64,000 nucleotides of DNA. It comes from a virus. The notes beneath the pieces were generated by a model. That model did not search any database, was not told where the DNA came from, and saw nothing but the letters and a program-made list of their open reading frames with translations. A program made the translations under genes and the position numbers. The stretch is taken from IMG/VR virus record IMGVR_UViG_3300045988_092861, positions 1-64,000 of that record. One strand, given 5' to 3'. Shown here piece by piece: positions 1-64,000 of the stretch (the stretch's first letter is position 1; each line of letters opens with the position of its first letter).

Positions 1-60
1 GGAAAGAGGGGGATTCGAACCCCCGATTCCCTTTAGGGGAATACACGCTTTCCAGATGTG
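1..60 (-). tRNA. 3' part (anticodon arm to acceptor 3' strand) of a long-variable-arm tRNA-Ser(GGA). An att-core remnant, not an intact gene.
   Basis: The reverse complement reads CTGGAAA (loop, anticodon GGA = bases 51-53), ATTCCC/GGGAAT variable arm, GGGGG-TTCGAAT-CCCCC T-arm (8-24) and TCTTTCC acceptor strand (1-7). No D-arm or GGAAAGA 5' strand occurs in 61-110. Confidence 0.75.
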
Positions 61-202
61 AAGCTTTTCGATATAACTATCTTAGCTTCAATTAATTACA
101 GAGACCCGATTTTTAATTTGCAAGCTATTTGCAAGCACACTGTTTTTTCGAGTAATACAATATGCAGAAATATTAATTATATTTAAATATACCCGCATAT
201 AT

Positions 203-233
203 TTTGATATATCGTTTTTTTCATCTATCTTTG
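203..233 (+). promoter_or_regulatory. Promoter for the xis-like gene
   Basis: TTTG (203-206), N19, TATCTTTG (226-233). The -33 lies inside palindrome ATATAT-TTTG-ATATAT (197-212). Confidence 0.55.
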
Positions 234-305
234 CATTTGAATTTATAACATAGTGCAAAGATATAAAGAAATACCTTATCATATCGCACATTTAAACTAT
301 TTAAC

Positions 306-500
306 ATGGTAACTTCAATCCAACCAGACATAAGACCAACTGCTCGATATACTATATCAGAGACATGTGAATTACTGGGCATACATAGAAACACCCTCCG
401 CTCCTATGTGAATGCTGGGTATATAAAGACCATGCAAAAAGTTCACGGAAAACGTTTTAAGGGTTCAGAGATTCTTCGGTTTTGGAATACCTTTGTGTAA
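306..500 (+). CDS. Excisionase-like / MerR-type small HTH protein
   Basis: 64 aa. YTISETCELLGIHRNTLRSYVNAGYI resembles Xis/AlpA-type HTH. It is the first gene after the att remnant. Confidence 0.6.
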   Translation: MVTSIQPDIRPTARYTISETCELLGIHRNTLRSYVNAGYIKTMQKVHGKRFKGSEILRFWNTFV

Positions 501-753
501 ACATAGGCCCGGTGCCAAGCAATAGCCATTCGCATGACACCCCATATTTCTCAGCAAGATAAGCAAGGTATTCTACACGGAAAGTCCGCTTATCCCTATT
601 ATGTTTTAGAGTATTCATGTTTCCGTAGTTCAATCCGAACTCTTTTGTAAATGTCTGTAGCCCTTTTATTCTTCTTTGGTCTTTAAGAATATCAAGTGCC
701 TTGAAGAACCTGTTGCTTATATCCAGGGCACGATCGGGAATATTCAACTTCAT
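457..753 (-). CDS. CI-type phage repressor-like HTH protein
   Basis: 98 aa. C-terminal VEYLAYLAEKYGVSCEWLLLGTGPMF resembles the CI-repressor HTH family. ATGA overlap with the upstream XRE gene. Confidence 0.6.
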   Translation of the reverse strand: MKLNIPDRALDISNRFFKALDILKDQRRIKGLQTFTKEFGLNYGNMNTLKHNRDKRTFRVEYLAYLAEKYGVSCEWLLLGTGPMFTQRYSKTEESLNP

Positions 754-1127
754 TTCAATGCCATTTTTTCAAGTAAGTCCATGAGACGTGCATTGATTTC
801 ATCCTGCCTCTCAACATGCTTTGCTATTGTCTCAGTCTGCTTCTTGATAATTTCAATCAAATCCGTATCACTTTGAATGCCGTTATTCTGATTACCAGAA
901 CCATTATTTACGCTATTCTCTGCATTAACGAACTGTGTTAGTTCTACCTCGAATGCTTTGACATTTTCCTCACCGAACTTATCGTATAATTTCTTGAATT
1001 GAGCCGGTGTAGGGTCAATACCTTCAGTTTCGTATCTTGAAATGTTTGATTGAGATAATCCCATAATTTCTGCTAATTGAGACTGAAACAGCCCATGAGC
1101 TCTTCTAAATTCTTTATATTTAAACAT
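750..1127 (-). CDS. XRE-family HTH regulator (switch repressor candidate)
   Basis: QSQLAEIMGLSQSNISRYETEG is a classic HTH_3 motif. Divergent from the cro-like gene. Confidence 0.7.
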   Translation of the reverse strand: MFKYKEFRRAHGLFQSQLAEIMGLSQSNISRYETEGIDPTPAQFKKLYDKFGEENVKAFEVELTQFVNAENSVNNGSGNQNNGIQSDTDLIEIIKKQTETIAKHVERQDEINARLMDLLEKMALK

Positions 1128-1170
1128 ATTTGTGTATATTTGTTAAATTTGACTAAATTCGCTCGATATA

Positions 1171-1202
1171 TTTGCATATATCGGAATATATTTGTATCTT
1201 TG
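1171..1202 (+). promoter_or_regulatory. Rightward early promoter
   Basis: TTTG (1171-1174), N20, TATCTTTG (1195-1202). Palindrome CGATATAT-TTGC-ATATATCG (1164-1183) covers the -33. Confidence 0.6.
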
Positions 1203-1224
1203 CATAAAGATATAAAACATAATG

Positions 1225-1255
1225 CAAAGATAATGGAAAATATTAAAACATCAAA
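1225..1255 (-). promoter_or_regulatory. Leftward promoter for the XRE/CI operon
   Basis: On the minus strand: TTTG (plus-strand CAAA 1252-1255), N19, TATCTTTG (plus-strand CAAAGATA 1225-1232). It faces the rightward promoter. Confidence 0.5.
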
Positions 1256-1487
1256 CACTTTTGAGGAAAAATCTCAAAAAATAACCTTAAAAGGTTATTA
1301 TCAGGGATTACCTAAGAGAAGCGCCCCTCGGTATGACTTTATTACAGAGGTAGCCAGACTCTGTAAGGTTACCGAGCAGACAGTTAGGAATTGGGTTCTA
1401 TACGGTGTGAAGCCACAGCAGCACATTCATATAGAAATACTGTGTAAGCTAACAGGCATTAGCGAGGAGGATTTATGGAAGGATTAG
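1233..1487 (+). CDS. Cro-like small HTH regulator
   Basis: Track ORF 1077-1487 trimmed to the first ATG downstream of the promoter. FITEVARLCKVTEQTVRNWVLYG is HTH-like. Confidence 0.55.
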   Translation: MENIKTSNTFEEKSQKITLKGYYQGLPKRSAPRYDFITEVARLCKVTEQTVRNWVLYGVKPQQHIHIEILCKLTGISEEDLWKD

Positions 1488-2038
1488 AGTTTTATATGTT
1501 CGAAGATGAGCTATGGTGTAAGACCTCAGATGGAAAGAATTTCATCGTCGATGAGTCTCATACAGATTTGGTGAAATACATTTTGGAAAAGGTTCGTGCT
1601 TGCTATCCCGAAGCATACAATGCACTGGAGAAGATTTATGCCAAGAGTGCCCCTAACGAAAGTTACTATCAATATCTTATGATGCGTCGGTTTTGCAAAT
1701 GCAACTTTTGCCGACTCGACACTACAGCTTTTGATGTCGTTGATGTTGACAAGGATGGGAAGTTCAACTTCGAGAAGGTCGTGTGCCCCATGCGTGGTGA
1801 GTGTCCTTATGAAGGTATCGTATGTATGCCAAGGTTTAATGCTAATCTTTCTACTGCGGAGTTGCGTGTGATGAAACTGCTTTATGAGGGACGAAGCGAG
1901 CAAGAGGCAGCAGCTGAACTATTCAACTCTCCAAACACGATACACCAACACGTCAAGTCTGTGTATGTAAAACTAGGAATACATAAGCTCTCTGAGTTTA
2001 TCACCTATGCGAATAAGAACAATTTGTTTAACAATTAA
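1475..2038 (+). CDS. LuxR/GerE-type HTH regulator with Cys-rich N-terminal domain
   Basis: C-terminus LSTAELRVMKLLYEGRSEQEAAAELFNSPNTIHQHVKSVYVKLG. The N-terminal half has 8 Cys (FCKCNFC...CPMRGECPYEGIVC). Confidence 0.65.
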   Translation: MEGLEFYMFEDELWCKTSDGKNFIVDESHTDLVKYILEKVRACYPEAYNALEKIYAKSAPNESYYQYLMMRRFCKCNFCRLDTTAFDVVDVDKDGKFNFEKVVCPMRGECPYEGIVCMPRFNANLSTAELRVMKLLYEGRSEQEAAAELFNSPNTIHQHVKSVYVKLGIHKLSEFITYANKNNLFNN

Positions 2039-2048
2039 ATATTAGTTT

Positions 2049-2999
2049 ATGCCAATTATTAGAAAGAATGACGTTGTTACAGAGCGTCCAGTGATTATTG
2101 TACTTTATGGTACTCCAGGTACAGGAAAGACATCTTTGGCTACTACAGCCGACAGTCCATTGCTTATTGATACAGACCGCGGCTTCGACCGTGCCGTTCA
2201 GCGTCCAGACATTGTTGTTACAGCATCACGTTGGGAAGACATCTACAATGCTGAGGTTATCGGCTCTTATGTTGTTGAGGACGGTAAGCAGGTCTGGAAA
2301 CCAGGATTGATCAGTGAGTGCAAGACCATCGTTGTAGATACTGCCAAGGCTATGCTTGATGATTACCTTAATGCTTTCGCTATCCAGCAGGACCCTAAGC
2401 TTGGAACTAACTCATTGAAGCGATATGGTGTGATGGGAGAATTGTTCAAGCAGTTTGTCGGCATTCTCCGTTCAAACAATTCAGACATCATCTTCATCTG
2501 TCACGACAAGGAGACACAGGAGGGAGACTACATCAAGCATTCTCCAGACTGTACAGGACAGAGTAAGGACTTGCTCATCCGTATTGCGGACCAGGTAGGT
2601 TACATCTGCAAGGAGAACGGCAATCGTGTCATCAAGTTCGAGCCACAGGACAATCGTGTTGGTAAGAATGTTGCAGACCTGCAGGATACTTGGATTCCAT
2701 CTTACGGAACAGAGGAGTTTGACACTTGCATGGCAGACATCATCAAGAAGGTGAAGATAGCAATCGTGAATAAGTCAGATGCTCAGGCCAAGGCACAGGA
2801 AGCTGTGGATGATGCTCGCAAGAAACTTGCAGCCGTAGAAACGGTAGATGATGCAAATGCTCTCATCGAGGTTGCACACGGACTGAATAAGATTCATCAG
2901 AAGGCGTTTATGAACCAGATGATCAAGGAGCTTGCCGCCAAAGGCATTGACTTTGACAAGAAAGGCAAGAAGTTCGTCAAGCACGAGGATGCAGCATGA
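2049..2999 (+). CDS. AAA_24 / Sak4-like RecA-fold ATPase
   Basis: Walker A IIVLYGTPGTGKTSLA followed by LLIDTDRG, and Walker B-like IVVDT. Confidence 0.7.
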   Translation: MPIIRKNDVVTERPVIIVLYGTPGTGKTSLATTADSPLLIDTDRGFDRAVQRPDIVVTASRWEDIYNAEVIGSYVVEDGKQVWKPGLISECKTIVVDTAKAMLDDYLNAFAIQQDPKLGTNSLKRYGVMGELFKQFVGILRSNNSDIIFICHDKETQEGDYIKHSPDCTGQSKDLLIRIADQVGYICKENGNRVIKFEPQDNRVGKNVADLQDTWIPSYGTEEFDTCMADIIKKVKIAIVNKSDAQAKAQEAVDDARKKLAAVETVDDANALIEVAHGLNKIHQKAFMNQMIKELAAKGIDFDKKGKKFVKHEDAA

Positions 3000-3733
3000 T
3001 GAAGCCTTTGATTAGAGTTACCCAGTTAGAAAGCTTTAGACAATATATGTCGGGCGAATACTCTTATGTTACAGAGCAGGACGTTATAGACAATATCACT
3101 AAGAAGTTTGAGGGCAACGATTACACAAGAATAGGAACTGCCTTTCACTCCATAGTGGAGACTGGCAGTCCCCATTGCTTCAAGGAGCCGGAAGGTGTTC
3201 GTCATTTCACCTATTATAAGAAAGATAAGACTGAACCAGTTCCGAAAGGAAGAAGATTCGTCTTTGATGAAGGCGAGGCGATTCTCGATATTCCACAATG
3301 CAAGGTAGCCTTGAAATACAGGAATGAGCACCTTGGCGCCTTTCATGAGGTTCGTGAATACAAGGATTTCGGCGATGCCGTTATTACGGGATGTGCCGAT
3401 ATGATTGACGGACTAGAGATAAGAGACATCAAGACTAAGTACGGACCGATATCAGACAAAGAGTATATAGATAGTTGCCAATGGCAGCTTTACCTGGAGT
3501 TGTTTGAAGCTGATGTGTTCCATTTTGACTTATTTGTCTTTGAGGGCTACGATAAGGATAAGCACAAGGGAGACGTGAGAGGTCTAAAGCTTACTCCTTA
3601 TGAGCCAGCAATTACTTGTTACAGATACCCAGAGATGGAAGACAAAAACCACGCATTATTGCGTGACTTCCTTAAATGGGTAGAAATGAGAGAATTATTA
3701 CCATATTTACCATTAACAGAATCAGATGGCTAA
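2996..3733 (+). CDS. PD-(D/E)XK (RecB-like) exonuclease
   Basis: GCADMIDGLEIRDIKTK gives a D...E-x-K core, followed by QWQLYLE. Confidence 0.6.
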   Translation: MMKPLIRVTQLESFRQYMSGEYSYVTEQDVIDNITKKFEGNDYTRIGTAFHSIVETGSPHCFKEPEGVRHFTYYKKDKTEPVPKGRRFVFDEGEAILDIPQCKVALKYRNEHLGAFHEVREYKDFGDAVITGCADMIDGLEIRDIKTKYGPISDKEYIDSCQWQLYLELFEADVFHFDLFVFEGYDKDKHKGDVRGLKLTPYEPAITCYRYPEMEDKNHALLRDFLKWVEMRELLPYLPLTESDG

Positions 3734-3926
3734 TACAATGACAGGAAGGGTATTGCTCATCGGAAATACCGAAGAGATACCAAGCAAGAACGGTGGAGAA
3801 CCGTTCAAAAAGAGAGTGGTAGTACTGAACTGCACCCATTCGGATTTCGGACAAGTGTATGAGAACTACCCAAGTTTCGAGTTCAGCGGAAAGCAGTCGG
3901 GTCAAAATGATGACTTGCCATTCTAA
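3726..3926 (+). CDS. 66-aa half-OB (DUF3127-like) protein ending in the SSB-type tip DDLPF
   Basis: TGRVLLIGNTEEIPSKNGGEPFKKRVVVL resembles the DUF3127 N-terminus. The C-terminus is QNDDLPF*. Confidence 0.45.
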   Translation: MANTMTGRVLLIGNTEEIPSKNGGEPFKKRVVVLNCTHSDFGQVYENYPSFEFSGKQSGQNDDLPF

Positions 3927-3928
3927 TT

Positions 3929-4384
3929 ATGATTTTCAATCTCAACAATGAAAAGGACAGGGCAGACTATAAGGACTATTGTAATGGTCTTTACACGGAT
4001 GCCTTGAAAAGTGGAAAGGGTTTTATCGTGGAGGTGAAGAAAAAGCATCGTCCACGTTCCCTTGCCCAAAACAGCTATCTGCACGTTTGCCTTCAGTATT
4101 TCGCATCAGAGTTCGGCTACGATAAGGAATATGTGAAGTATAACATTTTCAAGCAGATAGTAAACAGAGAAATCTTTGCTAAGCAGAGAACTAACAGAAG
4201 AGGACAGCCTGTAACCTATTGGAGAAGCACGGCTGATCTTGACACAAAAGAATTAACAGACGCTATCGAGAAGTTTCGGAACTATTCAAGTATGGTTGCA
4301 GGGTTGTATATACCCGAGCCAAACGAAGAAGCAGCCTTGCTTGAAGCTCAGAAACAGATAGCATTATATGAAAAATATTTATAA
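3929..4384 (+). CDS. NinB/Orf-like recombination mediator (tentative)
   Basis: HRPRSLAQNSYLHVCL resembles the RS..QN motif of the NinB family. Located in the recombination module. Confidence 0.4.
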   Translation: MIFNLNNEKDRADYKDYCNGLYTDALKSGKGFIVEVKKKHRPRSLAQNSYLHVCLQYFASEFGYDKEYVKYNIFKQIVNREIFAKQRTNRRGQPVTYWRSTADLDTKELTDAIEKFRNYSSMVAGLYIPEPNEEAALLEAQKQIALYEKYL

Positions 4385-4386
4385 TT

Positions 4387-5070
4387 ATGAAATCAGATTT
4401 GAAGAATTATGTTCCAGAGAACATTGAGTTTGTATTGGAGGACGGTGTAAAAGACATGTTCCCAATGGAGTTGGACTTCCTTGCTTTGACCGAGGAAAAT
4501 CTTTGCGGAGAGAAGCCTTTGAAAAACAAGGCTGATATCCTTAAATTTGTCAGAAAGCACTTCACCGCTACATTCCCAGACAATGAGTTGGTTACCCGTT
4601 TCCTCGATGAGTTCGAGAAGAAGAACATCAGAGAGGAGTATTGCACACTCGAAGAGAACGTGGTGCCAGCCCGCAAGTTGGAGTTGGAGGAGGCTTTGGA
4701 AAAAGCCAAGAAGATGAAGAAGGACGCAGAAGAGGCTTACGCTTCTGTCCTCATGGAAGTAGCTAAGTATGCAGCAGAAGTACGTCGGGGAACTGTTGAT
4801 ATGCGCCTTAAGTCGAAGAACGTGTTCTGTATTGCATTGGCAGGTTACTATCTCGTATATAATTGGGATGCAAATACCGAGAAGTTCTTACTCGCAAAGG
4901 CTTACACTATCCCTGACCGCTCAGAGATTTGGGCCAATGAGGTCAAGAATCGTGAAAGCATGAAAGAGGTCTTCGGATTGGAGTTCCCAGAGGTAGAGCA
5001 GGGAAAAGAAGAGGTTCCATCAGAGCAGTCTTCAGATGATGACGATGATGATTTACCATTTGGCGAGTAA
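4387..5070 (+). CDS. Hypothetical recombination-module protein with SSB-like acidic tail
   Basis: 227 aa. C-terminus SSDDDDDDLPFGE*. No family recognised for the body. Confidence 0.5.
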   Translation: MKSDLKNYVPENIEFVLEDGVKDMFPMELDFLALTEENLCGEKPLKNKADILKFVRKHFTATFPDNELVTRFLDEFEKKNIREEYCTLEENVVPARKLELEEALEKAKKMKKDAEEAYASVLMEVAKYAAEVRRGTVDMRLKSKNVFCIALAGYYLVYNWDANTEKFLLAKAYTIPDRSEIWANEVKNRESMKEVFGLEFPEVEQGKEEVPSEQSSDDDDDDLPFGE

Positions 5071-6245
5071 TGGAATACACTCTTAGAAATTATCAAAAGC
5101 AAGCCAGTGATGCAGCCGTAAGACTGTTCACTGGCAAGGCTGATAAGAATGGACTGATTATCTTGCCTACGGGCGCAGGAAAGAGTTTGGTGATAGCAGA
5201 TATCGCCTCTCGTCTGGAAGGGCCGCTATTAGTCTTTCAGCCAAGTAAAGAAATATTACAACAGAACTTCGCCAAACTACAGAGCTATGGAATATTCGAT
5301 TGCGGTTGCTATAGTGCTTCCGTGGGATGCAAGGATATAAACAGAATAACCTTTGCCACCATCGGAAGTGTCATGAACCATATGTCAGACTTCGATTGTT
5401 TCAAGAATATCATCATCGATGAATGTCATTATGTAAACTCTAAAGCTGGGCAGTACAAGCAGTTCATAGAAGCGAAGAACAGACAGGTTGTTGGATTAAC
5501 AGCCACGCCATACCGTCTTGATCGTACAGAAGGAGGTTCCATCTTGAAGTTCCTTACGAGAGTACGTCCAAGGATTTTCTCAAAAGTTATCTACTGCTGC
5601 CAAATTGGAGAATTGCTTTCTAAAGGTTATCTCGCAGATTTGCATTATTATGATTTGACGGCATTGGATTTAAGAAGAGTAAGAAGCAATTCCACAGGTG
5701 CAGACTATGATGAAAGAAGTCTTCTTGCAGAATATGAGCGTTGCGGATTCTATGATAAGCTATCAAATACAGTAGTCAAGGTTCTGCAGCCTAAAAGCGG
5801 CATACCAAGAAAGGGAGTACTTGTATTTACCGCTTTCACAAAGGAGGCCAGGCAGTTGGTTGATAAGCTTCAATCCATCGGAGTCAATTCGGCTATCGTA
5901 ACAGGAGAAACACCTAAAAAGGAGCGTGAAGCCATTCTTGAAGGATTTAAGAGGAGAGAGATAAAGGTGGTTGCCAATGTTGGTGTATTGACTACTGGAT
6001 TCGATTATCCAGCCCTAGACACCGTTGTTTTGGCACGCCCGACAAAATCTCTCGGGCTATACTATCAGATGGTAGGCCGTGCAATCAGACCATTTGACGG
6101 CAAAGATGGGTGGATAGTTGACTTGTCGGGCAATTATAGTCGGTTTGGAAATGTCGCAGACCTCTTTATTAGCAGACCTCCAGGAACCACGAAATGGGCG
6201 GTGTATTCCAGAGGGACACAATTAACTAATGTTGTATTAAAATAA
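5070..6245 (+). CDS. SF2 DEAD/DEAH-type DNA helicase
   Basis: Motif I LPTGAGKS, motif II DECH, motif III TATP, motif VI QMVGRAIR. Confidence 0.8.
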   Translation: MEYTLRNYQKQASDAAVRLFTGKADKNGLIILPTGAGKSLVIADIASRLEGPLLVFQPSKEILQQNFAKLQSYGIFDCGCYSASVGCKDINRITFATIGSVMNHMSDFDCFKNIIIDECHYVNSKAGQYKQFIEAKNRQVVGLTATPYRLDRTEGGSILKFLTRVRPRIFSKVIYCCQIGELLSKGYLADLHYYDLTALDLRRVRSNSTGADYDERSLLAEYERCGFYDKLSNTVVKVLQPKSGIPRKGVLVFTAFTKEARQLVDKLQSIGVNSAIVTGETPKKEREAILEGFKRREIKVVANVGVLTTGFDYPALDTVVLARPTKSLGLYYQMVGRAIRPFDGKDGWIVDLSGNYSRFGNVADLFISRPPGTTKWAVYSRGTQLTNVVLK

Positions 6246-6252
6246 AAAAGAT

Positions 6253-6720
6253 ATGTTTCCATTTTATAAGAAAAAGAAGAAATCTCCTTCTGCTCCCAAA
6301 AAGAGAAAGAAGAGTAAGCCTGATTTGGTCAAGAGACTAGACAAGGTGTTTGCATTGTATATACGTCTGAGAGACTGCATGCCAAGCGGCATGGGACAAT
6401 GTATCAGCTGCGGAAAGATAAAGCCGTACCGAGAGCTTGATTGCGGTCATTTCTTCGGACGTTCCAACATGGCCACCCGATTTGATGAAGATAACTGCAA
6501 CGCAGAATGTATCGGGTGTAACAGAGTGAAGTCAGACCATCTTATATACTATCAGGAGAATCTAATAAAGAAGATTGGTGTTTCCCGATTTTCCACCCTT
6601 CGAGAGCGTGCCCACTCTATCAAGAAATGGGATGACGACGAGTTAGAGAAAATGATCAAGTATTACACAAATGAAGTAAAAAGATTGAGTCATGAAAAAG
6701 GTATTTCTGTTAATCTGTAA
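6253..6720 (+). CDS. NinG/Rap-like recombination endonuclease
   Basis: FALYIRLRD...CISCGK...CGHF..R...RFDEDNCNAECIGCN, laid out as in the lambda NinG family. Confidence 0.7.
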   Translation: MFPFYKKKKKSPSAPKKRKKSKPDLVKRLDKVFALYIRLRDCMPSGMGQCISCGKIKPYRELDCGHFFGRSNMATRFDEDNCNAECIGCNRVKSDHLIYYQENLIKKIGVSRFSTLRERAHSIKKWDDDELEKMIKYYTNEVKRLSHEKGISVNL

Positions 6721-7011
6721 AAAATATAAGTCCCCAGTGTTTCGCAACACCGAGGACTTGAACCAATTAAAATCCTATAAAGATTATACTTTAAAGGGAT
6801 TTGTTTGCAAAGGTAATGAATTATTTTCAAATTGCCAAACAAACCTCACAAAAAAAGCCCGCTCACCAGCAGGCTAAAGAGAAAACCACCATATAATATT
6901 CTTTACAAATATACATGGAAGAAACTTATTGCAAAGGTACAATAAAATATCGAAATATCCAAATATATATCTGGATATATTTTGGTGTTTTTGAATATTT
7001 AACTTAATTAT

Positions 7012-7043
7012 TTTGCATATATCAAGATAAATTAGTACTTTTG
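7012..7043 (+). promoter_or_regulatory. Promoter for the replication operon
   Basis: TTTG (7012-7015), N20, TACTTTTG (7036-7043). Confidence 0.5.
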
Positions 7044-7087
7044 CCTTAAGAGAAAGCCGAATATAAATTATAAAAATAATACACAAT

Positions 7088-7378
7088 ATGGAATTAACAG
7101 AATATCTTAAAAAAATTAAAGGAAGTGAGGGTTACAGAATATTCTTGACAGGCCTGAACAAACAGTTCAAGTCAGCAGGGGTGCTGTATCGTGAGTTTAA
7201 GATTTTGGAGAGAATGACAACTATCGCTTTAAAGATTATTCATTTTGTTCATAGCTTTACCCCAAACAGCACAGAGCCGTTTACGGCAAGTTACAAAACC
7301 GAAGTTGCTTCTTTGGCTGATTGTATCAATCGAGGAAGAGTTTGCTTTATCAAGAATGAGGACTTGAACCAATTATGA
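7088..7378 (+). CDS. Hypothetical protein
   Basis: 96-aa ORF behind the promoter. ATGA overlap with the next gene. Confidence 0.5.
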   Translation: MELTEYLKKIKGSEGYRIFLTGLNKQFKSAGVLYREFKILERMTTIALKIIHFVHSFTPNSTEPFTASYKTEVASLADCINRGRVCFIKNEDLNQL

Positions 7379-8487
7379 AAATAGTCGATTACTCTAAGCT
7401 ATTGAAATCCTTTTGGGAAAAGAGGTTAGTTTGCACGCTGACAAGTTGCGAGGCAGATATGTATTATTATTTGCTGAAACAATGCGACTTGGGTAACTGG
7501 GCAAACCCATTCAAATTGCCGACGAAGAAGTGCGAGATAGAACTCGACTTCACTAGGAAAACAATTAGCAGTGTTAGAAACTCTTTGCAGCAGAAAGGAT
7601 TCATTAATTTTAAGCCAAGCAAGGTGCGTGGCGAAGTTGCTGAGTATGAGATTATTGGACTAAATGCGTTTATTACAGAAACGCAAAGTGAAACGCAAAG
7701 TGAAACGCAAAGTGAAACGCAAAGTGAAACGCAAACTGGTACACAAAAGGAAACGCAAAAGGAAACGCAAAAAGAAAAAACAAAAGAAAATTCCCCCCAT
7801 ACCCCCATAAAAGAAAATAAAAAAGAAAATCTAAAAGAGACTGCTGACGCAGTAGAGAAAGCCGAGCTTTCTCTCTTCACGTCAATCTCAGAAAGACGAA
7901 CAGAATTTACAGAAAGACTCAAACCCTATGTTTCAAAATACGGGCAAAAGTTAATCGATGATTTCGCTGCTTATTGGACTGGGGCTGGCAAAGACGATAC
8001 TCGTATGAGATTCGAGAAAGAGAATAAGTTTAGTTTGGCGGGGCGGCTTGCCACTTGGAGCAAGAACGAATTGCGTTTCAAGGGGAACACAGTTCTATCC
8101 GTAGAGCAAAAAGAAAAGCAATATGAGATAGATTGGCAACGTGTTATTAGATGGTTCAATAAACTTGGCTTGGTAGAGGTAAAATGTTTGACCGATAAAC
8201 GTAAATTAGCCTACATTTCGATGTACGAGGCTCACGGAAAAGAAGGGTTAGTTGCGTTTTCTGATAACGTAAAATCCTCTGATTACCTGCTTGGCAAAAC
8301 AGGAAGAGGTCCGAAGAGGGATTTCGATTACGTATTCGAAGAAAAGAACTTCGTGAAAATCATCGAAGGTAGTTTTGAAAACTTTAAAAGCGCAAAAGAA
8401 AATGAAAAGAACATTAGAACAGGATGGAAAGCTCCAGAGCACAAAGATACATCAGCGTATCGGGAGGGGTTTAGAGTTACCCCTTGA
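7375..8487 (+). CDS. Replication-initiator-like winged-helix protein with repetitive linker
   Basis: N-terminal HTH-like region (RKTISSVRNSLQQKGFINF), an (ETQS)4-ETQT-GTQK-(ETQK)2 linker, and a position just upstream of the DnaC-like and DnaB genes. Confidence 0.45.
   Translation: MKIVDYSKLLKSFWEKRLVCTLTSCEADMYYYLLKQCDLGNWANPFKLPTKKCEIELDFTRKTISSVRNSLQQKGFINFKPSKVRGEVAEYEIIGLNAFITETQSETQSETQSETQSETQTGTQKETQKETQKEKTKENSPHTPIKENKKENLKETADAVEKAELSLFTSISERRTEFTERLKPYVSKYGQKLIDDFAAYWTGAGKDDTRMRFEKENKFSLAGRLATWSKNELRFKGNTVLSVEQKEKQYEIDWQRVIRWFNKLGLVEVKCLTDKRKLAYISMYEAHGKEGLVAFSDNVKSSDYLLGKTGRGPKRDFDYVFEEKNFVKIIEGSFENFKSAKENEKNIRTGWKAPEHKDTSAYREGFRVTP
7678..7773 (+). repeat. Eight tandem 12-bp units (GAAACGCAAAGT x4 exact, then 4 degenerate); candidate origin iterons
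   Basis: Read directly from the sequence. Followed by an A-rich tract at 7774-7850. Confidence 0.9.
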
Positions 8488-9064
8488 AAACAAGGAGGCC
8501 AAGAATCTTCTATACTCATTCTACAAGCGAGAGGTAGAGAAGCGTAAACGGCAGTTTGTTTTCACAAGTGAACTTAAAGGAGCTATGTCGAAGATAGGAG
8601 ATTTTCTTACAACAGAGACAAACTTCTACGGTTTATTCATGCCGGGTAGCATAGGAAATGGAAAAACCACTATGCTAAAGGCTATCAGAGATTTGTTAGT
8701 CTATTTGGTGGAAACCAACAAGATCAGCTATTGTGAGGGAGACAAATATCCTCATTTCATCAAAGCTACAGACATGGCAAATATGATTATCGAAGACAGG
8801 AACGAATTTCGCATAATAAAAAATACCAAGTTCTTGTTGATAGATGACTTGGGGGCAGAGCCGACAGAGCTTATTACCTATGGAATGCCATACAGACCAT
8901 TTGATGAGCTTTTGGACTATCGCTACGAACTGTTGCTTCCTACCATTATCAGTTCAAACCTAACAGCAACTGATATTGGGCAGAAATACAATGACCAAAG
9001 AATCGTAGATAGAATGCATGAAATGTTTGACATTTTAAGTTTCGAGGAGGTATCTTTCAGATGA
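8402..9064 (+). CDS. DnaC/IstB-like helicase loader ATPase
   Basis: Walker A PGSIGNGKTTML and Walker B FLLIDDLGAEP. The track start 8375 is TTG and the first ATG is 8402. Either start overlaps the upstream gene by 86 nt or more. Confidence 0.7.
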   Translation: MKRTLEQDGKLQSTKIHQRIGRGLELPLENKEAKNLLYSFYKREVEKRKRQFVFTSELKGAMSKIGDFLTTETNFYGLFMPGSIGNGKTTMLKAIRDLLVYLVETNKISYCEGDKYPHFIKATDMANMIIEDRNEFRIIKNTKFLLIDDLGAEPTELITYGMPYRPFDELLDYRYELLLPTIISSNLTATDIGQKYNDQRIVDRMHEMFDILSFEEVSFR

Positions 9065-10464
9065 GTTTAACACAATCACCATTTCAGGGCCAGCCATTAA
9101 TCAACGACACAAAGGCCGAACAATATGTAATTGGCAGTATGCTTACTGACCCTACCGCTTATACGATCGTAAGCCAATATCTTGACGAAGAGTGTTTTTA
9201 CGACCCCATCTGTAAGGATTCCTGGAAAGCAATCGACACTATAGGAAAACGGGGTGTGCCTATAGATATAATATCAGTTTCCTCCGAATTAGCAAAAGAG
9301 AAATCATCCGTTTCTCCAATAGACTTGATGAACATTTCGTCTCAAGTAGCATCATCTTCTCACGCAGAATTTCATGCCATAAGACTGCAAGATTTGGGTA
9401 GGAGAAGAAAACTATGGGTTGTTGGCCAGCAACTTTCAAGGGTAGGCCTATCTGAGGATATACCGACATCCGATGCTCATCAAGAAGCTATTGAAAGCAT
9501 AGGGAGGGTTTTCGAGAAGGCAGACGGAGTATTCACACTAAACGATGCAATGAATAGCCTTAACGATATAATGATAAAAAATGCTACCGTTGGAGGTGTT
9601 ACCACAGGAACAAAAACAGGCATGGATAGATTTGACGAGAAGGGAGGACTACAGAAATCTGACTTAATTATCATAGCTGGTGAAACCTCCCAAGGTAAGA
9701 CCTCACTCGCGCTTTGCATGACACGAAACGCCATTGAGAACAGAGCAAAGGTTGCTTTCTACTCTATGGAAATGACGAAAGAGCAGCTTACCGCACGTCT
9801 TCTTTCTGCCAAAACAAATATTCCGGCCAACAACATTCTTTATTCTGGCAGTTTAGCACCAAGTGAGATAAAAATGATAGACGATGCCAGAGGGAAGCTA
9901 CCTGGAGAGAACTTGTTTTTTGATGACAAGAGTACTTCGAATATAGACTCTATTTTGCTTTCTATCCGAATGCTTAAAATGCAAAAGGATATTGACGGAG
10001 CTGTTATTGATTACTTGCAAATACTTAATGTGAATTCAAAAAGCACAAGTTTCAGTAGAGAGCAGGCTATGGGTGATGCCGCACGAAGATTCAAGAACCT
10101 TGCAAAGGAACTGAACATATGGATCATCGCCCTAAGTCAGTTGTCTAGAGATAGCAATTGTCCCGAGCCGAACTTGAACCGACTGCGCGATAGTGGACAG
10201 ATAGGAGAAGCTGCCGATGTTGTCATCCTAGTCTATCGAGCAGAGTATTACAACAGAGCGTACCCTGCCCCATTCGACAATAAGGACGACTATCCTACTG
10301 ATGGAACGGCTATGATAGACGTTGCAAAGGGACGTAATATCGGAACATTCAAATTCTTTATGGGATTCAATAAAAATACGACAAATTTTTTCAAGACGAA
10401 TTTAATCAATGAGGATGTACAAGTACCTTTTGAAAAGCCAGAAGAAGCGGATGCACCATTCTGA
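9061..10464 (+). CDS. dnaB: Replicative DNA helicase DnaB
   Basis: N-terminus AEQYVIGSMLTDP, Walker A AGETSQGKTSLAL, IDYLQIL, LSQLSR. Unusual C-terminus EEADAPF*. Confidence 0.9.
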   Translation: MSLTQSPFQGQPLINDTKAEQYVIGSMLTDPTAYTIVSQYLDEECFYDPICKDSWKAIDTIGKRGVPIDIISVSSELAKEKSSVSPIDLMNISSQVASSSHAEFHAIRLQDLGRRRKLWVVGQQLSRVGLSEDIPTSDAHQEAIESIGRVFEKADGVFTLNDAMNSLNDIMIKNATVGGVTTGTKTGMDRFDEKGGLQKSDLIIIAGETSQGKTSLALCMTRNAIENRAKVAFYSMEMTKEQLTARLLSAKTNIPANNILYSGSLAPSEIKMIDDARGKLPGENLFFDDKSTSNIDSILLSIRMLKMQKDIDGAVIDYLQILNVNSKSTSFSREQAMGDAARRFKNLAKELNIWIIALSQLSRDSNCPEPNLNRLRDSGQIGEAADVVILVYRAEYYNRAYPAPFDNKDDYPTDGTAMIDVAKGRNIGTFKFFMGFNKNTTNFFKTNLINEDVQVPFEKPEEADAPF

Positions 10465-10491
10465 TAATCAGAGAGTTACAAAGCGCGAAGA

Positions 10492-10635
10492 TTTAGTATT
10501 TTTAACTAAAATATTTATTAGTATATTTGCATATATCAAATAATTTTCGTACCTTTGCATATAGATAAAGGTAGTACTTTTGACTATTCAGAGCCTACCT
10601 TACAAGTTGAACCAATTAAAATTATAAAGATTATG
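10492..10635 (+). repeat. Promoter-leader cassette, copy A
   Basis: About 145 bp, roughly 97% identical by eye to 24453-24597 and 32736-32880. Confidence 0.9.
10526..10557 (+). promoter_or_regulatory. Cassette A promoter
   Basis: TTTG, N20, TACCTTTG. Confidence 0.65.
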
Positions 10636-11064
10636 AATACAACTATTGAATTAAGAAAGAACGAAATCAAGAACGAGGTTAAGAACTTGTTTAACCAGTT
10701 CGGTGGACTTGTAGAAAATATAGTTTCTGTGTGCCCTGACTGGAAGTTTGTGAACGTTCAAGATTCTCACAATCAGATAAAAGTCAAGTTTGCCTTAACT
10801 TGCGATGAGAACAGAGAGTTGACTGTCGTGTATAATGAATGCAAATGCGGATTCCATGGAAATGTTGAGTTCGCAACAGAAATAGACGCAGCGTCCAGTA
10901 TTGATATAGATAGTACTAATAGTAAAGCTAAGTATTATATTGCTCTGGGTGTGTTTCTGTCCAATAAAGACTTGCAGGATAAGTTACAGTCAGAGATGAA
11001 GAACTTCCTACACAATATAGAAATTAAATATAATGAGTACAATAAATTAGACCAGGAGGATTAA
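10633..11064 (+). CDS. Hypothetical 143-aa protein, paralog of 32878-33309
   Basis: Track ORF trimmed to the ATG after the conserved leader. Shares VCPDW, KYY.A.G and the C-terminal Y(N/D)KLDQED with the paralog. Confidence 0.6.
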   Translation: MNTTIELRKNEIKNEVKNLFNQFGGLVENIVSVCPDWKFVNVQDSHNQIKVKFALTCDENRELTVVYNECKCGFHGNVEFATEIDAASSIDIDSTNSKAKYYIALGVFLSNKDLQDKLQSEMKNFLHNIEIKYNEYNKLDQED

Positions 11065-11066
11065 TT

Positions 11067-11231
11067 ATGGAGACGCTTTCTGAGTACATGCTTCGCAGAT
11101 TTTGTTCTGCTTATCCAACGGTTCCTATTACGCTTTCAAAAGTCAAGGCTTATCTTGACACAGTTGATGATTGGAGAGAGTTAGATGACAGCCATTTGGC
11201 ACTATTATACAATTTTAATCTTAAAAAATAG
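11067..11231 (+). CDS. Hypothetical 54-aa protein
   Basis: Translated by hand (METLSEYMLRRF...NFNLKK*). GGAGGA lies 8 nt upstream. Below the track size cut-off. Confidence 0.4.
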   Translation: METLSEYMLRRFCSAYPTVPITLSKVKAYLDTVDDWRELDDSHLALLYNFNLKK

Positions 11232-11244
11232 AAAGGGAATAATT

Positions 11245-11424
11245 ATGAAAAATTCAAATTTCAATCTTATCAAGTCTTTGGGCTATGTTGTAGTGTTGGT
11301 AAGTATGGCTTCGCACTCTGTACCGCACGAATATTGGAAGAACGTTGAGGACGGTTGCTTATATGGACACGTTGGAGACAGCATAGAAGAGTATAAGCTC
11401 TTGATGAAGGAAGGCATTATGTAA
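11245..11424 (+). CDS. Hypothetical small protein
   Basis: First ATG of track ORF 11185-11424 after the upstream stop. Confidence 0.45.
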   Translation: MKNSNFNLIKSLGYVVVLVSMASHSVPHEYWKNVEDGCLYGHVGDSIEEYKLLMKEGIM

Positions 11425-11437
11425 AGGAGGAACGGTC

Positions 11438-11758
11438 ATGAGTTTAATCGATGAAATCAGAGCAGCTAGAGTTTCTCAACTCACTGAGGAACACAAGGAA
11501 AAGCTTCTTGCTTATATTAAGAAGAACTTGATGCAACATGATAACGTAGTAATCGGAGGCGCGGAACACTTTTCACATGATTGGAAAATTCCAGACCCGG
11601 ATAGCAAGGATTGGTGGAGAGACTGTTATGCTCCATACAAGCTCCATCCGGCTATTACGGATTGGCTGAATAGCCTTGGCTTTACGTGCAGCCGCTATTA
11701 TAACAGAGGTGGTGTTGACCAGGGAATATGTGTAAGTATAACATTAGAGAAGAGATAG
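11438..11758 (+). CDS. Hypothetical protein
   Basis: 106-aa ORF. AAGGAGGA lies 7 nt upstream. Confidence 0.55.
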   Translation: MSLIDEIRAARVSQLTEEHKEKLLAYIKKNLMQHDNVVIGGAEHFSHDWKIPDPDSKDWWRDCYAPYKLHPAITDWLNSLGFTCSRYYNRGGVDQGICVSITLEKR

Positions 11759-11760
11759 CT

Positions 11761-12099
11761 ATGGTAGTAAAGGAAATGGTACAATACACGAGAACGGCAG
11801 ACATGGAAGAACTCTATCTGATGCTCAATAATGATTCAGTTGCCTATGACCTTTGGCACGATTATGCTGAAAAGTATGCCCTGAAGATGGTAAATGGCGA
11901 GGCGGTAATGATGGAGAATGTCGCCCATGTGATGATTGCAAGAATCATCCAATCTTGCGATAGATTGCTAAACTGGCGCAGAAAGATGATTACTGATGAT
12001 CTAAATATAACCAAAGAGCAGAAAGAGATTGTTGCGTGGCAGTGGTTCTATAATAGTATGATGGATTTATATACTTATTATAAAGGTAGGCAAAAGTAA
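11761..12099 (+). CDS. Hypothetical protein
   Basis: ATG 2 nt after the upstream stop. Track ORF 11728 trimmed. Confidence 0.5.
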   Translation: MVVKEMVQYTRTADMEELYLMLNNDSVAYDLWHDYAEKYALKMVNGEAVMMENVAHVMIARIIQSCDRLLNWRRKMITDDLNITKEQKEIVAWQWFYNSMMDLYTYYKGRQK

Positions 12100-12202
12100 G
12101 GTTTAACATGACGGGTATTAAGGACACCCACAAGTTAGATACCTTATTCTTATCTGGCAGCCGGAAAGACGGCAGCCTACCTTCTAACAAAAATATACAA
12201 TT

Positions 12203-12604
12203 ATGAAGAATATTTATCATATACATCAGTCTTCCAATTCCTATTGGGATAGCCGTTGGACTGACACAGATTATTATCTTTGCGACAGCGAGGAAGAGTA
12301 TCAGCAGAAATTGGCTGAATACACCGAGAAGCGTAAGCAGATTGAGAAGGATTTTAAAGAGAATCCAACAGAGCACAATAAGTATTGCGCATTGTTCTTA
12401 CAGCTCAGCAAGGAGCAAAAGGTGCATGCCAGCGAATACTACTACGCACATGAATGGTGTGGCAAAGAGTTCGATGCTTTCGGTTTCTGCTGGAGTGAGA
12501 GGTTGGAGAGAAGCACGCATTACAAGTACTTCTTGAAGCCGGGGTCTGTAACTAATGAAAGCGTAAGTTCTGCCGTTGGCAGATTTACAGGATATGGAAG
12601 TTAA
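12203..12604 (+). CDS. Hypothetical protein
   Basis: 133-aa ORF preceded by the repeated 34-nt element 12150-12183. Confidence 0.55.
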   Translation: MKNIYHIHQSSNSYWDSRWTDTDYYLCDSEEEYQQKLAEYTEKRKQIEKDFKENPTEHNKYCALFLQLSKEQKVHASEYYYAHEWCGKEFDAFGFCWSERLERSTHYKYFLKPGSVTNESVSSAVGRFTGYGS

Positions 12605-12751
12605 ACTAAATAAGATTGGAGGTGAAACATGTAGAATGAAGTAAACATCGTTAAACAAAACAATGGTCGGGATTTACTACTATTAATACATAATATAATA
12701 TTTATCTGGCAGCTCGGAAAGACGGCACCCGACCTTTAAAATTTAATCAGT

Positions 12752-13093
12752 ATGGAAATAGAAGAATTAATAAAAATAGCAGAGTCTGATTCCTGGTCTG
12801 TTACCGAAGAGGAATACTCAAATGGAAAAGGATTACTCTTTTCAAAATATTCACCTGCAGGTCAAGACTTTTCAATATCAACCGGACCATTTGAAAGTGC
12901 GGAAGAATTGATCAACAGCATTCACCAACGTTACGTAGAATATGATGTTGACAGTGAAGCATATTTATGGTTGGACAACGAGGGCCATGGAAAGAATGGC
13001 GCACCATATCGCATGAGGGATGTACTGGAAGATATGGAGGCTTGCAAGAAGATGATTTACGACTTATTTATTTTGTTATCTAAAAGGTTATGA
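12752..13093 (+). CDS. Hypothetical acidic protein
   Basis: 113-aa ORF preceded by a second copy of the element (12702-12736). Confidence 0.55.
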   Translation: MEIEELIKIAESDSWSVTEEEYSNGKGLLFSKYSPAGQDFSISTGPFESAEELINSIHQRYVEYDVDSEAYLWLDNEGHGKNGAPYRMRDVLEDMEACKKMIYDLFILLSKRL

Positions 13094-13197
13094 AAAGAAG
13101 TGAATTATTTATAGCTTGCGCCAACAATTACGATTGTAAGTCAGATTGCGACAACTGTGATTTATATCTTCGTTATCGGGAAGAAAATGGGGATTAA
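13090..13197 (+). CDS. Possible 35-aa Cys-rich miniprotein
   Basis: ATGA overlap with the upstream stop. MKRSELFIACANNYDCKSDCDNCDLYLRYREENGD*. Confidence 0.3.
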   Translation: MKRSELFIACANNYDCKSDCDNCDLYLRYREENGD

Positions 13198-13199
13198 CT

Positions 13200-13439
13200 A
13201 TGAGCAAAGAAAGTATTATTAAGGTTGGTCGGTTCGATAAAGCATCAGACTATCCGATCGGTCAGAAACTTATTATAAACGGAAGAACCTGTGTAGTAAC
13301 AAAACATGGAGATTGTGCTGATTGTTTTGTCGGCGTGCCGAACATACAACGTCGGGACACAGATGTTATCTGTAAAGACTTAGCTTGCACAGCGGTTGAA
13401 AGAAAAGATAAAACGAGTGTTCATTTCAAAGAAATTTAA
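13200..13439 (+). CDS. Hypothetical protein
   Basis: 79-aa ORF, tightly packed with its neighbours. Confidence 0.5.
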   Translation: MSKESIIKVGRFDKASDYPIGQKLIINGRTCVVTKHGDCADCFVGVPNIQRRDTDVICKDLACTAVERKDKTSVHFKEI

Positions 13440-13441
13440 TT

Positions 13442-13654
13442 ATGACGGTGTACTTGATTTATAAAGAAGATGCTTGGCATTCAAAGGGAAGTGGCAAATT
13501 GCTTAGAGTAGCCGATAATCTTGAGAAATGCTACGCAACCGCTGAGGCTAACGGAGCTTCGGAAGACCAGATTAGAGATTTGCGCAATATCGGGCAAAGT
13601 CAATGTAGCGGCAAAAGCTACGAGTTTAACATTGAAACATGGGAGGTTACATAA
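13442..13654 (+). CDS. Hypothetical protein
   Basis: 70-aa ORF, 2 nt after the upstream stop. Confidence 0.5.
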   Translation: MTVYLIYKEDAWHSKGSGKLLRVADNLEKCYATAEANGASEDQIRDLRNIGQSQCSGKSYEFNIETWEVT

Positions 13655-13833
13655 TGAAATTTAAAGTTCATATAGAGGAAACGTTAAGTAAAGACGTTAT
13701 CGTGGATGCAGAAACGAGACAAGATGCTCGTGCCATGATAGAAGAGAAAATCGAGAATGAGGAGATCGTTCTTTCTGCTGATGATTTCACTGGTTGCAGA
13801 ATTATTGAAGTTATGAAGGAAAATGAATATTAA
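13654..13833 (+). CDS. Hypothetical protein
   Basis: TAATG junction. GGGAGG lies upstream. Track ORF 13639 trimmed. Confidence 0.5.
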   Translation: MKFKVHIEETLSKDVIVDAETRQDARAMIEEKIENEEIVLSADDFTGCRIIEVMKENEY

Positions 13834-14011
13834 GACAACAAAGACAGAGTACAAGGAGCTGCTTAAAGTGTTAGAACAATCTGCCAACTTTGTTACAGAC
13901 AAGGCTACAAGAGCCAGAGAGCTTGATATGGCGAGAAGGCTTACAAGATCAAGGTTATTACTGGAGAAAAGAAATGGCAGTTTTGAAGGAGAAGGCAGCG
14001 ATAGTCATTAA
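13823..14011 (+). CDS. Hypothetical protein (uncertain)
   Basis: 62-aa ORF overlapping both neighbours. Confidence 0.3.
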   Translation: MNIKTTKTEYKELLKVLEQSANFVTDKATRARELDMARRLTRSRLLLEKRNGSFEGEGSDSH

Positions 14012-14219
14012 TGGCATCGTGTATGTAGCGGAACCAATGGATGATTGCGAGGATTGTGCGTTTTGTACGGGCTTGGCACAATGCAGCGTAGATTTCATTT
14101 GCATCTCTATGAGAGAAGCATTCCGTAAGGGATTCAGAAACAAGCCTATCGGTTTCAAAAAATGGAAAGGTTATGAAAGGAACAGAAACATTCAAGAAGG
14201 TAATCAAGGCATATCTTGA
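13974..14219 (+). CDS. Hypothetical Cys-rich protein (uncertain start)
   Basis: MAVLKEK...DDCEDCAFCTGLAQC. Internal ATG of track ORF 13890-14219. Confidence 0.35.
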   Translation: MAVLKEKAAIVINGIVYVAEPMDDCEDCAFCTGLAQCSVDFICISMREAFRKGFRNKPIGFKKWKGYERNRNIQEGNQGIS

Positions 14220-14607
14220 CAAACGAGCAGCAGAGGACGAACTGTTCGCAAAGGATTACGCCAAGCCGAACAAGAATATCGATGACTGCTGCGACTTTAT
14301 CATCTCAAAGGTCAAGAAATCCGGAAGACAAGGATTTGATGATGATGAGATTTATGGTCTTGCGGTTCATTATTATAATGAAGAAGAGGTTTCATTCAGC
14401 AAGAACATAAATTGCACCATCGTTACAAACCTCTCAGACCAAACCAAGGAGAGTTTGGAGAAGAAGGCAGAGGAGGAGTTCAAGCAAGCTAAGATTATGG
14501 AGCTCAAAAAGAAGGAGTCTGCAGAGAAGGAGCGCTTGAAGAAGAAAGCCGAGGCCAAGAGAAAGAAGGATGCCGAGGTTGGGCAGTTGAGTTTGTTTGA
14601 TTTTTAA
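14173..14607 (+). CDS. PcfK-like protein
   Basis: FKKVIKAYLDKRAAEDELFAKDYAKPNKNIDDCCDFI...DDEIYGLAVHYYNEEE and the C-terminal QLSLFDF match my memory of PcfK-family proteins from Bacteroides conjugative elements. Confidence 0.75.
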   Translation: MKGTETFKKVIKAYLDKRAAEDELFAKDYAKPNKNIDDCCDFIISKVKKSGRQGFDDDEIYGLAVHYYNEEEVSFSKNINCTIVTNLSDQTKESLEKKAEEEFKQAKIMELKKKESAEKERLKKKAEAKRKKDAEVGQLSLFDF

Positions 14608-14618
14608 TTATGTGAGTT

Positions 14619-15890
14619 ATGAAACCAAGAAATAAGATAGAGCGTGAAGTCGTCAAACTATCCGTTAGAATACCAGAGTTATCTGACAAACAACGTCAGT
14701 GGGCCATCAAAACTTGTATTTCAGAAGACGTCGCTTATAAGTATAGAGACAGATTTTCAAGAGGGTGTTTTTATCTTGTATGTACTTTCAAAGGATGGCA
14801 AGTTCTCAGATATTTTCAGATAAGAGCAAAGTTTCGGTTTTATAAGATTGTTAAAGAAAAAATCTACTTCAAGGAGTGTATGCAACAATGGATGAAAGAC
14901 GGGAAATACGTCTTCCTTGCCAGACAGAGGATTAACGGATATTTCACAGACGCTTTTACTTCAAGCGGGAATTTGGAAGTGAGAACACATACTGTATGGG
15001 GCTACCTTGGCGACCCACGCGAACTTGGATTTGATGGAGTATATTATGCCTCGGTTCAAGACAAGTATAAGTATGCTCTCAGAGACTTCAAGAAAAAAAT
15101 TTCATGTGATGAAATCTTTCGTTCTGTTAATGCTAACACGTACAATGAAACCCTCATGAGACGAGATGTTGATATGTGGAAAATGTGCAAGTATCACGAA
15201 GCAGTCTTTGACAAAGGAAAAATGTCAGCTATTAAGATTGTAGTCAGACACGGAAAGGCAGAATATCTTTATGACAGCTTATGGTGGGATATGCTCGACA
15301 GTATCATATATCTTAAGAAAGATGTACGCAACCCTTCAATAGTTTGCCCGCAGAATCTTCACGATGCACACGACAAGTGGCTTAAGGCTGCTGACAACAA
15401 GAAAAAGAAGATGGAGGACAGAATGACTAAACTGCGCTTGATTGCTGAAGAAAAAATGCAACTCAGGTACCTGGAGCAAGCAGCTAAAGCCGAAGAGGAG
15501 AATAAGAAAAAGGCAGAAGCAATGGCTAATGTTTATATTGCCAGAAGAAAGCAGTTCTTTGACATTGACATAAAGGATGGCGCCATAGACATACAGGTTC
15601 TTAAGTCCGTCCAGGAGTTCTTTGAAGAAGGAAAAGAGATGGGGCACTGTGTATTTAGAAACGGCTATTACGATGTGAACAGAAAGCCGAACTGTCTCAT
15701 ACTTTCTGCCAAGGTAAACGGACAGCGTATGGAGACAATCGAGGTAAACTTAGCCGATGTTACCGTTGTTCAATGCCAGGGCCACAGAAACATAAACTCA
15801 GCTTTCCACGATACTATCCTAAAACTCATCAACGACAATCTATGGCAGATAGAATCTAGGCTTCCGAACAGAGCAAGCAGAACGGCGTAA
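14619..15890 (+). CDS. PcfJ-like protein
   Basis: 423 aa, C-terminal GKEMGHCVFRNGYY...ETIEVNL...VVQCQGHRN. It is the usual partner gene of PcfK. Confidence 0.75.
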   Translation: MKPRNKIEREVVKLSVRIPELSDKQRQWAIKTCISEDVAYKYRDRFSRGCFYLVCTFKGWQVLRYFQIRAKFRFYKIVKEKIYFKECMQQWMKDGKYVFLARQRINGYFTDAFTSSGNLEVRTHTVWGYLGDPRELGFDGVYYASVQDKYKYALRDFKKKISCDEIFRSVNANTYNETLMRRDVDMWKMCKYHEAVFDKGKMSAIKIVVRHGKAEYLYDSLWWDMLDSIIYLKKDVRNPSIVCPQNLHDAHDKWLKAADNKKKKMEDRMTKLRLIAEEKMQLRYLEQAAKAEEENKKKAEAMANVYIARRKQFFDIDIKDGAIDIQVLKSVQEFFEEGKEMGHCVFRNGYYDVNRKPNCLILSAKVNGQRMETIEVNLADVTVVQCQGHRNINSAFHDTILKLINDNLWQIESRLPNRASRTA

Positions 15891-15928
15891 TTTTTTAGTA
15901 TTTTTGACTAAAATTTCCGTTTGATATA

Positions 15929-15960
15929 TTTGCATATATCAAATAATTTTCGTACCTTTG
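15929..15960 (+). promoter_or_regulatory. Cassette B promoter (distal promoter of the modification island)
   Basis: TTTG, N20, TACCTTTG. A perfect 10-bp-arm palindrome TTTGATATAT-TTGC-ATATATCAAA lies at 15920-15943. Confidence 0.65.
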
Positions 15961-16079
15961 CGTATAAGAAGAGCCTATTTTATGGTGTTTTAGGCTATCA
16001 AGCCTGCATATATTCATGTTTTTATGTTAAAATATAGTTAATTTTAGATTTTAAGTATTTAATCATCAAATATTTTATT

Positions 16080-16087
16080 TAAATTTG
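16080..16087 (+). promoter_or_regulatory. Possible proximal -7 box giving a near-leaderless mRNA
   Basis: TAAATTTG ends 5 nt before ATG 16093. The -33 is weak. Confidence 0.3.
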
Positions 16088-16092
16088 CAGCA

Positions 16093-16938
16093 ATGGAATA
16101 CGATTACAGTAAGCTCAGAGAGTACATCAAGCGTTGTAAGTGGCAATGGGCTACTTCTATGATAGACGTTCCTCACGAGTATATCCACAGAGACAAATGC
16201 GCTTTGACACGTGATGAATTCTATTACTTCGTCAGCGCACAAAGAGACAATGGAGTCCACGAAAGATGGGGAAAGTATAATTTCCCTTACCTTTACATTG
16301 ACGGTTATAAGTATTGGACGATGGGTGACCCATTCGAGACTACTTGGATTTTGAACAGACAGAAGGTTTTCAACGAGTTCGATTTCCTTGAGTGGCCAAT
16401 ACCGCGAATCTATTCGAACCAGGAGATGGACGTGATGGCAAGATCTATCATGTTCACGTTCAAGAACAGAAGATTTTTCGAGGCAGGCATCGGAAACGGA
16501 GACTTCGTCGCCTACACCAAGATAAAACCGGAAATGTATTATGGAGTTGATCCTAGCAAGAAAGCAATCAAGCAGTTCAGGGATAAGACCTCTGGTTTTT
16601 TCCGAAGATGTTCTACTATTTCTTTTGAGGAGGCGATAAAGAAATGGATGTCGGCAGACAGCGTTGTGGTTGCTCTTTTCGGTACAGCTTCCTACTTCAT
16701 GCCTCAGTATCTCCGTAAACTGGGCGAGAGTGGTCTGGATTATTGCCTTATGTTCTACAAGGATGACTACACCCCTGCAGAGTTCGAGGAAATGCACCAT
16801 TTCACCTACGACAGAATGCAGCTGAAATCAATGTTCCCGAATTGTAACATATACAATCACAAGAATTTCATAACCATTTCAAGTAAAAAAATCATCTGGC
16901 AACAGACGACATTAGAAAATGAAATATTCCCAGTATGA
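16093..16938 (+). CDS. Two-domain protein: phage-type WxWA...PHEY N-terminal domain plus class-I SAM methyltransferase
   Basis: KWQWATSMIDVPHEYI...YLYIDGYKYWTMG...ILNR, then FEAGIGNGDF, YYGVDPSK, VVALFGTASY. Confidence 0.7.
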   Translation: MEYDYSKLREYIKRCKWQWATSMIDVPHEYIHRDKCALTRDEFYYFVSAQRDNGVHERWGKYNFPYLYIDGYKYWTMGDPFETTWILNRQKVFNEFDFLEWPIPRIYSNQEMDVMARSIMFTFKNRRFFEAGIGNGDFVAYTKIKPEMYYGVDPSKKAIKQFRDKTSGFFRRCSTISFEEAIKKWMSADSVVVALFGTASYFMPQYLRKLGESGLDYCLMFYKDDYTPAEFEEMHHFTYDRMQLKSMFPNCNIYNHKNFITISSKKIIWQQTTLENEIFPV

Positions 16939-17461
16939 TAAAATAGCAAGTAAGTACGACACTTTGTTTCGTGATGAAATGAGTCTCGTTGAGAACCACG
17001 AGGTGGGGGAAAATCTCCCACCTCTCAGTGGTTCAATTCTAGACATCGGATGCGGAACCGGCTTACTTACAGAGATTGCAGAAATCGACCCGCAGGAATA
17101 CTTAGGAGTTGATCCTAGTAAAGGAATGTTGGAGCAGTTCATTAACAAACACCCTGAATATAAGGAAAGGGTAGTCTGCGAGCCTTTCGACGGTAAAAAC
17201 CTGGACTGCAAGAATTTTGATAACATTGTAGCTTTGTTCGGCTCTCCATCTTATCTTTCGCGGTATGCTGTTCTTTCAATATCACGGTGTAAAGCCCGAA
17301 AGTTCTTGATGTTTTACAAGGAGACGTATCACCCCGTCACTTACGAGAAATGCGATGTAGAATTTAGGCATTTCTTCTATTCCAAGAAGGTCTTGTGCAG
17401 TCTTTTCGGTGAAGAAAACGTATCAGAGTATCACAATTATTTAATAGTAAATTGCGTATGA
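16919..17461 (+). CDS. Class-I SAM-dependent methyltransferase (paralog of the 16093 C-terminal domain)
   Basis: ILDIGCGTGLLTE, YLGVDPSKGML, IVALFGSPSY, LMFYKETY. Confidence 0.75.
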   Translation: MKYSQYDKIASKYDTLFRDEMSLVENHEVGENLPPLSGSILDIGCGTGLLTEIAEIDPQEYLGVDPSKGMLEQFINKHPEYKERVVCEPFDGKNLDCKNFDNIVALFGSPSYLSRYAVLSISRCKARKFLMFYKETYHPVTYEKCDVEFRHFFYSKKVLCSLFGEENVSEYHNYLIVNCV

Positions 17462-18117
17462 CATCACAGAAAGGTTTGCGTTATGATGGCAGTATTGATA
17501 AATACCCCATCACAGAAGGCGAGATTTACAGTTTAGGCAATGGTAGCAAGATTACCATTGCCGATATTACTTTGGGGCTTCCAGAGTTTTCAAAGAATGC
17601 CGACTGCGTATTCATCGACCCAGCAGGAAGCAAAGGAGTCCTCAAAGCGTATTACACCAAGGCGGAGAAGCAATGCCCAGTTGACAATTTTGATGAGTTC
17701 GTTGCCCACATCAAGAGGTGCATCGAGCAGATTAATCCGGACAGACTATTCGTCGAGTGCTTCTACAGAAATAAGAAGCAGTTGGTTCCTATGGTAGAAT
17801 CGTTATTCCCTCATGTAAAAATCTACGAGAACACCTATTATCATAAGCCAGATTGCAAGTGTTGGATTATCCAAGGCTCCAAGCAGGCAGAAGACTGGGG
17901 ACTCCAGGGAATGGATGAATGGGATGCGGTGTTCAAGATTTGTAAGGATGTTCCGTTCAGCTCTATCACAGACTTCTTCATGGGTCAAGGACTTGTTGCC
18001 CAAGCAGCCTATGCTGCTGGCAAGGTTTTCTATGGTAGCGATATGAACAGAAATCGTTTGGCTGTAGCCATCAGCAAGGTTGCCAAGCGAGGTGGAGAAT
18101 GGACAGTAACTAAATAA
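17458..18117 (+). CDS. Beta-class (N4/N6 DNA-MTase-like) methyltransferase fold with a non-canonical catalytic motif
   Basis: The C-terminal DFFMGQGLVAQAAYAAGKVFYGSDMN fits motif I (FxGxG). The N-terminal DCVFIDPAG sits where (D/S)PPY is expected. The track start 17452 is TTG and the ATG at 17458 gives an ATGA overlap. Confidence 0.6.
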   Translation: MTSQKGLRYDGSIDKYPITEGEIYSLGNGSKITIADITLGLPEFSKNADCVFIDPAGSKGVLKAYYTKAEKQCPVDNFDEFVAHIKRCIEQINPDRLFVECFYRNKKQLVPMVESLFPHVKIYENTYYHKPDCKCWIIQGSKQAEDWGLQGMDEWDAVFKICKDVPFSSITDFFMGQGLVAQAAYAAGKVFYGSDMNRNRLAVAISKVAKRGGEWTVTK

Positions 18118-18125
18118 TTACGCAT

Positions 18126-18860
18126 ATGATTAAACTCTCTCAGATTATCATCCTCAATGTTCCGAAGCGAGAACGTGAGGGTAACTACCTTAAGAAGTTG
18201 ATAGAGACCAGCACGAAGCCCTATGGCATTCCTGTCAGTATCTCTATGGACCGAGGTAAGGGTCTTTGGGATAATTATTCCCAAGCGTTGACGCAAGAGG
18301 TAGCGGAAGGAACCCATCGTATGATTATCCATGATGACATTACCTTCGACCGTAACATTCTTGCCAAGATTTTACATATTCTCTCTTTTGCTCCAGAAAA
18401 CAACGTTATCAGTTTCTACAATCCAACAAATGGTGACTATACTGATTGTTACGCAAAGGGCAAGCACGTTATCTCTACAAAGACAAACTTCTGGCTGCAG
18501 GCAAGCGTATATCCAAACGACCTTGCCAAGGATTTTGTTGAAACATCAAACAAGATGACGGATGATCAGACACGTTATGATGATTCGCGTCTTAAGGCAT
18601 ACCTTCAGGCAAAGGGTATCGACCTTTACGCCATCGTTCCCGGTCTGGTTCAGCATTTCGGTGCATACAGAAGCACGTTCAACAATCCAGGCGCAGTAGG
18701 TGGCATTCCTCGAAACAGCAAGACCTACGACAACCAGTTTGATGTAGAGTCTGTAGATTGGGAGAGTGAGTTCAAGAATCCTTATTTGGCTAAGTCAAGC
18801 AAGGATTGGGTTAAGGAAATAGTAAACAAGGAATTTCTCGATGAATACAAAAAACTCTAA
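18126..18860 (+). CDS. GT-A-like glycosyltransferase (tentative)
   Basis: HRMIIHDDITF (DxD-like) and a later LVQHFG. No TM segment or signal peptide. Confidence 0.5.
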   Translation: MIKLSQIIILNVPKREREGNYLKKLIETSTKPYGIPVSISMDRGKGLWDNYSQALTQEVAEGTHRMIIHDDITFDRNILAKILHILSFAPENNVISFYNPTNGDYTDCYAKGKHVISTKTNFWLQASVYPNDLAKDFVETSNKMTDDQTRYDDSRLKAYLQAKGIDLYAIVPGLVQHFGAYRSTFNNPGAVGGIPRNSKTYDNQFDVESVDWESEFKNPYLAKSSKDWVKEIVNKEFLDEYKKL

Positions 18861-19299
18861 GGAAAATCTAGCCTTGAAATTGGCGAAGGACAATATCGAG
18901 GTTGAGCAGGTGAAGCCGCTGCATATAGAATACGTTAAGGTTGACGACATTTATCCGAATGACTATAACCCTAATACGCATGATGCAGACAGTTTTGACC
19001 TTCTCATCAAATCGTTGCTCTATTTCGGATTTACTCAGCCTATCGTTGTAAACCGCTCGACGATGCAGATCGTGGACGGAGAGAACAGATACCGTGCCGC
19101 CTGCGTCATTGGATATGAGATGGTTCCTGTATGCTTTGTTGATTTTGACGAAGAGAAGTTGAGATATGCAACAATCATGCACAATGCCGCTCGCGGTCAC
19201 AACAACAATGAAATGATGGGCAGACTTAAGGATTACCTTGACACCCATTTCAGCAATTCCAGCGACAAGGTATTATTAAACAATAGAAATAAGAAATGA
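18841..19299 (+). CDS. ParB N-terminal/Srx-like domain protein (1 of 4)
   Basis: VDDIYPNDYNPNTH...FGFTQPIVVN...IVDGENRYRAA. Confidence 0.75.
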   Translation: MNTKNSKENLALKLAKDNIEVEQVKPLHIEYVKVDDIYPNDYNPNTHDADSFDLLIKSLLYFGFTQPIVVNRSTMQIVDGENRYRAACVIGYEMVPVCFVDFDEEKLRYATIMHNAARGHNNNEMMGRLKDYLDTHFSNSSDKVLLNNRNKK

Positions 19300-20489
19300 T
19301 ATTTTACAGTGACAAAAACGTTTATGAGGCAGCTCTTGAAAGATTCAGATACATCTTTCGGGAGTTTTATGGTAAGCGTAAGATTGTCGTGACGATGTCG
19401 GGAGGAAAGGACTCTACCGTGGTTCTCAACCTTGCTCACGAGGTTATGAAGGAGATGGGAATTGAAAAGATTCCCGTCCTCTTCCTAGACCAAGAGGCAG
19501 AGACTCCAATGACTATCGAGTATATACGATACATCATGCACTTGCCGTGGGTTGAGCCATATTGGATTCAGTCATACTTCCAGGAATGGAATGCCTCAAA
19601 GGGAGAATGGTTCAATGTATGGGGGCCTGGAGAAAAATGGATTCGTGAGAAGGAACCAGATTCTTATGGAGATTTGGAAATCCCTCACAATCAGTATTTC
19701 TCCAAGACCCTCGATCAGGTACACAGAATGCTCTTTGGCAAAGACTACCTAACTTTGGGCGGTGTCCGTATCGAGGAATCGCCGGCACGTTTGTCTGGTC
19801 TTACCAGAGGCGAATGTCTTCCTGGCATAACATGGGGAGGTGGTGGCGGATATTATAAAGACGGCACACCGAGAAGTCTGGTGCTCTACCCTATTTGGGA
19901 TTGGAAGGTTCATGATGTATGGTATTACATCTTTAGCAACAAGCTTCCGTACTGCAAGCTCTATAACTATCAGTTCACGCAGAAGCCACTCAGAGCATGC
20001 CGAGTTAGTTCCCTCATCCATGAGCAGGCTATCCACGACTTAGGTTTCATCAAGGAGGTTGATCCATGGTTCTACGACAAGCTGGTGCGAAGAGTGGCAA
20101 ACGTCAATACATCTGTACACGTCTTTAACGAAGTGGCAACATACTGCTACAACTTGCCACCTTATTTCAAGGATTGGGATGAATACGTTGATTATCTCGC
20201 AGACAATCTTTGTGAAGACAAGAAGAATGCGGAGACTATCAAGAAAGGCTACCGTTCCGCCAAGAAGAGAAATGTAGCTAAAGCCGGTCATTGCCAGGAG
20301 TGTATTGATTATGTCATACATCAGATTGGCTATACAAGTGCCGTCTGCGTCATTGCGGAAGATTTCGGCATGAAGCGCATTCAGAGTGTAGAGCGTTCTT
20401 TGCGTCAGTATTTGAGCGACAATTATGTTAAAATAGAAAAAGCTAATAAGGAATATGAATCTTCAAGAGAACATCAAGAAGGAGTTTGA
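19296..20489 (+). CDS. PAPS-reductase-family PP-loop enzyme (DndC/IbrA-like)
   Basis: PP-loop VVTMSGGKDSTVVLNLA. The long C-terminal extension resembles the DUF3440-type tail of IbrA-like proteins. Confidence 0.8.
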   Translation: MIFYSDKNVYEAALERFRYIFREFYGKRKIVVTMSGGKDSTVVLNLAHEVMKEMGIEKIPVLFLDQEAETPMTIEYIRYIMHLPWVEPYWIQSYFQEWNASKGEWFNVWGPGEKWIREKEPDSYGDLEIPHNQYFSKTLDQVHRMLFGKDYLTLGGVRIEESPARLSGLTRGECLPGITWGGGGGYYKDGTPRSLVLYPIWDWKVHDVWYYIFSNKLPYCKLYNYQFTQKPLRACRVSSLIHEQAIHDLGFIKEVDPWFYDKLVRRVANVNTSVHVFNEVATYCYNLPPYFKDWDEYVDYLADNLCEDKKNAETIKKGYRSAKKRNVAKAGHCQECIDYVIHQIGYTSAVCVIAEDFGMKRIQSVERSLRQYLSDNYVKIEKANKEYESSREHQEGV

Positions 20490-21117
20490 TGCTGCCAAGG
20501 ATAAGGTGCAGTTTTTGAACGACCTCAGAAAGTATATCAGTTCCTTATCTCCGGAGAAAGTCAACCCAGTAGATTGCGTGCTTTGGGTTGACAAGGATAT
20601 GGTTGTAGCCAACAACTACAACCCTAACCACGTAGCAGATAAGGAAATGCGTCTTCTCTATACATCCGTGAGGGAAGACGGTTACACAATGCCTATCGTT
20701 ACCATTTGGGACGAGAAGCTGCAGAAGTATGTAATCATCGACGGTTTCCACAGAAACCTCGTTATTCGCAAGTTTGCGGACATCAATGAGCGATGTGGCG
20801 GAAAGCTGCCGATTGTAGTCCTAGACAAGGACATTGACCAGCGTATGGCATCAACCGTAAGACACAATCGTGCCCGTGGAAGTCACTCTGTCGATGGAAT
20901 GGTAAACATCGTTTTCAATATGCTCAGAGATGGTGTGTCTGAGCGTGAGATTTGCGAAAAGGTAGGTCTGGAGCAGAAAGAGCTTGTAAAGCTTAAGTTT
21001 GTTACCGGTTTCGCCAAGATTTTCAAGAACTATAAGTACAATGCGGCTATCGAAAAGGTTGTCGACGAGAGACGCGTAGCAAGAGAGACAGCCAAGAAGA
21101 AGGAGGATAAGAAATGA
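20455..21117 (+). CDS. ParB/Srx-like domain protein, IbrB-like (2 of 4)
   Basis: VANNYNPNHV...DGYTMPIVT...IIDGFHRNLV...VRHNRARGSH. Confidence 0.75.
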   Translation: MNLQENIKKEFDAAKDKVQFLNDLRKYISSLSPEKVNPVDCVLWVDKDMVVANNYNPNHVADKEMRLLYTSVREDGYTMPIVTIWDEKLQKYVIIDGFHRNLVIRKFADINERCGGKLPIVVLDKDIDQRMASTVRHNRARGSHSVDGMVNIVFNMLRDGVSEREICEKVGLEQKELVKLKFVTGFAKIFKNYKYNAAIEKVVDERRVARETAKKKEDKK

Positions 21118-21746
21118 AAGTAAAGGTAGTTAAACTCAGTGAAATCTTTCCTTACTATGACAACCCTCGTGACAATACGAATGCGGTTGAGCCTACGAAG
21201 GAGAGTATCAAGCGTTTTGGATACGTTAAGCCTATCCTCGTTGATAAGGCAGGTGTAATCATTGCCGGTCACACAAGATATGTGGCTGCTTACCAGTTGG
21301 GAATGGAGTTCGTTCCTGTCGTTTACTCGGATATGGACGACGAAATGGCAAAGAAGTACCGCATCCTCGATAACAAGCTGGCAGAGAAATCTTCCTTTGA
21401 TGAAGACCAGCTTTTGGAGGAATTGCGCAACATGGAGGTTCCTACAGATATGCAGGCATTCTTCTTTGAGGACATCAATCAGATGCTCAACTTCTCTCTC
21501 GACAGCATCAACCAGCAGGCAGAAGAGTATGGTGGCTTCCAGAATGACTATTCTCAGGTTGATGATGAGAACTTCGAGACTCCATCAAATGAAGAGGCTG
21601 GCGAAAGCGAGGAAGCTCCTTCGGATGAGGAGGAAGACCCTGCCAAGGATTTGTTCGTTCTCAAAGAGCGCGAGGACGGTTCACATTATATGAAGGTCGT
21701 TTGCCCATATTGTGGAAATATGGAAACAATAGAAATTGAGGATTAA
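21114..21746 (+). CDS. ParB/Srx-like domain, acidic linker and C-terminal zinc ribbon (3 of 4)
   Basis: YYDNPRDN...FGYVKPILVD...IIAGHTRYVAA; EEAGESEEAPSDEEED; CPYCGN. Confidence 0.75.
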   Translation: MKVKVVKLSEIFPYYDNPRDNTNAVEPTKESIKRFGYVKPILVDKAGVIIAGHTRYVAAYQLGMEFVPVVYSDMDDEMAKKYRILDNKLAEKSSFDEDQLLEELRNMEVPTDMQAFFFEDINQMLNFSLDSINQQAEEYGGFQNDYSQVDDENFETPSNEEAGESEEAPSDEEEDPAKDLFVLKEREDGSHYMKVVCPYCGNMETIEIED

Positions 21747-21751
21747 CAGGT

Positions 21752-22369
21752 ATGGAAGAGATTAAGATTAATGACAAGGTAATTGAGTTACCTATTGACA
21801 GTATCGTGCCTCATGACGGTTCGCACAAGACCGACGAGACGGCAGTACAGGCAATCATGCAGTCCATCAAGGATTTCGGCATCACTCAGCCTATTTCCGT
21901 TGACAAGAACAACGTAATTGTAACAGGTAACGGTGTGTATAAGGCAGCTAAGGCATTGGGAATGGATAAGGTTCCCTGCATTCGTCTTGACTATCTGACT
22001 GATGAGCAGATTAAGCAGTATAGAATCGCTGATGACAAGACGTCCGAGTTCGCCACTTGGAACGAGAAGAAGCTTCGCAAGGAGCTCTCCTATCTCGGTG
22101 ATCCTAACAGCATTCAGTTTGCTTTCGATGAGAGCATTGCCGGTATGCTTGGACTCAATGCTAAGCCAAAGGAACAGAAACCTGCGGCCGCACCTTCCAA
22201 GGCTGAGACTAACCATACGGCTAAGAAGGTCGTAACCGAAGCCCAGAAGGACCAGAAGTTCAAGGAGGAAATGAAGGGCGTTGAGGAGAATATCCAGGTC
22301 AAGCCTTCAGAGTATTATGAGTATAATTGTTCCGCTTGCGGTAAACTGGTAAAAGTTAAGAAGCCATGA
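21752..22369 (+). CDS. ParB/Srx-like domain plus C-terminal zinc ribbon (4 of 4; Arg patch degenerate)
   Basis: FGITQPISVD...VTGNGVYKAAKALG...DDKTSE; CSACGK. Confidence 0.7.
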   Translation: MEEIKINDKVIELPIDSIVPHDGSHKTDETAVQAIMQSIKDFGITQPISVDKNNVIVTGNGVYKAAKALGMDKVPCIRLDYLTDEQIKQYRIADDKTSEFATWNEKKLRKELSYLGDPNSIQFAFDESIAGMLGLNAKPKEQKPAAAPSKAETNHTAKKVVTEAQKDQKFKEEMKGVEENIQVKPSEYYEYNCSACGKLVKVKKP

Positions 22370-22902
22370 CAGATGAATCATCACAGCCGAAAGTAAAGTC
22401 TTTCGTACATAGAATTCCCAATCCTGTTGGAAGACCATACAAGATTAAGTCTTCTCAGGAATTATGGGATAAGTTTGTAGCTTACTGTGATGATGTTGAA
22501 AACGACCCTTGGCAGCAAAAGACTGGTAGCAATTCCATTGCAGGTGGCAGCGGCAAATCCACAAATTCCATGAGACAAGAGGTAAGGGTTTTCAGAAGAG
22601 CCTATACCCTTGTCGGATTTTGTGCTTTCTGTGGCATCGTTCAGAAATGGGCGGATTTCAAGAGAGGTAATCTTAAGAGACCAGGCTTTGAGCAGGTGAT
22701 AACACAGATTGAGAATGTCGTGATGGCCCAGCAGATTGATGGCGCCATGCTTCATCAGTTTGATTCCAGCATTGTTGCAAGGCTCAACGGATTGGCAGAC
22801 AAGCATATTCAAGAAGTAACAGGCAAGGATGGTGAGGACTTCAAGTTCCCTAAACTATCCTTGGATGATATTAAAGAATTACAGAAGATAAATGGACTTT
22901 GA
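22366..22902 (+). CDS. terS: Terminase small subunit
   Basis: GRPYKIKSSQELWDKFVAYCDDVENDPW, typical of the N-terminus of phage small terminases. Overlaps the large-subunit gene. Confidence 0.6.
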   Translation: MTDESSQPKVKSFVHRIPNPVGRPYKIKSSQELWDKFVAYCDDVENDPWQQKTGSNSIAGGSGKSTNSMRQEVRVFRRAYTLVGFCAFCGIVQKWADFKRGNLKRPGFEQVITQIENVVMAQQIDGAMLHQFDSSIVARLNGLADKHIQEVTGKDGEDFKFPKLSLDDIKELQKINGL

Positions 22903-24370
22903 GAAACAACGTTTTCTCCATAAGCAGTTAGTGGCTTCATCCCTACTGCAATTCACTACCAAGATGTTCGCCTATACTGCCCGACGTGAGTATGTTATAG
23001 GCGAACATCATAGGATTATATGTGATGCGCTCATGGATGTTATAAGAGGAAAGACGAATAAGCTGATTATCAACATCAGCCCACGTTATGGAAAGACCCT
23101 CTTGTGCTCACAGATGTTCATCGCATATGGTCTTGCGCTGAACCCTGCTTCAAAGTTTCTACATATATCTTATTCCGGAAGTCTCGTCCAAGACAACTCA
23201 ATGGCGGTCAAGGACACGATAACTTCCGCATATTTCCAAACATTATTTCCGAATGTCAAAATCCGAAAGAACGATAACACAAGATCAAAATGGAGCACAA
23301 CGGCAGGTGGTGGTGAGTATGCTACATCTACCTTGGGTCAGATCACAGGTTTTGGTGCAGGTCAGCCAGACTGGACCGAAGAAGACATAAAGAACATGGA
23401 TAAGTTCATGGCTACGTTCAACCCTGGTCACTTTTCGGGAGCCATAGTTATCGATGACCCTTTACGACCAGATGATGCCTTGTCTGATAATGTAAGAGAG
23501 TCTATCAACAGACGCTTCGAGACAACCATCCGTAACCGTGTAAACTCGCGTCACACGCCAATTATCATCGTCATGCAAAGATTGCACGAGCACGATTTGT
23601 GCGGTTACCTTCAAGAGATTGAGCCAAATGAGTGGAAGGTTGTTTCCCTCCCGGTAATACAGACAGACGAGGACGGAAAGGAGCGAGCATTGTGGCCATG
23701 GAAGCATACACTGGAAGAGCTGTATAAAATCAAGCATGCCAGCGAGTTCGTATTTGAGACACAGTACATGCAGAACCCTACCCCTATGGAAGGTCTTATG
23801 TACCATGCCTTCAGAACATACGACGAGCTGCCGGACAGAAGGTATGCAAGAATGATTGGCAACTACACCGACTCGGCAGATACTGGTTTCGACTTCCTTT
23901 GCTCTATATGCTTCGATGCACATGATGACGGTTACTATGTTACCGATGTTCTATACACTAAGCGACCGATGGAATACACGGAGCCAGCGCAAGCCAATAT
24001 GGTTAAGCGTAATCAGACAGACGTGTGCTTCGTCGAGAGTAACAACGGTGGACGCTCTTATGCCCGCAATGTTGAGCGCATAACAAGGGAACACGGAAAC
24101 AGAATCACCCAGTTCGTAACGTTCACGCAATCGAAGAACAAACAGATTAGAATTTTCACTCGCTCCAGCGAGGTAAATAATAAATTAGTATTCCCTTCTA
24201 ATTGGGAGCAGTTGTGGCCGGAGTTTGCCCACGACATGAAATCCTACAGAAAGGAAGGATATAACGCCCACGATGATGCGCCGGACGCTTGTACGGGCAT
24301 CATAGAGAAGTGCGAGGAGTGGCTTAACAATGCTACCGATGCACAGCTCAGGCAAGGAGGATTCTTGTAA
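22892..24370 (+). CDS. terL: Terminase large subunit
   Basis: Walker A-like ISPRYGKTLL and Walker B IVIDDP. The C-terminal nuclease half has acidic motifs (NAHDDAPDA). Confidence 0.8.
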   Translation: MDFEKQRFLHKQLVASSLLQFTTKMFAYTARREYVIGEHHRIICDALMDVIRGKTNKLIINISPRYGKTLLCSQMFIAYGLALNPASKFLHISYSGSLVQDNSMAVKDTITSAYFQTLFPNVKIRKNDNTRSKWSTTAGGGEYATSTLGQITGFGAGQPDWTEEDIKNMDKFMATFNPGHFSGAIVIDDPLRPDDALSDNVRESINRRFETTIRNRVNSRHTPIIIVMQRLHEHDLCGYLQEIEPNEWKVVSLPVIQTDEDGKERALWPWKHTLEELYKIKHASEFVFETQYMQNPTPMEGLMYHAFRTYDELPDRRYARMIGNYTDSADTGFDFLCSICFDAHDDGYYVTDVLYTKRPMEYTEPAQANMVKRNQTDVCFVESNNGGRSYARNVERITREHGNRITQFVTFTQSKNKQIRIFTRSSEVNNKLVFPSNWEQLWPEFAHDMKSYRKEGYNAHDDAPDACTGIIEKCEEWLNNATDAQLRQGGFL

Positions 24371-24452
24371 TTTCATATTTTTTAACTATGCTCGTAAGGC
24401 GTTTGCTCGTGAGAGTAAGCGCCTTAACTATTTGAATATCAATCTATTGTAA

Positions 24453-24597
24453 TTTAGTATTTTTAACTAAAATAATTATTAGTATATTTGCATATATCAA
24501 ATAATTTTCGTATCTTTGCATATAGATAAAAGGTAGTACTTTTGACTATTCAGAGCCTACCTTACAAGTTGAACCAATTAAAATTATAAAGATTATG
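24453..24597 (+). repeat. Promoter-leader cassette, copy C
   Basis: Near-identical to copies A and E. Confidence 0.9.
24487..24518 (+). promoter_or_regulatory. Cassette C promoter
   Basis: TTTG, N20, TATCTTTG. Confidence 0.65.
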
Positions 24598-24822
24598 AAG
24601 ACAATTAAAGTTACCAATGCTCCAAAGTCAATGATTATGGTACTCGTTGAGAATGACAATAGATTCGTTTTTAACAGCGGTGACATATTTATTATGGGAA
24701 CGAGCAACGTAGAGAAGTTCAAGAAATACATAAAAACAAAAGGCATATCTTCCTCTGAGATTGATAGCCTCTCCTACGAAGTCGTTGATATTGACGAGGT
24801 AAGTGATTTGTATAATTTCTAA
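24595..24822 (+). CDS. Hypothetical protein
   Basis: 75-aa ORF directly after the conserved leader. Confidence 0.5.
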   Translation: MKTIKVTNAPKSMIMVLVENDNRFVFNSGDIFIMGTSNVEKFKKYIKTKGISSSEIDSLSYEVVDIDEVSDLYNF

Positions 24823-24843
24823 CCAATTGAAATTATAAAGATT

Positions 24844-25035
24844 ATGAGTACTTTATTAGTTACATTCTACAAGGAGGTGTTTCACGGTATGGATGACAAG
24901 ACCTTAGAAAAGGTTGAGTTCGAACATAAGAAGAACGTGAACAAGAGTGATTACGAAAATATGACGGATGCTTATGACATTGCAGTAAGCAGAGGGCACA
25001 ACCCTGGTAAGAACATTTCAATAAAGGAGGTTTAG
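24844..25035 (+). CDS. Hypothetical protein
   Basis: 63-aa ORF preceded by a leader-like AACCAATTGAAATTATAAAGATT. Confidence 0.5.
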   Translation: MSTLLVTFYKEVFHGMDDKTLEKVEFEHKKNVNKSDYENMTDAYDIAVSRGHNPGKNISIKEV

Positions 25036-25037
25036 CT

Positions 25038-25199
25038 ATGGACAGTGTTTTTGAAACAAAGCTTCTCAAATACAAGAAGCACATCATCCAGGTTTTTGAG
25101 GATATGTTTGGTCAGAGATACGTCTATATCGACGGCAAGACACAGACTTATTCTATTAATAATGCAAAGAGAATGATTAGCCTATGTTGTCAACAGTAA
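25038..25199 (+). CDS. Hypothetical 53-aa protein
   Basis: Translated by hand (MDSVFETKLL...SLCCQQ*). AGGAGG lies 8 nt upstream. Confidence 0.35.
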   Translation: MDSVFETKLLKYKKHIIQVFEDMFGQRYVYIDGKTQTYSINNAKRMISLCCQQ

Positions 25200-25456
25200 T
25201 ATTCACTGATGGTGCCAAGAAGAATGTGGAGCCATCCAACGGAACGGATTTCTCATTGGAGGAGTTGAGAGGATTTGTAGGTGGCCACATCGAGTTGGTC
25301 AGACTCAGCAATTCGCAGGTGATGGTAGTTAATGAGGAAGGCAAGGTTTACGACCTTCCTCAGAACGAGAACGCCACGATGCTTGTGAACATCGCAGGTA
25401 TCAGAGACGTAATAGTAGGTAATGTATTAGTTTGTGACATTAATAAAATCAAGTAA
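25184..25456 (+). CDS. DUF3846-like protein
   Basis: LRGFVGGHIELVRL...VVNEEGKVYDLPQNENAT resembles DUF3846, a family seen in phages and conjugative elements. Confidence 0.55.
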   Translation: MLSTVIFTDGAKKNVEPSNGTDFSLEELRGFVGGHIELVRLSNSQVMVVNEEGKVYDLPQNENATMLVNIAGIRDVIVGNVLVCDINKIK

Positions 25457-25457
25457 T

Positions 25458-25640
25458 ATGGATAAGAATGATTTGATGAAGTACCTCGTAGAAGAGGCAG
25501 AGTATAGTGAGAGCGAAGTAGCTGAAATGACTAACACGAAGCTGCTGGATCATTGGCTGGAGTACAACGGAATTTGCGGTTTCACAGAGGATATCAAAAA
25601 TGTTGTTGAAGCTGCTTTTGATGTAGATTTGGAGGACTAG
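25458..25640 (+). CDS. Hypothetical acidic protein
   Basis: ATG 1 nt after the upstream stop. Track ORF 25434 trimmed. Confidence 0.45.
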   Translation: MDKNDLMKYLVEEAEYSESEVAEMTNTKLLDHWLEYNGICGFTEDIKNVVEAAFDVDLED

Positions 25641-25642
25641 CT

Positions 25643-25861
25643 ATGTACAAAGAGAATATAGGAACAGACAGATATGGGCGCACGATGCGCCTATATCACT
25701 CCTGCAACACGGTCTATTGCGACCACGTCAAGAATGACAAGGTAGTCAGGACAAACCAGATAAAGGTAGATAACTGCATCATCTTAATGTTTAGTGCTCC
25801 GCATACGAGTGGAGCATACATTTACGATGAGATTCACAGAAGATACGGAAAACGGCTATGA
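25643..25861 (+). CDS. Hypothetical protein
   Basis: 72-aa ORF. GGAGGA lies upstream. Confidence 0.45.
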   Translation: MYKENIGTDRYGRTMRLYHSCNTVYCDHVKNDKVVRTNQIKVDNCIILMFSAPHTSGAYIYDEIHRRYGKRL

Positions 25862-25998
25862 AAGAGATTATCACCATTGAAGTAGAAAGCTCTAGTGTAG
25901 AGTGCTATAGTAGCTTTTATACGGACCTGTTGTCTTTCGTCGCGCACAGAGTGAATGGTACTCCATTGAGAATTAAAATAATCTCAGATATTAAGTAG
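25858..25998 (+). CDS. Hypothetical 46-aa protein
   Basis: ATGA overlap. Ends in a TAGCGTATG junction. Confidence 0.3.
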   Translation: MKEIITIEVESSSVECYSSFYTDLLSFVAHRVNGTPLRIKIISDIK

Positions 25999-26001
25999 CG
26001 T

Positions 26002-26796
26002 ATGAAACCAATGTTAGCAACAAGATATTATCCGTCACAGACGAAGTTTCCTTGCTTCGTTCAGCCTAAATACGACGGAGTTAGATGCGTCCTTCATGAA
26101 GGAGAAGGTGGTGAGGTTCATCTCACATCGAGAGGTGGCAAGGAATATGATGTTCCTCAGATTAAGGCGTGGGGAGAGAAGCACCGCGGTATGCTTCCTT
26201 TGGATGGTGAGATATACAACCACCAGGAATTGACCTTTCAACAGATATGTTCTGCTGTAAAGTGCCGCTCTACCATGACCGACAAGCTACGTATGGTTAT
26301 CTACGATGCACAGATTCCAGGAAGCTTTGCTACCAGATGGAAAGCTCTGCAGGAGGAATTTGCTCCCATTGATCCAAACGGACCTGTGTACCTTACGCAG
26401 ACTTTCGTTGCCCATTCAGAGAAGGACATCAAGCGATGGCACAAGATATTCGTTTCCACCGGTTACGAGGGTGCCATTATCAGAAATGCAGATGGAATCT
26501 ATACCGAGGGCAGAAGCAATGACCTTATGAAGCTGAAATCGTTCGATACGACGGAGTTCAAGGTGGTAGATGTTTTGGAAGCGGAGGGCAATGATGCGGG
26601 TACCGCTATATTCAAACTGAAGTGTGGAGAGCATGAGTTCTGCGCCCGCCCAGTAGGTCCAAGGTCACTCAGAGCCCAATACTTAGCCGACAAGTACGAG
26701 TTGATAGGTATGGCGGCGACTGTTCAGCACCAGGGTTATTCTGATGCTGGAGTGCCGAGATTTCCTGTATTGTTGAACATTAGGGATTACGAGTAA
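26002..26796 (+). CDS. ATP-dependent DNA ligase (small phage type)
   Basis: PMLAT, adenylation motif VQPKYDGVRC, EGAIIRNADGIY, LMKLK. Confidence 0.85.
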   Translation: MKPMLATRYYPSQTKFPCFVQPKYDGVRCVLHEGEGGEVHLTSRGGKEYDVPQIKAWGEKHRGMLPLDGEIYNHQELTFQQICSAVKCRSTMTDKLRMVIYDAQIPGSFATRWKALQEEFAPIDPNGPVYLTQTFVAHSEKDIKRWHKIFVSTGYEGAIIRNADGIYTEGRSNDLMKLKSFDTTEFKVVDVLEAEGNDAGTAIFKLKCGEHEFCARPVGPRSLRAQYLADKYELIGMAATVQHQGYSDAGVPRFPVLLNIRDYE

Positions 26797-26936
26797 TGAC
26801 AGCATTAAATATTAACGAGTATTACGGCTGCTTCTCTTGCGAGGCTGCTGACGAGCACGGAAATGGTTGCAGGCACGGTCTGCTGTTCCCGGTACTGCTT
26901 ACAATGGAAAAACAAGAGAAGCTGCCCAAACTATAA
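26796..26936 (+). CDS. Hypothetical 46-aa Cys-rich protein
   Basis: TAATG junction. YYGCFSCEAADEHGNGCRHG. Confidence 0.3.
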   Translation: MTALNINEYYGCFSCEAADEHGNGCRHGLLFPVLLTMEKQEKLPKL

Positions 26937-26954
26937 ATTCGAAGAGAAATAATT

Positions 26955-27521
26955 ATGGAGTTAGAAGTTAAGTTAAAAAGAAAATATGAGTCAAAGACAG
27001 AGCCTCTTATCCTTATTAATTATAAAAGAGACTTGCGAAGATGTGTCAACATAACTTACCCAAGAGATTGGGATTGCGAAAAGCTTGATACGTTCATTCA
27101 AACGTTTCACGACATACACGTAAGAAAGCCTTTATACACGTCAGAATGGGGGGCTTTGCTTATGAAAAACAGACTTGAGGAAATCAAGGAACTTGGCTAT
27201 CGTGTCATTGCAATTAAGCAAACGTATGGCTATATCGTTCGAAAGGACGGAAAGTTTCTATATTATCAGCTTGCCAGATATACATCAGAAGGAGGAATAA
27301 GCCTAACATACAATTATAAGCCTTCAGCTAAACATGGGACAGGTGCTATACAGGGCGGAGAGAGTGGCTACAACTTTGGATTCACCGAGTTCAGCAAAGA
27401 GATGCTGGACGAGATGATGGACTACCCTAAACTTTACGGAAAGGTAGAGCGTTATAAGGACTTTTCTGACTACTGTAAAAGAGAGTCTAAACGTTATAGC
27501 TATCTTGAAAAGTTTATTTAG
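26955..27521 (+). CDS. Hypothetical protein
   Basis: 188-aa ORF. No family recognised. Confidence 0.55.
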   Translation: MELEVKLKRKYESKTEPLILINYKRDLRRCVNITYPRDWDCEKLDTFIQTFHDIHVRKPLYTSEWGALLMKNRLEEIKELGYRVIAIKQTYGYIVRKDGKFLYYQLARYTSEGGISLTYNYKPSAKHGTGAIQGGESGYNFGFTEFSKEMLDEMMDYPKLYGKVERYKDFSDYCKRESKRYSYLEKFI

Positions 27522-27621
27522 ATTTTTTGGTTCAACACAATAAAGTACCATATGATGCGTTATTAATCTGATAGACGGATTATTAACTAAAGCTTAGCTA
27601 CCGGCATGACGGGCGCATCAT

Positions 27622-27948
27622 ATGGGAAATAGAAAATTTGTACCTCAAGTAGGCAAGCATTTAGGCAATATTGCCGATGCATTAGCTGTAATATCTATTC
27701 TTGCTCTGATAGTAACCTTTATTATTTGGTTTGTTACTATAACCTCTTCCAATGGATATAGTAGTTATGAACGCTCTTCCTTGTCTGGATTAGAAGCCTT
27801 CGGTTTTATTATCTACTCTATGGAGGGTATAATAGCGTCTTTCGTTCTTAGAGGATTTTCTTTTGTAGTCAAAGCAGCTATCAAATATCTCGATGAGAAA
27901 GGTGAATTTGATGAGAAAGAAGAAACTAGTACACCAAGCAATATTTAA
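27622..27948 (+). CDS. Small membrane protein (2 predicted TM segments)
   Basis: ALAVISILALIVTFIIWFVTI and FGFIIYSMEGIIASFVL. Confidence 0.55.
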   Translation: MGNRKFVPQVGKHLGNIADALAVISILALIVTFIIWFVTITSSNGYSSYERSSLSGLEAFGFIIYSMEGIIASFVLRGFSFVVKAAIKYLDEKGEFDEKEETSTPSNI

Positions 27949-27963
27949 ACAAAGATTTAAATC

Positions 27964-28392
27964 ATGAGAAAGATATTACCATTAATTTTTGTATTTTTCT
28001 TGTGTGGATGTATCAATCGTTTCCATTCTGAAGCAGAAGAGAGATATAACTTTTTTATAGATAGCATTAAGCATGGATTTGATAGCAGTCAGTCGATTGT
28101 TGATGAAGGTATGGTATATGAAGATGATTCTGTTTACATCAGAAGATTTGACTTAAAAGGTACTTACCCTTTGTCTTCAGAAACATATCGTGACTGGGTT
28201 GTCTATATTTATAGTCGCAATTTCCAAAATAAGCGATTTGAGTGCTTCTTTAAAAAAGAAAGATATGATAATATTATGAAGTTTTATCATAACGATACGT
28301 TTGTTACGATGGAAGAAGAAGATAAGCATAAGGCAAAAGTTCTTTGGAGCGTTGCTATAGCAATCGGAAAAGAAGTTAATATAATACACTGA
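27964..28392 (+). CDS. Lipoprotein (moron; superinfection-exclusion candidate)
   Basis: MRKILPLIFVFFLCGC gives a signal peptide plus a lipobox-like LCGC. Confidence 0.65.
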   Translation: MRKILPLIFVFFLCGCINRFHSEAEERYNFFIDSIKHGFDSSQSIVDEGMVYEDDSVYIRRFDLKGTYPLSSETYRDWVVYIYSRNFQNKRFECFFKKERYDNIMKFYHNDTFVTMEEEDKHKAKVLWSVAIAIGKEVNIIH

Positions 28393-28429
28393 TAATCAAC
28401 GATTTAAATTCGTAATTTTGGTTAAAAGA

Positions 28430-28461
28430 TTTGGCAAATTGGCAAAATTTTCGTACCTTTG
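28430..28461 (+). promoter_or_regulatory. Cassette D promoter (variant upstream half)
   Basis: TTTG, N20, TACCTTTG. The TTGGCAAA direct repeat replaces the ATATAT palindrome. Confidence 0.6.
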
Positions 28462-28643
28462 CATATAGAAAAAGGGTAGTAATTTTGTCTAAGAGCCTAC
28501 TAAATAGGGCAACTGCAACGTTACGACCTGCCAAGGAGATAAGACCGGGACGCTGGTTCTCTAAGGCTGTTTTTCGAGGGCGTGACAAGCGGCTGCCCTT
28601 CTCTATTAAAATGAGCTTGATGGTTGCTTAATACGAAAAACTT

Positions 28644-29348
28644 ATGGCAACAAACGCAGACATGAGCTTGAAAGAGTTCGCAAAGGAAATGCTGGTCGAA
28701 GTTAGAAAGGACCAGGAGTGGTTAAAAAGGCAGAAGGAAATCATGGGTGATCTCCAGGAGAGAATCGATGAGTGCTTCAAGAAAGTGCAGAAGTGCGACA
28801 TGACAAAAGGCATCTACTCCACTACGCAGATGGCGAAGGAGTTGGGCATGAGCAGCGCACAGAAGTTGTACGAAGAGCTGAAGGAGGTTGGCCTTGCGTT
28901 CAACCAGGGTTATGAGTGGATGCTGACAAGTCCCTACTCCACCTACCAGCTAACTGAGGTGACTACACACCTTATCAAGGGCAAGTACATAAGAAGACCT
29001 CTTTGGACGGAGCGAGGCAGACGCTGGCTTCTCGCATTGAAGGAGAAGAACATCATCTGCAACCTCCCGAAGCCGAGAGTGCCGAAGGCTGTTGAGAAGT
29101 GTATTGCTTCTCAGTCCGGTGAGAAGAAGAAAGAGGTCAAGGTTGAGCCACCAACACCGCTGATGAAGAAAGCCGAGACGCTTAAGGATGAAATCAACTG
29201 CCTTTTGAGTCTCATTACAGAGGTCGGAAAGGGAGAGACGATGCTCCTTATGGGAGACATCATGACAATCTCCACAACCATCAGTGAGCACGTGAGCACA
29301 TTGACTTTCGAGGCTTACAAGACATTAAATGCACCAGCGAGGGCTTGA
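28644..29348 (+). CDS. KilAC/antirepressor-like DNA-binding protein (tentative)
   Basis: YSTTQMAKELGMSSAQKLYEELKEVGLAF...GYEWMLTSPY resembles the KilA-C domain. Coiled-coil N-terminus. Confidence 0.45.
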   Translation: MATNADMSLKEFAKEMLVEVRKDQEWLKRQKEIMGDLQERIDECFKKVQKCDMTKGIYSTTQMAKELGMSSAQKLYEELKEVGLAFNQGYEWMLTSPYSTYQLTEVTTHLIKGKYIRRPLWTERGRRWLLALKEKNIICNLPKPRVPKAVEKCIASQSGEKKKEVKVEPPTPLMKKAETLKDEINCLLSLITEVGKGETMLLMGDIMTISTTISEHVSTLTFEAYKTLNAPARA

Positions 29349-29369
29349 ACCAATTAAAATTCGAAAAGA

Positions 29370-29401
29370 TTTGGATTTTCCAAAATAAAATATTACCTTT
29401 G
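29370..29401 (+). promoter_or_regulatory. Promoter with no downstream ORF
   Basis: TTTG (29370-29373), N20, TACCTTTG (29394-29401). TTTGG-ATTTT-CCAAA palindrome at the -33. Confidence 0.55.
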
Positions 29402-29407
29402 CAGCGG

Positions 29408-29520
29408 TAAAGGAGAAAGATAAAAGCACTGAAATTCATCCGGAACCTAAGCCCAAATTGAGTCAGGCAGGGGCGCCAATTAGGCCTGTTTGACCTTGGA
29501 TGGTTTCAGTGCTTCATTTT
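29408..29520 (+). ncRNA. Candidate ~110-nt structured RNA and bidirectional terminator
   Basis: AGCACTGAAA (29425-29434) pairs with TTTCAGTGCT (29504-29513), ATCC with GGAT, and inner CAGGC (29464-29468) with GCCTG (29484-29488). Followed by TCATTTTT. No ORF. Confidence 0.35.
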
Positions 29521-31088
29521 TAGAAAGAATATCTCTTTATTATCAATTTTTCGCCATCTTTTATAACGCAAACTATATTCTTGACAACTATTGGCTGTTT
29601 GTTCTGTTTAGCGACGTTAACAAAACTTTTATAGCTCTCAACAACACTTTCGTCTTTGAACATTTTCTTATCATGGAAATAAAGACAAACGGTATTGCTA
29701 TTGTCATTCTGCTGAGCATTCCAAATACTCAGCTGTTTATTTTTGGTCTTGATTTGATTTCTGTATTTACAGGTATAACTACAAACAGATTTTATATCCA
29801 TGCGCACACCATCAAAAATCATATCGAGAGATTTGTATTGGCCAGTAGTATTAGGCATTCTTTCACCCTCTTTACATAAAATAACACTATGCCCGTTATT
29901 GTAAGCTAAGTCTCTCAATTCATATTCCAGATCATACCCAGTCATTTTACCCAGGCATGGCTCTTGGTCCTCGTCTGCCTTTTCGTGTTTGACGTGAGTA
30001 GCCTTAAGACCGCCTTTAGAGTTCATGGCCACATCTGTATATTCCTTGTCGCCTTTCAGTGATAAGAATTGCTTTCCCCGTTCGCTTTTCAAGACTATAC
30101 TAGAAGTAATATACTGTTCGTTGTTTGTGAGAAATACAGGAATGCTCTTAGATGACAGAATCTTGGACTCGTTTCTACTGATATAGTCGTTGAACTGCTT
30201 AGGAACCTCAGACACTCTTCGTTTAGGGCCTACGCTCCAATATTCTTCCTCACTCATAACAATAGGAATAGCATAGCACATACAATTTACATGCCAGCCA
30301 TTCCAATCAAATGGCAACGGATAAATACCAGCTAATTCATCGCACATATCATGCTTAGGATGGCTACCACTCGGCTTTATCTCTTTGCCTTTAATGAAGT
30401 CCATCCTAGCCCATCTTTCCTGCTCGGCAGAACGGTAGGCCATGTTTATCTCGTTACGTGCCAGTCGCACGCTTCTGTACTCGCAGTTCTGAATGGTTAT
30501 GGCTTTGCCGTATTTCTTCTTATAGTCTTTGGCAAGTGATGGATAATCATTAAGGTACTTGCTGACCTTCTTGCTGAGTTTAACAGCACTCATACCCTTC
30601 TCGATGCCGACGGACAGAGCTTTCTCAAGAGCCTCCTTTACATCAGCTCTCTGGTTCCATATTCGTTCTGAAAGACTGAGACCATTTATCTTTCTTTCCA
30701 CGAAAGCCTTCTTTGCCGCATTGTTGTGTTCAAAGTAAGCTTTCTGTTTTGTCTCCGCAATCTTCCTCGTAAAGGTGCCGATTACCCTTTTGGCAAGTAG
30801 ATCTTGCAGAGTGTTACTGTTCTTCCATTCCTCGGATATTCCGTTATAGACCAACGCCTGCATATTGTTTGAATAGTAATCCAACAAGGCGTTCACCCTC
30901 TTTTCTGTTCTAGGGTAATCATCAAAAGAGAACTCGCCATCCCCATCGAAGTCGGTGGAGGTGGCGATTTTAGATGATTCTTTAGCAAGAGTCTCATAGA
31001 TGGAAATGATTTTCCTGGTATAAGCATTCAGTCTCTTGCCAAGGTCTTTATATGCCTTTTTCTGATTAGGCAGTTTTGGCTTTTTCAT
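29520..31088 (-). CDS. MuF/SPP1-gp7-like head morphogenesis protein fused to a C-terminal toxin-like (PD-(D/E)xK-like) domain
   Basis: MuF core YRSVRLARNEINMAYRSAEQERW...HPKHDMCDELAG...WHVNCMCYAIP, then a ~220-aa extension with EYELRD...SLDMIFDGVRMDIKS. Confidence 0.8.
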   Translation of the reverse strand: MKKPKLPNQKKAYKDLGKRLNAYTRKIISIYETLAKESSKIATSTDFDGDGEFSFDDYPRTEKRVNALLDYYSNNMQALVYNGISEEWKNSNTLQDLLAKRVIGTFTRKIAETKQKAYFEHNNAAKKAFVERKINGLSLSERIWNQRADVKEALEKALSVGIEKGMSAVKLSKKVSKYLNDYPSLAKDYKKKYGKAITIQNCEYRSVRLARNEINMAYRSAEQERWARMDFIKGKEIKPSGSHPKHDMCDELAGIYPLPFDWNGWHVNCMCYAIPIVMSEEEYWSVGPKRRVSEVPKQFNDYISRNESKILSSKSIPVFLTNNEQYITSSIVLKSERGKQFLSLKGDKEYTDVAMNSKGGLKATHVKHEKADEDQEPCLGKMTGYDLEYELRDLAYNNGHSVILCKEGERMPNTTGQYKSLDMIFDGVRMDIKSVCSYTCKYRNQIKTKNKQLSIWNAQQNDNSNTVCLYFHDKKMFKDESVVESYKSFVNVAKQNKQPIVVKNIVCVIKDGEKLIIKRYSF

Positions 31089-31260
31089 ACAATTTCATTT
31101 TAAAGTGTTTACAGCAATCCCAGTTGAGAAGAACGCTCCATTCTTGATATGGGCATTTGGCTAGGATAGGCTGACCTTTAAGGCTCATACTATGGAAGTC
31201 AGTAGCATAAGCGCATTCACGGCAGAAGTGCCGTTTCTTATCTTCTTTCTTTTTTCTCAT
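31066..31260 (-). CDS. Small zinc-ribbon protein
   Basis: HFCRECAY...AKCPY...WDCCKHF. Confidence 0.45.
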   Translation of the reverse strand: MRKKKEDKKRHFCRECAYATDFHSMSLKGQPILAKCPYQEWSVLLNWDCCKHFKMKLYEKAKTA

Positions 31261-31262
31261 GA

Positions 31263-32678
31263 CTACTCCTCCGAGAATAAGTTAGGCATAGTAGCTGCTG
31301 TTCTGGTTGCCTCGGCTTCGTCCTCTTCGCGAATCTCTTGGTAAGTAGCGTCTGGGTCGTCGGAAATGCCAGCACGTTTGATTGACTCTTTCTGGCTGAT
31401 GATTGGCTTGTTTCCGTTGCCCTTCATCCACTTTTCAATTTGGGTCATCTCGTCCTCTTGGATGAATGGAGTGATGATGTGCTCTACCGTAATCTCATCC
31501 ATTCTAGCCTCCCATTTCGTATTCATCTTGGCAAGGAAAGCCTTTATGACGTTAGTCTCTCTCTCGAAGCCTTCAATCCAGGCACCCGTCTCCTCTCCTA
31601 TCTTAAGATGGGCATCCATGAGGAGTGTCTTTCTTGAATCATAGCCGATATTGCCAAGACTCTTCAAATTCTCGAAACTGATGTCCGGCATCTGGGACTG
31701 CATGAAGAAAAGCTTGACGAGAGTGTCAACGTGATACTTAAGAGCCTCGATAGCCTGCTGCCAAGACACGTAGCTAACATCGCCGTCTTCGCTGACTCTA
31801 TACACCCTCTTGCTCTCTCCCTTTCGCTCCATTCCAACGATGGCACCGGCAATCTTCAAGACAGGAGCGGAATTGTATGCCACAACATCGCTGTTTCTGG
31901 AAATGGTGTACTCGATATTCTCACGTATAGGTTTCAATCCTTCCCAGCATGGCTTGTGCCGGTACCAGAAAACGGCTGGAATCTTGTCGATAGAAATCTC
32001 ATTTTCATCCACCAAATTCCATCCGGACTCTTCATCGTCTGAAGACAGGTCCCACTTGTAATGATGGTCTGCGGTATAGGTCTCGAAGAAGGTGTGCTCT
32101 GTGTCAGTAACCTTACGCTTGTACTCGAATGACAGGGCGAGCATGTCTCCATACTCATCGAAGTAAGGATAGATGTCAACTCCGTCCATTGGAGAGAATG
32201 TCTTACATTTCAGCTTATACTGGCTGTCGAAGCCGTAGAGCTTGTTAGGCTTCTTCTGCGTGTACCAAAGTGTGAACATCTGACAAGAGGCGTAATAGCA
32301 CTTTGCTCTGTGCATGTTCATGGCATCAATGTGTGCACAGGTGTAGATTTTCTCGATGGCACGCGCAATCGTCTTCAGTTCCTCGTCAGCCTGATTATAC
32401 GTATATACACGCTTGACTGGTATAGCCATTGTAAATTCAGAGATTCTTCGTGTAAGAAGCTTCTCCAATCCGATAGGCAATCTAGCTGCCTTTTCTACAA
32501 TTCCGTCATCAAGCGTTCTGTCCTGTCTGCCTACGTGGTCGTTTACGATTTCATGGAGCATAGGCTCATACTCAGACAACAGGGTACTCCAAAGTGGAAT
32601 ATCCAGCACTCGTTGTTTCAGCTCTCCTATGATGCTGCCAACGTCATTTCTTTTAAAAAGTTCATTAAAATCTATCAT
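31263..32678 (-). CDS. Portal protein (SPP1 gp6-like)
   Basis: 471 aa, immediately upstream of MuF. N-terminal EYEPMLHEIVND..GRQD and an acidic C-terminus. Confidence 0.75.
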   Translation of the reverse strand: MIDFNELFKRNDVGSIIGELKQRVLDIPLWSTLLSEYEPMLHEIVNDHVGRQDRTLDDGIVEKAARLPIGLEKLLTRRISEFTMAIPVKRVYTYNQADEELKTIARAIEKIYTCAHIDAMNMHRAKCYYASCQMFTLWYTQKKPNKLYGFDSQYKLKCKTFSPMDGVDIYPYFDEYGDMLALSFEYKRKVTDTEHTFFETYTADHHYKWDLSSDDEESGWNLVDENEISIDKIPAVFWYRHKPCWEGLKPIRENIEYTISRNSDVVAYNSAPVLKIAGAIVGMERKGESKRVYRVSEDGDVSYVSWQQAIEALKYHVDTLVKLFFMQSQMPDISFENLKSLGNIGYDSRKTLLMDAHLKIGEETGAWIEGFERETNVIKAFLAKMNTKWEARMDEITVEHIITPFIQEDEMTQIEKWMKGNGNKPIISQKESIKRAGISDDPDATYQEIREEDEAEATRTAATMPNLFSEE

Positions 32679-32700
32679 AATCTTCGAAGTTTAGATATGG

Positions 32701-32708
32701 CAAAATTA
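32701..32708 (-). promoter_or_regulatory. Probable -7 box of the portal operon promoter
   Basis: Minus strand TAATTTTG. Adjacent ATATAT-TCGC-ATATAT palindrome (32712-32727). The -33 is weak. Confidence 0.35.
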
Positions 32709-32735
32709 CAGATATATTCGCATATATTTAACGCA

Positions 32736-32880
32736 TTTAGTATTTTTAACTAAAATATCTATTAGTATATTTGCATATATCAAATAATTTTCGTACCTTT
32801 GCATATAGATAAAAGGTAGTACTTTTGACTATTCAGAGCCTACCTTACAAGTTGAACCAATTAAAATTATAAAGATTATG
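32736..32880 (+). repeat. Promoter-leader cassette, copy E
   Basis: Near-identical to copies A and C. Confidence 0.9.
32770..32801 (+). promoter_or_regulatory. Cassette E promoter
   Basis: TTTG, N20, TACCTTTG. Confidence 0.65.
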
Positions 32881-33309
32881 AATAATTCAATTGAAACTAA
32901 GAAGGCAGAGGTTAGAAAGAACATCAAGAATACACTTGAGTCAGCCAAGATTAAGATTATTAACGTAATTTCAGTTTGTCCTGATTGGGAGGTAGAATAT
33001 ATCAACTTAGGTTTTAAGTCACTTAACGTTCGTTTGATTTTAAAAGGAGTCGAAAGAGACAGAAGCCTGGAAATTCGTTACCAGAAAAAAGATGGCAACT
33101 TCCAGGAAGAGTCTTTTAACACCAATGTGGCAAGCTGTGGAGAATTTGACCTTCTTGAGGCAAACGACAACCTTAAGTACTACACGGCGATTGGCGACAT
33201 TCTCAACCACAAAGATATGCTTTCACTGTTGAAAGATACTATGGTTTATTTCACAAATAAACTTGTTGAGTTGGATAAAGAATATGATAAATTAGACCAG
33301 GAGGATTAG
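32878..33309 (+). CDS. Hypothetical 143-aa protein, paralog of 10633-11064
   Basis: Same length, the same leader, and shared VCPDW...KYYTAIG...YDKLDQED. Confidence 0.6.
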   Translation: MNNSIETKKAEVRKNIKNTLESAKIKIINVISVCPDWEVEYINLGFKSLNVRLILKGVERDRSLEIRYQKKDGNFQEESFNTNVASCGEFDLLEANDNLKYYTAIGDILNHKDMLSLLKDTMVYFTNKLVELDKEYDKLDQED

Positions 33310-33311
33310 TT

Positions 33312-33692
33312 ATGACAAAGCAAGAAGAAATCGATATTCTACAGTCCTTGAAGGGTGACACTTATTTCGCTCAGTTCTTCGGAAGCAAGGACATTGATCA
33401 GATGTGTCAGAACATCAACAATGATTTTGCCATTGAGGGCGGATGCGGATTCATCCAGAAAGCTGTAGCTTTAGAGAAAAATAACGCAGACCTCAAAAAG
33501 GAGTACAAGCAGAAAATCTATGATTTAGGGATGGAAATTATTAAAATTCTCGATAGAGGATTTGACGAAGATGCTATTTACCAGTTGGTTGAAGGCGAGG
33601 TCGGAATTAATGCTATCATTAAATTCAAATTTAAGAACAATCTGGAACTTACGGATAAGGAGATAGACTATATGGTATCTCAACTTCCATGA
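33312..33692 (+). CDS. Hypothetical protein
   Basis: 126-aa ORF. GGAGGA lies upstream. Confidence 0.55.
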   Translation: MTKQEEIDILQSLKGDTYFAQFFGSKDIDQMCQNINNDFAIEGGCGFIQKAVALEKNNADLKKEYKQKIYDLGMEIIKILDRGFDEDAIYQLVEGEVGINAIIKFKFKNNLELTDKEIDYMVSQLP

Positions 33693-33757
33693 TTATGTAG
33701 TAATCGCATAGCTTATGAGGGTATGCAGGTTATGGTTTGATAATTAAAATAAGAACA

Positions 33758-34198
33758 ATGAAAGACGATAAAGTTACGGTAGAAGATTTGAAGACAGCCA
33801 TGTCGAGCAAGGGAATCAGTTCAGATATAAATCAAGAGAAGGTAATAACACGCCTACAAGTAAATGGCTGTTTGATAGCAATGGTATCAGATATATTAGA
33901 CCAGCTTATCACGGATGAGCAATCTACGCTAAGACTCCTTGATGTTCAGTACAAGCAAGAGCAGAAGATGCACTACAATCAGATGCAAAATGCAGCGAAG
34001 AAGTACTACTTTCACTTGAAGCCATTTACTAAGAGTTTCTTTGGTGACAATAACATCTGTGCCGATATTGAGGACAACGCAAATGACATATACGAAATCA
34101 TCAAGTTACTTGCGGACCACACTAACGACCACAAGGATATGGAAGTAATTAAGAGAAACCTCAGAAAGAGAAAGTTGAACCATCATATATTCGATTAA
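33758..34198 (+). CDS. Hypothetical protein
   Basis: The track start 33737 is TTG. The first ATG is 33758. Confidence 0.5.
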   Translation: MKDDKVTVEDLKTAMSSKGISSDINQEKVITRLQVNGCLIAMVSDILDQLITDEQSTLRLLDVQYKQEQKMHYNQMQNAAKKYYFHLKPFTKSFFGDNNICADIEDNANDIYEIIKLLADHTNDHKDMEVIKRNLRKRKLNHHIFD

Positions 34199-34201
34199 GC
34201 G

Positions 34202-34540
34202 ATGAGAAGGGAATTAATCAATGATATAGCTAAAGGCGCATTCGAAATGGCCATTGAGGAGAATGCTTATAGCTTTATTTACACATACGAAATGGCAACA
34301 AAGATTATAGAGATAGTCGTAGGTGTAAAGAACAATGAATATTATTGCGAAAAGGTTAATGTTTACGATTACGATCAGAACGACCTTTCTTATAGATTTG
34401 AAAATATAAGTAAGTTAATCAAGAAGGAATGTGCGCCCTGCAGAAGTGTCGTCATTGACGAGATAAGGGATTCCGGAATGAATGAGACGGAACGAATATT
34501 CGGTTCAGAATCAGCTTACATCAATTACAGATTCTGCTAA
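34202..34540 (+). CDS. Hypothetical protein
   Basis: 112-aa ORF. Confidence 0.5.
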   Translation: MRRELINDIAKGAFEMAIEENAYSFIYTYEMATKIIEIVVGVKNNEYYCEKVNVYDYDQNDLSYRFENISKLIKKECAPCRSVVIDEIRDSGMNETERIFGSESAYINYRFC

Positions 34541-34853
34541 ATATAAAAGATTGTCGGTACAGAATATTTTGGTTAGAAGTTCCTTTTGAACCACCCGACA
34601 TTAATAAAAGTGATTGAAAATGGAAATCGGTGAGTAAACAATTTAAAATCGGTCGGCCATAAACCTTATCATGGTGGCACGATAGGAGCCTTAAACATCC
34701 TGGAGACCGACAACCCAAACAGCGGTTAGACAGAGCTGGAACGTCGATAAATACAGCCGTATGTGTAAACGTTAATAGCACAAAAGTACCGAAAGTTAAA
34801 GGACCCAGGACTACGGTATTTATCAACAAGTTAAACTTTAAAAGAAATAACCT

Positions 34854-35054
34854 ATGATGTCAGAAAAGCAATATCGAGTAGCCCGAAAGGGAATCATCGA
34901 TCAGATTAAGTTAGCTCAGAAGCTACACTGTACCAATTTAGCTCAGAAGCACAAAGCTGCATTGAAGAAGCTCGAATTGCGCTTTTTACAACCAGATGCA
35001 ACAGGTTGTTTTGATTGGCGAGCACGAGTATCGAGTAGTTATTATCACATATAA
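34854..35054 (+). CDS. Hypothetical protein
   Basis: 66-aa ORF after the 313-bp ORF-free island. Confidence 0.45.
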   Translation: MMSEKQYRVARKGIIDQIKLAQKLHCTNLAQKHKAALKKLELRFLQPDATGCFDWRARVSSSYYHI

Positions 35055-35065
35055 TTAGTAAGGTC

Positions 35066-35317
35066 ATGGTAATAGTAAATTTTGAAATTGGGAACAAAGA
35101 ATTTGAGGTACGTTCTATACGTGAATCAGGTTATCCACCAACGAATAACGAGCGTGGCTCTATGCTGGTTGAGTATGATGTAACGACTTTCATGAATGGT
35201 CAGCCAATGACAAAGAAGTTCAATCAAAAGAAACGAGTTTTCTTTGACCTTGAAGGTAATGTTTACAAAAGCAAGCAGAGCAACAAGGTATGGTTCAATC
35301 TTCACAAATCAAGTTGA
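35066..35317 (+). CDS. Hypothetical protein
   Basis: 83-aa ORF. Confidence 0.45.
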   Translation: MVIVNFEIGNKEFEVRSIRESGYPPTNNERGSMLVEYDVTTFMNGQPMTKKFNQKKRVFFDLEGNVYKSKQSNKVWFNLHKSS

Positions 35318-35324
35318 TAAGATT

Positions 35325-35849
35325 ATGAAAACAGCAAAGTATATTATAATAGACATAGAAACGTTAGGTAGAAGAAATGATGCTGCTGTTACTCAGGTAG
35401 GAATAGTGATAGCAGACGAAAATTTCGATGTATTAGACTCATATCTGATACAGGTAACACCTGATGCTTGGAACACTTGTGATAGAACATTTACTGGAGA
35501 AACTTTATTCTGGTGGATGGAGAAAAAGAACACTCCAATAAGTAAAAAGCCTACTCATATTGTTCATAGCTACAAATATTTGGTAGATAAGTTATATCAA
35601 ATCTTTGATAGATATAATACAGAAGATACTACAATATGGACTAAAGGGGCAATGGACCTATTTAGCATTAAAGATATATGCGAGTATCTTAATATGGAAA
35701 CTCCCTGGAAGTTTTGGCAACCAAGAGACATCAGAACCGCAAAGGAGTTCATAAAAGAGTGGAAGACTTTTGAGAATAATAATCATAACGCTCTCGATGA
35801 TGCTTTGAACCAGTTGAGAGAGTTAAAAGCTAACTTAATTGAAAGATAG
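35325..35849 (+). CDS. DnaQ-like 3'-5' exonuclease
   Basis: ExoI IIIDIETLG and ExoIII HNALDDA. Track ORF 35244 trimmed to ATG 35325. Confidence 0.7.
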   Translation: MKTAKYIIIDIETLGRRNDAAVTQVGIVIADENFDVLDSYLIQVTPDAWNTCDRTFTGETLFWWMEKKNTPISKKPTHIVHSYKYLVDKLYQIFDRYNTEDTTIWTKGAMDLFSIKDICEYLNMETPWKFWQPRDIRTAKEFIKEWKTFENNNHNALDDALNQLRELKANLIER

Positions 35850-35851
35850 AT

Positions 35852-36826
35852 ATGGAAGCAAAGATTAATGTAGCTGAAATCCTTAAGGATAAGCCAGAAA
35901 ATACGAAGTTATATTCTCCTCTATTTGGAGATGTATATTTTTCATATATAAAGGATAGTATTATAAATGTAAAACATCATGGAGGAATAACAAAATTCTT
36001 TGATAACAGCAGATACTATAACTATCCTGAATCAGAGCCGTTATTATTTCCATCAAAAGAAATGCGTGACTGGAGCAAATTTTCTTGGAAAAGAGGTGAT
36101 GTATTGGTTAGTGATGATGGTTGTATAGAGGTTATCTTTGATAAATGGTACGATGATACCTATACAAGTTTCTATGGCAAACATTATCTAGACAGCGAGA
36201 ATGAGAATGATATTGTATATATCGAAGCATTTATTTGTACAACTGAAAGATTTTCTCTCGAAGATAAGGAATCTTTCCTGTGCTACATCAACACTATAGA
36301 GGAACGCTTGGGTGGCAAACTTAATCGTGAAACTTTGGAGATTGAGAAGACTCAGCCAGAGTTCAAGGATGGGGATATTCTCTCCAATCCTAGTACTGCT
36401 CTACCAAAAAATCATATTTTTATCTTTAGCAAATTTAATAAGTATAAAGATTTTGAACACCATGTAGCCCTTACAGCTTCAGGAGAGATTACTATCCCAA
36501 CGTCTCATGGTGCTTGGTGTCGTAAAGATAGCGGTGTAAAATATGCTACAGAAGAAGAGAAGCAACAGCTCTTTGAAGCTTTAGCCAATGTAGGCAAGGC
36601 TTGGGATGCTGAGAAGAAAGCCATTGTTGATTTGAAGCCAAAGGTTGATGGGCTGAAACCATTCGATAAGATACTTGTCAAAGATAACCCTAATGGAAGT
36701 TGGGAGCCAGCTCTCTTTTGGAAGAAAGTGGATGTAATAGACCTTCATCCCTATATGGTTATAGGAGGTAAAAGATATAGATATTGTGAACCTTACGAAG
36801 GCAACGAAAGTCTTTTAGATTACTAA
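35852..36826 (+). CDS. Hypothetical protein
   Basis: 324-aa ORF. No family recognised. Confidence 0.55.
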   Translation: MEAKINVAEILKDKPENTKLYSPLFGDVYFSYIKDSIINVKHHGGITKFFDNSRYYNYPESEPLLFPSKEMRDWSKFSWKRGDVLVSDDGCIEVIFDKWYDDTYTSFYGKHYLDSENENDIVYIEAFICTTERFSLEDKESFLCYINTIEERLGGKLNRETLEIEKTQPEFKDGDILSNPSTALPKNHIFIFSKFNKYKDFEHHVALTASGEITIPTSHGAWCRKDSGVKYATEEEKQQLFEALANVGKAWDAEKKAIVDLKPKVDGLKPFDKILVKDNPNGSWEPALFWKKVDVIDLHPYMVIGGKRYRYCEPYEGNESLLDY

Positions 36827-36845
36827 TAACGTGGAGGATTAGATT

Positions 36846-37199
36846 ATGATAGACGATAAGAAAATGGGAAAAGCCATAGAAGACTATGTAAGATATAGTC
36901 CTGTCGAGGATGAATATCCAGGAACGGAGGGAGATGCATTTAAAGCAGGTGCTAAATGGGCTGTTAATAAGTTCTTGAAGGACTTGTGGTATGACGCTGA
37001 GGAAGAGCCATATAGTAATCTTAGTCCAATATTATTTGATGGTAGAGATAGGGAAGGACGTCAAATTGTTAAAACTAGCTTCTTTAGAAGTGGTTATTGG
37101 AATAAAACTGTTGAATATTACGGTATTATTCGTTGGCTCTATATTGATGATTTGTTTCCTGAGGAAGAAGAGGAAGAAGAGGAAGAAGAGGAAGAATAA
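36846..37199 (+). CDS. Hypothetical protein with poly-Glu tail
   Basis: Ends in PE followed by 12 Glu, encoded by 4 x GAGGAAGAA. Confidence 0.5.
   Translation: MIDDKKMGKAIEDYVRYSPVEDEYPGTEGDAFKAGAKWAVNKFLKDLWYDAEEEPYSNLSPILFDGRDREGRQIVKTSFFRSGYWNKTVEYYGIIRWLYIDDLFPEEEEEEEEEEEE
37161..37196 (+). repeat. 4 x 9-bp tandem repeat (GAGGAAGAA)
   Basis: Read directly from the sequence. Confidence 0.9.
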
Positions 37200-37336
37200 T
37201 GACAGTAGGAGAATACGCAAGGCTTAATGCTAAAATAGCTGTCTTGAAAGAGATAGCTATAGACTATAGCGGTAAGACGATTGATAACGTTATTCAGCAA
37301 TTAGAAGCAATCAGAGAGGAAGTAAGCAATGATTAG
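37199..37336 (+). CDS. Hypothetical 45-aa protein
   Basis: TAATG junction. Translated by hand. Confidence 0.3.
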   Translation: MTVGEYARLNAKIAVLKEIAIDYSGKTIDNVIQQLEAIREEVSND

Positions 37337-37463
37337 AGCATTTAGCATTAAGCACTATATTCGAGAACAAATATTCGATTTGGGTTGTTATTGTAACGAA
37401 CATCCTTGGAATAAAGTCGCATATAATATCTATTTGTTCTTATGTAGGTTATGTTTTAAATAA
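37329..37463 (+). CDS. Hypothetical 44-aa protein
   Basis: Translated by hand. Overlaps the upstream gene by 8 nt. Confidence 0.25.
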   Translation: MIRAFSIKHYIREQIFDLGCYCNEHPWNKVAYNIYLFLCRLCFK

Positions 37464-37469
37464 GTAGAT

Positions 37470-37634
37470 ATGAAAGAGCTTAAAGTTGGAGAAAGAATAA
37501 TTTTGGAGGTGGTTGAAGCAACAAGTATTTCTTGCCAAGGCTGCTTCTTCGCAAAGGAAGGGTATGCTTGCCCAGACTACTGCTATACCCGCTTAGACGG
37601 CATTAATGTAATCTTTAAAGAAGTTAAGGAGTAA
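37470..37634 (+). CDS. Hypothetical 54-aa Cys-rich protein
   Basis: SCQGCFFAKEGYACPDYC. Ends in a TAAAGCGTATG junction. Confidence 0.35.
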   Translation: MKELKVGERIILEVVEATSISCQGCFFAKEGYACPDYCYTRLDGINVIFKEVKE

Positions 37635-37639
37635 AGCGT

Positions 37640-37870
37640 ATGAGTGGATTATTATCAATGATTGGTATGCAAACTGAACTGGAATACCAAATGGGTGATT
37701 TTCATTTTGGTCTTCCACGTGTCAGATATAATGTTCCGAAAGGCAACATTCCATCCGACAAGCAGAAGTTTCAGCCAAAGGAGCTGCATGAGTTCACCAT
37801 CAAGGGTGTCAAGATTATGGCAGCTTCTAAGAAGGATGCTATCAAAAAGTTTAATCATCGTAAAAAGTAA
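37640..37870 (+). CDS. Hypothetical protein
   Basis: 76-aa ORF between two TAAAGCGTATG junctions. Confidence 0.45.
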   Translation: MSGLLSMIGMQTELEYQMGDFHFGLPRVRYNVPKGNIPSDKQKFQPKELHEFTIKGVKIMAASKKDAIKKFNHRKK

Positions 37871-37875
37871 AGCGT

Positions 37876-38373
37876 ATGAATACAAATAGCTATTTCCGAA
37901 TAGAAAAGGGATTTGATATATCTAAGATAACTGGGGGTATTCCTCAGAATATTGGAGAAGGATTTCAGTTTAATCTCCGTGGGAAAATATATACAACTAC
38001 GGGTAGCTATACTAAAGACAAAAAAAGACTCATGAATATCGAAATTCGTTCTTTTCGTGGTCTTTGCGGTGGCGCAATACATTATTACGCAACATTGTAT
38101 GTTAAAGTAAACAATGTGTGTGATAACAGCTCGGTAAGTGGATATTTGGGAGGAATTGAAATTCCAAATGAATATCAAACCATCAAAGGGGAGTTTGTTA
38201 GACCACTTACTCAAAAGGAGAAAGATAAGCAACCAGATAGATGGGACTGGTATCAAGTAGGGGATTTAGTTAATGCCTTTGAATCTCTTCAAGAGATAGA
38301 GAGTTTAATTAAAAACCTCAAAAAGAAGTTCTCTTCTAAGGAGTGGAAAGTTGAGATAAGACGCAATTATTAA
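37876..38373 (+). CDS. Hypothetical protein
   Basis: 165-aa ORF. Confidence 0.5.
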   Translation: MNTNSYFRIEKGFDISKITGGIPQNIGEGFQFNLRGKIYTTTGSYTKDKKRLMNIEIRSFRGLCGGAIHYYATLYVKVNNVCDNSSVSGYLGGIEIPNEYQTIKGEFVRPLTQKEKDKQPDRWDWYQVGDLVNAFESLQEIESLIKNLKKKFSSKEWKVEIRRNY

Positions 38374-38401
38374 CCGCCTTCTAGCACAAATAGATAGTAA
38401 T

Positions 38402-38659
38402 ATGACAGAAGAACAATATCAAAAGGTTATTTCTCTTAATAAGAGATTAACCGAGTTGGAAGAAGTGTATAGTCTTTTAAATGATGAAGATACTCATCTT
38501 TCTTATTACCAACCAAGTTGTTTTGGTTCTCATGCTTATCTTTGTGATCTTGAAAAATTAACACCCATAAAAGATATTTTAAAAAGATATGAAGATACTA
38601 TACGTTTTGAGGTTAGGACTGAAATAGAAAGCATTAAGAGGCAAATTAATGAAATTTAA
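38402..38659 (+). CDS. Hypothetical protein
   Basis: 85-aa ORF. Confidence 0.5.
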   Translation: MTEEQYQKVISLNKRLTELEEVYSLLNDEDTHLSYYQPSCFGSHAYLCDLEKLTPIKDILKRYEDTIRFEVRTEIESIKRQINEI

Positions 38660-38777
38660 ATATAAATAATATGATATTATTAATAATTTTAGGAATTATC
38701 TTTTTAGCAGCTATTGATAACAGATAGTAAAAAGAAAAGTATGTTGTTTAATCGCCTTAGGGCATAAATTAAAAAAT

Positions 38778-39107
38778 ATGATAGAAATAGAATTATACAA
38801 CGAATTACAGTATGCAGAAGGTTGCTTAAAGATATTGGATTCACAAATATCAGAGCTTCGCAAAAAGAAGAATGATATAATGAACGACTTTCTAAGTTTG
38901 TTACCTTTTCAGGAAGGTGACAAGGTGAAAGATAAAGATGGCAATATCTTTATCATAGAACGTCTAAAAGAAGCCATATCTCTTGGCAAGAAAGAAATTA
39001 AGGTTCGTTTTCTTATCCGAAAAATAAAGAAAAATGGAGAACCTTATCAATACGCAAACGAAGCTTGGGGAATTGATTATTTTTCCCTTGAAAAAGTGGA
39101 AGAGTAA
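38778..39107 (+). CDS. Hypothetical protein
   Basis: 109-aa ORF. Confidence 0.5.
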   Translation: MIEIELYNELQYAEGCLKILDSQISELRKKKNDIMNDFLSLLPFQEGDKVKDKDGNIFIIERLKEAISLGKKEIKVRFLIRKIKKNGEPYQYANEAWGIDYFSLEKVEE

Positions 39108-39119
39108 TAACCATCCCTT

Positions 39120-39839
39120 ATGGGATATAAATATAAAGTAATTATGAAAAAGTTTATTGGTACAAAGGTCATTATGGCAGAGCCTATGACTATGACAGAA
39201 GCACAGAAAGTGCTTGGTAGAGAACTGAAGCCAGCAACCACTGAGGAAGATGGCTACCTTGTAGAGTACAAGAACGGATATAAGTCTTGGTCTCCTAAGA
39301 GTGTGTTTGATGAGTCTTATAAGTCAGCAGAGACATTCTTGGACAGAATGAAATTGGAGTTTGAAAGTGAAGTTGATAAATTTAAAAAGGGTGATACCTT
39401 TATTCGCTCTGAGAAGTTTAACGAGCTTCCTCTTGTTGCAAGAGTTCTTCTTTATGCGCAGAACAAGACTCAGAAAATGTACTGTGCCTTGTTGGAGAAC
39501 AGAATTGACGCCGCAGAGAATAATAACCCATTGCTAAAGCTATTTGACTTCGGCACAGCCATCAAGTTCTTGGAGGCAGGTGGAGCTATCCGCCGTAGTG
39601 GTTGGTATGGAAAGGGATTGTTTGTTGTAAAGCAGGTTCCTTCTCACATTACAGGTGACATCATTCCTAAGATGCAGTCATTGCCACAGATTGCTAAGGA
39701 CATCTTGATGAAGCGTGATAATCCACACATTGATTACACAAATCAGATGTTGATTATCAATCCTGATGGCAGAGCAGACTCATGGGTTCCATCATCTTCC
39801 GATGTGTTTGCGGAAGACTGGGAAGTTGTAGTTGAGTAA
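39120..39839 (+). CDS. Two-domain protein with C-terminal DUF2829 (Tad2-like) domain
   Basis: FGTAIKFLEAGGAIRRSGWYGKGLFV...SSSDVFAEDWEVV fits the DUF2829 pattern. The N-terminal GYLVEYKNGYKSWSPKSVFDESY is a common phage domain. Alternative start at 39144. Confidence 0.7.
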   Translation: MGYKYKVIMKKFIGTKVIMAEPMTMTEAQKVLGRELKPATTEEDGYLVEYKNGYKSWSPKSVFDESYKSAETFLDRMKLEFESEVDKFKKGDTFIRSEKFNELPLVARVLLYAQNKTQKMYCALLENRIDAAENNNPLLKLFDFGTAIKFLEAGGAIRRSGWYGKGLFVVKQVPSHITGDIIPKMQSLPQIAKDILMKRDNPHIDYTNQMLIINPDGRADSWVPSSSDVFAEDWEVVVE

Positions 39840-39846
39840 CTAACAA

Positions 39847-39870
39847 CCCTCTCCTGCAAAAGGGAGAGGG
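39847..39870 (+). terminator. GC-rich hairpin after 39120-39839
   Basis: CCCTCTCC (39847-39854) pairs with GGAGAGGG (39863-39870) around an 8-nt loop. No U-tract. Confidence 0.4.
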
Positions 39871-39885
39871 TAAAAAGAAAAGAAT

Positions 39886-40062
39886 ATGGCAAAAATGAAT
39901 GTAACAGAAAAGGACTTTGAAGCTTTCTTTCAAGCAACAGAATCCCTTATGGCTATGTCTGGTACTTTAGATGAAGGCTTTGATGAAGAGGCTTATGCTA
40001 TAAACAGACAGTTCAAAAGTTTCAAGCGAAGATACTTAAAGGCAAAGGAGGATAAACAATGA
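39886..40062 (+). CDS. Hypothetical 58-aa protein
   Basis: Translated by hand. ATGA overlap with the next ORF. Confidence 0.35.
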   Translation: MAKMNVTEKDFEAFFQATESLMAMSGTLDEGFDEEAYAINRQFKSFKRRYLKAKEDKQ

Positions 40063-40184
40063 GTAAAGAAAAAGCTATCAAATATATTAAAGCAGCCCAA
40101 ACTGCTATTGATGAAGCGCCATATCCATGTACGACAAAGGCTAAGATATTGTTAGTGGTGGCACTTAAAGAGTTGGAGGATTAG
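40059..40184 (+). CDS. Hypothetical 41-aa protein
   Basis: Translated by hand. AGGAGGA lies upstream. Confidence 0.3.
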   Translation: MSKEKAIKYIKAAQTAIDEAPYPCTTKAKILLVVALKELED

Positions 40185-40185
40185 T

Positions 40186-40533
40186 ATGATACAAAAGCAG
40201 ACATGGAAGGACGAAATCAGGATTTTAATAACTGATGAAGAAAATCTTGGTTCGGTTCAAATATCCATTCCGTTATATGTTAGTGATATTTTCAGCAAAG
40301 CTGATGCTCTAATATATGCACTCTTTGTTGATGATACTCATAGAAGATGTGGCGTTGCAAAACACCTATTACAACTCGCAGAGCAACAAGCTAAGTTGAA
40401 TGGAGTGAAGACAATCGGATTGGAATTTAATAAAGATGAATCTGATAGGTTTGTTCTATATTGGTATCTCCGTAGTGGTTATAAACCATTTAATAAGAAA
40501 AGTAATTTATTAATTAAAAAGTTGGAGGATTGA
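40186..40533 (+). CDS. GNAT-family N-acetyltransferase
   Basis: Motif A region LFVDDTHRRCGVAKHLLQLAEQQAKLNGVKTIGLE. Confidence 0.7.
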   Translation: MIQKQTWKDEIRILITDEENLGSVQISIPLYVSDIFSKADALIYALFVDDTHRRCGVAKHLLQLAEQQAKLNGVKTIGLEFNKDESDRFVLYWYLRSGYKPFNKKSNLLIKKLED

Positions 40534-40534
40534 T

Positions 40535-40963
40535 ATGACAAAAGAAGAAGCGAAACAGCTATTGCCTATTATTCAGGCAATAGCAGAAGGGAAGGTCATT
40601 GAGTGTAGGGCCAAACTAGGCCGTCTAAAAGGTGTTGTAGACATTCCGAACAAATGGACCGAAACGAAAGAAATTTGGTGTACGAATAGTATTGAGTATC
40701 GCATCAAGCCAGAGCAAGAACCAAAGTACCGTCCATTTAAGGACGAAAAAGAGTGCTGGACTGAGATGCAAAAACATCAGCCGGTTGGGTGGGTGAAAAA
40801 CAAAAGAAATGATAAAGACCCAGAAGTATTTATTCATTGTGGGGTTATAAAAGGAGATTGGATTCTTACTGATGTAGATGAAGAACCTTTTCCCTTTGAT
40901 AAGATATATAATAATTACACCTTTGTCGACGGCACTCCTTTTGGAGTAAAAATAGAGGAATAG
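40535..40963 (+). CDS. Hypothetical protein
   Basis: 142-aa ORF. GGAGGA lies upstream. Confidence 0.5.
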   Translation: MTKEEAKQLLPIIQAIAEGKVIECRAKLGRLKGVVDIPNKWTETKEIWCTNSIEYRIKPEQEPKYRPFKDEKECWTEMQKHQPVGWVKNKRNDKDPEVFIHCGVIKGDWILTDVDEEPFPFDKIYNNYTFVDGTPFGVKIEE

Positions 40964-40965
40964 TT

Positions 40966-41208
40966 ATGGAAATTGATGAAAAAATAAATGAAATAATTCA
41001 ACAAGCAAAAGAAGAAGGAGCTTATATGGAAGATCTTGACACATTTGAACAAGAGATATATGACCAAGGTTTTCGTAATGCAATATCTTTTATGCTGTGG
41101 AATCCAAGCGAGCGAAGTTGTTCTAATTGTCAGTATCGGAGCAGTAGACAGCTATGTGGGGAAGAGTACTGCGGGCAAAAATACTGGAGTCCAAAATTGG
41201 AGGAATAG
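40966..41208 (+). CDS. Hypothetical Cys-containing protein
   Basis: 80-aa ORF. CSNCQY...CGEEYC. Confidence 0.5.
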   Translation: MEIDEKINEIIQQAKEEGAYMEDLDTFEQEIYDQGFRNAISFMLWNPSERSCSNCQYRSSRQLCGEEYCGQKYWSPKLEE

Positions 41209-41210
41209 TT

Positions 41211-41408
41211 ATGGCATGGGTAGCAGTTAACGCAGATGGTAAGGAATTTCTTTTCAGAAAGAAACCATACAGAAGTGGATATGAAGAATATGGATATTGG
41301 AATTCTACATATTCTGGTATCGGTGGTTGTATTCTTATACCTCATGGCAGCATTAAGAAGCTCATCGGAAGGGAATTGACTTGGGAGGATGAACCAATTG
41401 AACTTTAA
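41211..41408 (+). CDS. Hypothetical protein
   Basis: Track ORF 41154 trimmed to the ATG that follows GGAGGAATAGTT. Confidence 0.45.
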   Translation: MAWVAVNADGKEFLFRKKPYRSGYEEYGYWNSTYSGIGGCILIPHGSIKKLIGRELTWEDEPIEL

Positions 41409-41420
41409 AGAAGAATAGTT

Positions 41421-41783
41421 ATGAGAGAAATTAAATTTAAAGCAAAGCAACTCAACTCAGGAAAATGGTTTGAGGGCGATTTAGTACATCTTGGAAACAG
41501 AGTGTGTATAGGAGGAGACAATATAAAAGATGGAATAACAGATGTTGATCCTGAAACCGTCTGTCAGTTTACAGGATTGACAGATTGTAAAGGCAAAGAG
41601 ATATGGGAAGGCGATATAGTGGAGCGTGAGATATGGAACAAATTATATAATGGTTTAACCAAGGTAAAAGGAGTAATCGAATATAAAGGCGCTGAATTTT
41701 TTGTTGCGATTAATAGTGAGACTTATTCGCTATACTCTAAGGATATTAAAGTTGTTGGCAACAAATTCGATAAGGAGAAGTAG
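41421..41783 (+). CDS. YopX-like protein
   Basis: MREIKFKAK...VCQFTGLTDCKGKEIWEGDIV. Confidence 0.7.
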   Translation: MREIKFKAKQLNSGKWFEGDLVHLGNRVCIGGDNIKDGITDVDPETVCQFTGLTDCKGKEIWEGDIVEREIWNKLYNGLTKVKGVIEYKGAEFFVAINSETYSLYSKDIKVVGNKFDKEK

Positions 41784-41786
41784 CGT

Positions 41787-42017
41787 ATGAAAGAAAAGGT
41801 TTTAAATTTCTTCAAATCTGCCGTATGGCTCGTCTTAATTTTCATTATAGGCGCAATAGGTTTTAGGGTTTCTTTCATCTTAGGAACTCCACACGAAAAA
41901 GAAGAGTTTAATATAAAAATATTCACCAAGAAAGGGCATGAATACCTGGTTGTGAACACGAAAAACGGAGTTAGTGTTATCCATGCAGAGAGCTGCTCTT
42001 GTCATAAAAAGAAGTAG
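41787..42017 (+). CDS. Small membrane protein
   Basis: AVWLVLIFIIGAIGFRVSFIL forms a TM segment. Confidence 0.5.
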   Translation: MKEKVLNFFKSAVWLVLIFIIGAIGFRVSFILGTPHEKEEFNIKIFTKKGHEYLVVNTKNGVSVIHAESCSCHKKK

Positions 42018-42020
42018 CGT

Positions 42021-42278
42021 ATGATAAAAATATTAGAAAAAGTATATCGAAAACTGAATGCTTTAGTTGCTAAGGTGTTTAAGAAAGAGACTTATCCTTA
42101 TCCTCCTCTTACAAGAAGAGAACGAAGAAAGTTTGAACGTGACAACAAAAAAGCTAAGAAGAATATAGCGTTATGTCGTAGATGCATGAAGAACGCTCCT
42201 AATTGGTGGTGTCCAGGAGAACGTTGCTATTTCTTCCCTTATCGAAGACATGTATTATTTGGAGATAAAGAGAAATAG
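42021..42278 (+). CDS. Hypothetical basic protein
   Basis: 85-aa ORF between TAGCGTATG junctions. Confidence 0.45.
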   Translation: MIKILEKVYRKLNALVAKVFKKETYPYPPLTRRERRKFERDNKKAKKNIALCRRCMKNAPNWWCPGERCYFFPYRRHVLFGDKEK

Positions 42279-42281
42279 CGT

Positions 42282-42455
42282 ATGAAGAAGATAAGTTTTA
42301 ATCTCAAATATCTTGTATCCAAATACGATTGGTGCTTTTATTTCATTCCAAGTTTAATCGTATGGAAGCCTTATAGTGGTGTTTATGAAATTAATGTAGC
42401 CTTTCTGCTTTGGGAGTTTAATATTAAATATCAATTAAAAAGAAATAAGAAATGA
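42282..42455 (+). CDS. Hypothetical 57-aa protein
   Basis: Translated by hand. ATGA overlap with the next gene. Confidence 0.3.
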   Translation: MKKISFNLKYLVSKYDWCFYFIPSLIVWKPYSGVYEINVAFLLWEFNIKYQLKRNKK

Positions 42456-42655
42456 AGAAGGAAATATTTGACTTCTCAGAGGCTCTGAGAAGAATGAAGG
42501 AGGGAAAGAAAGTGAGAAGGGTAATTTGGGAAGAATGTGGAGCTTATATCCATATTGTCTCTGAGACTATTGTGGCTGTATGCGATGGGCAATTCTTTCC
42601 TTGTGTTTTCAAAGATTCTGAGGATATACTTGCAACAGACTGGGAGGAGGTGTAA
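42452..42655 (+). CDS. Stand-alone DUF2829 (Tad2-like) protein
   Basis: FSEALRRMKEGKKVRRVIWEE...DILATDWEEV. Confidence 0.7.
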   Translation: MKKEIFDFSEALRRMKEGKKVRRVIWEECGAYIHIVSETIVAVCDGQFFPCVFKDSEDILATDWEEV

Positions 42656-42658
42656 AAG

Positions 42659-42991
42659 ATGAAGAAAAATGTATTGACCCTCACAGTCAGCAAGCAATGG
42701 TTCGACATGATTGTTGCTTGCGAAAAGACCGAGGAGTATCGGGAGATAAAACCTTATTGGATTAAACGTCTGACCACTAACTGCGAAGTAGCTTATGATG
42801 TGGCGGCAGAAACATATTGCGGAAAGGTGCTCTATCGCCCTTACACCCACGTTCTCTTCATCAACGGATACCGAAAGGATAGCCCACGTATCGAAAAGGA
42901 GATTGATAGTATCACTATCGGTAAGCCTAAGAAGGGTATGTGCCCTGACGAGTGGCTTGATACAGAGTTTTTTATTATTAAGTTTAAGTGA
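42659..42991 (+). CDS. ASCH/PUA-like domain protein (tentative)
   Basis: LTVSKQWFDMIVACEKTEEYREIKPYW. Confidence 0.45.
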   Translation: MKKNVLTLTVSKQWFDMIVACEKTEEYREIKPYWIKRLTTNCEVAYDVAAETYCGKVLYRPYTHVLFINGYRKDSPRIEKEIDSITIGKPKKGMCPDEWLDTEFFIIKFK

Positions 42992-42992
42992 T

Positions 42993-43235
42993 ATGGTTGC
43001 AATTAAAGTATCTTCCGAGAACATCCAAGAATTATGGAAATGCCCGGACGTTTCAGAGTTAGTTAAAACTGTCAGTGGAGACTGCACAAAGCAGACGCTG
43101 ATAGTTAGGTTGAGAAATCGAGAGTTCTATGTTCCATACGGATTCTATCTCGTAAAAGATGAGAATGGTCGTTGGAGCACACTCAGCCCATCGCTGTATG
43201 AGTTGATAAAAGATAAAGTTCATGGCGAGAAGTGA
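42993..43235 (+). CDS. Hypothetical protein
   Basis: Track ORF 42795 trimmed to the ATG after the upstream stop. Confidence 0.45.
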   Translation: MVAIKVSSENIQELWKCPDVSELVKTVSGDCTKQTLIVRLRNREFYVPYGFYLVKDENGRWSTLSPSLYELIKDKVHGEK

Positions 43236-43410
43236 GGAGGAAATCCGAGAATACCATAGAAGGTATTATCAGGAGCATAAGGAGCATCTATTGGCAAGAA
43301 TGGAAGTTTATCGTAAAGAGAATGCTGAAAGAATTACCGCAAACAGAAGATATAACAGAAAGAGAAAGAAAGCCTTGGGCGGCTTAATGAACCCAAATAT
43401 AAAATTATGA
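43222..43410 (+). CDS. Hypothetical basic coiled-coil protein
   Basis: 62-aa ORF. Confidence 0.4.
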   Translation: MARSEEEIREYHRRYYQEHKEHLLARMEVYRKENAERITANRRYNRKRKKALGGLMNPNIKL

Positions 43411-43706
43411 GCAGAGGAAAACATTTTAGTGCAGAAGAGATTGAGTTCATCAAGGTTAATGCTTTGGTGATGACAACAACAGAGATTGCGAAGAAGCTCA
43501 ATCGTAATTATTGGGCTATACATCGAAAGATGCAGGAACTCGGAATTAGTAAGAGCCACACGTTTACAGCAAATGAGGACTTTATTATCAGACAGATGTA
43601 TGGCAAGTTTCCAGCAAAGGCTATTGCGACAAAGATCGGTGTAGACGAAAATGCGATTTACAATCGTTGCAAGAAACTTAAGTTAACGAAAGGAGGTACG
43701 AAATGA
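43407..43706 (+). CDS. Tandem HTH-like DNA-binding protein (late regulator candidate)
   Basis: Two similar segments, MTTTEIAKKLNRNYWAIHRKMQELG and FPAKAIATKIGVDENAIYNRCKKL. Confidence 0.45.
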   Translation: MSRGKHFSAEEIEFIKVNALVMTTTEIAKKLNRNYWAIHRKMQELGISKSHTFTANEDFIIRQMYGKFPAKAIATKIGVDENAIYNRCKKLKLTKGGTK

Positions 43707-44335
43707 TAGTTATTGTGACTGCAATGGATAAGGAATATAACCTTATCAGAGAATGGCTTGCAAAGGCGAATGTAAAAAATACAGCATTACTCAAAACAGG
43801 TGTAGGAAAGGTGAATGCCGCAAGCGGCTTAAGCGACTTTCTATCTTCTGTTACAAGTGACGTTGTTACGAGAGTTATCTCTGTAGGATGTGCCGGTGCT
43901 GCCGTTGCAGGTTTGAAACCTGGTAATGTCATAATTGGTAATTCATACTGTTACCATGATGTATATTGTGGTGAACCGAATGCTAACGGTCAAATTCAAG
44001 GTATGCCAGCAGTCTTCCCTTCAGATTTTGCGTGGATCGATATGGATGAACGGTTCAGATTAGGAACTATAGCAACCGGAGATAAGTTTGTTACTACAAG
44101 AGAGCAAGTGTTAGCGATTAAGGATTTTCTTCCTAATTCGTATAACGTATGCGCCATTGATATGGAGTCTGCCGCCCTTGCTCAAGTATGCTACAAGAAA
44201 GGGATTGGTTTTACCTCCATTCGAGTTATTAGCGATAATCCTCTGGAACCAAGCCAAACCGAGCAGTATGCAGGATTTTGGGACAATTTAGCAGAAAAAG
44301 CGTTTAATGTTGTATGTAAGTTGTTAGAGAAATGA
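43703..44335 (+). CDS. mtnN: 5'-methylthioadenosine/S-adenosylhomocysteine nucleosidase
   Basis: Aligns by eye with E. coli Pfs: KTGVGKVNAA, TGDKF, IDMESAALAQV, IRVISDNP. Confidence 0.85.
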   Translation: MIVIVTAMDKEYNLIREWLAKANVKNTALLKTGVGKVNAASGLSDFLSSVTSDVVTRVISVGCAGAAVAGLKPGNVIIGNSYCYHDVYCGEPNANGQIQGMPAVFPSDFAWIDMDERFRLGTIATGDKFVTTREQVLAIKDFLPNSYNVCAIDMESAALAQVCYKKGIGFTSIRVISDNPLEPSQTEQYAGFWDNLAEKAFNVVCKLLEK

Positions 44336-44796
44336 TACCGAGTTTCAAAGTTGATCATACGAAACTAAAGCCAGGTCTTTATGTTTCAAGAGTAGACAAA
44401 TTAGGGTTGGAAATAGTCACCACATTTGACGTCCGTGTATGTAAGCCAAACAGAGATATGATGTCTCCAGCGATTGCTCATACTATCGAGCACTTGATGG
44501 CTGATTATATGCACAACAAGAGTTCACTGAAAGATTATGTCTTATATTTCGGGCCTATGGGATGCTTAACTGGTTTCTATCTCATTCTTAGAGGCGTTTG
44601 GACTTCTGCGATAATAAAGGATAGTATAGCAGTCGCCTTTAAAGAATGTTCTGTTTCAAAAGTAATTCCAGGAGCTTCAGAAAAAGAGTGTGGTAACTAT
44701 AGATTAAACGATTTAAAAGGGGCCACATTATTATGTAAAAAGTTTGCTTCATATCTTTCGAGTGTCGGAGAAGACAAACTTACTTATCCTATGTAA
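44332..44796 (+). CDS. luxS: S-ribosylhomocysteine lyase LuxS
   Basis: SFKVDHTKL, metal ligands HTIEHL, PMGCLTGFY, ECGNY. Confidence 0.85.
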   Translation: MIPSFKVDHTKLKPGLYVSRVDKLGLEIVTTFDVRVCKPNRDMMSPAIAHTIEHLMADYMHNKSSLKDYVLYFGPMGCLTGFYLILRGVWTSAIIKDSIAVAFKECSVSKVIPGASEKECGNYRLNDLKGATLLCKKFASYLSSVGEDKLTYPM

Positions 44797-44852
44797 TATT
44801 TATATGTAACTATAAAGTATTTAATCATTAAGTATATTTTCTTATAATATAT

Positions 44853-44883
44853 TTTGTGATTAAATACTTTTTATTTAATTTTG
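44853..44883 (+). promoter_or_regulatory. Structural (late) operon promoter with a 14-bp inverted repeat
   Basis: TTTG (44853-44856), N19, TAATTTTG (44876-44883). The repeat AAAGTATTTAATCA (44814-44827) / TGATTAAATACTTT (44857-44870) has its right arm in the spacer. Confidence 0.55.
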
Positions 44884-44955
44884 CGGCATTACTTACTATC
44901 GCTTCGTACTGGGATATTTTCTTGAATTTATTGTTCAATTAAATATTTAGTTAGA

Positions 44956-45654
44956 ATGAAAAAAAGAACGAAGCAAGTTTTAGTTATTCTGAAACCCAAA
45001 TCAAAGGCGTTGGGGTTCAGTAGAGAGGAGTTAGAGGGTATTGCTGCCGATGTTGCCAATAACTTAGAACTCGATGAAGAAGCCTCAGACGAGGATGTAA
45101 ACGCAGAGATTGAAAAGCAGGTCAATGCGGTTCTTCCTTATCTTAAAATTGCGCAAAAGACAGCGCAGCGTACTATCCAGAGTTTCAAGGATAGTAAAGA
45201 CTTGGATGACGACGAGGTCGATGATCCTGACGATGACCCTGCCGGCAACAAGAAACCAATCCGCAAACAGAAGAAAGAAAAAGAGGAAGAGCAGGTTCCA
45301 GCATGGGCACAGGCACTCATTACTCAGAACAAAGCCTTGCAGACCGAAATTCTCGGTTTGAAGTCAGAGCGTGAGAGTGATGGCCGCCGTTCTAAGCTGA
45401 AGGCACTCCTTAAGGACAAAGGTACGTTCGGAAAGACCGTCTTGAAGAATTTCGACAAGATGAAGTTTGAGAACGAATCTGAGTTCGACGATTTCTATGA
45501 TGGTGTTGTGGAGGACTTGGCAGCTATCGATCAAGAGCGCGCTAACGAAGGTCTCGGAAAACTTGGTGCTCCTGCGGCTCAGAGAAAGCCTAAGGAAGAA
45601 GAGGTTGAGGTTATCAAGGAAAATGAGATTGATGAGCTTGCCGAAACTATGTAA
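44956..45654 (+). CDS. Scaffolding protein (putative)
   Basis: Acidic, coiled-coil-like, 232 aa, directly upstream of the decoration-like and capsid genes. Confidence 0.5.
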   Translation: MKKRTKQVLVILKPKSKALGFSREELEGIAADVANNLELDEEASDEDVNAEIEKQVNAVLPYLKIAQKTAQRTIQSFKDSKDLDDDEVDDPDDDPAGNKKPIRKQKKEKEEEQVPAWAQALITQNKALQTEILGLKSERESDGRRSKLKALLKDKGTFGKTVLKNFDKMKFENESEFDDFYDGVVEDLAAIDQERANEGLGKLGAPAAQRKPKEEEVEVIKENEIDELAETM

Positions 45655-45673
45655 TCTTTAAATCCTAAAAGTT

Positions 45674-46066
45674 ATGTATGGTGTAAGCAAAACAAAAACG
45701 TTTGATTCAGGCAAAGAGTCTGTAATCATCAGAAATTATGTGAATGGCATCATGGGTGGTGTCATTCTCGACATGACAGGGTTTACTGGAGAGTTTATCC
45801 AGTGCGGACACATTATCATTCGTGATACCAAGTCTGGCGAATACAAGCCAATGCCGGTAACAGGTGATGCCTATGCGGCTCTTCCTGAAAACCACGAGTA
45901 TATTGGTGTCTGCATGACAACTGCTCCTGTAGATACCCCTCATGTAGGTGTTATGACGGCAGGTGAGGCTAATGATAAGGCTGTCCCTTATCCTGTCGAT
46001 ACGATCAAGGCAGCTTTGAAAACAGCCGTTCCTACTCTTCAGTGGGGACACGATGCAATCGGTTAA
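45674..46066 (+). CDS. Head decoration-like protein (putative)
   Basis: 130 aa. Its position before the capsid gene matches the lambda D/E order. Confidence 0.4.
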   Translation: MYGVSKTKTFDSGKESVIIRNYVNGIMGGVILDMTGFTGEFIQCGHIIIRDTKSGEYKPMPVTGDAYAALPENHEYIGVCMTTAPVDTPHVGVMTAGEANDKAVPYPVDTIKAALKTAVPTLQWGHDAIG

Positions 46067-46077
46067 GGAGGTGATTT

Positions 46078-47385
46078 ATGCAACAGAGTTCTTTATTTCT
46101 TAAGTATATCATGAGTTTCTTCCCAATCTTGAAGACTTTGATTGAGAAGATTAACGGTAAGCGCAAGAACGAGATGACGTATCTCCATAAGGATACATCC
46201 ATTCTCCGCCGCGTTTATTCTACCGACAACAAATGGGAAGCCGACACGGTCGACACCTCTTACGTAGCAGCTGACTACGTAGCTGTTGATTCACCTGTTC
46301 CTTTGAAGTCTCGTGACAAGATTTCTACCGCAAACGGCAAATTGCCAAAGGTCGGTATGAAGAAATTCTTGAAGGAGTCAGATATCCTCGCTCTCAGACT
46401 CATGGAAGCACAGGGCGGTCAGACAGCAGAGATTCGTCGTAAGTTGGCTCAGGACCCGGTAGCTTGTAATGTCGGTGTTGATGAGCGTAATGAGTACGCC
46501 CTTCTGTATGGTCTTTCTAACGGCTACGTAGCTGTTCGTGACGACGATAATCCAAAGGAGTTGCTCCGTATCAAGTATCGGTACTTGCCAGAAAATCAGC
46601 TCGGCATCAACAATGTTGATACTGGTGTTACAGTTGCAGACTTGAAGGAATGTATCGAGCAAGCATCGAATGATGGCAACACCATCTTGATCTTCTGGAT
46701 TGGAAAGGCTAAGTTTGACGAATTGAAGAAGGCACAGGACGCTCGCGAGCTTGTTGCCAACTACAAGGGTCAGACTTATGACTCCAACACAAAGCTGCCG
46801 GTTCCTACTGCCAGCGTATTCCAGGAGGCATTCTTGGACGAGACCGGTGTATCATTCCGCATCATCAACCGTACTGTCCGCTTGGAGCATGATGGCGTGA
46901 AGAAGAGTGTTAAGCCTTGGAACAACGATATGATTATCGGTGTCTGCTCACAGATGATTGGTGCCCTCGTTTACGGTCAGGTAGCAGAGGCAACCAACAG
47001 AGTGGCAGGTGTAACCTATCAGCAGATTGATTACAAGCTTATTTCTCAGTATTCAACAACTGATCCATTGCGTGAGACTACTGCGGTGCAGGCATACTGC
47101 TTGCCTGTCATCGAGGACGTTGACACAATCTATCAGATTGATACTAAGCTGGCAGACCCAGACGTTTCTGTTGATACCGAAAAGGAGAAAGCAGATACAG
47201 AGGACGCTAAGGTAACAATCTCTGATGTGACCTACAAGAAGCCGGAGGCTATCACAACTCTCAACGCTCTTGGTGCTACACTTCCTAGTAACGCCAGCGA
47301 CAAGGAGGTTATTGATGCCTACAATGAGCTGCCTCCTACAAAGAAGAAGGAGTTCAAGGATAACGCAGCTAAAGCTGAGGAGTAA
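46078..47385 (+). CDS. Major capsid protein (lambda gpE-like, putative)
   Basis: 435 aa. Assigned by position. AAGGAGG lies 7 nt upstream of the ATG. Confidence 0.65.
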   Translation: MQQSSLFLKYIMSFFPILKTLIEKINGKRKNEMTYLHKDTSILRRVYSTDNKWEADTVDTSYVAADYVAVDSPVPLKSRDKISTANGKLPKVGMKKFLKESDILALRLMEAQGGQTAEIRRKLAQDPVACNVGVDERNEYALLYGLSNGYVAVRDDDNPKELLRIKYRYLPENQLGINNVDTGVTVADLKECIEQASNDGNTILIFWIGKAKFDELKKAQDARELVANYKGQTYDSNTKLPVPTASVFQEAFLDETGVSFRIINRTVRLEHDGVKKSVKPWNNDMIIGVCSQMIGALVYGQVAEATNRVAGVTYQQIDYKLISQYSTTDPLRETTAVQAYCLPVIEDVDTIYQIDTKLADPDVSVDTEKEKADTEDAKVTISDVTYKKPEAITTLNALGATLPSNASDKEVIDAYNELPPTKKKEFKDNAAKAEE

Positions 47386-47387
47386 TC

Positions 47388-47717
47388 ATGAAGACGGTCG
47401 GACAAGCATTGGTGGATGAAATTCACATACCAATTCCTTATGGATTCGTCGAAAACGCTTGTATCAAGCGCGAATTGGGTTTCGAGGACGAGTTTGATAG
47501 CGCTGTCGCTAAAAGCGATGCGTATAAGGGAGCGCTTGCCGATTGTCTGCTTTCTCTCATACAAGCCGTAAGTTTCTCTGAGTCGGATAAATCCATTGGT
47601 TCTCTCTCAGAAGACCAACGAAAGGCTATATTAGTTCAAGTCAATCGTTTATACAACTCTATCGGAGAGGAGGAGGTATCACTTACTCCGAAGCCGACAG
47701 TTTACATTAATTGCTGA
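47388..47717 (+). CDS. Head-tail connector/adaptor (putative)
   Basis: 109 aa. Assigned by synteny. Confidence 0.45.
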   Translation: MKTVGQALVDEIHIPIPYGFVENACIKRELGFEDEFDSAVAKSDAYKGALADCLLSLIQAVSFSESDKSIGSLSEDQRKAILVQVNRLYNSIGEEEVSLTPKPTVYINC

Positions 47718-48046
47718 TGAGTCTATTGAGTTTTCATGCCTCAAAGCTATATCGGCAGCAGAAGGTAGCTGGCTATACAGATGATGATGGAAATTATCAC
47801 CAGGGCAAGACCGAATGGAAGTTCTGCTGCACTTGTGATGTAGTTCCTGCTGGCGAGGCTAACAAAGTAGTTACAACAGATGGGTCTATAGATTATTACT
47901 CTTACGAAGTGTATAATTTACCCGTAGCGATAGAAAAGTTCTCTTATGGGGATTTTATCAAGCTTGATATTTTAGGGGCCGAGGAGGCGATTTTAAAGGT
48001 CAAGGGATTTCATCGCTATCAACTCCAGTGCAAGATATGGGCATAA
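47717..48046 (+). CDS. Head closure protein (putative)
   Basis: TGATG junction. The track start 47711 is TTG. Confidence 0.45.
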   Translation: MSLLSFHASKLYRQQKVAGYTDDDGNYHQGKTEWKFCCTCDVVPAGEANKVVTTDGSIDYYSYEVYNLPVAIEKFSYGDFIKLDILGAEEAILKVKGFHRYQLQCKIWA

Positions 48047-48048
48047 GA

Positions 48049-48519
48049 ATGACAACCAGCGTATCTGCTCTAAATGCCTTCATACAAAGAGCCGCAAGGA
48101 AGATACACGAGAATGTGCTTAAAGCATTGAGCAAACTCGGAGACGAATCCGTGGTAAGAATCCGTAACAGGTCTGCCAAGGAAAGCTGGATAGACCATAC
48201 GGGAAACCTAAGAAGTTCCATAGGATTCGCCGTGTACGAGCAGGGAAGTAAATATATGGAATCAGCCTTTTCGCAGGTTCTCAGTGGCACAGACGGCTCT
48301 GCAAAGGGCAAAAAGATGATCAATGACCTTGCAAAGGAATATTCCAGAGTTTATGCTTTGGTTGTCGTTGCCGGAATGGAGTACGCAGGAGATGTGGAAG
48401 CCTTGGAAAGCAAGGACGTACTCGCTTCAACGAAGATATGGGCCACGTCCATAGTCGAGCAGCGTGTTAAGACAGCAATAGAATCAGCTATTAATGAAAT
48501 AAATAGATGGAAGATATGA
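48049..48519 (+). CDS. HK97 gp10-like neck protein (putative)
   Basis: WIDHTGNLRSSIGFAV resembles the gp10 family. The track start 48028 is GTG. Alternative ATG at 48037. Confidence 0.5.
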   Translation: MTTSVSALNAFIQRAARKIHENVLKALSKLGDESVVRIRNRSAKESWIDHTGNLRSSIGFAVYEQGSKYMESAFSQVLSGTDGSAKGKKMINDLAKEYSRVYALVVVAGMEYAGDVEALESKDVLASTKIWATSIVEQRVKTAIESAINEINRWKI

Positions 48520-48908
48520 AGTCAGACGGAGCAATTAAGACCGATGTTTACAGGTACATCAAAGCCAGCGGTTTCATGAACAATGTTAACGGCAAGCTGT
48601 CTAAAACGTTGAGACCACATAATTCTCGAGAAGAAGATGTTGTTATCTCCATCTTGGCCAATGAGGGAACGCAGCTTCAAACGGCAATTATAAATGTAAA
48701 TATATATATACAAGACAATGATGTAGATGGGCAGTTTGAAGAGAACTGTATCAGAGTAGAAGAAATCTGTAAGTTGTCTTGGAATCTCTTGGAAACGTTC
48801 AGAACGAGCGAGTATGCAGCCCACGCTATTGAGCAGAGGGTATATGCAACAAGCACGGGAGAACATGTAATAAATAATCAAATCGAATATAAACTCATAA
48901 ATGATTAA
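48507..48908 (+). CDS. Tail terminator/completion protein (putative)
   Basis: Assigned by synteny. The alternative start 48516 gives an ATGA overlap. Confidence 0.45.
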   Translation: MEDMKSDGAIKTDVYRYIKASGFMNNVNGKLSKTLRPHNSREEDVVISILANEGTQLQTAIINVNIYIQDNDVDGQFEENCIRVEEICKLSWNLLETFRTSEYAAHAIEQRVYATSTGEHVINNQIEYKLIND

Positions 48909-48911
48909 ATT

Positions 48912-49493
48912 ATGTCAGTAACATCATGGGGCAAATGTACTATCTACGTTCAAGAAGTAGGTAGCAAAAAGAACGAGTGGACTAAGCTCCCAACTCCAAA
49001 GGATGGCACAACGCAGGTAACACCTACGAAAGGTGACACAATGACCCAGGTCGAGGAAGGTGGCGGAATTGTTGATCGCAAGACCAAGAAGTCAACATAT
49101 GAGGCAGCATACCAGCTCTTCATCAAGAAGAACCAGTCGCAGCCGTTCAAGACCATCGATGGTATCGTAGAAGGTAACTATCGCTTGGCTATTCAGCCTG
49201 AAGATGCCGAACTTCCAGGCGTTTACATGGGTAATACCACAATCGGTGCAGAAGAGGCCTATACAACTGAGAGCGGTGCTCTTATCACGTACACTCACGC
49301 AGCTCTCATTCCTGAGGGTGACGTTGTGGCTAAGACTACCAACGCGAAGAGTGAGGACGTCTATTGCGCTTACCGTTGGCGTGTCATTACTGCCACAAAG
49401 GGAACAGGTGGAAAGTATGCCTTGACTTTCAAGAAGCCGCAGGACGGCGATACCGCTCCTGCTGAAATCACGGAAACCTACGCAGAGAAATAG
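48912..49493 (+). CDS. Major tail protein (putative)
   Basis: 193 aa, upstream of the chaperone and tape-measure genes. Confidence 0.5.
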   Translation: MSVTSWGKCTIYVQEVGSKKNEWTKLPTPKDGTTQVTPTKGDTMTQVEEGGGIVDRKTKKSTYEAAYQLFIKKNQSQPFKTIDGIVEGNYRLAIQPEDAELPGVYMGNTTIGAEEAYTTESGALITYTHAALIPEGDVVAKTTNAKSEDVYCAYRWRVITATKGTGGKYALTFKKPQDGDTAPAEITETYAEK

Positions 49494-49543
49494 GCATATT
49501 CTAATATCCCTTCGGCCGACTGAGGGTTATCAGCCGGCAACCT

Positions 49544-49652
49544 ACCCAAGTAGCTCAGGGGAAGAGCGAGACCAAATAGTCCGTCGCATAAAAATCCAGG
49601 GTCTTCAAAAGCTGGTTGAAAGTCGCAGGTTCGAGTCCTGCCTTGGGTGCCA
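49544..49652 (+). tRNA. tRNA-like gene: canonical acceptor, D and T arms, long variable arm, encoded CCA, G73, but a 26-nt anticodon loop
   Basis: ACCCAAG (49544-49550) pairs with CTTGGGT (49642-49648). D arm GCTC-AGGGGAA-GAGC. Stem AGACC (49569-49573) / GGTCT (49600-49604). T arm GCAGG-TTCGAGT-CCTGC. Ends G-CCA at 49652. Confidence 0.55.
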
Positions 49653-49672
49653 ACTATTTAAATTCGAGTGAT

Positions 49673-50383
49673 ATGGAAGAGTTAGGAATCATTATATCGA
49701 ATACGCTCACAGATATGCCTATAGGCTTTGATACTGAGCATACTCACGTTAATATCTACCCTACTACACTGGGCATGATGTACCTAACGTCGCAGTTGGT
49801 AGATAGCTTGGAGATAGACAAAGAGTTACTTCAAGTCGATCCTTTCTTGGAAGCATTGCGAGTTGCAAACACCAAAAGGGAGACATGCTGCAGATTGATT
49901 GCATATCACTCACTCAATACAAAGAAAGAAATACTAGATTCCAAATGTGTAAGTAAGCAGGTGGAGTTAATCTTCAAAGAATGTTCCAACGAGGATATAG
50001 CCACTCTCCTCATAATCATCCTTAAGGCTAACTCATACCAGACAATAGCAAAAGAGACTGGAATGGAAGAAGAAGCGAAACGTATGGCAAAAGTCAATGC
50101 AGCAAAGAAGTCAGAGAATAGCTTTATCTTCGGAGGCAAGACAATATGGGGAACACTCATAGATGCCGCTTGCGAAAGATACGGATGGACTTTCGATTAC
50201 GTGGTATGGGGAATATCGTATAACAACCTGACCCTCATGCTGAAAGATAAGGTTACATCCATATATCTGTCTGATGAGGAGAGGAAGAAAGCCCATATAC
50301 CAGCAGCAGGGGAAGAGGTCATCGATGGCAACAACAAGGAGGCTGTCATGAAGGCAGTGAAAGAGTCAGAGGCAGAGATTTAA
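49673..50383 (+). CDS. Tail assembly chaperone (putative, by position)
   Basis: First ATG of track ORF 49616-50383. The TTG-started extension overlaps the tRNA-like gene. Confidence 0.4.
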   Translation: MEELGIIISNTLTDMPIGFDTEHTHVNIYPTTLGMMYLTSQLVDSLEIDKELLQVDPFLEALRVANTKRETCCRLIAYHSLNTKKEILDSKCVSKQVELIFKECSNEDIATLLIIILKANSYQTIAKETGMEEEAKRMAKVNAAKKSENSFIFGGKTIWGTLIDAACERYGWTFDYVVWGISYNNLTLMLKDKVTSIYLSDEERKKAHIPAAGEEVIDGNNKEAVMKAVKESEAEI

Positions 50384-50492
50384 CCGAACCCTACGCACGC
50401 ACGCGAGGAGTTCCGTTTTAGAACATTCAAATTTGGTGTTTCATCGGGATTTCTTTATAACAAAGTATAAATTCAAGGAAAAATAGAACATT

Positions 50493-53400
50493 ATGCCAAG
50501 CATAAAATTCGATACAATAGTCGAGACCTCTAAGGTAGTTTCTGGTTTTCGAGACATTCAGAACGCAGTTCATCAGACTGCCGAGAGGGTTGAGAAGGAC
50601 GGAAAGTCCATTGACGACATAATCTCGAAAATACAAAACAGCATGAACATTGCCATTGGCGGTTGGAGCATTGGCAAGTTCGTCAATCAGATGATGCAGG
50701 TCCGCGGTCAGTTCCAGCAGACAGAAATGGCTTTCAAGACAATGTTGCAGTCTGAGGAGAAAGCTGATGCGCTTATGAAGCAGTTGATCCGCACGGCAGC
50801 CGTCACACCTTTCGGGATTGAAGACGTTACAGAGGGAGCCAAGCAGCTCCTTGCGTTTAACGTAGCAGCCGAGGATGTCAACAAGACGCTTATCGGATTG
50901 GGAGACGTTGCTGCAGGTATGGGCCTGAACCTTAAAGACCTCGTGATGCTTTATGGCACCACCATCGCCAAGGGCAAGATGGACACGATGGACTTGTATC
51001 AGTTCCTCAACCGAGGTATTCCTATCGCAGACGAGATTGCAAAGGTTATGGGCCTTGACGTTACCAATGCTATCAAGGAGGTCCAGAAGCAAATCAAGGC
51101 TGGCAAGGTAACCAGCGACGTTTTCATCCAGGCAATGCAGAATATGTCTGCAGAGGGTAGTAAGTTCGGTGGATTGATGGAAGCTCAGTCTAAGACCATT
51201 ACCGGCCAGATAAGCAACATCAAGGACGCTATCGAGCAGATGTTCAACGAACTTGGTAAGTCTCAGGAGGGTGTCATCAATACCGGATTGGGAGTTGTTT
51301 CTACCCTCGTAGAGAACTGGAAGACTGTAGGAAAAGTTCTTATGACCGTTGTCGCTGCCTATGGAGCATACAAAGCTGCTGTTTTGGCAATGATTGCAAT
51401 ATCAAAGGCTCAAATAGCTTGGGAAAGTGCTAAAGCATTTATTTCTTTGGCACGTTCTATAACTTCCGCAAAGGATGCGATGGCGCTGTTCAACCTTGTT
51501 GCGTCATCTAATCCTTTGGGTCTTGTCTTGGGTGTAATTGCTGCTGGTGTTACCCTATTCGGATTATTCGGCGATAGTGCTGAAGATGCAGCAACCAAGA
51601 CCTCCAAGTTTACCGAGAGTGCAAATGAAGCATCAAGTAAGGTCGAGTCGTTAGTCTCCATTCTGAAGACTGCAAAGGAAGGCTCCAAGGTTTATAAGGA
51701 CACCATCAAGGAGCTGTCAAGCATATATAGCAACTATGGTATTACCATTGACAGGATCAAAGAAGATGAGAGTAATCTCGTTAGTGTTAAGCAGCAGGAG
51801 ATTGATAAGTCTAACGAGCTTATCGAGCAAATCAAGCTGGAGGCTACAGAGCGCAACAGAGCCAATGCAATCTCTAAGGCCAACGAAGAATACAACAACC
51901 GTGTTGATAGTGCTCAGCAAGCCCTTTTGGATAAGTTGAAGGATTATGGAACCTCCAGTAGTGGTATTGCGGTAGGCATACAGAACATCGTATCTGATTC
52001 GGTTATCAAGCAGTTTGATGAGTTGACACAGAAGATGTCTGGCTTGAATGAGCACTCCAAGGAGTATCAGACATATCTGAAACAATACAATCAGCTGGAA
52101 GCTTCTTTGATTTCAGAATCAGAAAATCTTGCTAATGCTTTTGGGTTTACAGGAGACAAGACAAGCGATGCCAGGAAGGCTTTGATAGGCTATCTCTATG
52201 AACTTCGAGCTGCAAAGAAGCTGCATACCGAGGAGGCTGATAATATCAACAAAGCTGCAGATGCTACTGAAGATTTCGGTAATAAGGCTACCTCAACCAA
52301 GAACAGGATAAACGCTTTGCAGAAGCAGCTCCAGGGTGCCGGTGAGGATGTACACGTTCTCTACAACCGTGTCAAGGAGTTCATGCAGAACTATTCCGAG
52401 AACAACATCAACTTCCACGTCAACTTCGATGCCAAGATACCATCGTGGATGCAGAATATGAATATTCCGGAACTGGGACGTTTAGGTAAGTACTTCTCTG
52501 CTTTGGCACGTGACCTTGCAAACAACAAGAAGTCTGGTGCGCTAGTCAATGGTAAATGGATGTCAACAAATGATATCGCTCAACGAGGATGGGATTATAC
52601 CAATGCAGCGAACACCAAGCAGACAAAAGCTGACGAAGAGGAAAAGCAGAAGCGTCGCGAAAAGGAAGAGGCAGAAGCAAACGCAAAGAAGAACGCTGCC
52701 AAAGCCAAGAAAGCCGCAGCCGATGCCAAGAAGCAGGCAGAAGACCGCAAGAAGGCCCAGGAGGAACTTAATGAGGACTTGAAGCAGCTGCAGCAGGAAA
52801 ACATCGACAATGATATATCTCAGATGCAGGAAGGCACGGAAAAGAAGCTTGCTCAAATCAAGAACGACTATGCCAAGCGCAAAGCCGAGATTGATAAGCA
52901 AGAAGCAGAGTTCAAGAAGAAAAACAAGGAAGCTGGCAAGAAAGTAACCCTTACCTCTGCTCAGTCCAATGCCCTCAATAAGGCCAGAGACCTCGCTACC
53001 CAAGAGTATAACAAGAAGCTTGATGAGGTCAACAGGGAAGCCCTCACCTCTATGCGTGACTACTTGAAGGAGTATGGCTCACTCTATCAGCAGAAGCAAG
53101 CCATTGCCGAGGAGTACGAGGAAAAGATTGCCAAGGCTCAGACGGAAGGCGAGAAGAAGACTCTCCAGCAGGAGAAGAAAAAAGCACTCGCCAACTTCGA
53201 CTACGAAAGCATCTCTATGGGCATTGACTGGAAGGGTCTGATGAGTGGTGTAGGTAATATGAGCAAGGAAATGCTCAAACCAATGCTTGAAAAGTTAGAT
53301 GCCTATACCAACACGGACAAATTTCAGCAAGCCGATACTCAGACACAACAGAAGGTTGTTGACCTCATGCAGGAGATTCGCACTTACCTCGGGACTGATC

Positions 53401-55355
53401 AGAATGCAACGTGGCAGAACCTTGCTGCATCCATCAGCAGTTTCAATCAGTCTGTTGCTGAGTACCAAAAGGCTGTTGAGGAAGAGAAGAGACAGAGTGA
53501 AAACTTCAAGTCCGCAAAGGCTCTCCATGACAAGGGCAGTATCTCCGACAAGGAACTTCAGCAGGCAAAGAAAGCTACTGATGATGCAAGTCAAGCGGTA
53601 GTTGATGCCAAAAACAAAATGAATACCTTCGGTATCAAGCTCAACTCAGCTACGGAAGCCGTTACGAACTATACTTCGGGGCTTACTGCTGCACTCAACA
53701 AGCTCGGAACGTGGAAAGGCAACGAAGGGTTCTCTGAGGTACAATCATCAGTAGGCAACATAGATGCTTTGAAGGGTGTTCTTGATGAATCTCTCTCCAC
53801 TATGGGCAACGGAGTAGCCAAGACGATGGGCGCAACCATATCGAAAGGTTTAGGAAGTGCTCTCGACACTATCGGAGGTGGAATAACCAATATGATGGGT
53901 AGTGCTCTCGGCTCAATCGTAGGAGTGGTGGCACAGATACCGAAACTCATCCTCAATCTCGCAAGTTCCATAAAGAGCTTCGTGACCGGTATTCTTGATT
54001 CGTTTACTCAGCTACTTCAATTCGAATGGCTATCAGATTTGGTTAACAGCATTCTTGCTTCCGTGGGAAATCTCATTGATGCCATCTTCGACCTTCCAGA
54101 AAACCTATTCAAGGCTCTTGAAAGCATTGTTGTTAATGGTGTTGGCGGTCTCTTAGATAACGTGTTAGGTCGTGTAGGTAACGTTCTCTCTCTCGGTGCA
54201 CTTTCTTCGAAAGGTCCATCTGATTGGTTCACCAACTCGAATGCAGCGAAGGTAAATCAACGCATATCGGAGTTAACGGATAGTAATGCGCGGTTGGATG
54301 ATTCCATCAATAGGCTGAGGAACACCATGGATAAGTCCTATGGTCAACAAACCAAGAAAGCCTATGAGGAAGCCAAAAGACAGCAACAGCAGAAGAATGA
54401 CAACCTTAAAGAGATTGCCAAGCAGAAAGCAAGCTATCATAGCTCCCATAAATCTTGGAATCACTATTGGAGTGGGTTCAGTAGTGATGAGATAAAGAAA
54501 ATCCAAGAAGCTATTGGCAAGGACTTCAATGGTGACATCTGGAGTTTGGATGAGAACGACATAAACACCATGTTAGGCTATGAGTGGTTCACTACTAAGA
54601 TACGCAGAACAGGTAAGATATACAAGGGGCGTTCCGCTTATGGAGAGGCAGTTCTTAAAGCCATGCAGGACTGGGGAGACTCAGCAGGCACGATGGATGA
54701 AATTACTGACGAGTTCAAGGAAGCCCTCACTCAGATTTCCTTTGACAGCATGAGAGATAGTTTTATCAGCAACCTCATGGACATGACCAAGAGTGCACAG
54801 GATTTCTCTGATGATTTCGCAGAAATGATGCAGAAAGCCCTCCTCTCCTACTCCATGGACGACCTCATTGAAGGCGACTTGAAGAAGCTTTATGATGATT
54901 GGGCAAAGGCAATCGATGATAAAGAAGGAAAGCTCACAGAAGCAGACATAGACGCATTCAACAAGCGTTACGATGATATAGTCCAGGAAGGCTTGAAGAG
55001 ACGTGACGAGTGGGCAAAAGTGACAGGCTACACTGGTTCTTCATCCTCATCACAGACCGCAACAAGCGGAGGATGGGCATCTATGGGGCAAGATACCGCC
55101 GATGAGCTGAATGGTCGCTTCACCGCCCTGCAGATTGCAGGAGAGTCTATCGCTCAGAACATGACTACCACCATATCACAGATGGAGAGCATCGTTACAC
55201 TCGGAATCTCAACCAATGGCGCAGTATTAGAGATTAGAAACATGATGATCATGACAAACAGCTACCTCGAAGACATCGTGAAGTATTCAAAGCTCACCTA
55301 TAATGACTTCGGAACAAAGCTGGATGACATGATCAGAAGATTAAAGGATATTTGA
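50493..55355 (+). CDS. Tape measure protein
   Basis: 1620 aa with long coiled-coil/KAE-rich segments, TM-like Gly/Ala-rich stretches, and the expected position. Confidence 0.85.
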   Translation: MPSIKFDTIVETSKVVSGFRDIQNAVHQTAERVEKDGKSIDDIISKIQNSMNIAIGGWSIGKFVNQMMQVRGQFQQTEMAFKTMLQSEEKADALMKQLIRTAAVTPFGIEDVTEGAKQLLAFNVAAEDVNKTLIGLGDVAAGMGLNLKDLVMLYGTTIAKGKMDTMDLYQFLNRGIPIADEIAKVMGLDVTNAIKEVQKQIKAGKVTSDVFIQAMQNMSAEGSKFGGLMEAQSKTITGQISNIKDAIEQMFNELGKSQEGVINTGLGVVSTLVENWKTVGKVLMTVVAAYGAYKAAVLAMIAISKAQIAWESAKAFISLARSITSAKDAMALFNLVASSNPLGLVLGVIAAGVTLFGLFGDSAEDAATKTSKFTESANEASSKVESLVSILKTAKEGSKVYKDTIKELSSIYSNYGITIDRIKEDESNLVSVKQQEIDKSNELIEQIKLEATERNRANAISKANEEYNNRVDSAQQALLDKLKDYGTSSSGIAVGIQNIVSDSVIKQFDELTQKMSGLNEHSKEYQTYLKQYNQLEASLISESENLANAFGFTGDKTSDARKALIGYLYELRAAKKLHTEEADNINKAADATEDFGNKATSTKNRINALQKQLQGAGEDVHVLYNRVKEFMQNYSENNINFHVNFDAKIPSWMQNMNIPELGRLGKYFSALARDLANNKKSGALVNGKWMSTNDIAQRGWDYTNAANTKQTKADEEEKQKRREKEEAEANAKKNAAKAKKAAADAKKQAEDRKKAQEELNEDLKQLQQENIDNDISQMQEGTEKKLAQIKNDYAKRKAEIDKQEAEFKKKNKEAGKKVTLTSAQSNALNKARDLATQEYNKKLDEVNREALTSMRDYLKEYGSLYQQKQAIAEEYEEKIAKAQTEGEKKTLQQEKKKALANFDYESISMGIDWKGLMSGVGNMSKEMLKPMLEKLDAYTNTDKFQQADTQTQQKVVDLMQEIRTYLGTDQNATWQNLAASISSFNQSVAEYQKAVEEEKRQSENFKSAKALHDKGSISDKELQQAKKATDDASQAVVDAKNKMNTFGIKLNSATEAVTNYTSGLTAALNKLGTWKGNEGFSEVQSSVGNIDALKGVLDESLSTMGNGVAKTMGATISKGLGSALDTIGGGITNMMGSALGSIVGVVAQIPKLILNLASSIKSFVTGILDSFTQLLQFEWLSDLVNSILASVGNLIDAIFDLPENLFKALESIVVNGVGGLLDNVLGRVGNVLSLGALSSKGPSDWFTNSNAAKVNQRISELTDSNARLDDSINRLRNTMDKSYGQQTKKAYEEAKRQQQQKNDNLKEIAKQKASYHSSHKSWNHYWSGFSSDEIKKIQEAIGKDFNGDIWSLDENDINTMLGYEWFTTKIRRTGKIYKGRSAYGEAVLKAMQDWGDSAGTMDEITDEFKEALTQISFDSMRDSFISNLMDMTKSAQDFSDDFAEMMQKALLSYSMDDLIEGDLKKLYDDWAKAIDDKEGKLTEADIDAFNKRYDDIVQEGLKRRDEWAKVTGYTGSSSSSQTATSGGWASMGQDTADELNGRFTALQIAGESIAQNMTTTISQMESIVTLGISTNGAVLEIRNMMIMTNSYLEDIVKYSKLTYNDFGTKLDDMIRRLKDI

Positions 55356-55456
55356 CCTCTATAGGCTTTTCGCTTGTCAACCCTTACAACTATACCAAAC
55401 AATAGCAAAAGCGGCTCACAGCGAAGCCTATGAGGTTATTTAATGATTAAATAGTT

Positions 55457-55912
55457 ATGCTTAATGGTCAACTTTATATAAATGGCAAGGATGCCTACCT
55501 TACATGGGGCATAATCTTAGATGAAACCGCCCTCAGCACGCTAATGACTCCTGCACCAAACAAGGAGTTCATCAGTAACAAGTATCGCTCAAAGGACGGC
55601 AAGTCGGTTATCAAGCACAATCCAAGACTGGATGAGAGGGAGATAACGCTGCCGTTCAATATGACCGCCAAGGACTCAGATATGTTTATGACGAACTATG
55701 CCAGTTTCTGCGAGGAGGTTCTTGCCAAGGGAGAGTTGGTTATCCGCACCCGATTCCAACCTAATGTGTGGTATAGGTGCATCTATCTCTCCTGCACACA
55801 GTTCAGTCAGTTCATTCGGGAAATGGCAAAGTTCAGTCTAAAGCTCAACGAGCCAGACCCAAGTGACAGAGGTGAAACAAGTAAATATATACAAGCTAAT
55901 GATTCAGATTAA
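55457..55912 (+). CDS. Distal tail protein-like (putative)
   Basis: 151 aa, directly after the tape-measure gene. Confidence 0.45.
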   Translation: MLNGQLYINGKDAYLTWGIILDETALSTLMTPAPNKEFISNKYRSKDGKSVIKHNPRLDEREITLPFNMTAKDSDMFMTNYASFCEEVLAKGELVIRTRFQPNVWYRCIYLSCTQFSQFIREMAKFSLKLNEPDPSDRGETSKYIQANDSD

Positions 55913-58900
55913 GAGAAACAACAAGGTATTCTTCACATTAGAGGACTTCGGTGAGGGTTCTAAGCTGTCATATCAGCTTATGGACCACCACTACATCATC
56001 TTGAAGTTCACTACGGCTACCCCTATCTATTTCGAGATTGGGGACTCCGTAGAGATTCCCGACTTCGGCTACTTTGAACTTACATCGTCATACTTCCCTA
56101 AGCACAACGATAGTGATGGCTACGACTACGAAATGCAGATGGATGCCTACTATATGTCTTGGAAGAATAAGATTTGCAAGTATCGCCCTCAGCACGGAGC
56201 CAACGAGACCTCCTTCAAACTCACCACAACGGTAGGCGTACACATGAACGTTATACTCGGCAACCTAAAGGCGATAGGTCTTACGTACAATGGCAAGGAA
56301 TTCTCTGTTGACTACACTACATACAACAACAAGGCTTTCGATGTTCAGAAGAGATTCTTGATTGAGTACGGCTCTATCAGTATTCTTGATGCTCTCAACT
56401 CCATCTGTTCCGAAGATGCGCTCAACTGCGAGTGGTGGATAGATGGCTCTATTATATACCTTGGATATTGCGAAATGGAAGGTCAGACAACATTCGAACA
56501 GGATGTTAATGTTCTGTCTATGTCCTATTCGGAATCTAAGTCAACTTATATTACGAGACTGTACGCATTCGGCTCAGATAGAAATATCCCGAAAGGATAT
56601 TTCACTGGTGCCGATGCGGACGTCACAACCGATGGTGTAGCTACCGATTACCTCATGCTACCTAACAAGGAAGTAGATAGTGATGGTTTCTACGTTAAGG
56701 ATGGCTACATAGAGAACGTGAATGTCGTGAAGAATGATAAGCAGGCTATCGAAGGTGTCGTGATGTTTGAGGACGAATATCCAAAGGTGGAAAGTGCTGT
56801 CAGCAGTATCAAGACCTATGATAGCACCGTTGATAACGAAGACGGAACGAAGACTACACAGACATTTTGGCAGGTCACTTCTACAGACTCTTTCACTAAT
56901 AGTTTCAAGGAGAGTTGGATAAAGAGTAACCTCACTTTAGGCATCAAGTTCACTAGCGGTGCTCTCATGGGCATGGTGTTCGATGTTAGCTTCAAAGTCA
57001 TTGACAAGGTTAACTACTTTGAGATTGTTGCTAATGACACTTACGGAAGAACTCTCCCCGATGGTGTCATGTGTCCGAAGGTTGGTGATAAGTACTTTCT
57101 GTTCAACTGGGATGCAACCAAGATTACAGATACGGACCTAATTCCTGCAGCTCAGTTGTCTCTGTTCGATAGAGCGAAGCAGTACTATCTGAAGACTATG
57201 ATCAGCAACGCAAACTTCACCTGCACGATGGATGGCGATAAGTTCTATAATAATGGGACATACGATTATCATCCTCTCGGTGAACAAGTAAAGCTGATTA
57301 ATGATATGTTTGCGCAGGTTGATGCTAAAGGCAAGCACTACCGAAACTCTCGTATCATCGGCATGGAGATACCTTTGGATATACCTTATGACCATCCTCA
57401 ATACATAGTTGGTGAAAAAGCAGCAACAAGTCGATTGGGTAAGTTGGAAGATAAGGTAGACTCTATCACGGTAAACGGAACGCAGATAGGAGGTATAGGG
57501 AGTGGTAATGGCAGAGGTGTCTATGTCATTGGTATGAATGACTCAACACCTCCTACAGACAGTAATGTTCTATCAGCAAGAAAGTCCATTAGTTATTTCG
57601 TTTCCAAGCTGTTTGATGATGTAGTAAAAGGACTGATTACTTTTAAACAGGGTATTAAGTTAGGTGCAGGAACCTTGTGGAAGATTACTTCGGACGGAGT
57701 AGCTTATCTTAAGAAACTGATAATAGACGGTGATGTAGAAGTTAATGGTAGCACAAAACTCGGCTTAAACGGCACAAATACCGAGTTCGGAGATTACGCT
57801 ACAGACTCGACAGGCGCACGAATTCAAGTAAAAGAAGATGGAACTTCAATAGCTGAGTTTGATTATATCACTATACGCCGTGCTGCTCAATTCCGAGATA
57901 TTACAATCCGTGAGCTTCGCCATATAGGTGGCGAGTTGGCGATAACTCCTGCTGCAATGGTATGTTCAAAGGTAGAAAGACTTAACTCTAACGGAGATGT
58001 AATAGCAGACGGAGATAATACAGAGCCATCCTCATTTAAATGCTATTTTGAAACTAAAGATAGCGATGAAGGAAGCAAAAAGGTGTTTAATTATTTTCGT
58101 CCGCTCGACCAGGCGAGATGTCAGCAGTTTGATATAGTGGCAGAAGGAAGCAAGAAAACGAGATATTATTGGCGACTTGTCACTTCTGTTGGTGAGGATT
58201 ATATTGTACTTTCTAATTTAGCTAATGGAGGTATGGATTCCCTAACTACCTCAGAGCCTTTAGTTGGAGATAATATCGTTCAGCTCGGTTATCAAGGTAG
58301 CGATGACCCAAACAGACAGTCAGCTATTATACTCTCATCTACATCAGATGATGCGCCAAGTCAGAAGATGTATCAGGGAATATCATCATTCTCCCTTGAT
58401 GGTTGTCTGGTTAAAGATGAGGGGTATGATGCGGCAACTGGGGTATTTCATTGCAATATCTATGGCGACAGCTTTATAGGTGGCAAGGAAGGCTATTTCA
58501 CCTACGATTCAAAGCAAAAAAAAGCAACATTCAAAGGTACAGTGAATTTCGAGAGTGATTCTACTTTGCCTGATGGCTCGTCAGTCAACGATATTGCGAA
58601 GAAGGATGATTTGCAGGATTTGAATATCAAGAGCGGTAATCTCTTGCGCAATACGTCATTCTGCGGCGACTATGAAAGTATTGATATATCCGAAGATACT
58701 GAAATCTCTGAGGATAAGGAAACGTTTTCAGAGAAACTGAAATATTGGACGATGGAGAATGCCCGTGTGATTGATACCGACGACTCTACAAGCGGAAAAG
58801 CAGTATGGATAGGTCACAAATTATCTCAGCAACTTGCCCAACCGTTATTGTCAGGTAAGGCATACGTGCTTTCCTTCAAGGGCAAGGGCACGACCGTAAA

Positions 58901-60359
58901 GGTAAGTGTCGGTGGCGAAACGTATGATGTAACCATGACTTCATCTTTCGAGCGATATGAGTTGCATATTACTTGCTCTGATGCAAAAGACGCTGTATTT
59001 GATATGGTTAGTACGAATTGTACTATCTGCGAAATCATGCTTTCGTATGGCACGATTGCCCCTGCTTGGTCTCCGTCCTATTCTGATAATGATAAGGCGA
59101 TGGCTGAGTTTCAGAATATAAAGTTCCTGACTGATGCCATTTCGCAAGGTTCTACAACCATCGATGGCGGCTTGGTTATGTCTCAGCAGTTTAAGGTAGG
59201 CAATTACCGAGACAAGAAGATGATTAAGGAAACTGGCGGTATGAGCGGCTACTACAACGATGACGATTCTCCTTTCCTTTGGGGTGGCGGAACGCTCGAA
59301 CAGGCTATCTACACTATTCAAAAGTACAAGGATAACCCAAATTACGAGCCTACTGCCGAGGAACTCAATAATCTCGCTAAATTCGTAGTCACACATGGCG
59401 GTAGAGCCATTCTTACCGACATCATACTGAGAGGTATTATCTACGCAGAAGGTGGAGTTATGAAGTCTATCAAGTCGCCTAATGGCAACTTTGAGATTGA
59501 TAATGAAGGAAATGCTAAGCTTAAAAAAGCAGTAGTGGAAAGTTTATCTTCTGTCGGCGGTTATTTTAAGGATGTGTCTGTCAGCGGAAATATCTATACA
59601 CCGTACACCGTCATCAACGACTCTAATAAGATGAAGTATGGCGAGTATGGATTGGATTGGATTGCATTGTACTTCAGGTTAAACTTGGAAGCAAGTGGTT
59701 TTAATGTTCAAGTCGAATTAAAAGAGGAGAAAAGAGATATTTTGATTGAGCTCCCTGAAGATGAAAAATATCTTGGAGCTGAGATTAATATACTGTGTAC
59801 TTATGGTTACTTAGGTGTAAAAAACGCGAGTTATCTTAGCAGTTACAACATTAATTCTGATATACAATTCGAGATTAAATATCCTATATTGTTTCAAGGT
59901 CAGACAATGAATTTAAAGTGTATCAAGGTAGCAGATAAAATTAGATGGATAGTCTTGCAGAATACCGACCTGATGTATAGCCGGTCTGTTCAGCCGAAAT
60001 TGATAGCTTTAGTTCAAACTAAGTATGACGCGTCTAAAAACGTCTATGAGTTCTTTAATTATTCAAGAGGATATGGTTTTTGGTATTCAGATTCTTTTGC
60101 CCGAATACTTTATGTAAGTACTGGTGTTCACGTTGTCAAATATGATAATATCCAACCTTCTGATATGGTAATCGAGCCTAATGTTGTAAATGGATTTATA
60201 AACTACACGGTTGATTCAGACAAAAAAGAAATTAAGTTTACCGTTTACGACTATAACCACAAACTCAGCGATAACGTAAAATTTGGCTTTAAGATTTACA
60301 ACATTTCAAGGATTGGCAACTATATCCCTTCTGCTGATGGGCAAAGCATTAACAATTAA
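55899..60359 (+). CDS. Large tail tip/baseplate (Tal-like) protein with C-terminal receptor-binding-type extensions
   Basis: 1486 aa from ATG 55899 (the track start 55863 is GTG). Assigned by synteny. Confidence 0.55.
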   Translation: MIQIKRNNKVFFTLEDFGEGSKLSYQLMDHHYIILKFTTATPIYFEIGDSVEIPDFGYFELTSSYFPKHNDSDGYDYEMQMDAYYMSWKNKICKYRPQHGANETSFKLTTTVGVHMNVILGNLKAIGLTYNGKEFSVDYTTYNNKAFDVQKRFLIEYGSISILDALNSICSEDALNCEWWIDGSIIYLGYCEMEGQTTFEQDVNVLSMSYSESKSTYITRLYAFGSDRNIPKGYFTGADADVTTDGVATDYLMLPNKEVDSDGFYVKDGYIENVNVVKNDKQAIEGVVMFEDEYPKVESAVSSIKTYDSTVDNEDGTKTTQTFWQVTSTDSFTNSFKESWIKSNLTLGIKFTSGALMGMVFDVSFKVIDKVNYFEIVANDTYGRTLPDGVMCPKVGDKYFLFNWDATKITDTDLIPAAQLSLFDRAKQYYLKTMISNANFTCTMDGDKFYNNGTYDYHPLGEQVKLINDMFAQVDAKGKHYRNSRIIGMEIPLDIPYDHPQYIVGEKAATSRLGKLEDKVDSITVNGTQIGGIGSGNGRGVYVIGMNDSTPPTDSNVLSARKSISYFVSKLFDDVVKGLITFKQGIKLGAGTLWKITSDGVAYLKKLIIDGDVEVNGSTKLGLNGTNTEFGDYATDSTGARIQVKEDGTSIAEFDYITIRRAAQFRDITIRELRHIGGELAITPAAMVCSKVERLNSNGDVIADGDNTEPSSFKCYFETKDSDEGSKKVFNYFRPLDQARCQQFDIVAEGSKKTRYYWRLVTSVGEDYIVLSNLANGGMDSLTTSEPLVGDNIVQLGYQGSDDPNRQSAIILSSTSDDAPSQKMYQGISSFSLDGCLVKDEGYDAATGVFHCNIYGDSFIGGKEGYFTYDSKQKKATFKGTVNFESDSTLPDGSSVNDIAKKDDLQDLNIKSGNLLRNTSFCGDYESIDISEDTEISEDKETFSEKLKYWTMENARVIDTDDSTSGKAVWIGHKLSQQLAQPLLSGKAYVLSFKGKGTTVKVSVGGETYDVTMTSSFERYELHITCSDAKDAVFDMVSTNCTICEIMLSYGTIAPAWSPSYSDNDKAMAEFQNIKFLTDAISQGSTTIDGGLVMSQQFKVGNYRDKKMIKETGGMSGYYNDDDSPFLWGGGTLEQAIYTIQKYKDNPNYEPTAEELNNLAKFVVTHGGRAILTDIILRGIIYAEGGVMKSIKSPNGNFEIDNEGNAKLKKAVVESLSSVGGYFKDVSVSGNIYTPYTVINDSNKMKYGEYGLDWIALYFRLNLEASGFNVQVELKEEKRDILIELPEDEKYLGAEINILCTYGYLGVKNASYLSSYNINSDIQFEIKYPILFQGQTMNLKCIKVADKIRWIVLQNTDLMYSRSVQPKLIALVQTKYDASKNVYEFFNYSRGYGFWYSDSFARILYVSTGVHVVKYDNIQPSDMVIEPNVVNGFINYTVDSDKKEIKFTVYDYNHKLSDNVKFGFKIYNISRIGNYIPSADGQSINN

Positions 60360-60371
60360 TAATAATTCAAT

Positions 60372-61181
60372 ATGGAACAATTAAACAAAACCCCAACTAC
60401 GGGTAAATTTGGCGACGTAGCAAAAGTGCTCGATACCAACTTTGGCTTGATTGTCACGAAGCTCATGGAACTGAGTGAGGCGAGCAAGGAGATGAACTGC
60501 GGTTTTTATTCATCAGTAACTGAGTTGAAAACGGCTTATCCTAACCCAGATAAGGGTATGATGGCTTATGTAGGCAGCGGTACTGACTATACCGTCTATC
60601 GTTGCAAGACTGATGGCACGTGGACTGCTACCAGCGAGACCTTCAAAGTGAATATCTCGGTAGATTTATCCACTTATGCCACTAAGGATGCACTGGCACA
60701 AGTCAAGGGTTCGGTAGATAGTCTGCTGCTGGGTGCGGTATATGGCGGTATCGCTGCAAGAACCACCAATCCTGGCACTCCAAAAACCAAGGTGTTCTAT
60801 CTGCCTACCGAGGTAGGTGAATATCCTAATTTTGGCAATCTCTCTGTAGCAGAGAATGAAATCGCCTTCCTCTATTACGATGGCACGAACTGGGCAAAGC
60901 AATCCGTCGATTTCTCATCCACTATCACTGAAATCAAGGAGAAAGCAACCAATGCTGCTATTGATGCAAGCAATGCGTTAAACAAGGCAGAGGCGGCAAA
61001 TAAAACGGCAGAGGCCAACAAAACGGCTTTGACTACTGCTACATCTGATATTTCTACGTTGAAGAAAAAAGTAGATGACATCCCTGCTACTATCACGAAG
61101 TTCGTGAGCATGTCGGAAGCAGCTTACGAAGCTTTGGAAAAAAAGGAAGCCGATACTTACTATATGCTTACGGAGGAATAG
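60372..61181 (+). CDS. Tail fibre-associated protein with coiled coil
   Basis: NAAIDASNALNKAEAANKTAEANKTALTTATSDISTLKKKVD. Confidence 0.45.
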   Translation: MEQLNKTPTTGKFGDVAKVLDTNFGLIVTKLMELSEASKEMNCGFYSSVTELKTAYPNPDKGMMAYVGSGTDYTVYRCKTDGTWTATSETFKVNISVDLSTYATKDALAQVKGSVDSLLLGAVYGGIAARTTNPGTPKTKVFYLPTEVGEYPNFGNLSVAENEIAFLYYDGTNWAKQSVDFSSTITEIKEKATNAAIDASNALNKAEAANKTAEANKTALTTATSDISTLKKKVDDIPATITKFVSMSEAAYEALEKKEADTYYMLTEE

Positions 61182-61183
61182 CC

Positions 61184-61354
61184 ATGATAAAGTTAGGAAC
61201 TAAAGACATCTCTGCTATCAGGTTAGGAAATAATGTGATTTCGGCAGTTTATAAGGGAAGTGTTCTTATATGGCAAGCTATCAGAAGCTGTTTCGGCAGC
61301 GGATGGTGGGTAAATGAGAAACCTTGGATTAATGATGAAACTTGGAAAAATTAA
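61184..61354 (+). CDS. Hypothetical 56-aa protein
   Basis: Translated by hand. 2 nt after the upstream stop. Confidence 0.3.
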   Translation: MIKLGTKDISAIRLGNNVISAVYKGSVLIWQAIRSCFGSGWWVNEKPWINDETWKN

Positions 61355-61361
61355 TTAAGAT

Positions 61362-64000
61362 ATGGCAACAGAAAAAATAGACAAGGAAATAACTGACCTC
61401 AAGACCGATTGGGGAGGTTACTTGGGTAAATGGGTACAGAAGCTCATCAAGGATAACTTGATTTCCTTAAAAGATGGGAAGTTCGGTTACATTGACCAAG
61501 AGGTAGTACCTGAGGGAAACAACTCTCACATCTATTGGAGGTTCTTCTCAGATGAGGATAGCTATCGTCAGTGGTATAAAGATAAGGAGACTTATGCCAA
61601 TAACGTCAAACAGTCGTATGATTTTATTACGGCGAAGGCTGAACTCCAGTATATTCTGAGAACTTCTATCACAAAGAGACCTAATGATGTTATCGTAAAG
61701 GGGACAGAGTGTGTTGTGACCATCAATTACAATAGCTACTACGGAGAACCAAGCGAAAAGGATGATACAAGTGGAACTCTTGTAGTATCAGTAAATGGTG
61801 TTGATATTCCAGAATTGAAACAGACACTTGAAGCTTCTGGCACGGCAACTGGCAACAATTACAATGTTGACCTGACCAACTATCTTGTGTCAGAAACGAA
61901 TACTGTAAAGATTACTGTGTCTAATACACATGGTCAAAGCAGAACTTTCTCTCTCAGCATCAGAACGGTATCTATCAACCTCTCTTTTGATGCCAGTTAT
62001 GTAGAGACTTCCGTAAGGGATGGAAAGTGGTCTTTGCGTGTGAATTGCCAAGGTGCGAATGCTACAGTCTATTGCAAGGTAAGCAATGGCAATGGTAGTG
62101 AAACCATGACCAAAACCATCAATAACTCATCAGGCGAATTTATCATTGACTCAAAAGGTACTTATGCCGCCGGCAAGCATGAAATTGAAGTATGGGCAGT
62201 CAATTCAGAGTATGGTATTACAACAGAAAAGATAAGAACTTCCTATATCAAGAAGGGTAATGTCTCTGCTATTGCCATAGGAAAAGATGCTCCTGTATCT
62301 GCTACTCAGTATTCAACAATCCAAGTACCTTATTATTTCTACCTTCCTGACAATGAGATTGGCTCACAGGTTGCAATCGAAATTAAGGTATTGTATAATA
62401 ACAATACGGAGGAGCTTGTTCTGACAGACCAGTTATGCACCATAGATGATAATCATACATCAGGAGAGACCCCTTTGAAGGCTACTGTACCATTGGATTT
62501 AAATGACTATGCTCCAAAAATTAGTGTAGTAATATCCATTGGTGATGTGAGTGTAACCCACGATGTAACCATCAAGGGTGCAGGAGTTACCTTGCAGCCA
62601 GTCAGTGAATGCAAGGTATATTACTCCATGAAGGGTAAGACAAACTCCGATAAGGGTATTGAGAACTTGGAGAGTTATTACGAAGGAGTAAGAACTTCCT
62701 ATTTGGAGCGTTCTGCCAACTTCAAGTTGAATGCCTATAATGGATTCCTGGATGGTAAGGGTATGACCATCGGAGCTGGCAAATCTGTTACACTGAAAGA
62801 CTGGCAACCTTTCGCAGAGAATTTCGGTGTGAGTGGAAGTAAGAAGGGAAGAACCATTGAGATTGAGTTTGAGACAGGTATCTGTTCTGATGAGAATGCA
62901 GTTATCGTAGATTGCATGGATGATACAACAGGTTTCCGCATATACGCAAATAGAATCGAGGTAAAATGTTCTACTGATAGTGTAATGACTTATTATCCTG
63001 AGACCAAGAGAATGAAATTCTCTTTGTCTATTGATGGAACTACTACTCATACGGTCAATAATCTTGGTGGTGGTGATGCAACAGAGAAGGACGTGAACTT
63101 GGCTTATCTGTGTATCAATGGTGTATGTGTAAGAATGTTCGATTATTCTAACGCAAACTGGAAGCAGGGAACACCAAAGGATATAGTCATAGGTTCTGAT
63201 ATGGCACAGGTCATCCTCTATTCTATAAGAGGATATGAGAAATCCATCAACCCTTATCAAGCCTTGGATAATTTTGCTTACGACACACCAGATGTTAATG
63301 ATGTGTATGATAGCAACGGAATCTTTGACCACTACGGAAAGATTAACCTCGCCAAGCGCAACGATATTCTCAACAGCAGTGGCAATATCCATAACCCTGA
63401 TGAAATTATATCCTATGAGAAGGTGAAAAAGGCATTACCTCAATCTCCTATCATCGTATGGAATATCGACAACTTGCCTTACAATAAGAACAATGATGAT
63501 GTTCCTATCAACGGTACGACCTTTGAGAATCCACTTTGGAACAAGGCTACAGATGGTTGGGCGCAAGCTCCATTCACCGTAGGCGCGCACATGTTTAATG
63601 CCGATGGTACCTCATCAAATGGTTACCCTCTACCATACAAGAACTTTGCTGAGATATTAGAAACTGGCAATGGCGAGTCTGTAAATATTACCGTAGGATT
63701 GGTTGGCGAAACAGAGAACCATACACTTTACTCCATTACTGTCGGTGTGGAGACTGGTGAGAAGGAAATGGTTCACAAGGTAAACTTTGCTTCATCTGAA
63801 GGTATCTTCAATATTCATGCCATGAATATGTACCAGCAGATACTTCTTGCTTGTGCTAAAGGTAATGATTCTCTCTATACTGCTTATCAGAAAGAACAGG
63901 CAGATTTAGGTAAGGCTGTAACATACAGGAAGTCACTTAGTGGATTCCCTGAGATAGGATTCCGAAGAACCTCAACAAGTGGAACTGCTGCACCTACCTT
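61362..64000 (+). CDS. Large tail fibre/receptor-binding-type structural protein, 3'-truncated by the window
   Basis: I read this frame codon by codon from ATG 61362 to base 64000 (879 codons) and found no stop. It is absent from the track because no stop lies inside the window. Track ORF 62499-63392 (-) is its shadow. Confidence 0.6.
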   Translation, partial: MATEKIDKEITDLKTDWGGYLGKWVQKLIKDNLISLKDGKFGYIDQEVVPEGNNSHIYWRFFSDEDSYRQWYKDKETYANNVKQSYDFITAKAELQYILRTSITKRPNDVIVKGTECVVTINYNSYYGEPSEKDDTSGTLVVSVNGVDIPELKQTLEASGTATGNNYNVDLTNYLVSETNTVKITVSNTHGQSRTFSLSIRTVSINLSFDASYVETSVRDGKWSLRVNCQGANATVYCKVSNGNGSETMTKTINNSSGEFIIDSKGTYAAGKHEIEVWAVNSEYGITTEKIRTSYIKKGNVSAIAIGKDAPVSATQYSTIQVPYYFYLPDNEIGSQVAIEIKVLYNNNTEELVLTDQLCTIDDNHTSGETPLKATVPLDLNDYAPKISVVISIGDVSVTHDVTIKGAGVTLQPVSECKVYYSMKGKTNSDKGIENLESYYEGVRTSYLERSANFKLNAYNGFLDGKGMTIGAGKSVTLKDWQPFAENFGVSGSKKGRTIEIEFETGICSDENAVIVDCMDDTTGFRIYANRIEVKCSTDSVMTYYPETKRMKFSLSIDGTTTHTVNNLGGGDATEKDVNLAYLCINGVCVRMFDYSNANWKQGTPKDIVIGSDMAQVILYSIRGYEKSINPYQALDNFAYDTPDVNDVYDSNGIFDHYGKINLAKRNDILNSSGNIHNPDEIISYEKVKKALPQSPIIVWNIDNLPYNKNNDDVPINGTTFENPLWNKATDGWAQAPFTVGAHMFNADGTSSNGYPLPYKNFAEILETGNGESVNITVGLVGETENHTLYSITVGVETGEKEMVHKVNFASSEGIFNIHAMNMYQQILLACAKGNDSLYTAYQKEQADLGKAVTYRKSLSGFPEIGFRRTSTSGTAAPT

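What the first reader, a model, noticed from the sequence alone, without database searches (positions are those of the whole stretch)
16093..22369. Nine-gene DNA-modification-like island (3 MTase folds, GT-A-like, DndC/IbrA-type PP-loop enzyme, 4 tandem ParB/Srx paralogs) directly upstream of terminase
The genes are co-directional and mostly overlapping. Overlaps are at 16919-16938, 17458-17461, 18841-18860, 19296-19299, 20455-20489, 21114-21117 and 22366-22369. They read as one operon behind promoter 15929-15960 that runs into terS.

Seen directly:
- Two class-I SAM-MTase paralogs.
- A beta-class DNA-MTase fold with FIDPAG in place of DPPY.
- A DxD/His GT-A-like protein (MIIHDD...LVQHFG).
- A PP-loop enzyme (VVTMSGGKDSTVV).
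- Four ParB N-terminal-domain proteins.

Established knowledge:
- DndC, a PP-loop enzyme of the PAPS-reductase family, acts in DNA phosphorothioation.
- PAPS-reductase-like plus ParB-like pairs are known as IbrA/IbrB, with unresolved biochemistry.
- ParB/Srx folds bind nucleotides (CTP).

Inference: this is a multi-step covalent modification of the phage genome, sulfur-, methyl- and/or sugar-containing, installed around packaging to evade restriction-type defence. I do not know of a characterised system with this composition.
Basis: partly seen in the sequence, partly recalled or inferred. Interest (0 to 1): 0.85.

Follow-up and report, generated by a model that had tools for sequence, protein, structure and literature searches.

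The report
ParB-scaffolded IbrA/IbrB enzyme cassette before terminase
A common gut (Segatella copri) phage carries, in one operon with its DNA-packaging genes, the fullest known version of a widespread but biochemically unsolved "IbrA/IbrB" cassette; it most likely decorates phage DNA chemically to escape bacterial defences, and probably not with sulfur.

Summary
Nine co-directional, overlapping genes (16093-22369) run into terS/terL. They sit between two copies of a repeated Bacteroidota-type promoter (15929 and 24487), and all are under strong purifying selection (dN/dS 0.01-0.11).

Most domain calls hold:
- two paralogous class-I SAM methyltransferases;
- a divergent N6/N4 DNA-methyltransferase relative with DPAG in place of DPPW;
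- a GT-A-fold protein with an invariant DD motif;
- an IbrA-type PP-loop enzyme (PAPS_reduct + DUF3440);
- four ParB-fold proteins.

The interpretation needs revision.
1. The island is not unique. It is the richest form of a widespread phage cassette: ParB, a new ~90-aa domain (g1N), variable enzymes, IbrA, IbrB.
2. IbrA-family proteins have no conserved cysteine, so DndC- or CysH-like sulfur chemistry is disfavoured.
3. ParB domains occur fused to the GT-A-like enzyme and to DNA methyltransferases elsewhere. The four ParBs are therefore probably DNA-targeting partners of the enzymes.

The best reading is ParB-guided covalent modification of phage DNA, adenylation-dependent with methyl and glycosyl steps. 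No step is shown biochemically. The host is Segatella copri. I rate it a new variant of a known, uncharacterised kind, interest about 0.6.

The parts
15920..15960 (+). Bacteroidota-type promoter (-33 TTTG at 15929, -7 TACCTTTG at 15953-15960), overlapped by a perfect 10-bp inverted repeat (15920-15929 / 15934-15943) that could be an operator
   Evidence: the consensus occurs 19 times against 1.7 expected. The identical 32-mer is also at 10526 and 32770, and with one mismatch at 24487; inverted repeat I2 is 100% complementary. The sigma-70 scan found no more sites than in shuffled sequence.
16093..16938 (+). g1: N-terminal ~90-aa uncharacterised domain 'g1N' (about residues 1-95) fused to a class-I SAM methyltransferase domain (GxGxG motif as EAGIGNG)
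   Evidence: The g1N model has pLDDT 92 with no PDB fold match. Standalone g1N ORFs occur in 21 of 51 IbrA loci. dN/dS 0.086.
16919..17461 (+). g2: class-I SAM-dependent methyltransferase of small-molecule/RNA type, paralog of the g1 C-terminal domain
   Evidence: Pfam Methyltransf_25 at 34.7 bits (cutoff 27), plus Methyltransf_12 and _11. phrog_4752 'tRNA methyltransferase' at 3.9e-7. 30% identity to g1.
17458..18117 (+). g3: short beta-class N6/N4 DNA-methyltransferase relative. Motif I is retained (DFFMGQG). Motif IV has degenerated to DPAG; relatives have DPPW or DPPC
   Evidence: It is a conserved partner of IbrA/IbrB in other loci (L166, L167, L245, L249, L250). dN/dS 0.020.
18126..18860 (+). 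g4: GT-A-fold (nucleotide-diphospho-sugar-transferase-like) enzyme with invariant D70-D71 (HDD) and Q176-H177 (QHxG). No Pfam family
   Evidence: A profile search found 1025 representative proteins at E<=1e-3. It is fused to ParB in P0357 and P0289. No homolog in 50,697 deposited phage genomes.
18841..19299 (+). g5: short ParB N-terminal-domain protein, closest of the four to canonical ParB/Spo0J (DGENRYRAA against GERRFRAA). It lies immediately downstream of g4 in the three loci with a close g4 homolog (L160, L161/L162, L165)
   Evidence: Pfam ParB_N 48.4 bits. PDB 6sdk Spo0J 9.5e-11, alignment. g4-g5 adjacency in L160, L161 and L165.
19296..20489 (+). g6: IbrA-type PP-loop ATP-pyrophosphatase/adenylyltransferase-like enzyme (PAPS_reduct + DUF3440). 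It has SGGKDST, G156/R158/E161/R165 and the RVSSLIHE motif, but no conserved cysteine
20455..21117 (+). g7: IbrB-type ParB/Srx-fold protein (DGFHR motif), the obligate partner of IbrA
   Evidence: phrog_2159 at 6.4e-63. A g7-like gene is adjacent to IbrA in 50 of 51 dereplicated loci, in the order IbrA then IbrB in 49 of 50.
21114..21746 (+). g8: ParB of the 'ParB-methyltransferase' type (AGHTRY), with an acidic linker and a C-terminal CxxCG motif
   Evidence: phrog_620 at 2e-41, phrog_498 at 4e-31, PADLOC MTase_II at 7e-19. Alignment A7. The same ParB type is fused to g4-like domains.
21752..22369 (+). g9: paralog of g8 that has lost the superfamily's active-site arginine (TGNGVYKAA) in all orthologs examined. 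It keeps the C-terminal CxxCG motif and is probably a non-catalytic partner
   Evidence: dN/dS 0.022.
22366..24370 (+). terS (22366-22902) and terL (22892-24370). Inferred to be co-transcribed with the island, since the next promoter copy is at 24487
   Evidence: GP3_package at 8e-14 and phrog_606 at 1e-20. Promoter positions. terL was assigned from its position and size and from its homologs in related loci: the L165 terL homolog carries an intein, and the L160 terL-like gene carries Terminase_6C.

Best explanation
The island is the most elaborate known form of a widespread phage cassette built around the IbrA/IbrB pair. It sits in a temperate Segatella (Prevotella) copri phage and is inferred, from promoter positions, to be transcribed with terS/terL from a repeated phage promoter.

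Shown by computation:
- the gene content and the conservation of the genes;
- the modular architecture: ParB, g1N, variable enzymes, IbrA, IbrB;
- the fusions between ParB domains and enzymes.

Inferred mechanism:
1. The ParB-fold proteins bind or clamp phage DNA in a nucleotide-dependent way, or nick it. They act as targeting subunits for the enzymes encoded next to them: g5 with the GT-A-like g4, g7 (IbrB) with IbrA, and g8/g9 with the DNA-methyltransferase-like g3.
2. IbrA is a cysteine-less PP-loop enzyme whose closest solved relatives are adenylyltransferases. It uses ATP to adenylate a position on DNA, or a group to be attached to DNA, so that a non-sulfur nucleophile can substitute.
3. 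g3 contributes SAM binding and base flipping, with an altered target pocket.
4. g4 adds a sugar or another nucleotide-activated group.
5. The g1 and g2 methyltransferases methylate the adduct.

The net result would be covalently hypermodified phage DNA that resists restriction-type defences.
For: - Operon anatomy and promoters.
- Purifying selection on every gene, including the motif-degenerate g3 and g9.
- Among 51 dereplicated IMG/VR IbrA loci, IbrB is adjacent in 50, extra ParBs in 35, g1N-like in 29, g3-like methyltransferase in 20 and g4-like in 11. The commonest order is ParB, g1N, IbrA, IbrB, with the enzymes inserted between g1N and IbrA.
- Fusion evidence: a g4-like GT-A domain joined to a g8-type ParB in P0357 and P0289 (hhalign probability 99%).
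- g5, g8 and g9 match the ParB domain of ParB-methyltransferase fusions (phrog_498, PADLOC MTase_II). One such fusion, B. cereus ParB-MTase, nicks DNA (PMC3592412, PMC5512222).
- The g3 family belongs to the DNA amino-methyltransferases.
- A relative carries LuxS inside the island, which fits heavy SAM turnover.
- g1 homologs lie in defence or mobile-element contexts.
- A phage PAPS-reductase-like gene is reported to promote evasion of a host Dnd system (Piel et al. 2022, as cited in PMC13551039; I could not read the original).
- ParB-like partners of DNA-modifying enzymes have precedent: DndB (PMC10853773) and DpdB (PMC12839542).
Against: - No chemistry is shown, and the substrate could be something other than DNA.
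- IbrA/IbrB were first described as activators of prophage gene expression.
- ParB/Srx folds also include protein and amino-acid kinases (sulfiredoxin, SerK). g7 and g9 give weak SerK hits.
- g3 has lost the aromatic residue of motif IV, and g9 its active-site arginine. Some components may therefore be structural only.
- The g4 match to GT-A is at fold level only (TM 0.42-0.50), and that fold also includes nucleotidyltransferases.
- Many loci have only IbrA and IbrB, so the accessory enzymes need not act on the same product.
- The pairing of particular ParBs with particular enzymes is inferred from gene adjacency and from fusions seen elsewhere.
Confidence: 0.45

Rival explanations
1. Packaging or late-expression accessory module. 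IbrB and the other ParB proteins bind or nick phage DNA near the packaging site, or act as co-activators of late genes (the original IbrA/IbrB phenotype). They would assist terminase rather than modify DNA covalently; the methyltransferases and the GT-A protein would be unrelated morons.
For: - The island lies directly upstream of terS/terL and is inferred to share their transcript.
- In Flavobacterium phage FCL-2 the IbrB-IbrA pair sits between terL and portal.
- Close relatives keep IbrA, IbrB, ParB, ParB, terS, terL in that order (L184, L185, L189).
- A prophage ParB-MTase next to terS has nicking activity (PMC3592412).
Against: - Related cassettes lie next to SNF2 helicases, with no close terminase homolog detected nearby (L166, L167).
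- The enzymes are not random neighbours. g3-, g4- and g1N-like genes recur specifically with IbrA/IbrB across distant phages and are fused to ParB.
- A PP-loop enzyme has no known role in packaging.
Confidence: 0.2
2. Anti-defence that does not mark phage DNA. The enzymes would consume or alter nucleotides or signalling molecules, or modify host DNA, RNA or proteins. They might also sabotage a host modification-dependent system such as Dnd or BREX type 4. The ParB/Srx proteins would act as NTPases or kinases.
For: - Weak SerK-like hits for g7 and g9.
- g2 resembles small-molecule and tRNA methyltransferases.
- The literature suggests that ParB proteins in conflict systems degrade nucleotides (PMC10853773, PMC5512222).
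- A phage PAPS reductase is reported to aid evasion of Dnd (via PMC13551039).
- g1 homologs occur in defence-island-like contexts.
Against: - g5 and g8 align with the DNA-clamp ParB Spo0J and keep the key arginine.
- g3 belongs to a DNA methyltransferase family.
- ParB-methyltransferase fusions act on DNA.
Confidence: 0.2
3. Dnd/Ssp-like phosphorothioation or other sulfur insertion into phage DNA by a DndC-like enzyme.
For: - PP-loop similarity to DndC, SspD and BrxP (PADLOC 1e-8 to 1e-11; NCBIfam DndC 1.4e-8). The match is restricted to about residues 11-81, the PP-loop stretch.
- BREX type 4 uses a PAPS reductase for phosphorothioation (PMC11185695, from its title and abstract only).
Against: - No conserved cysteine in 57 IbrA-family proteins, whereas DndC has a distinctive cysteine dyad (PMC10853773).
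- The DndC model scores 34 bits against a cutoff of 290.
- None of the nine island proteins matched a PADLOC model for cysteine desulfurase (DndA), DndD or DndE.
- The best solved relatives are FAD synthase and CysD-type adenylyltransferases.
Confidence: 0.05
4. Auxiliary metabolic gene: a CysH-type PAPS reductase boosting host sulfur assimilation. This is how phage 'PAPS reductases' are often annotated.
For: Pfam PAPS_reduct hit. The annotation is common in the literature (bioRxiv 10.1101/2021.01.05.425418 and 10.64898/2026.02.18.706556).
Against: - No conserved catalytic cysteine.
- cysH models score 17-30 bits against cutoffs of 154-254.
- Obligate pairing with ParB-fold IbrB (50 of 51 loci).
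- No sulfur-assimilation family matched any of the nine island proteins.
Confidence: 0.02

Closest known systems
IbrA/IbrB pairs of prophages and phages (E. coli ECOR-9 IbrAB island; Flavobacterium phages 6H, 1H and FCL-2; PHROGs 2302 and 2159)
   Same: g6 has the PAPS_reduct + DUF3440 architecture and g7 is the adjacent ParB-fold partner. Identity to the Flavobacterium phage proteins annotated IbrA is 31-35%. The pair often lies in or beside the packaging module.
   Different: Here the pair is embedded with three more ParB paralogs, a GT-A-like enzyme, a DNA-methyltransferase-like protein and two SAM methyltransferases. The gene order is IbrA then IbrB, as in 49 of 50 IMG/VR loci; the Flavobacterium phages have IbrB then IbrA. 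The biochemistry of IbrA/IbrB themselves is unknown. Homology to the E. coli proteins was not tested directly.
ParB-methyltransferase fusion proteins of prophages (for example B. cereus Bce_0392; phrog_498; PADLOC MTase_II PDLC03229)
   Same: g8, g9 and g5 match the ParB domain of these fusions (E 1e-31 to 1e-24). g3 is a beta-class N6/N4 methyltransferase relative. Both lie beside terminase genes. The fused ParB domain nicks DNA non-specifically (PMC3592412).
   Different: ParB and methyltransferase are separate genes here. The methyltransferase motif IV is DPAG rather than DPPY/W. The ParBs carry an extra C-terminal CxxCG motif. One paralog (g9) lacks the active-site arginine.
Dnd / Ssp / BREX type 4 phosphorothioation (DndC, SspD, BrxP, with the ParB-like DndB)
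   Same: A PP-loop enzyme of the PAPS-reductase superfamily combined with a ParB-superfamily protein in a DNA-conflict context.
   Different: There is no conserved cysteine in IbrA, and no cysteine desulfurase, DndD ATPase or DndE was detected among the island proteins. Scores are far below the family cutoffs. IbrA has DUF3440 instead of the DndC-specific regions.
Dpd 7-deazaguanine DNA modification (DpdA with the ParB-like ATPase DpdB)
   Same: Precedent for a ParB-like NTPase that helps a base-modifying enzyme act on DNA (PMC12839542).
   Different: No TGT/DpdA or preQ0 pathway family matched any island protein. The QueC hit to g6 is only the PP-loop (E=0.019).
Phage DNA glycosyltransferases and hypermodification clusters (T4 alpha/beta-GT, base J JGT, thymidine hypermodification pathways). 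This comparison is from my own knowledge.
   Same: Multi-enzyme, post-replicative decoration of phage DNA for anti-restriction. A GT-A-like fold has been proposed for JGT.
   Different: No hydroxymethylase, kinase or TET/JBP family matched any island protein. g4 belongs to no described glycosyltransferase family. Its link to DNA rests on ParB fusions and gene adjacency only.

Membership tests
IbrA/IbrB cassette | PAPS_reduct PP-loop domain followed by DUF3440 in one protein | tested here: met
   Pfam PF01507 at 63.6 bits and PF11922 at 25.7 bits (cutoff 25). phrog_2302 at 3.7e-67 over residues 4-354.
IbrA/IbrB cassette | Adjacent, co-directional ParB/Srx-fold partner (IbrB) | tested here: met
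   g7 overlaps g6 by 35 nt. phrog_2159 at 6.4e-63. A partner is present in 50 of 51 dereplicated loci.
IbrA/IbrB cassette | Direct homology to the E. coli ECOR-9 IbrA and IbrB proteins | not tested
   I did not retrieve the E. coli sequences. The link is through Flavobacterium phage proteins annotated 'putative IbrA' at 31% identity.
DndC / DNA phosphorothioation | Conserved cysteines (cysteine dyad, Fe-S ligands) for sulfur transfer | tested here: not met
   57 IbrA-family sequences have 41 columns at >=90% conservation, none of them Cys. The highest Cys column is 53%. See also A4.
DndC / DNA phosphorothioation | Score above the family cutoff, and DndA/D/E partners present | tested here: not met
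   TIGR03183 scores 34.1 bits against a cutoff of 290.4. PADLOC DndC hits cover only residues 25-81. No DndA, DndD or DndE hits among the island proteins.
CysH PAPS/APS reductase (sulfur assimilation gene) | C-terminal catalytic cysteine and a full-length match | tested here: not met
   cysH-type models score 16.9-30 bits against cutoffs of 154-254 and match only about residues 194-227. No conserved Cys.
Beta-class N6/N4 DNA methyltransferase (PF01555) | Motif I (FxGxG) SAM-binding loop at the C-terminus | tested here: met
   DFFMGQG at 172-178. D172, G176 and G178 are invariant in A2. PF01555 matches residues 170-204.
Beta-class N6/N4 DNA methyltransferase (PF01555) | Catalytic motif IV (D/N/S)PP(Y/F/W) | tested here: not met
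   The window protein has DPAG. Relatives show DPPW (distant clade), DPPC (middle clade) and DPAG (this clade). The window protein scores 16.7 bits, below the 26.7 cutoff.
GT-A glycosyltransferase | GT-A Rossmann-like fold | tested here: inconclusive
   Every listed Foldseek hit is a GT-A-type (nucleotide-diphospho-sugar transferase) fold: glycosyltransferases first, sugar-nucleotide pyrophosphorylases lower down. Probability is 1.0 for the top hits with E down to 7e-5, but TM-scores are only 0.42-0.50 and identity 8-13%.
GT-A glycosyltransferase | DxD metal/nucleotide-sugar motif after the central strand | tested here: met
   D70-D71 (HDD/QDD) are invariant in 24 sequences and kept in the ParB fusions and in the L165 paralog.
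GT-A glycosyltransferase | Membership of a described glycosyltransferase sequence family, and glycosyl-transfer activity | tested here: not met
   No Pfam hit for the window protein. One of 24 members hits Glycos_transf_2, at E=0.069. Activity cannot be tested here.
ParB/Srx superfamily | ParB N-terminal domain above the Pfam threshold | tested here: met
   g5 48.4, g8 35.3 and g9 32.2 bits (cutoff 26.3). g7 scores 15.8 bits but matches phrog_2159 at 6e-63.
ParB/Srx superfamily | Active-site arginine of the GxxR (GERR) box | tested here: met
   g5 GENR, g7 GFHR, g8 GHTR. It is not met in g9 (GNGV) or in any g9 ortholog examined.
ParABS partition system | ParA partner, an HTH plus C-terminal dimerisation domain, and a plasmid lifestyle | tested here: not met
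   No ParA lies in or next to the island. g5, g8 and g9 are 152-210 aa with no HTH match. The close relative is integrated in a 1.6-Mb S. copri contig.
Class-I SAM methyltransferase | GxGxG SAM-binding motif and a Pfam match | tested here: met
   g2 passes Methyltransf_25, _12 and _11. g1 scores 14.5 bits itself, but its motif is nearly invariant in A6 and several family members carry PF13649 or PF08242.

The most novel reading that the evidence does not exclude
A previously undescribed kind of phage DNA hypermodification. ParB-fold clamps or nickases deliver a cysteine-less PP-loop adenylating enzyme (IbrA), a new GT-A-like transferase, a re-tooled base-flipping methyltransferase scaffold and two methyltransferases to DNA, producing a methylated, glycosylated (non-sulfur) adduct. 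The ~90-aa g1N domain, which has no structural relative, would be a new core component. This would finally give the widespread IbrA/IbrB pair a biochemical function, in highly prevalent human-gut Segatella copri phages.
Probability: 0.3. Interest if true: 0.85.

Novelty: new variant of a known kind. Interest (0 to 1): 0.6.

Why it matters
IbrA/IbrB-type pairs ('phage PAPS reductase' plus 'ParB-like protein') occur in hundreds of deposited phage genomes. They are routinely mis-read as sulfur-metabolism genes or partition proteins, and their biochemistry has been open since about 2002.

This locus is the richest version found here. It comes with a cultivable host lineage (Segatella copri N016-9 carries a 92%-identical prophage) and more than 100 near-identical gut metagenome contigs. 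That makes the question directly testable by nucleoside mass spectrometry and long-read kinetics on induced phage.

Three comparative results narrow the hypotheses to a ParB-guided, non-sulfur DNA-directed chemistry:
- there is no conserved cysteine in IbrA;
- ParB domains are fused to GT-A-like and methyltransferase enzymes;
- a new g1N domain belongs to the core cassette.

If confirmed, this would add a new class of phage DNA modification and a new role for ParB-fold proteins, relevant to phage-host dynamics of a major gut commensal.

Tried and rejected
- Megablast of 16000-24400 against 50,697 deposited phages found no match. tblastn of g4 against the same set found none.
- PDB sequence searches for g3, g4 and g7 gave nothing significant. 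The short 'TLP-IPT' hit to g4 residues 189-216 falls in the low-confidence loop of the model, and I ignored it.
- The sigma-70 promoter and terminator scan was no better than shuffled sequence. I replaced it with the Bacteroidota consensus.
- g1N gave no Pfam or PHROG match. It had no PDB fold match (best E 0.19) and one unnamed BFVD homolog.
I redid it with database proteins.
- I could not read Piel et al. 2022. Its claim is cited second-hand.
- No tRNAs in the window.
- I rejected the plasmid-partition, CysH metabolic-gene and DndC readings (see rival explanations and the membership table).
- The antisense ORFs overlapping the island (for example 16075-16800 on the minus strand) are probably spurious. 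I did not check them against any family library; the + strand genes there have homologs and low dN/dS.

Full report
**1. Observation**

The nine + strand ORFs are present exactly as described:

| Gene | Coordinates | Length |
|---|---|---|
| g1 | 16093-16938 | 281 aa |
| g2 | 16919-17461 | 180 aa |
| g3 | 17458-18117 | 219 aa from the ATG; an in-frame TTG lies at 17452 |
| g4 | 18126-18860 | 244 aa |
| g5 | 18841-19299 | 152 aa |
| g6 | 19296-20489 | 397 aa |
| g7 | 20455-21117 | 220 aa |
| g8 | 21114-21746 | 210 aa |
| g9 | 21752-22369 | 205 aa |

They are followed by terS (22366-22902; GP3_package 8e-14, phrog_606) and terL (22892-24370). All seven stated overlaps are exact.

The rest of the window is a tailed phage:
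- a replication module: Sak4, helicases, DnaD-like, DnaB-like;
- portal and a MuF-like minor head protein on the minus strand;
- major head protein at 46078-47385;
- a 1620-aa ORF (50493-55355) that I take, from size alone, to be the tape-measure protein.

**2. Transcription unit and host**

That pattern occurs 19 times in the window against 1.7 expected, and none of 100 shuffles reached 19.

The identical 32-mer TTTGCATATATCAAATAATTTTCGTACCTTTG recurs at 10526, 15929 and 32770, and with one mismatch at 24487. The island plus terS/terL is therefore bracketed by two copies of one phage promoter. A perfect 10-bp inverted repeat overlaps the -33 element. A sigma-70 scan was uninformative.

A 99%-identical g4 lies in Segatella copri N016-9, on a 1.6-Mb contig. 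That prophage is about 92% identical in nucleotide sequence across 11739-24601.

More than 100 IMG/VR contigs carry g4 and g6 at 87-100% protein identity, most of them above 94%. One g1 homolog is named as a Prevotella sp. protein. The element is therefore a prevalent temperate gut phage of Segatella/Prevotella.

**3. Selection**

I compared the window with the S. copri prophage. dN/dS is 0.011-0.111 for g1-g9 and about 0.01 or lower for terS and terL. This includes g3 (0.020) and g9 (0.022), whose canonical catalytic motifs are degenerate. All nine are maintained genes.

**4. The individual proteins**

- **g2.** A bona fide class-I SAM methyltransferase (Methyltransf_25 at 34.7 bits). Its nearest named families are small-molecule and tRNA methyltransferases.
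- **g1.** Its C-terminal domain is a paralog of g2 (30% identity over 140 aa, E=9e-18). Its N-terminal ~90 residues are a separate domain (see section 5).
- **g3.** It belongs to a small family (67 clusters), of which 18 of 23 sampled members hit PF01555 N6_N4_Mtase (best 8e-7). Motif I (D-x-x-M-G-Q-G-L) and a downstream GTE/GSD-x-N...RL motif are conserved. At the motif IV position, distant members have FxDPPW, an intermediate clade DPPC and the window's clade DPAG. The aromatic residue that stacks on the flipped base has been lost under purifying selection. This suggests an altered target pocket or a non-catalytic, SAM- or DNA-binding role.
- **g4.** No Pfam or PHROG match, and no homolog in 50,697 deposited phages. 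An AlphaFold2 model (pLDDT 87.9, pTM 0.87) retrieves only GT-A-type (nucleotide-diphospho-sugar transferase) fold proteins. The top hits are glycosyltransferases: Mimivirus R699, PmHS2, vaccinia H3, B4GALNT1, SpsA and PBCV-1 A64R. Sugar-nucleotide pyrophosphorylases (GMPPA/B, UDP-glucose pyrophosphorylase, AGPase) appear lower in the list. Probability is about 1.0, but TM-scores are only 0.42-0.50. D70-D71 (the 'HDD' DxD position) and Q176-H177 are invariant. A profile search of 1.84 billion representatives found 1025 relatives at E<=1e-3, mostly about 230 aa.
- **g6.** IbrA-type: PAPS_reduct plus DUF3440, phrog_2302 at 3.7e-67. It is 31-36% identical to the 'IbrA / PAPS reductase / adenylyltransferase' genes of Flavobacterium and Microbacterium phages; lower-ranked hits include Mycobacterium and Streptococcus phages.
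- **g7.** IbrB-type ParB/Srx protein (phrog_2159 at 6e-63).
- **g5.** The most canonical ParB N-domain. It matches Spo0J (6sdk) at 9.5e-11, with DGENRYRAA aligned to GERRFRAA.
- **g8 and g9.** Paralogs of the ParB type that is fused to DNA methyltransferases (phrog_498 at 1e-31; PADLOC MTase_II at 1e-19). Both end in a conserved Y..xCxxCG motif. g9 and all its orthologs examined have lost the superfamily's active-site arginine (GN[GA][VIL]Y against GH[TAS]R in g8).

**5. The island is one variant of a widespread modular cassette**

Distant g4 and g3 homologs are embedded in the same kind of locus:
- L160: methyltransferase, g4, ParB, N6_N4 methyltransferase, IbrA, IbrB ... terL.
- L161: g1-like, four GT-A-like paralogs, ParB, IbrA, IbrB, ParB, ParB, terS, terL.
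- L165: g1, g2, g3, LuxS, g4, g5, GT-A-like paralog, IbrA, IbrB, ParB, ParB, terS, terL.
- L166 and L167: SNF2 helicase ... IbrA, IbrB, g3.

I then fetched 80 IbrA loci from IMG/VR using an IbrA alignment and scanned their ORFs with HMMs of the window's genes. Counts among the 51 dereplicated diverse loci:

| Neighbour of IbrA | Loci (of 51) |
|---|---|
| IbrB adjacent | 50 |
| Extra ParB | 35 |
| g1-like ORF | 29 (21 of them ~90-aa ORFs matching only the g1 N-terminus) |
| g3-like methyltransferase | 20 |
| g4-like protein | 11 |
| g2-like methyltransferase | 4 |

Only 31 of the 51 loci had at least 3 kb of upstream sequence, so these counts are lower bounds.

IbrA precedes IbrB in 49 of 50 loci. 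The commonest architecture is ParB, g1N, IbrA, IbrB, with the variable enzymes inserted between g1N and IbrA. In 16 of 29 cases a ParB lies immediately upstream of g1N.

g1N has the consensus FTFAKTMPxxPHxY...GYKYWTMG...IINRAK. It has no Pfam or PHROG match. Its model is confident (pLDDT 92.3), yet it has no PDB fold match (best E 0.19) and only one unnamed viral homolog in BFVD. It is an undescribed core component.

**6. Evidence on what the cassette acts on**

(a) Fusions. P0357 (461 aa) is a g4-like GT-A domain plus a g8-type ParB with the CxxCG tail. P0289 (716 aa) is two g4-like domains plus the same ParB. hhalign probability is 99%, with the HHLVIQDD and LVEHLG motifs conserved. The same ParB type is fused to N6/N4 methyltransferases, and the B. 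cereus prophage ParB-MTase next to terS nicks DNA (PMC3592412, PMC5512222). ParB thus recurs as an adaptor for different DNA-directed enzymes. That explains four ParB genes: roughly one per enzyme, plus a degenerate partner.

(b) g3 belongs to a DNA amino-methyltransferase family.

(c) ParB-like proteins assist DNA modification in the Dnd (DndB) and Dpd (DpdB) systems (PMC10853773, PMC12839542).

(d) A phage PAPS-reductase-like gene is reported to promote evasion of a host Dnd system (Piel et al. 2022, as cited in PMC13551039; I could not read the original).

(e) g1 homologs outside phages lie in conflict contexts: directly after a GmrSD_N protein near a WYL regulator (L170), and on a Prevotella Rep3/relaxase element beside MAD7 and PP2C (L168, L169).

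**7. What IbrA probably is not**

An 8-sequence alignment (29-77% identity) has 47 invariant columns and no cysteine among them. In 57 IbrA-family proteins, 41 columns are at least 90% conserved: SGGKDST, D65, E67, G156/R158/E161/R165, YP..DW, RVSSxxHE and others. No cysteine column exceeds 53%, and none of the window protein's eight cysteines is conserved.

DndC has a distinctive cysteine dyad (PMC10853773). From my own knowledge, CysH has a C-terminal catalytic cysteine.

DndC, SspD, BrxP and CysH models match only the PP-loop or a short motif, far below their cutoffs. None of the nine island proteins matched a PADLOC model for DndA, DndD or DndE.

The best solved relatives are FAD synthase (FMN adenylyltransferase) and CysD. 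IbrA is therefore best read as an ATP-pyrophosphatase or adenylyltransferase that activates a substrate for a non-thiol nucleophile.

**8. Best explanation and its status**

Shown by computation:
- the operon and its conservation;
- the modular architecture;
- the ParB-enzyme fusions;
- the fold and family assignments;
- the absence of conserved cysteines.

Inferred:
- ParB proteins load on or nick phage DNA and recruit the adjacent enzymes.
- IbrA adenylates a DNA position or a transferable group.
- g4 transfers a sugar or another nucleotide-activated group.
- g3 provides base flipping and SAM binding.
- g1 and g2 methylate the adduct.
- The outcome is hypermodified DNA that resists restriction.

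I put about 0.45 on 'covalent modification of phage DNA'.

Rivals and my probabilities:
- Packaging or late-gene accessory, including the original IbrAB co-activator phenotype: about 0.2.
- Anti-defence acting on nucleotides or host molecules: about 0.2.
- Dnd-like phosphorothioation: about 0.05.
- CysH-type metabolic gene: about 0.02.
- The remainder is unassigned.

Timing 'around packaging' rests only on inferred co-transcription with terminase. Related cassettes beside SNF2 helicases show that linkage to terminase is frequent but not obligatory.

**9. Novelty and score**

The kind (IbrA/IbrB plus ParB plus methyltransferase near terminase) is known from annotation and has been flagged as puzzling in several papers (PMC4541368; bioRxiv 10.1101/2021.01.05.425418 and 10.64898/2026.02.18.706556). 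Its biochemistry is unsolved.

New here:
- the full composition, with the GT-A-like enzyme, the SAM-methyltransferase pair, and three ParBs beyond IbrB (four in all);
- recognition of the g1N core domain;
- the ParB-GT-A fusions;
- the cysteine-less nature of the IbrA family.

I rate it a new variant of a known (uncharacterised) kind, with interest 0.6. It is directly testable, because a cultivable S. copri strain carries a 92%-identical prophage.

Noticed in passing
window 10526-10557, 15929-15960, 24487-24518, 32770-32801 (also 24515, 28458, 32798): One 32-nt Bacteroidota-type promoter is repeated almost verbatim at four places. At 15920-15943 it is overlapped by a perfect palindrome (TTTGATATAT/ATATATCAAA). 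A second tandem promoter (TTTGCATATAGA...TAnnTTTG) follows at three sites. This looks like a phage-specific regulon with a shared operator.
   Followed up: partly
window 29520-32678 (- strand): The portal gene (31263-32678) and the MuF-like minor head gene (29520-31088) are on the minus strand. They are separated from terL by about 5 kb of small ORFs. The minor head protein also matches a PHROG annotated 'Bxa ADP-ribosyl transferase' (6.9e-56).
   Followed up: no
window 21690-21746 and 22310-22369; P0357 and P0289 C-termini: g8- and g9-type ParB proteins end in a conserved Y..xCxxCG motif, after an acidic or low-complexity linker. The ParBs fused to GT-A-like domains keep it. It may be a half zinc-ribbon or a docking peptide.
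   Followed up: partly
window 21752-22369 (g9); orthologs in L161, L165, L184, L185, L189: g9 has lost the ParB/Srx active-site arginine (GNGV in place of GHTR) in every ortholog examined, yet evolves under dN/dS 0.02. It is a conserved pseudo-enzyme paralog and probably pairs with g8.
   Followed up: yes
L165:9646-10140 and L165:15673-18276: A relative with g3 at 70% protein identity has a LuxS (S-ribosylhomocysteinase) gene inserted between g3 and g4. Its terL carries an intein with a LAGLIDADG homing endonuclease.
   Followed up: no
L170:8186-10795; L168:9460-10804: g1 homologs (46-50% identity) occur outside phages. One lies directly after a 604-aa GmrSD_N (DUF262, ParB-like) protein near a WYL regulator. 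Another is on a Prevotella Rep3/relaxase element next to MAD7 and PP2C genes. The g1 methyltransferase family may therefore also serve host defence or mobile-element systems.
   Followed up: partly
window 16093-16380 (g1 residues ~1-95): The g1N domain gives a confident model (pLDDT 92) but has no PDB fold match and no Pfam or PHROG family. It occurs as a standalone ~90-aa gene, often right after a ParB gene, in many IbrA/IbrB loci.
   Followed up: yes
window 14173-15890: Two genes upstream of the island's promoter are worth a look: phrog_7445 (144 aa), and a 423-aa protein whose likely counterpart by position and size in L161 (427 aa) weakly matches LPD29, a 'polyvalent protein' domain. They may be anti-defence genes, and they belong to the preceding transcription unit.
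   Followed up: no
L251 (Segatella copri N016-9, NZ_JAPDUQ010000001.1:513813-532544): A 92%-identical prophage is integrated in a cultivated S. copri strain. This gives both a host assignment and an experimental handle.
   Followed up: partly

What the first reader, a model, noticed from the sequence alone, without database searches (positions are those of the whole stretch)
43703..44796. Phage-encoded Pfs (MTA/SAH nucleosidase)-LuxS pair at the end of the accessory region
Both proteins keep their catalytic signatures. Pfs has KTGVGKVNAA, TGDKF, IDMESAALA and IRVISDNP. LuxS has HTIEHL, PMGCLTGFY and CGNY. The genes overlap by 4 nt. It is established that together they convert S-adenosylhomocysteine to homocysteine plus DPD, the AI-2 precursor. 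Two non-exclusive inferences follow. First, they may remove SAH, the product inhibitor of SAM-dependent methyltransferases, to sustain the three phage MTase-fold enzymes at 16-18 kb during genome modification. Second, they may let the phage produce or manipulate the AI-2 quorum signal of the gut or oral community. I am not aware of this pair being a usual phage cargo.
Basis: partly seen in the sequence, partly recalled or inferred. Interest (0 to 1): 0.7.

Follow-up and report, generated by a model that had tools for sequence, protein, structure and literature searches.

The report
Gut phage Pfs–LuxS methyl-cycle genes
A gut phage, probably infecting Bacteroidales, carries intact genes for the two enzymes that break down S-adenosylhomocysteine and release the AI-2 signal precursor; the genes are real and conserved, but virome surveys had already catalogued this pair.

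Summary
ORFs 43703-44335 (Pfs/MtnN) and 44332-44796 (LuxS) overlap by 4 nt, pass curated family cut-offs and keep every catalytic residue. They lie inside a phage genome, directly upstream of the head module.

The same gene order (HTH regulator, Pfs, LuxS, then capsid genes) is found in all 80 related IMG/VR contigs examined. Both genes are under strong purifying selection (dN/dS about 0.06).

The pair is not new. Kieft et al. 2021 listed luxS and mtnN among the dominant organosulfur auxiliary genes of human-associated viruses and noted their co-occurrence.

What I add is that LuxS is the constant occupant of this slot across the wider phage group. Its partners vary: Pfs, MetK (SAM synthetase), both, or neither.

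This pattern fits a phage "activated methyl cycle" module (SAM supply, SAH disposal, homocysteine recycling) better than a dedicated quorum-signal device. AI-2 precursor release is still an unavoidable by-product.

Only two of the three "MTase-fold" ORFs at 16-18 kb are supported.

The host is inferred, not shown, to be Bacteroidales. Function has not been tested. Verdict: real and biologically sensible, a new member of a known kind, of moderate interest.

The parts
43222..43410 (+). Small ORF (62 aa, basic). It overlaps the next gene by 4 nt and is the first gene of the translationally coupled run.
   Evidence: ORF list. Conserved at 92-98% identity in most related loci. No function assigned.
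43407..43706 (+). HTH transcriptional regulator (99 aa). It lies upstream of LuxS in every related phage lineage: directly upstream where Pfs is absent, otherwise with Pfs in between. It overlaps Pfs by 4 nt.
   Evidence: PHROG phrog_323 'transcriptional regulator' at 9.2e-20. Weak Pfam HTH_11 hit. Position conserved in all slot variants.
43703..44335 (+). Pfs/MtnN, the 5'-methylthioadenosine/S-adenosylhomocysteine nucleosidase (210 aa). This is a short form that lacks the beta-hairpin at E. coli residues 23-37.
   Evidence: Profile hits. PDB sequence matches. Catalytic residue mapping. AF2 model pLDDT 95.7, with the top 50 PDB structural hits all MTAN. Median dN/dS 0.065.
44332..44796 (+). 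LuxS, S-ribosylhomocysteine lyase (154 aa). It is the constant gene of this slot across the phage group.
   Evidence: Profile hits. Alignment to B. subtilis LuxS structures, with metal ligands and catalytic Cys/Glu conserved. Invariant columns. Median dN/dS 0.055. The phage-group LuxS forms one clade with 82% NJ bootstrap.
44797..44955 (+). AT-rich intergenic region between luxS and the head module. It contains a Bacteroidetes-type -7 promoter motif, TAATTTTG, at 44876-44883. This probably marks the start of the late (head) transcription unit, which would make luxS the last gene of the preceding unit.
   Evidence: Sequence. The TAnnTTTG motif is enriched in the window (81 hits vs 56 +/- 7.7 expected). 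No intrinsic terminator was detected. The promoter role is inferred.
44956..47385 (+). Start of the head module: a scaffold-like ORF (44956-45654), a conserved head-module ORF (45674-46066) and the major capsid protein (46078-47385). This is context that anchors the pair inside the phage.
   Evidence: phrog_5824, phrog_38330 and phrog_29, plus Pfam Phage_cap_E. Synteny holds in all related loci.
16093..18117 (+). Candidate SAM-dependent methyltransferase cluster, the possible 'clients' of SAH removal. 16919-17461 is a class I SAM-MTase with motif DIGCGTG. 16093-16938 has a C-terminal paralogue with motif EAGIGNG. 17452-18117 is uncertain.
   Evidence: Pfam Methyltransf_25/12/11. phrog_4752. 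Paralogy by BLASTP at 9e-18. Weak mad2 hit for 17452-18117. Any functional link to Pfs-LuxS is inference only.
32743..32882 (+). Last copy, before the pair, of a promoter/operator-like intergenic cassette that occurs seven times in the window. It probably marks the start of the approximately 12-kb run of small accessory ORFs that ends with HTH-Pfs-LuxS.
   Evidence: Repeat families D1-D3. Triplets of TAnnTTTG motifs. The transcription-unit assignment is inferred.

Best explanation
The two genes encode an active MTA/SAH nucleosidase (MtnN/Pfs) and an S-ribosylhomocysteine lyase (LuxS). They are carried as a fixed auxiliary metabolic module of a 60-80 kb human-gut phage lineage that probably infects Bacteroidales.

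Proposed mechanism:
- The genes are expressed as the tail end of a translationally coupled run (small ORF, HTH, Pfs, LuxS) just before the head genes.
- Pfs irreversibly cleaves SAH, the product inhibitor of SAM-dependent methyltransferases, and probably also MTA and 5'-deoxyadenosine. The products are adenine and S-ribosylhomocysteine.
- LuxS converts S-ribosylhomocysteine to homocysteine plus DPD.
- The net effect during infection is to keep the activated methyl cycle running. SAH stays low, homocysteine returns to methionine and SAM, and adenine is salvaged. Phage and host methylation reactions are then not throttled.
- DPD/AI-2 is released as an obligatory by-product.

What is shown and what is inferred:
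- Shown: gene identity, intact active sites, phage residence, conservation, and purifying selection.
- Shown: in relatives the same slot carries MetK and/or Pfs alongside a constant LuxS.
- Inferred: enzymatic activity, timing of expression, which methyltransferases benefit, the identity of the host, and that methyl-cycle maintenance rather than signalling is the selected benefit.
For: Identity and intactness:
- Curated-cut-off profile hits.
- All catalytic and ligand residues conserved.
- Confident MTAN fold.

Phage residence:
- Small and large terminase, portal, head morphogenesis protein, capsid and tape measure are on both sides.

Fixation and selection:
- 140 IMG/VR contigs hold a relative.
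- All 80 fetched loci show identical synteny.
- Median dN/dS is 0.065 for Pfs and 0.055 for LuxS.
- Only 1 of 80 loci has a nonsense codon, and one sub-lineage has a frameshift.

Methyl-cycle theme. Phages with the homologous head module (capsid 58-98% identical) fill the same slot in five ways:
- HTH-Pfs-LuxS
- HTH-LuxS
- MetK-HTH-LuxS
- MetK-HTH-Pfs-LuxS
- HTH-Pfs-LuxS with a frameshift in luxS
MetK, Pfs and LuxS are three of the steps of the activated methyl cycle.

Other support:
- SAM-MTase genes are present in the same genome, and a Dam-type MTase is present in a relative.
- mtnN-luxS in this order is the native operon of many gut Bacteroidales and is interchangeable with sahH for completing the cycle (10.64898/2026.07.27.740950).
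- Bacteroidales host indicators: the large terminase is 48% identical to B. fragilis phages, the TAnnTTTG promoter motif is enriched, and PcfJ-like and crAss001_48/Tad2-like domains are present.
Against: - No experiment exists. Activity, expression and the benefit to the phage are all untested.
- If SAH detoxification were the whole point, Pfs alone would suffice. Yet LuxS is the conserved gene and Pfs the dispensable one. So homocysteine recycling or DPD production must matter in its own right.
- The methyltransferase 'clients' lie about 27 kb away. Their targets are unknown, and I could not test co-variation between MTase content and module composition, because only +/-10 kb of each related contig was available.
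- The host was not identified. It is therefore unknown whether the phage enzymes duplicate a host mtnN-luxS pathway or add a new route to a sahH-type host.
- Kieft et al. read the same genes as feeding sulfide production rather than methylation.
Confidence: 0.6

Rival explanations
1. Signal manipulation. The selected function is production of DPD/AI-2, so that infected cells emit, or over-emit, the interspecies quorum signal. This would alter the behaviour of the host population or of neighbouring species, for example biofilm formation, prophage induction or receptor expression. SAH turnover would only be the substrate supply.
For: - LuxS, the AI-2 synthase, is the invariant gene of the slot, and Pfs is optional. 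SAH detoxification alone does not need LuxS.
- The phage LuxS clade is old and vertically retained (82% bootstrap).
- About 45% of Bacteroidales species use sahH and make no AI-2. In such a host a phage LuxS would create a new signal, given host or phage Pfs.
- AI-2 from Bacteroidales is thought to affect other gut species.
Against: - MetK appears in the same module in two lineages. This is more simply explained by methyl-cycle flux.
- Tested Bacteroidaceae showed no transcriptional or fitness response to AI-2.
- No AI-2 receptor or Lsr-type gene was found among the window's annotated ORFs.
- A lysing cell is a short-lived emitter.
Confidence: 0.2
2. Sulfur and nucleobase salvage. The module exists to channel SAH and methionine sulfur into homocysteine, cysteine and sulfide, and to release adenine for nucleotide synthesis. 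This is the organosulfur AMG interpretation of Kieft et al.
For: - Kieft et al. classify mtnN and luxS as AMGs that indirectly feed sulfide production, and find them abundant in human-associated viruses.
- The window also carries a PAPS-reductase-family gene at 19296-20489.
- Pfs releases adenine from SAH, MTA and 5'-dAdo (established enzymology).
Against: - The PAPS_reduct gene carries DUF3440 and is flanked by ParB_N proteins. From my own knowledge this is an IbrA/IbrB-like or DndC-like arrangement, which points to DNA or protein modification rather than sulfate assimilation.
- LuxS-only lineages release no adenine.
- No cystathionine-pathway genes were seen near the slot.
Confidence: 0.12
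3. Artefact or passenger. The segment is host DNA captured by mis-assembly or imprecise excision, or it is a neutral and decaying passenger.
For: - The genes are of cellular type, and pfs-luxS adjacency is common in bacteria (28 of 84 loci).
- One relative has a nonsense codon and one sub-lineage has a frameshift in luxS.
- Several INPHARED 'phage' records with luxS look like host contamination.
Against: - The position between phage genes is identical in all related contigs examined, which come from many samples.
- The genes are translationally coupled to a phage regulator.
- dN/dS is about 0.06.
- Identity to any sampled cellular LuxS is at most about 50%.
- The phage LuxS clade is monophyletic.
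Confidence: 0.02

Closest known systems
Viral organosulfur auxiliary metabolic genes mtnN and luxS (Kieft et al. 2021, bioRxiv 10.1101/2021.01.05.425418)
   Same: - The same two gene families occur on human-associated viral genomes.
- Their co-occurrence on one genome was reported, as was purifying selection.
- A loose association with Prevotella/Bacteroidales was reported.
   Different: - That work is a survey and reads the genes as feeding sulfide production.
- In the passages I retrieved it does not describe the fixed slot upstream of the head module, the constancy of LuxS against the variable Pfs and MetK partners, or the short hairpin-less Pfs.
Chromosomal mtnN-luxS operon of gut Bacteroidales (Kennedy et al. 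2026, bioRxiv 10.64898/2026.07.27.740950)
   Same: - The gene order is the same (mtnN then luxS).
- The pathway is the same: SAH to SRH to homocysteine plus DPD.
- The likely host order is the same.
   Different: - The phage copy is at most about 50% identical to any cellular LuxS sampled.
- It sits next to capsid genes, not next to yfhO.
- It is coupled to a phage HTH regulator.
- The preprint does not mention phages.
Canonical bacterial MTAN (E. coli Pfs, PDB 1JYS/1NC1) and LuxS (B. subtilis, PDB 1J98/1IE0)
   Same: - The folds match, and all catalytic and metal-binding residues are present.
   Different: - Pfs is 20-34% identical to solved MTANs in the structural alignments.
- It lacks the beta-hairpin (E. 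coli 23-37) and residues 128-135.
- It has Cys in place of Ser76.
- LuxS gives only 94 bits against B. subtilis LuxS, a distant match.
Other phage tools that act on the SAM pool (T3 SAM lyase; phage-encoded MetK AMGs)
   Same: - They target the same metabolite network (SAM and SAH) during infection.
- MetK occurs in the same slot in related phages.
   Different: - From my own knowledge, T3-type SAM lyases destroy SAM to disarm restriction. This module should instead sustain SAM-dependent chemistry.
- No SAM lyase was found among the window's large ORFs that I annotated.

Membership tests
MTA/SAH nucleosidase (MtnN/Pfs, EC 3.2.2.9) | PNP_UDP_1 (nucleoside phosphorylase-I) fold | tested here: met
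   Pfam PF01048 at 96.8 bits against a cut-off of 25.1. AF2 model pLDDT 95.7. The top 50 PDB structural matches are all MTAN or futalosine-type nucleosidases, with TM 0.73-0.86.
MTA/SAH nucleosidase (MtnN/Pfs, EC 3.2.2.9) | Score above a curated equivalog cut-off | tested here: inconclusive
   TIGR01704 scores 79.5 bits, above its cut-off of 73.8. NF004079 scores 107.9 bits, below its cut-off of 169. One curated model is passed and the other is not, which is consistent with a divergent subfamily.
MTA/SAH nucleosidase (MtnN/Pfs, EC 3.2.2.9) | Catalytic acid Asp197, water-activating Glu12, ribose-binding Met173/Glu174 and Arg193, and base-stacking Phe151 (E. coli numbering) | tested here: met
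   D178, E11, M154/E155, R174 and F129 are present. The reference sequence was verified as identical to PDB 3O4V/1JYS. These columns are invariant or nearly invariant in 38 homologues.
MTA/SAH nucleosidase (MtnN/Pfs, EC 3.2.2.9) | Hydrolysis of SAH (and MTA) to adenine plus the thio-ribose product | not testable with these tools
   This needs an enzyme assay or complementation of an E. coli pfs mutant.
S-ribosylhomocysteine lyase (LuxS, EC 4.4.1.21) | LuxS family profile above curated cut-offs | tested here: met
   Pfam PF02664 at 156.1 bits against a cut-off of 27. NCBIfam NF002604 at 159.8 bits against a cut-off of 158.
S-ribosylhomocysteine lyase (LuxS, EC 4.4.1.21) | Metal ligands His54, His58 and Cys126, and catalytic Glu57 and Cys84 (B. 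subtilis numbering) | tested here: met
   H50, H54, C120, E53 and C78 are present. They are invariant across 19 phage and cellular homologues.
S-ribosylhomocysteine lyase (LuxS, EC 4.4.1.21) | Second-subunit substrate-binding residues Ser6, His11 and Arg39 (the active site sits at the homodimer interface) | tested here: met
   S4, H9 and R35 are conserved. Dimerisation itself was not tested.
S-ribosylhomocysteine lyase (LuxS, EC 4.4.1.21) | Production of homocysteine plus DPD/AI-2 | not testable with these tools
   This needs an AI-2 bioassay or LC-MS, or complementation of a luxS mutant.
Viral auxiliary metabolic gene (AMG) | Flanked on both sides by viral genes and conserved in related viral genomes | tested here: met
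   A phage regulator lies upstream, and scaffold-like and capsid genes lie downstream. Synteny is the same in all 80 loci and in more distant relatives.
Viral auxiliary metabolic gene (AMG) | Purifying selection on the viral copy | tested here: met
   Median pairwise dN/dS is 0.065 for Pfs and 0.055 for LuxS. This is as low as or lower than the capsid (0.09) and the scaffold-like gene (0.15).
Viral auxiliary metabolic gene (AMG) | Expressed during infection, with a metabolic effect on the host | not testable with these tools
   No transcriptome and no cultured host-phage pair are available.
Bacteroidales chromosomal mtnN-luxS locus (Kennedy et al. 2026) | Gene order mtnN then luxS | tested here: met
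   The same order is seen in a Marinifilaceae genome (L149). Clostridia mostly have luxS then pfs.
Bacteroidales chromosomal mtnN-luxS locus (Kennedy et al. 2026) | Core-genome location adjacent to yfhO | tested here: not met
   The phage copy lies between an HTH regulator and head genes. It is therefore not a member of that chromosomal locus, although it should work in the same way.
Bacteroidales chromosomal mtnN-luxS locus (Kennedy et al. 2026) | Sequence nested within Bacteroidales LuxS/MtnN | tested here: inconclusive
   The phage LuxS is 47-51% identical to both Bacteroidota (Alloprevotella) and Clostridia LuxS. The NJ tree does not resolve a sister group.

The most novel reading that the evidence does not exclude
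LuxS may be an ancient, near-core gene of a whole group of gut Bacteroidales phages, kept for its own product rather than as an accessory to Pfs.

In hosts that complete the methyl cycle with SahH and make no AI-2 (for example B. fragilis, B. thetaiotaomicron, Parabacteroides), infection would switch cells into AI-2 emitters. This would be a phage-made 'infection signal' readable by other gut species.

Alternatively, or in addition, these phages may be a standing reservoir for the repeated sahH-to-mtnN-luxS replacements seen across Bacteroidales.
Probability: 0.12. Interest if true: 0.75.

Novelty: new member of a known kind. Interest (0 to 1): 0.42.

Why it matters
If the module works as inferred, an abundant human-gut phage lineage actively manages the SAM/SAH balance of its host during infection. 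That would bear on phage DNA and RNA methylation, evasion of restriction, and host methionine economy.

It would also mean that phage infection adds to the gut's AI-2 pool. AI-2 production in Bacteroidales has just been shown to depend strictly on whether a species has mtnN-luxS or sahH.

The comparative pattern gives a natural experiment for separating the metabolic role from the signalling role. LuxS is constant, while Pfs and MetK come and go. That separation has been a long-standing ambiguity for LuxS in general.

The practical value is limited until a host is identified and the enzymes are tested.

Tried and rejected
- **Host identification by closest cellular homologues.** It returned only LuxS of 50% identity or less, mostly from Clostridia. 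Cluster look-ups gave almost no organism names. No tRNA genes were found. No integrase was found among the annotated ORFs. The host therefore remains an inference from terminase similarity, promoter motifs and domain content.
- **Sigma-70 promoter scan.** It was uninformative (8 sites vs 7.0 expected), and no terminator was found after luxS. The Bacteroidetes-type motif was more informative.
- **Pfs as a PNP-domain defence or anti-defence effector.** Rejected: it scores 15.5 bits to the PADLOC PN-superfamily effector against 108 bits to MTAN.
- **The N-terminal shortening of Pfs as a phage-specific truncation or pseudogene.** Rejected: at least one homologue in a cellular-looking gene context lacks the same hairpin, and the model is confident.
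- **INPHARED records with LuxS or Pfs.** These are 'UNVERIFIED Bacteriophage sp.' records (MT8354xx-MT8357xx) and Listeria, Staphylococcus, Enterococcus and Salmonella records. They are unannotated or look like host contamination, so I did not use them as evidence of independent phage acquisitions.
- **Apparent loss of LuxS in L278/L279.** This turned out to be a frameshift in an A-run, not an absence.
- **First NJ bootstrap script.** It timed out and was rerun with a faster implementation.
- **Named gut-phage family linked to LuxS in the literature.** None was found.
Full report

Yes. The ORF list shows 43703-44335 (+, 210 aa) and 44332-44796 (+, 154 aa) overlapping by the 4-nt ATGA.

The first ORF matches Pfam PNP_UDP_1 at 1.7e-27. 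It also matches the NCBIfam MTA/SAH-nucleosidase equivalog TIGR01704 above its curated cut-off (79.5 vs 73.8 bits). It falls short of the cut-off of a second equivalog, NF004079 (107.9 vs 169 bits).

The second ORF matches Pfam LuxS at 7.8e-46 and NCBIfam NF002604 above its cut-off (159.8 vs 158 bits).

I aligned both proteins to solved structures. All catalytic positions are retained:
- Pfs M8, E11, F129, M154/E155, R174 and S177/D178.
- LuxS metal ligands H50, H54 and C120, catalytic E53 and C78, and second-subunit residues S4, H9 and R35.

**2. One anomaly, resolved.**

Pfs is about 20 residues shorter than canonical MTANs. It lacks the beta-hairpin at E. coli residues 23-37 and residues 128-135.

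Several homologues lack the same hairpin, including one (P0236) whose neighbours are cellular-type genes such as a TonB-dependent receptor and a radical-SAM enzyme. An AlphaFold2 model built on 38 homologues is very confident (pLDDT 95.7, pTM 0.92). Its 50 best PDB matches are all MTA/SAH or closely related nucleosidases, with TM 0.73-0.86.

A PADLOC scan gave only 15.5 bits to the PNP-type defence effector. So this is an MTAN, not an ATP-nucleosidase effector.

**3. Is it in a phage?**

Yes. The window encodes the following phage functions:

| Feature | Coordinates |
|---|---|
| DnaB-type helicase | 9061-10464 |
| Small terminase | 22366-22902 |
| Large terminase | 22892-24370 |
| DNA ligase | 26002-26796 |
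| Antirepressor | 28644-29348 |
| Head-morphogenesis protein | 29520-31088 (-) |
| SPP1-type portal | 31263-32678 (-) |
| Tad2-like anti-Thoeris protein | 39120-39839 |
| Major capsid protein | 46078-47385 |
| Long probable tape-measure protein | 50493-55355 |

The tape-measure call rests on the homologous gene in relatives carrying Pfam TMP_3.

The pair sits at the end of a long run of small +strand ORFs. It is 160 nt upstream of the scaffold-like, head-module and capsid genes.

No cellular genome among the 598 confirmed LuxS matches holds a LuxS more than about 50% identical.

**4. Conservation.**

A scan of IMG/VR found 140 viral contigs encoding a relative, mostly 40-80 kb and from human-gut samples.

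In all 80 fetched loci the order HTH, Pfs, LuxS, scaffold-like gene, head-module ORF, capsid is identical. Pairwise Nei-Gojobori estimates give a median dN/dS of 0.065 for Pfs and 0.055 for LuxS. That is at least as constrained as the capsid (0.09).

One small contig (L055) has a nonsense codon in luxS.

Between the window's sub-clade and the larger sub-clade, the HTH-Pfs-LuxS block is far more diverged than the adjacent head genes. Synonymous divergence (dS) is above 1 or saturated for the block and 0.12-0.34 for the head genes. This indicates mosaic exchange with a breakpoint near the luxS-head intergenic region.

**5. The key extension: LuxS is the constant and its partners vary.**

I looked up contexts of more distant relatives and tabulated all loci. 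Phages with the homologous head module (capsid 58-98% identical) always have the HTH regulator and LuxS in this slot. The slot composition differs:

| Slot composition | Where seen |
|---|---|
| HTH-Pfs-LuxS | Window clade, about 90 loci; also L168-170 and L176 |
| HTH-LuxS alone | L171, L175, L252-263 |
| MetK-HTH-LuxS, with no Pfs within +/-10 kb | L165-167, L173 |
| MetK-HTH-Pfs-LuxS | L280 |
| HTH-Pfs-LuxS, with luxS frameshifted in an A-run | L278/L279 |

An NJ tree places the Pfs-linked, MetK-linked and solo LuxS sequences in one clade (82% bootstrap). The LuxS of the more distant L280 phage lies outside it.

MetK, Pfs and LuxS are three steps of the activated methyl cycle. So the slot is best described as a methyl-cycle module centred on LuxS.

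**6. Mechanism.**

Established enzymology holds that Pfs irreversibly hydrolyses SAH (and also MTA and 5'-deoxyadenosine) to adenine plus S-ribosylhomocysteine. LuxS then cleaves S-ribosylhomocysteine to homocysteine plus DPD, which cyclises to AI-2.

The best-supported reading is that the phage keeps SAH low and recycles homocysteine, so that SAM-dependent reactions continue during infection. DPD is then an unavoidable by-product.

Evidence in favour:
- MetK occurs in the same slot in relatives.
- SAM-MTase genes are in this genome, and a Dam-type MTase is in a relative.

A caveat points the other way. SAH detoxification needs only Pfs, yet LuxS is the conserved gene. So either homocysteine recycling or DPD itself must be under selection. 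I therefore keep AI-2 manipulation as a live rival (0.2).

The recent Bacteroidales study weakens self-signalling for the probable host clade, since no AI-2 response was seen in tested Bacteroidaceae. It leaves cross-species effects open.

**7. Transcription context (inferred).**

The small ORF 43222-43410, the HTH gene, Pfs and LuxS are linked by three successive 4-nt overlaps.

The Bacteroidetes -7 promoter motif TAnnTTTG is enriched in the window: 81 hits against 56 +/- 7.7 expected, with 0 of 100 shuffles reaching 81. One copy (44876-44883) lies between luxS and the head genes.

A 65-148-nt promoter/operator-like cassette recurs seven times. Its last copy before the pair is at 32743-32882. 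This suggests the pair ends a 12-kb accessory transcription unit.

The sigma-70 scan was uninformative, and no terminator follows luxS.

**8.

- 16919-17461 is a class I SAM-MTase (Methyltransf_25/12/11; phrog_4752).
- The C-terminal half of 16093-16938 is its paralogue (30% identity, 9e-18) and has a plausible EAGIGNG motif I.
- 17452-18117 has no Pfam, PHROG or NCBIfam hit. It has only a 19-bit PADLOC mad2 match.

So two MTase-fold ORFs are supported and the third is uncertain. Their substrates are unknown.

**9. Host.**

The host was not identified directly. Indirect indicators point to Bacteroidales:
- The large terminase is 48-49% identical to B. fragilis phages BF503P4 and relatives.
- The promoter motif is enriched.
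- PcfJ-like and crAss001_48/Tad2-like domains are present.
- Kieft et al. loosely associate luxS/mtnN viruses with Prevotella.

I do not know whether the host uses mtnN-luxS or sahH. That matters for interpretation.

**10. Comparison with what is known, and novelty.**

Kieft et al. (bioRxiv 10.1101/2021.01.05.425418) already reported three things:
- luxS and mtnN co-occur on viral genomes.
- dN/dS is below 1.

GenBank also holds a LuxS annotated on a Caudoviricetes MAG, in a cluster 72% identical to this LuxS.

By contrast, PHROGs has no LuxS family and only a marginal Pfs hit. BFVD has no phage MTAN. INPHARED holds LuxS in 12 records and Pfs in 7, and none is a record of a cultured phage with a clean phage context.

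Kennedy et al. 2026 (10.64898/2026.07.27.740950) show that gut Bacteroidales use either mtnN-luxS or sahH, with repeated replacements, and do not mention phages. The phage module uses the same gene order but is not a member of that chromosomal locus.

I class the finding as a new member of a known kind. The slot architecture and the constancy of LuxS are modest new observations.

**11. Verdict.**

The genes are very likely functional (about 0.9). The physiological role is most likely methyl-cycle maintenance with obligatory AI-2 precursor release (about 0.6 for the whole statement). Interest is moderate (0.42), because the pair is already catalogued and nothing has been tested experimentally. 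The natural variation among relatives does offer a clean way to separate LuxS's metabolic role from its signalling role.

Noticed in passing
window 1144-1208, 6985-7049, 10499-10638, 15902-15990, 24452-24599, 28403-28491, 32735-32882: A 65-148-nt intergenic cassette recurs seven times. It contains a palindromic core (TATATTTGCATATATCAAATA) and two or three Bacteroidetes-type TAnnTTTG motifs spaced about 26-28 nt apart. It looks like a repeated promoter/operator that marks the starts of transcription units.
   Followed up: partly
window 18841-22369: A PAPS-reductase-family gene with DUF3440 (19296-20489) is embedded among four ParB_N-like ORFs (18841-19299, 20455-21117, 21114-21746, 21752-22369), just upstream of the terminase. 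From my own knowledge this resembles IbrA/IbrB or DndC-like modification systems rather than sulfate assimilation. AMG surveys would probably count it as 'cysH'.
   Followed up: partly
window 1475-2038: A 187-aa protein has a C-terminal LuxR/GerE-type HTH (3.9e-11) and an unassigned N-terminal domain of about 120 aa. There is no evidence that it binds an autoinducer, and AI-2 is not sensed by LuxR-type proteins.
   Followed up: no
window 39120-39839: A protein combines a crAss001_48/Sequestin-type domain with a Tad2-like (Thoeris anti-defence 2) domain. This indicates an anti-Thoeris function in the accessory region. The same fusion is present in related phages.
   Followed up: no
window 43407-44796 versus 44956-47385 (compared with L020 and similar loci): Between two sub-clades of the phage, the HTH-Pfs-LuxS block is saturated at synonymous sites (dS 1.06 to saturated), while the adjacent head genes have dS of 0.12-0.34. 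This implies recombination with a breakpoint in or near the luxS-head intergenic region.
   Followed up: partly
window 16034-16076 and 44796-44838: The sequence just after the luxS stop codon is 74% identical over 43 nt to the sequence just upstream of the methyltransferase cluster (shared core AAGTATTTAATCAT). As a two-copy match it may be chance. It could also be a shared regulatory site (family D7).
   Followed up: no
L278 8660-9084 and L279 3814-4238 (NCBI assemblies GCA_963621785.1 and GCA_963634175.1): In a related phage lineage luxS is split by a frameshift in a run of A's, upstream of the Cys metal ligand, while Pfs is intact. This is either a pseudogene or a homopolymer sequencing error seen in two assemblies.
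   Followed up: partly
window 18126-18860: A 244-aa ORF lies between the methyltransferase-like genes and the ParB/PAPS-reductase cluster. It has no hit in Pfam, PHROGs, NCBIfam or PADLOC. It may belong to a nucleic-acid modification module.
   Followed up: no
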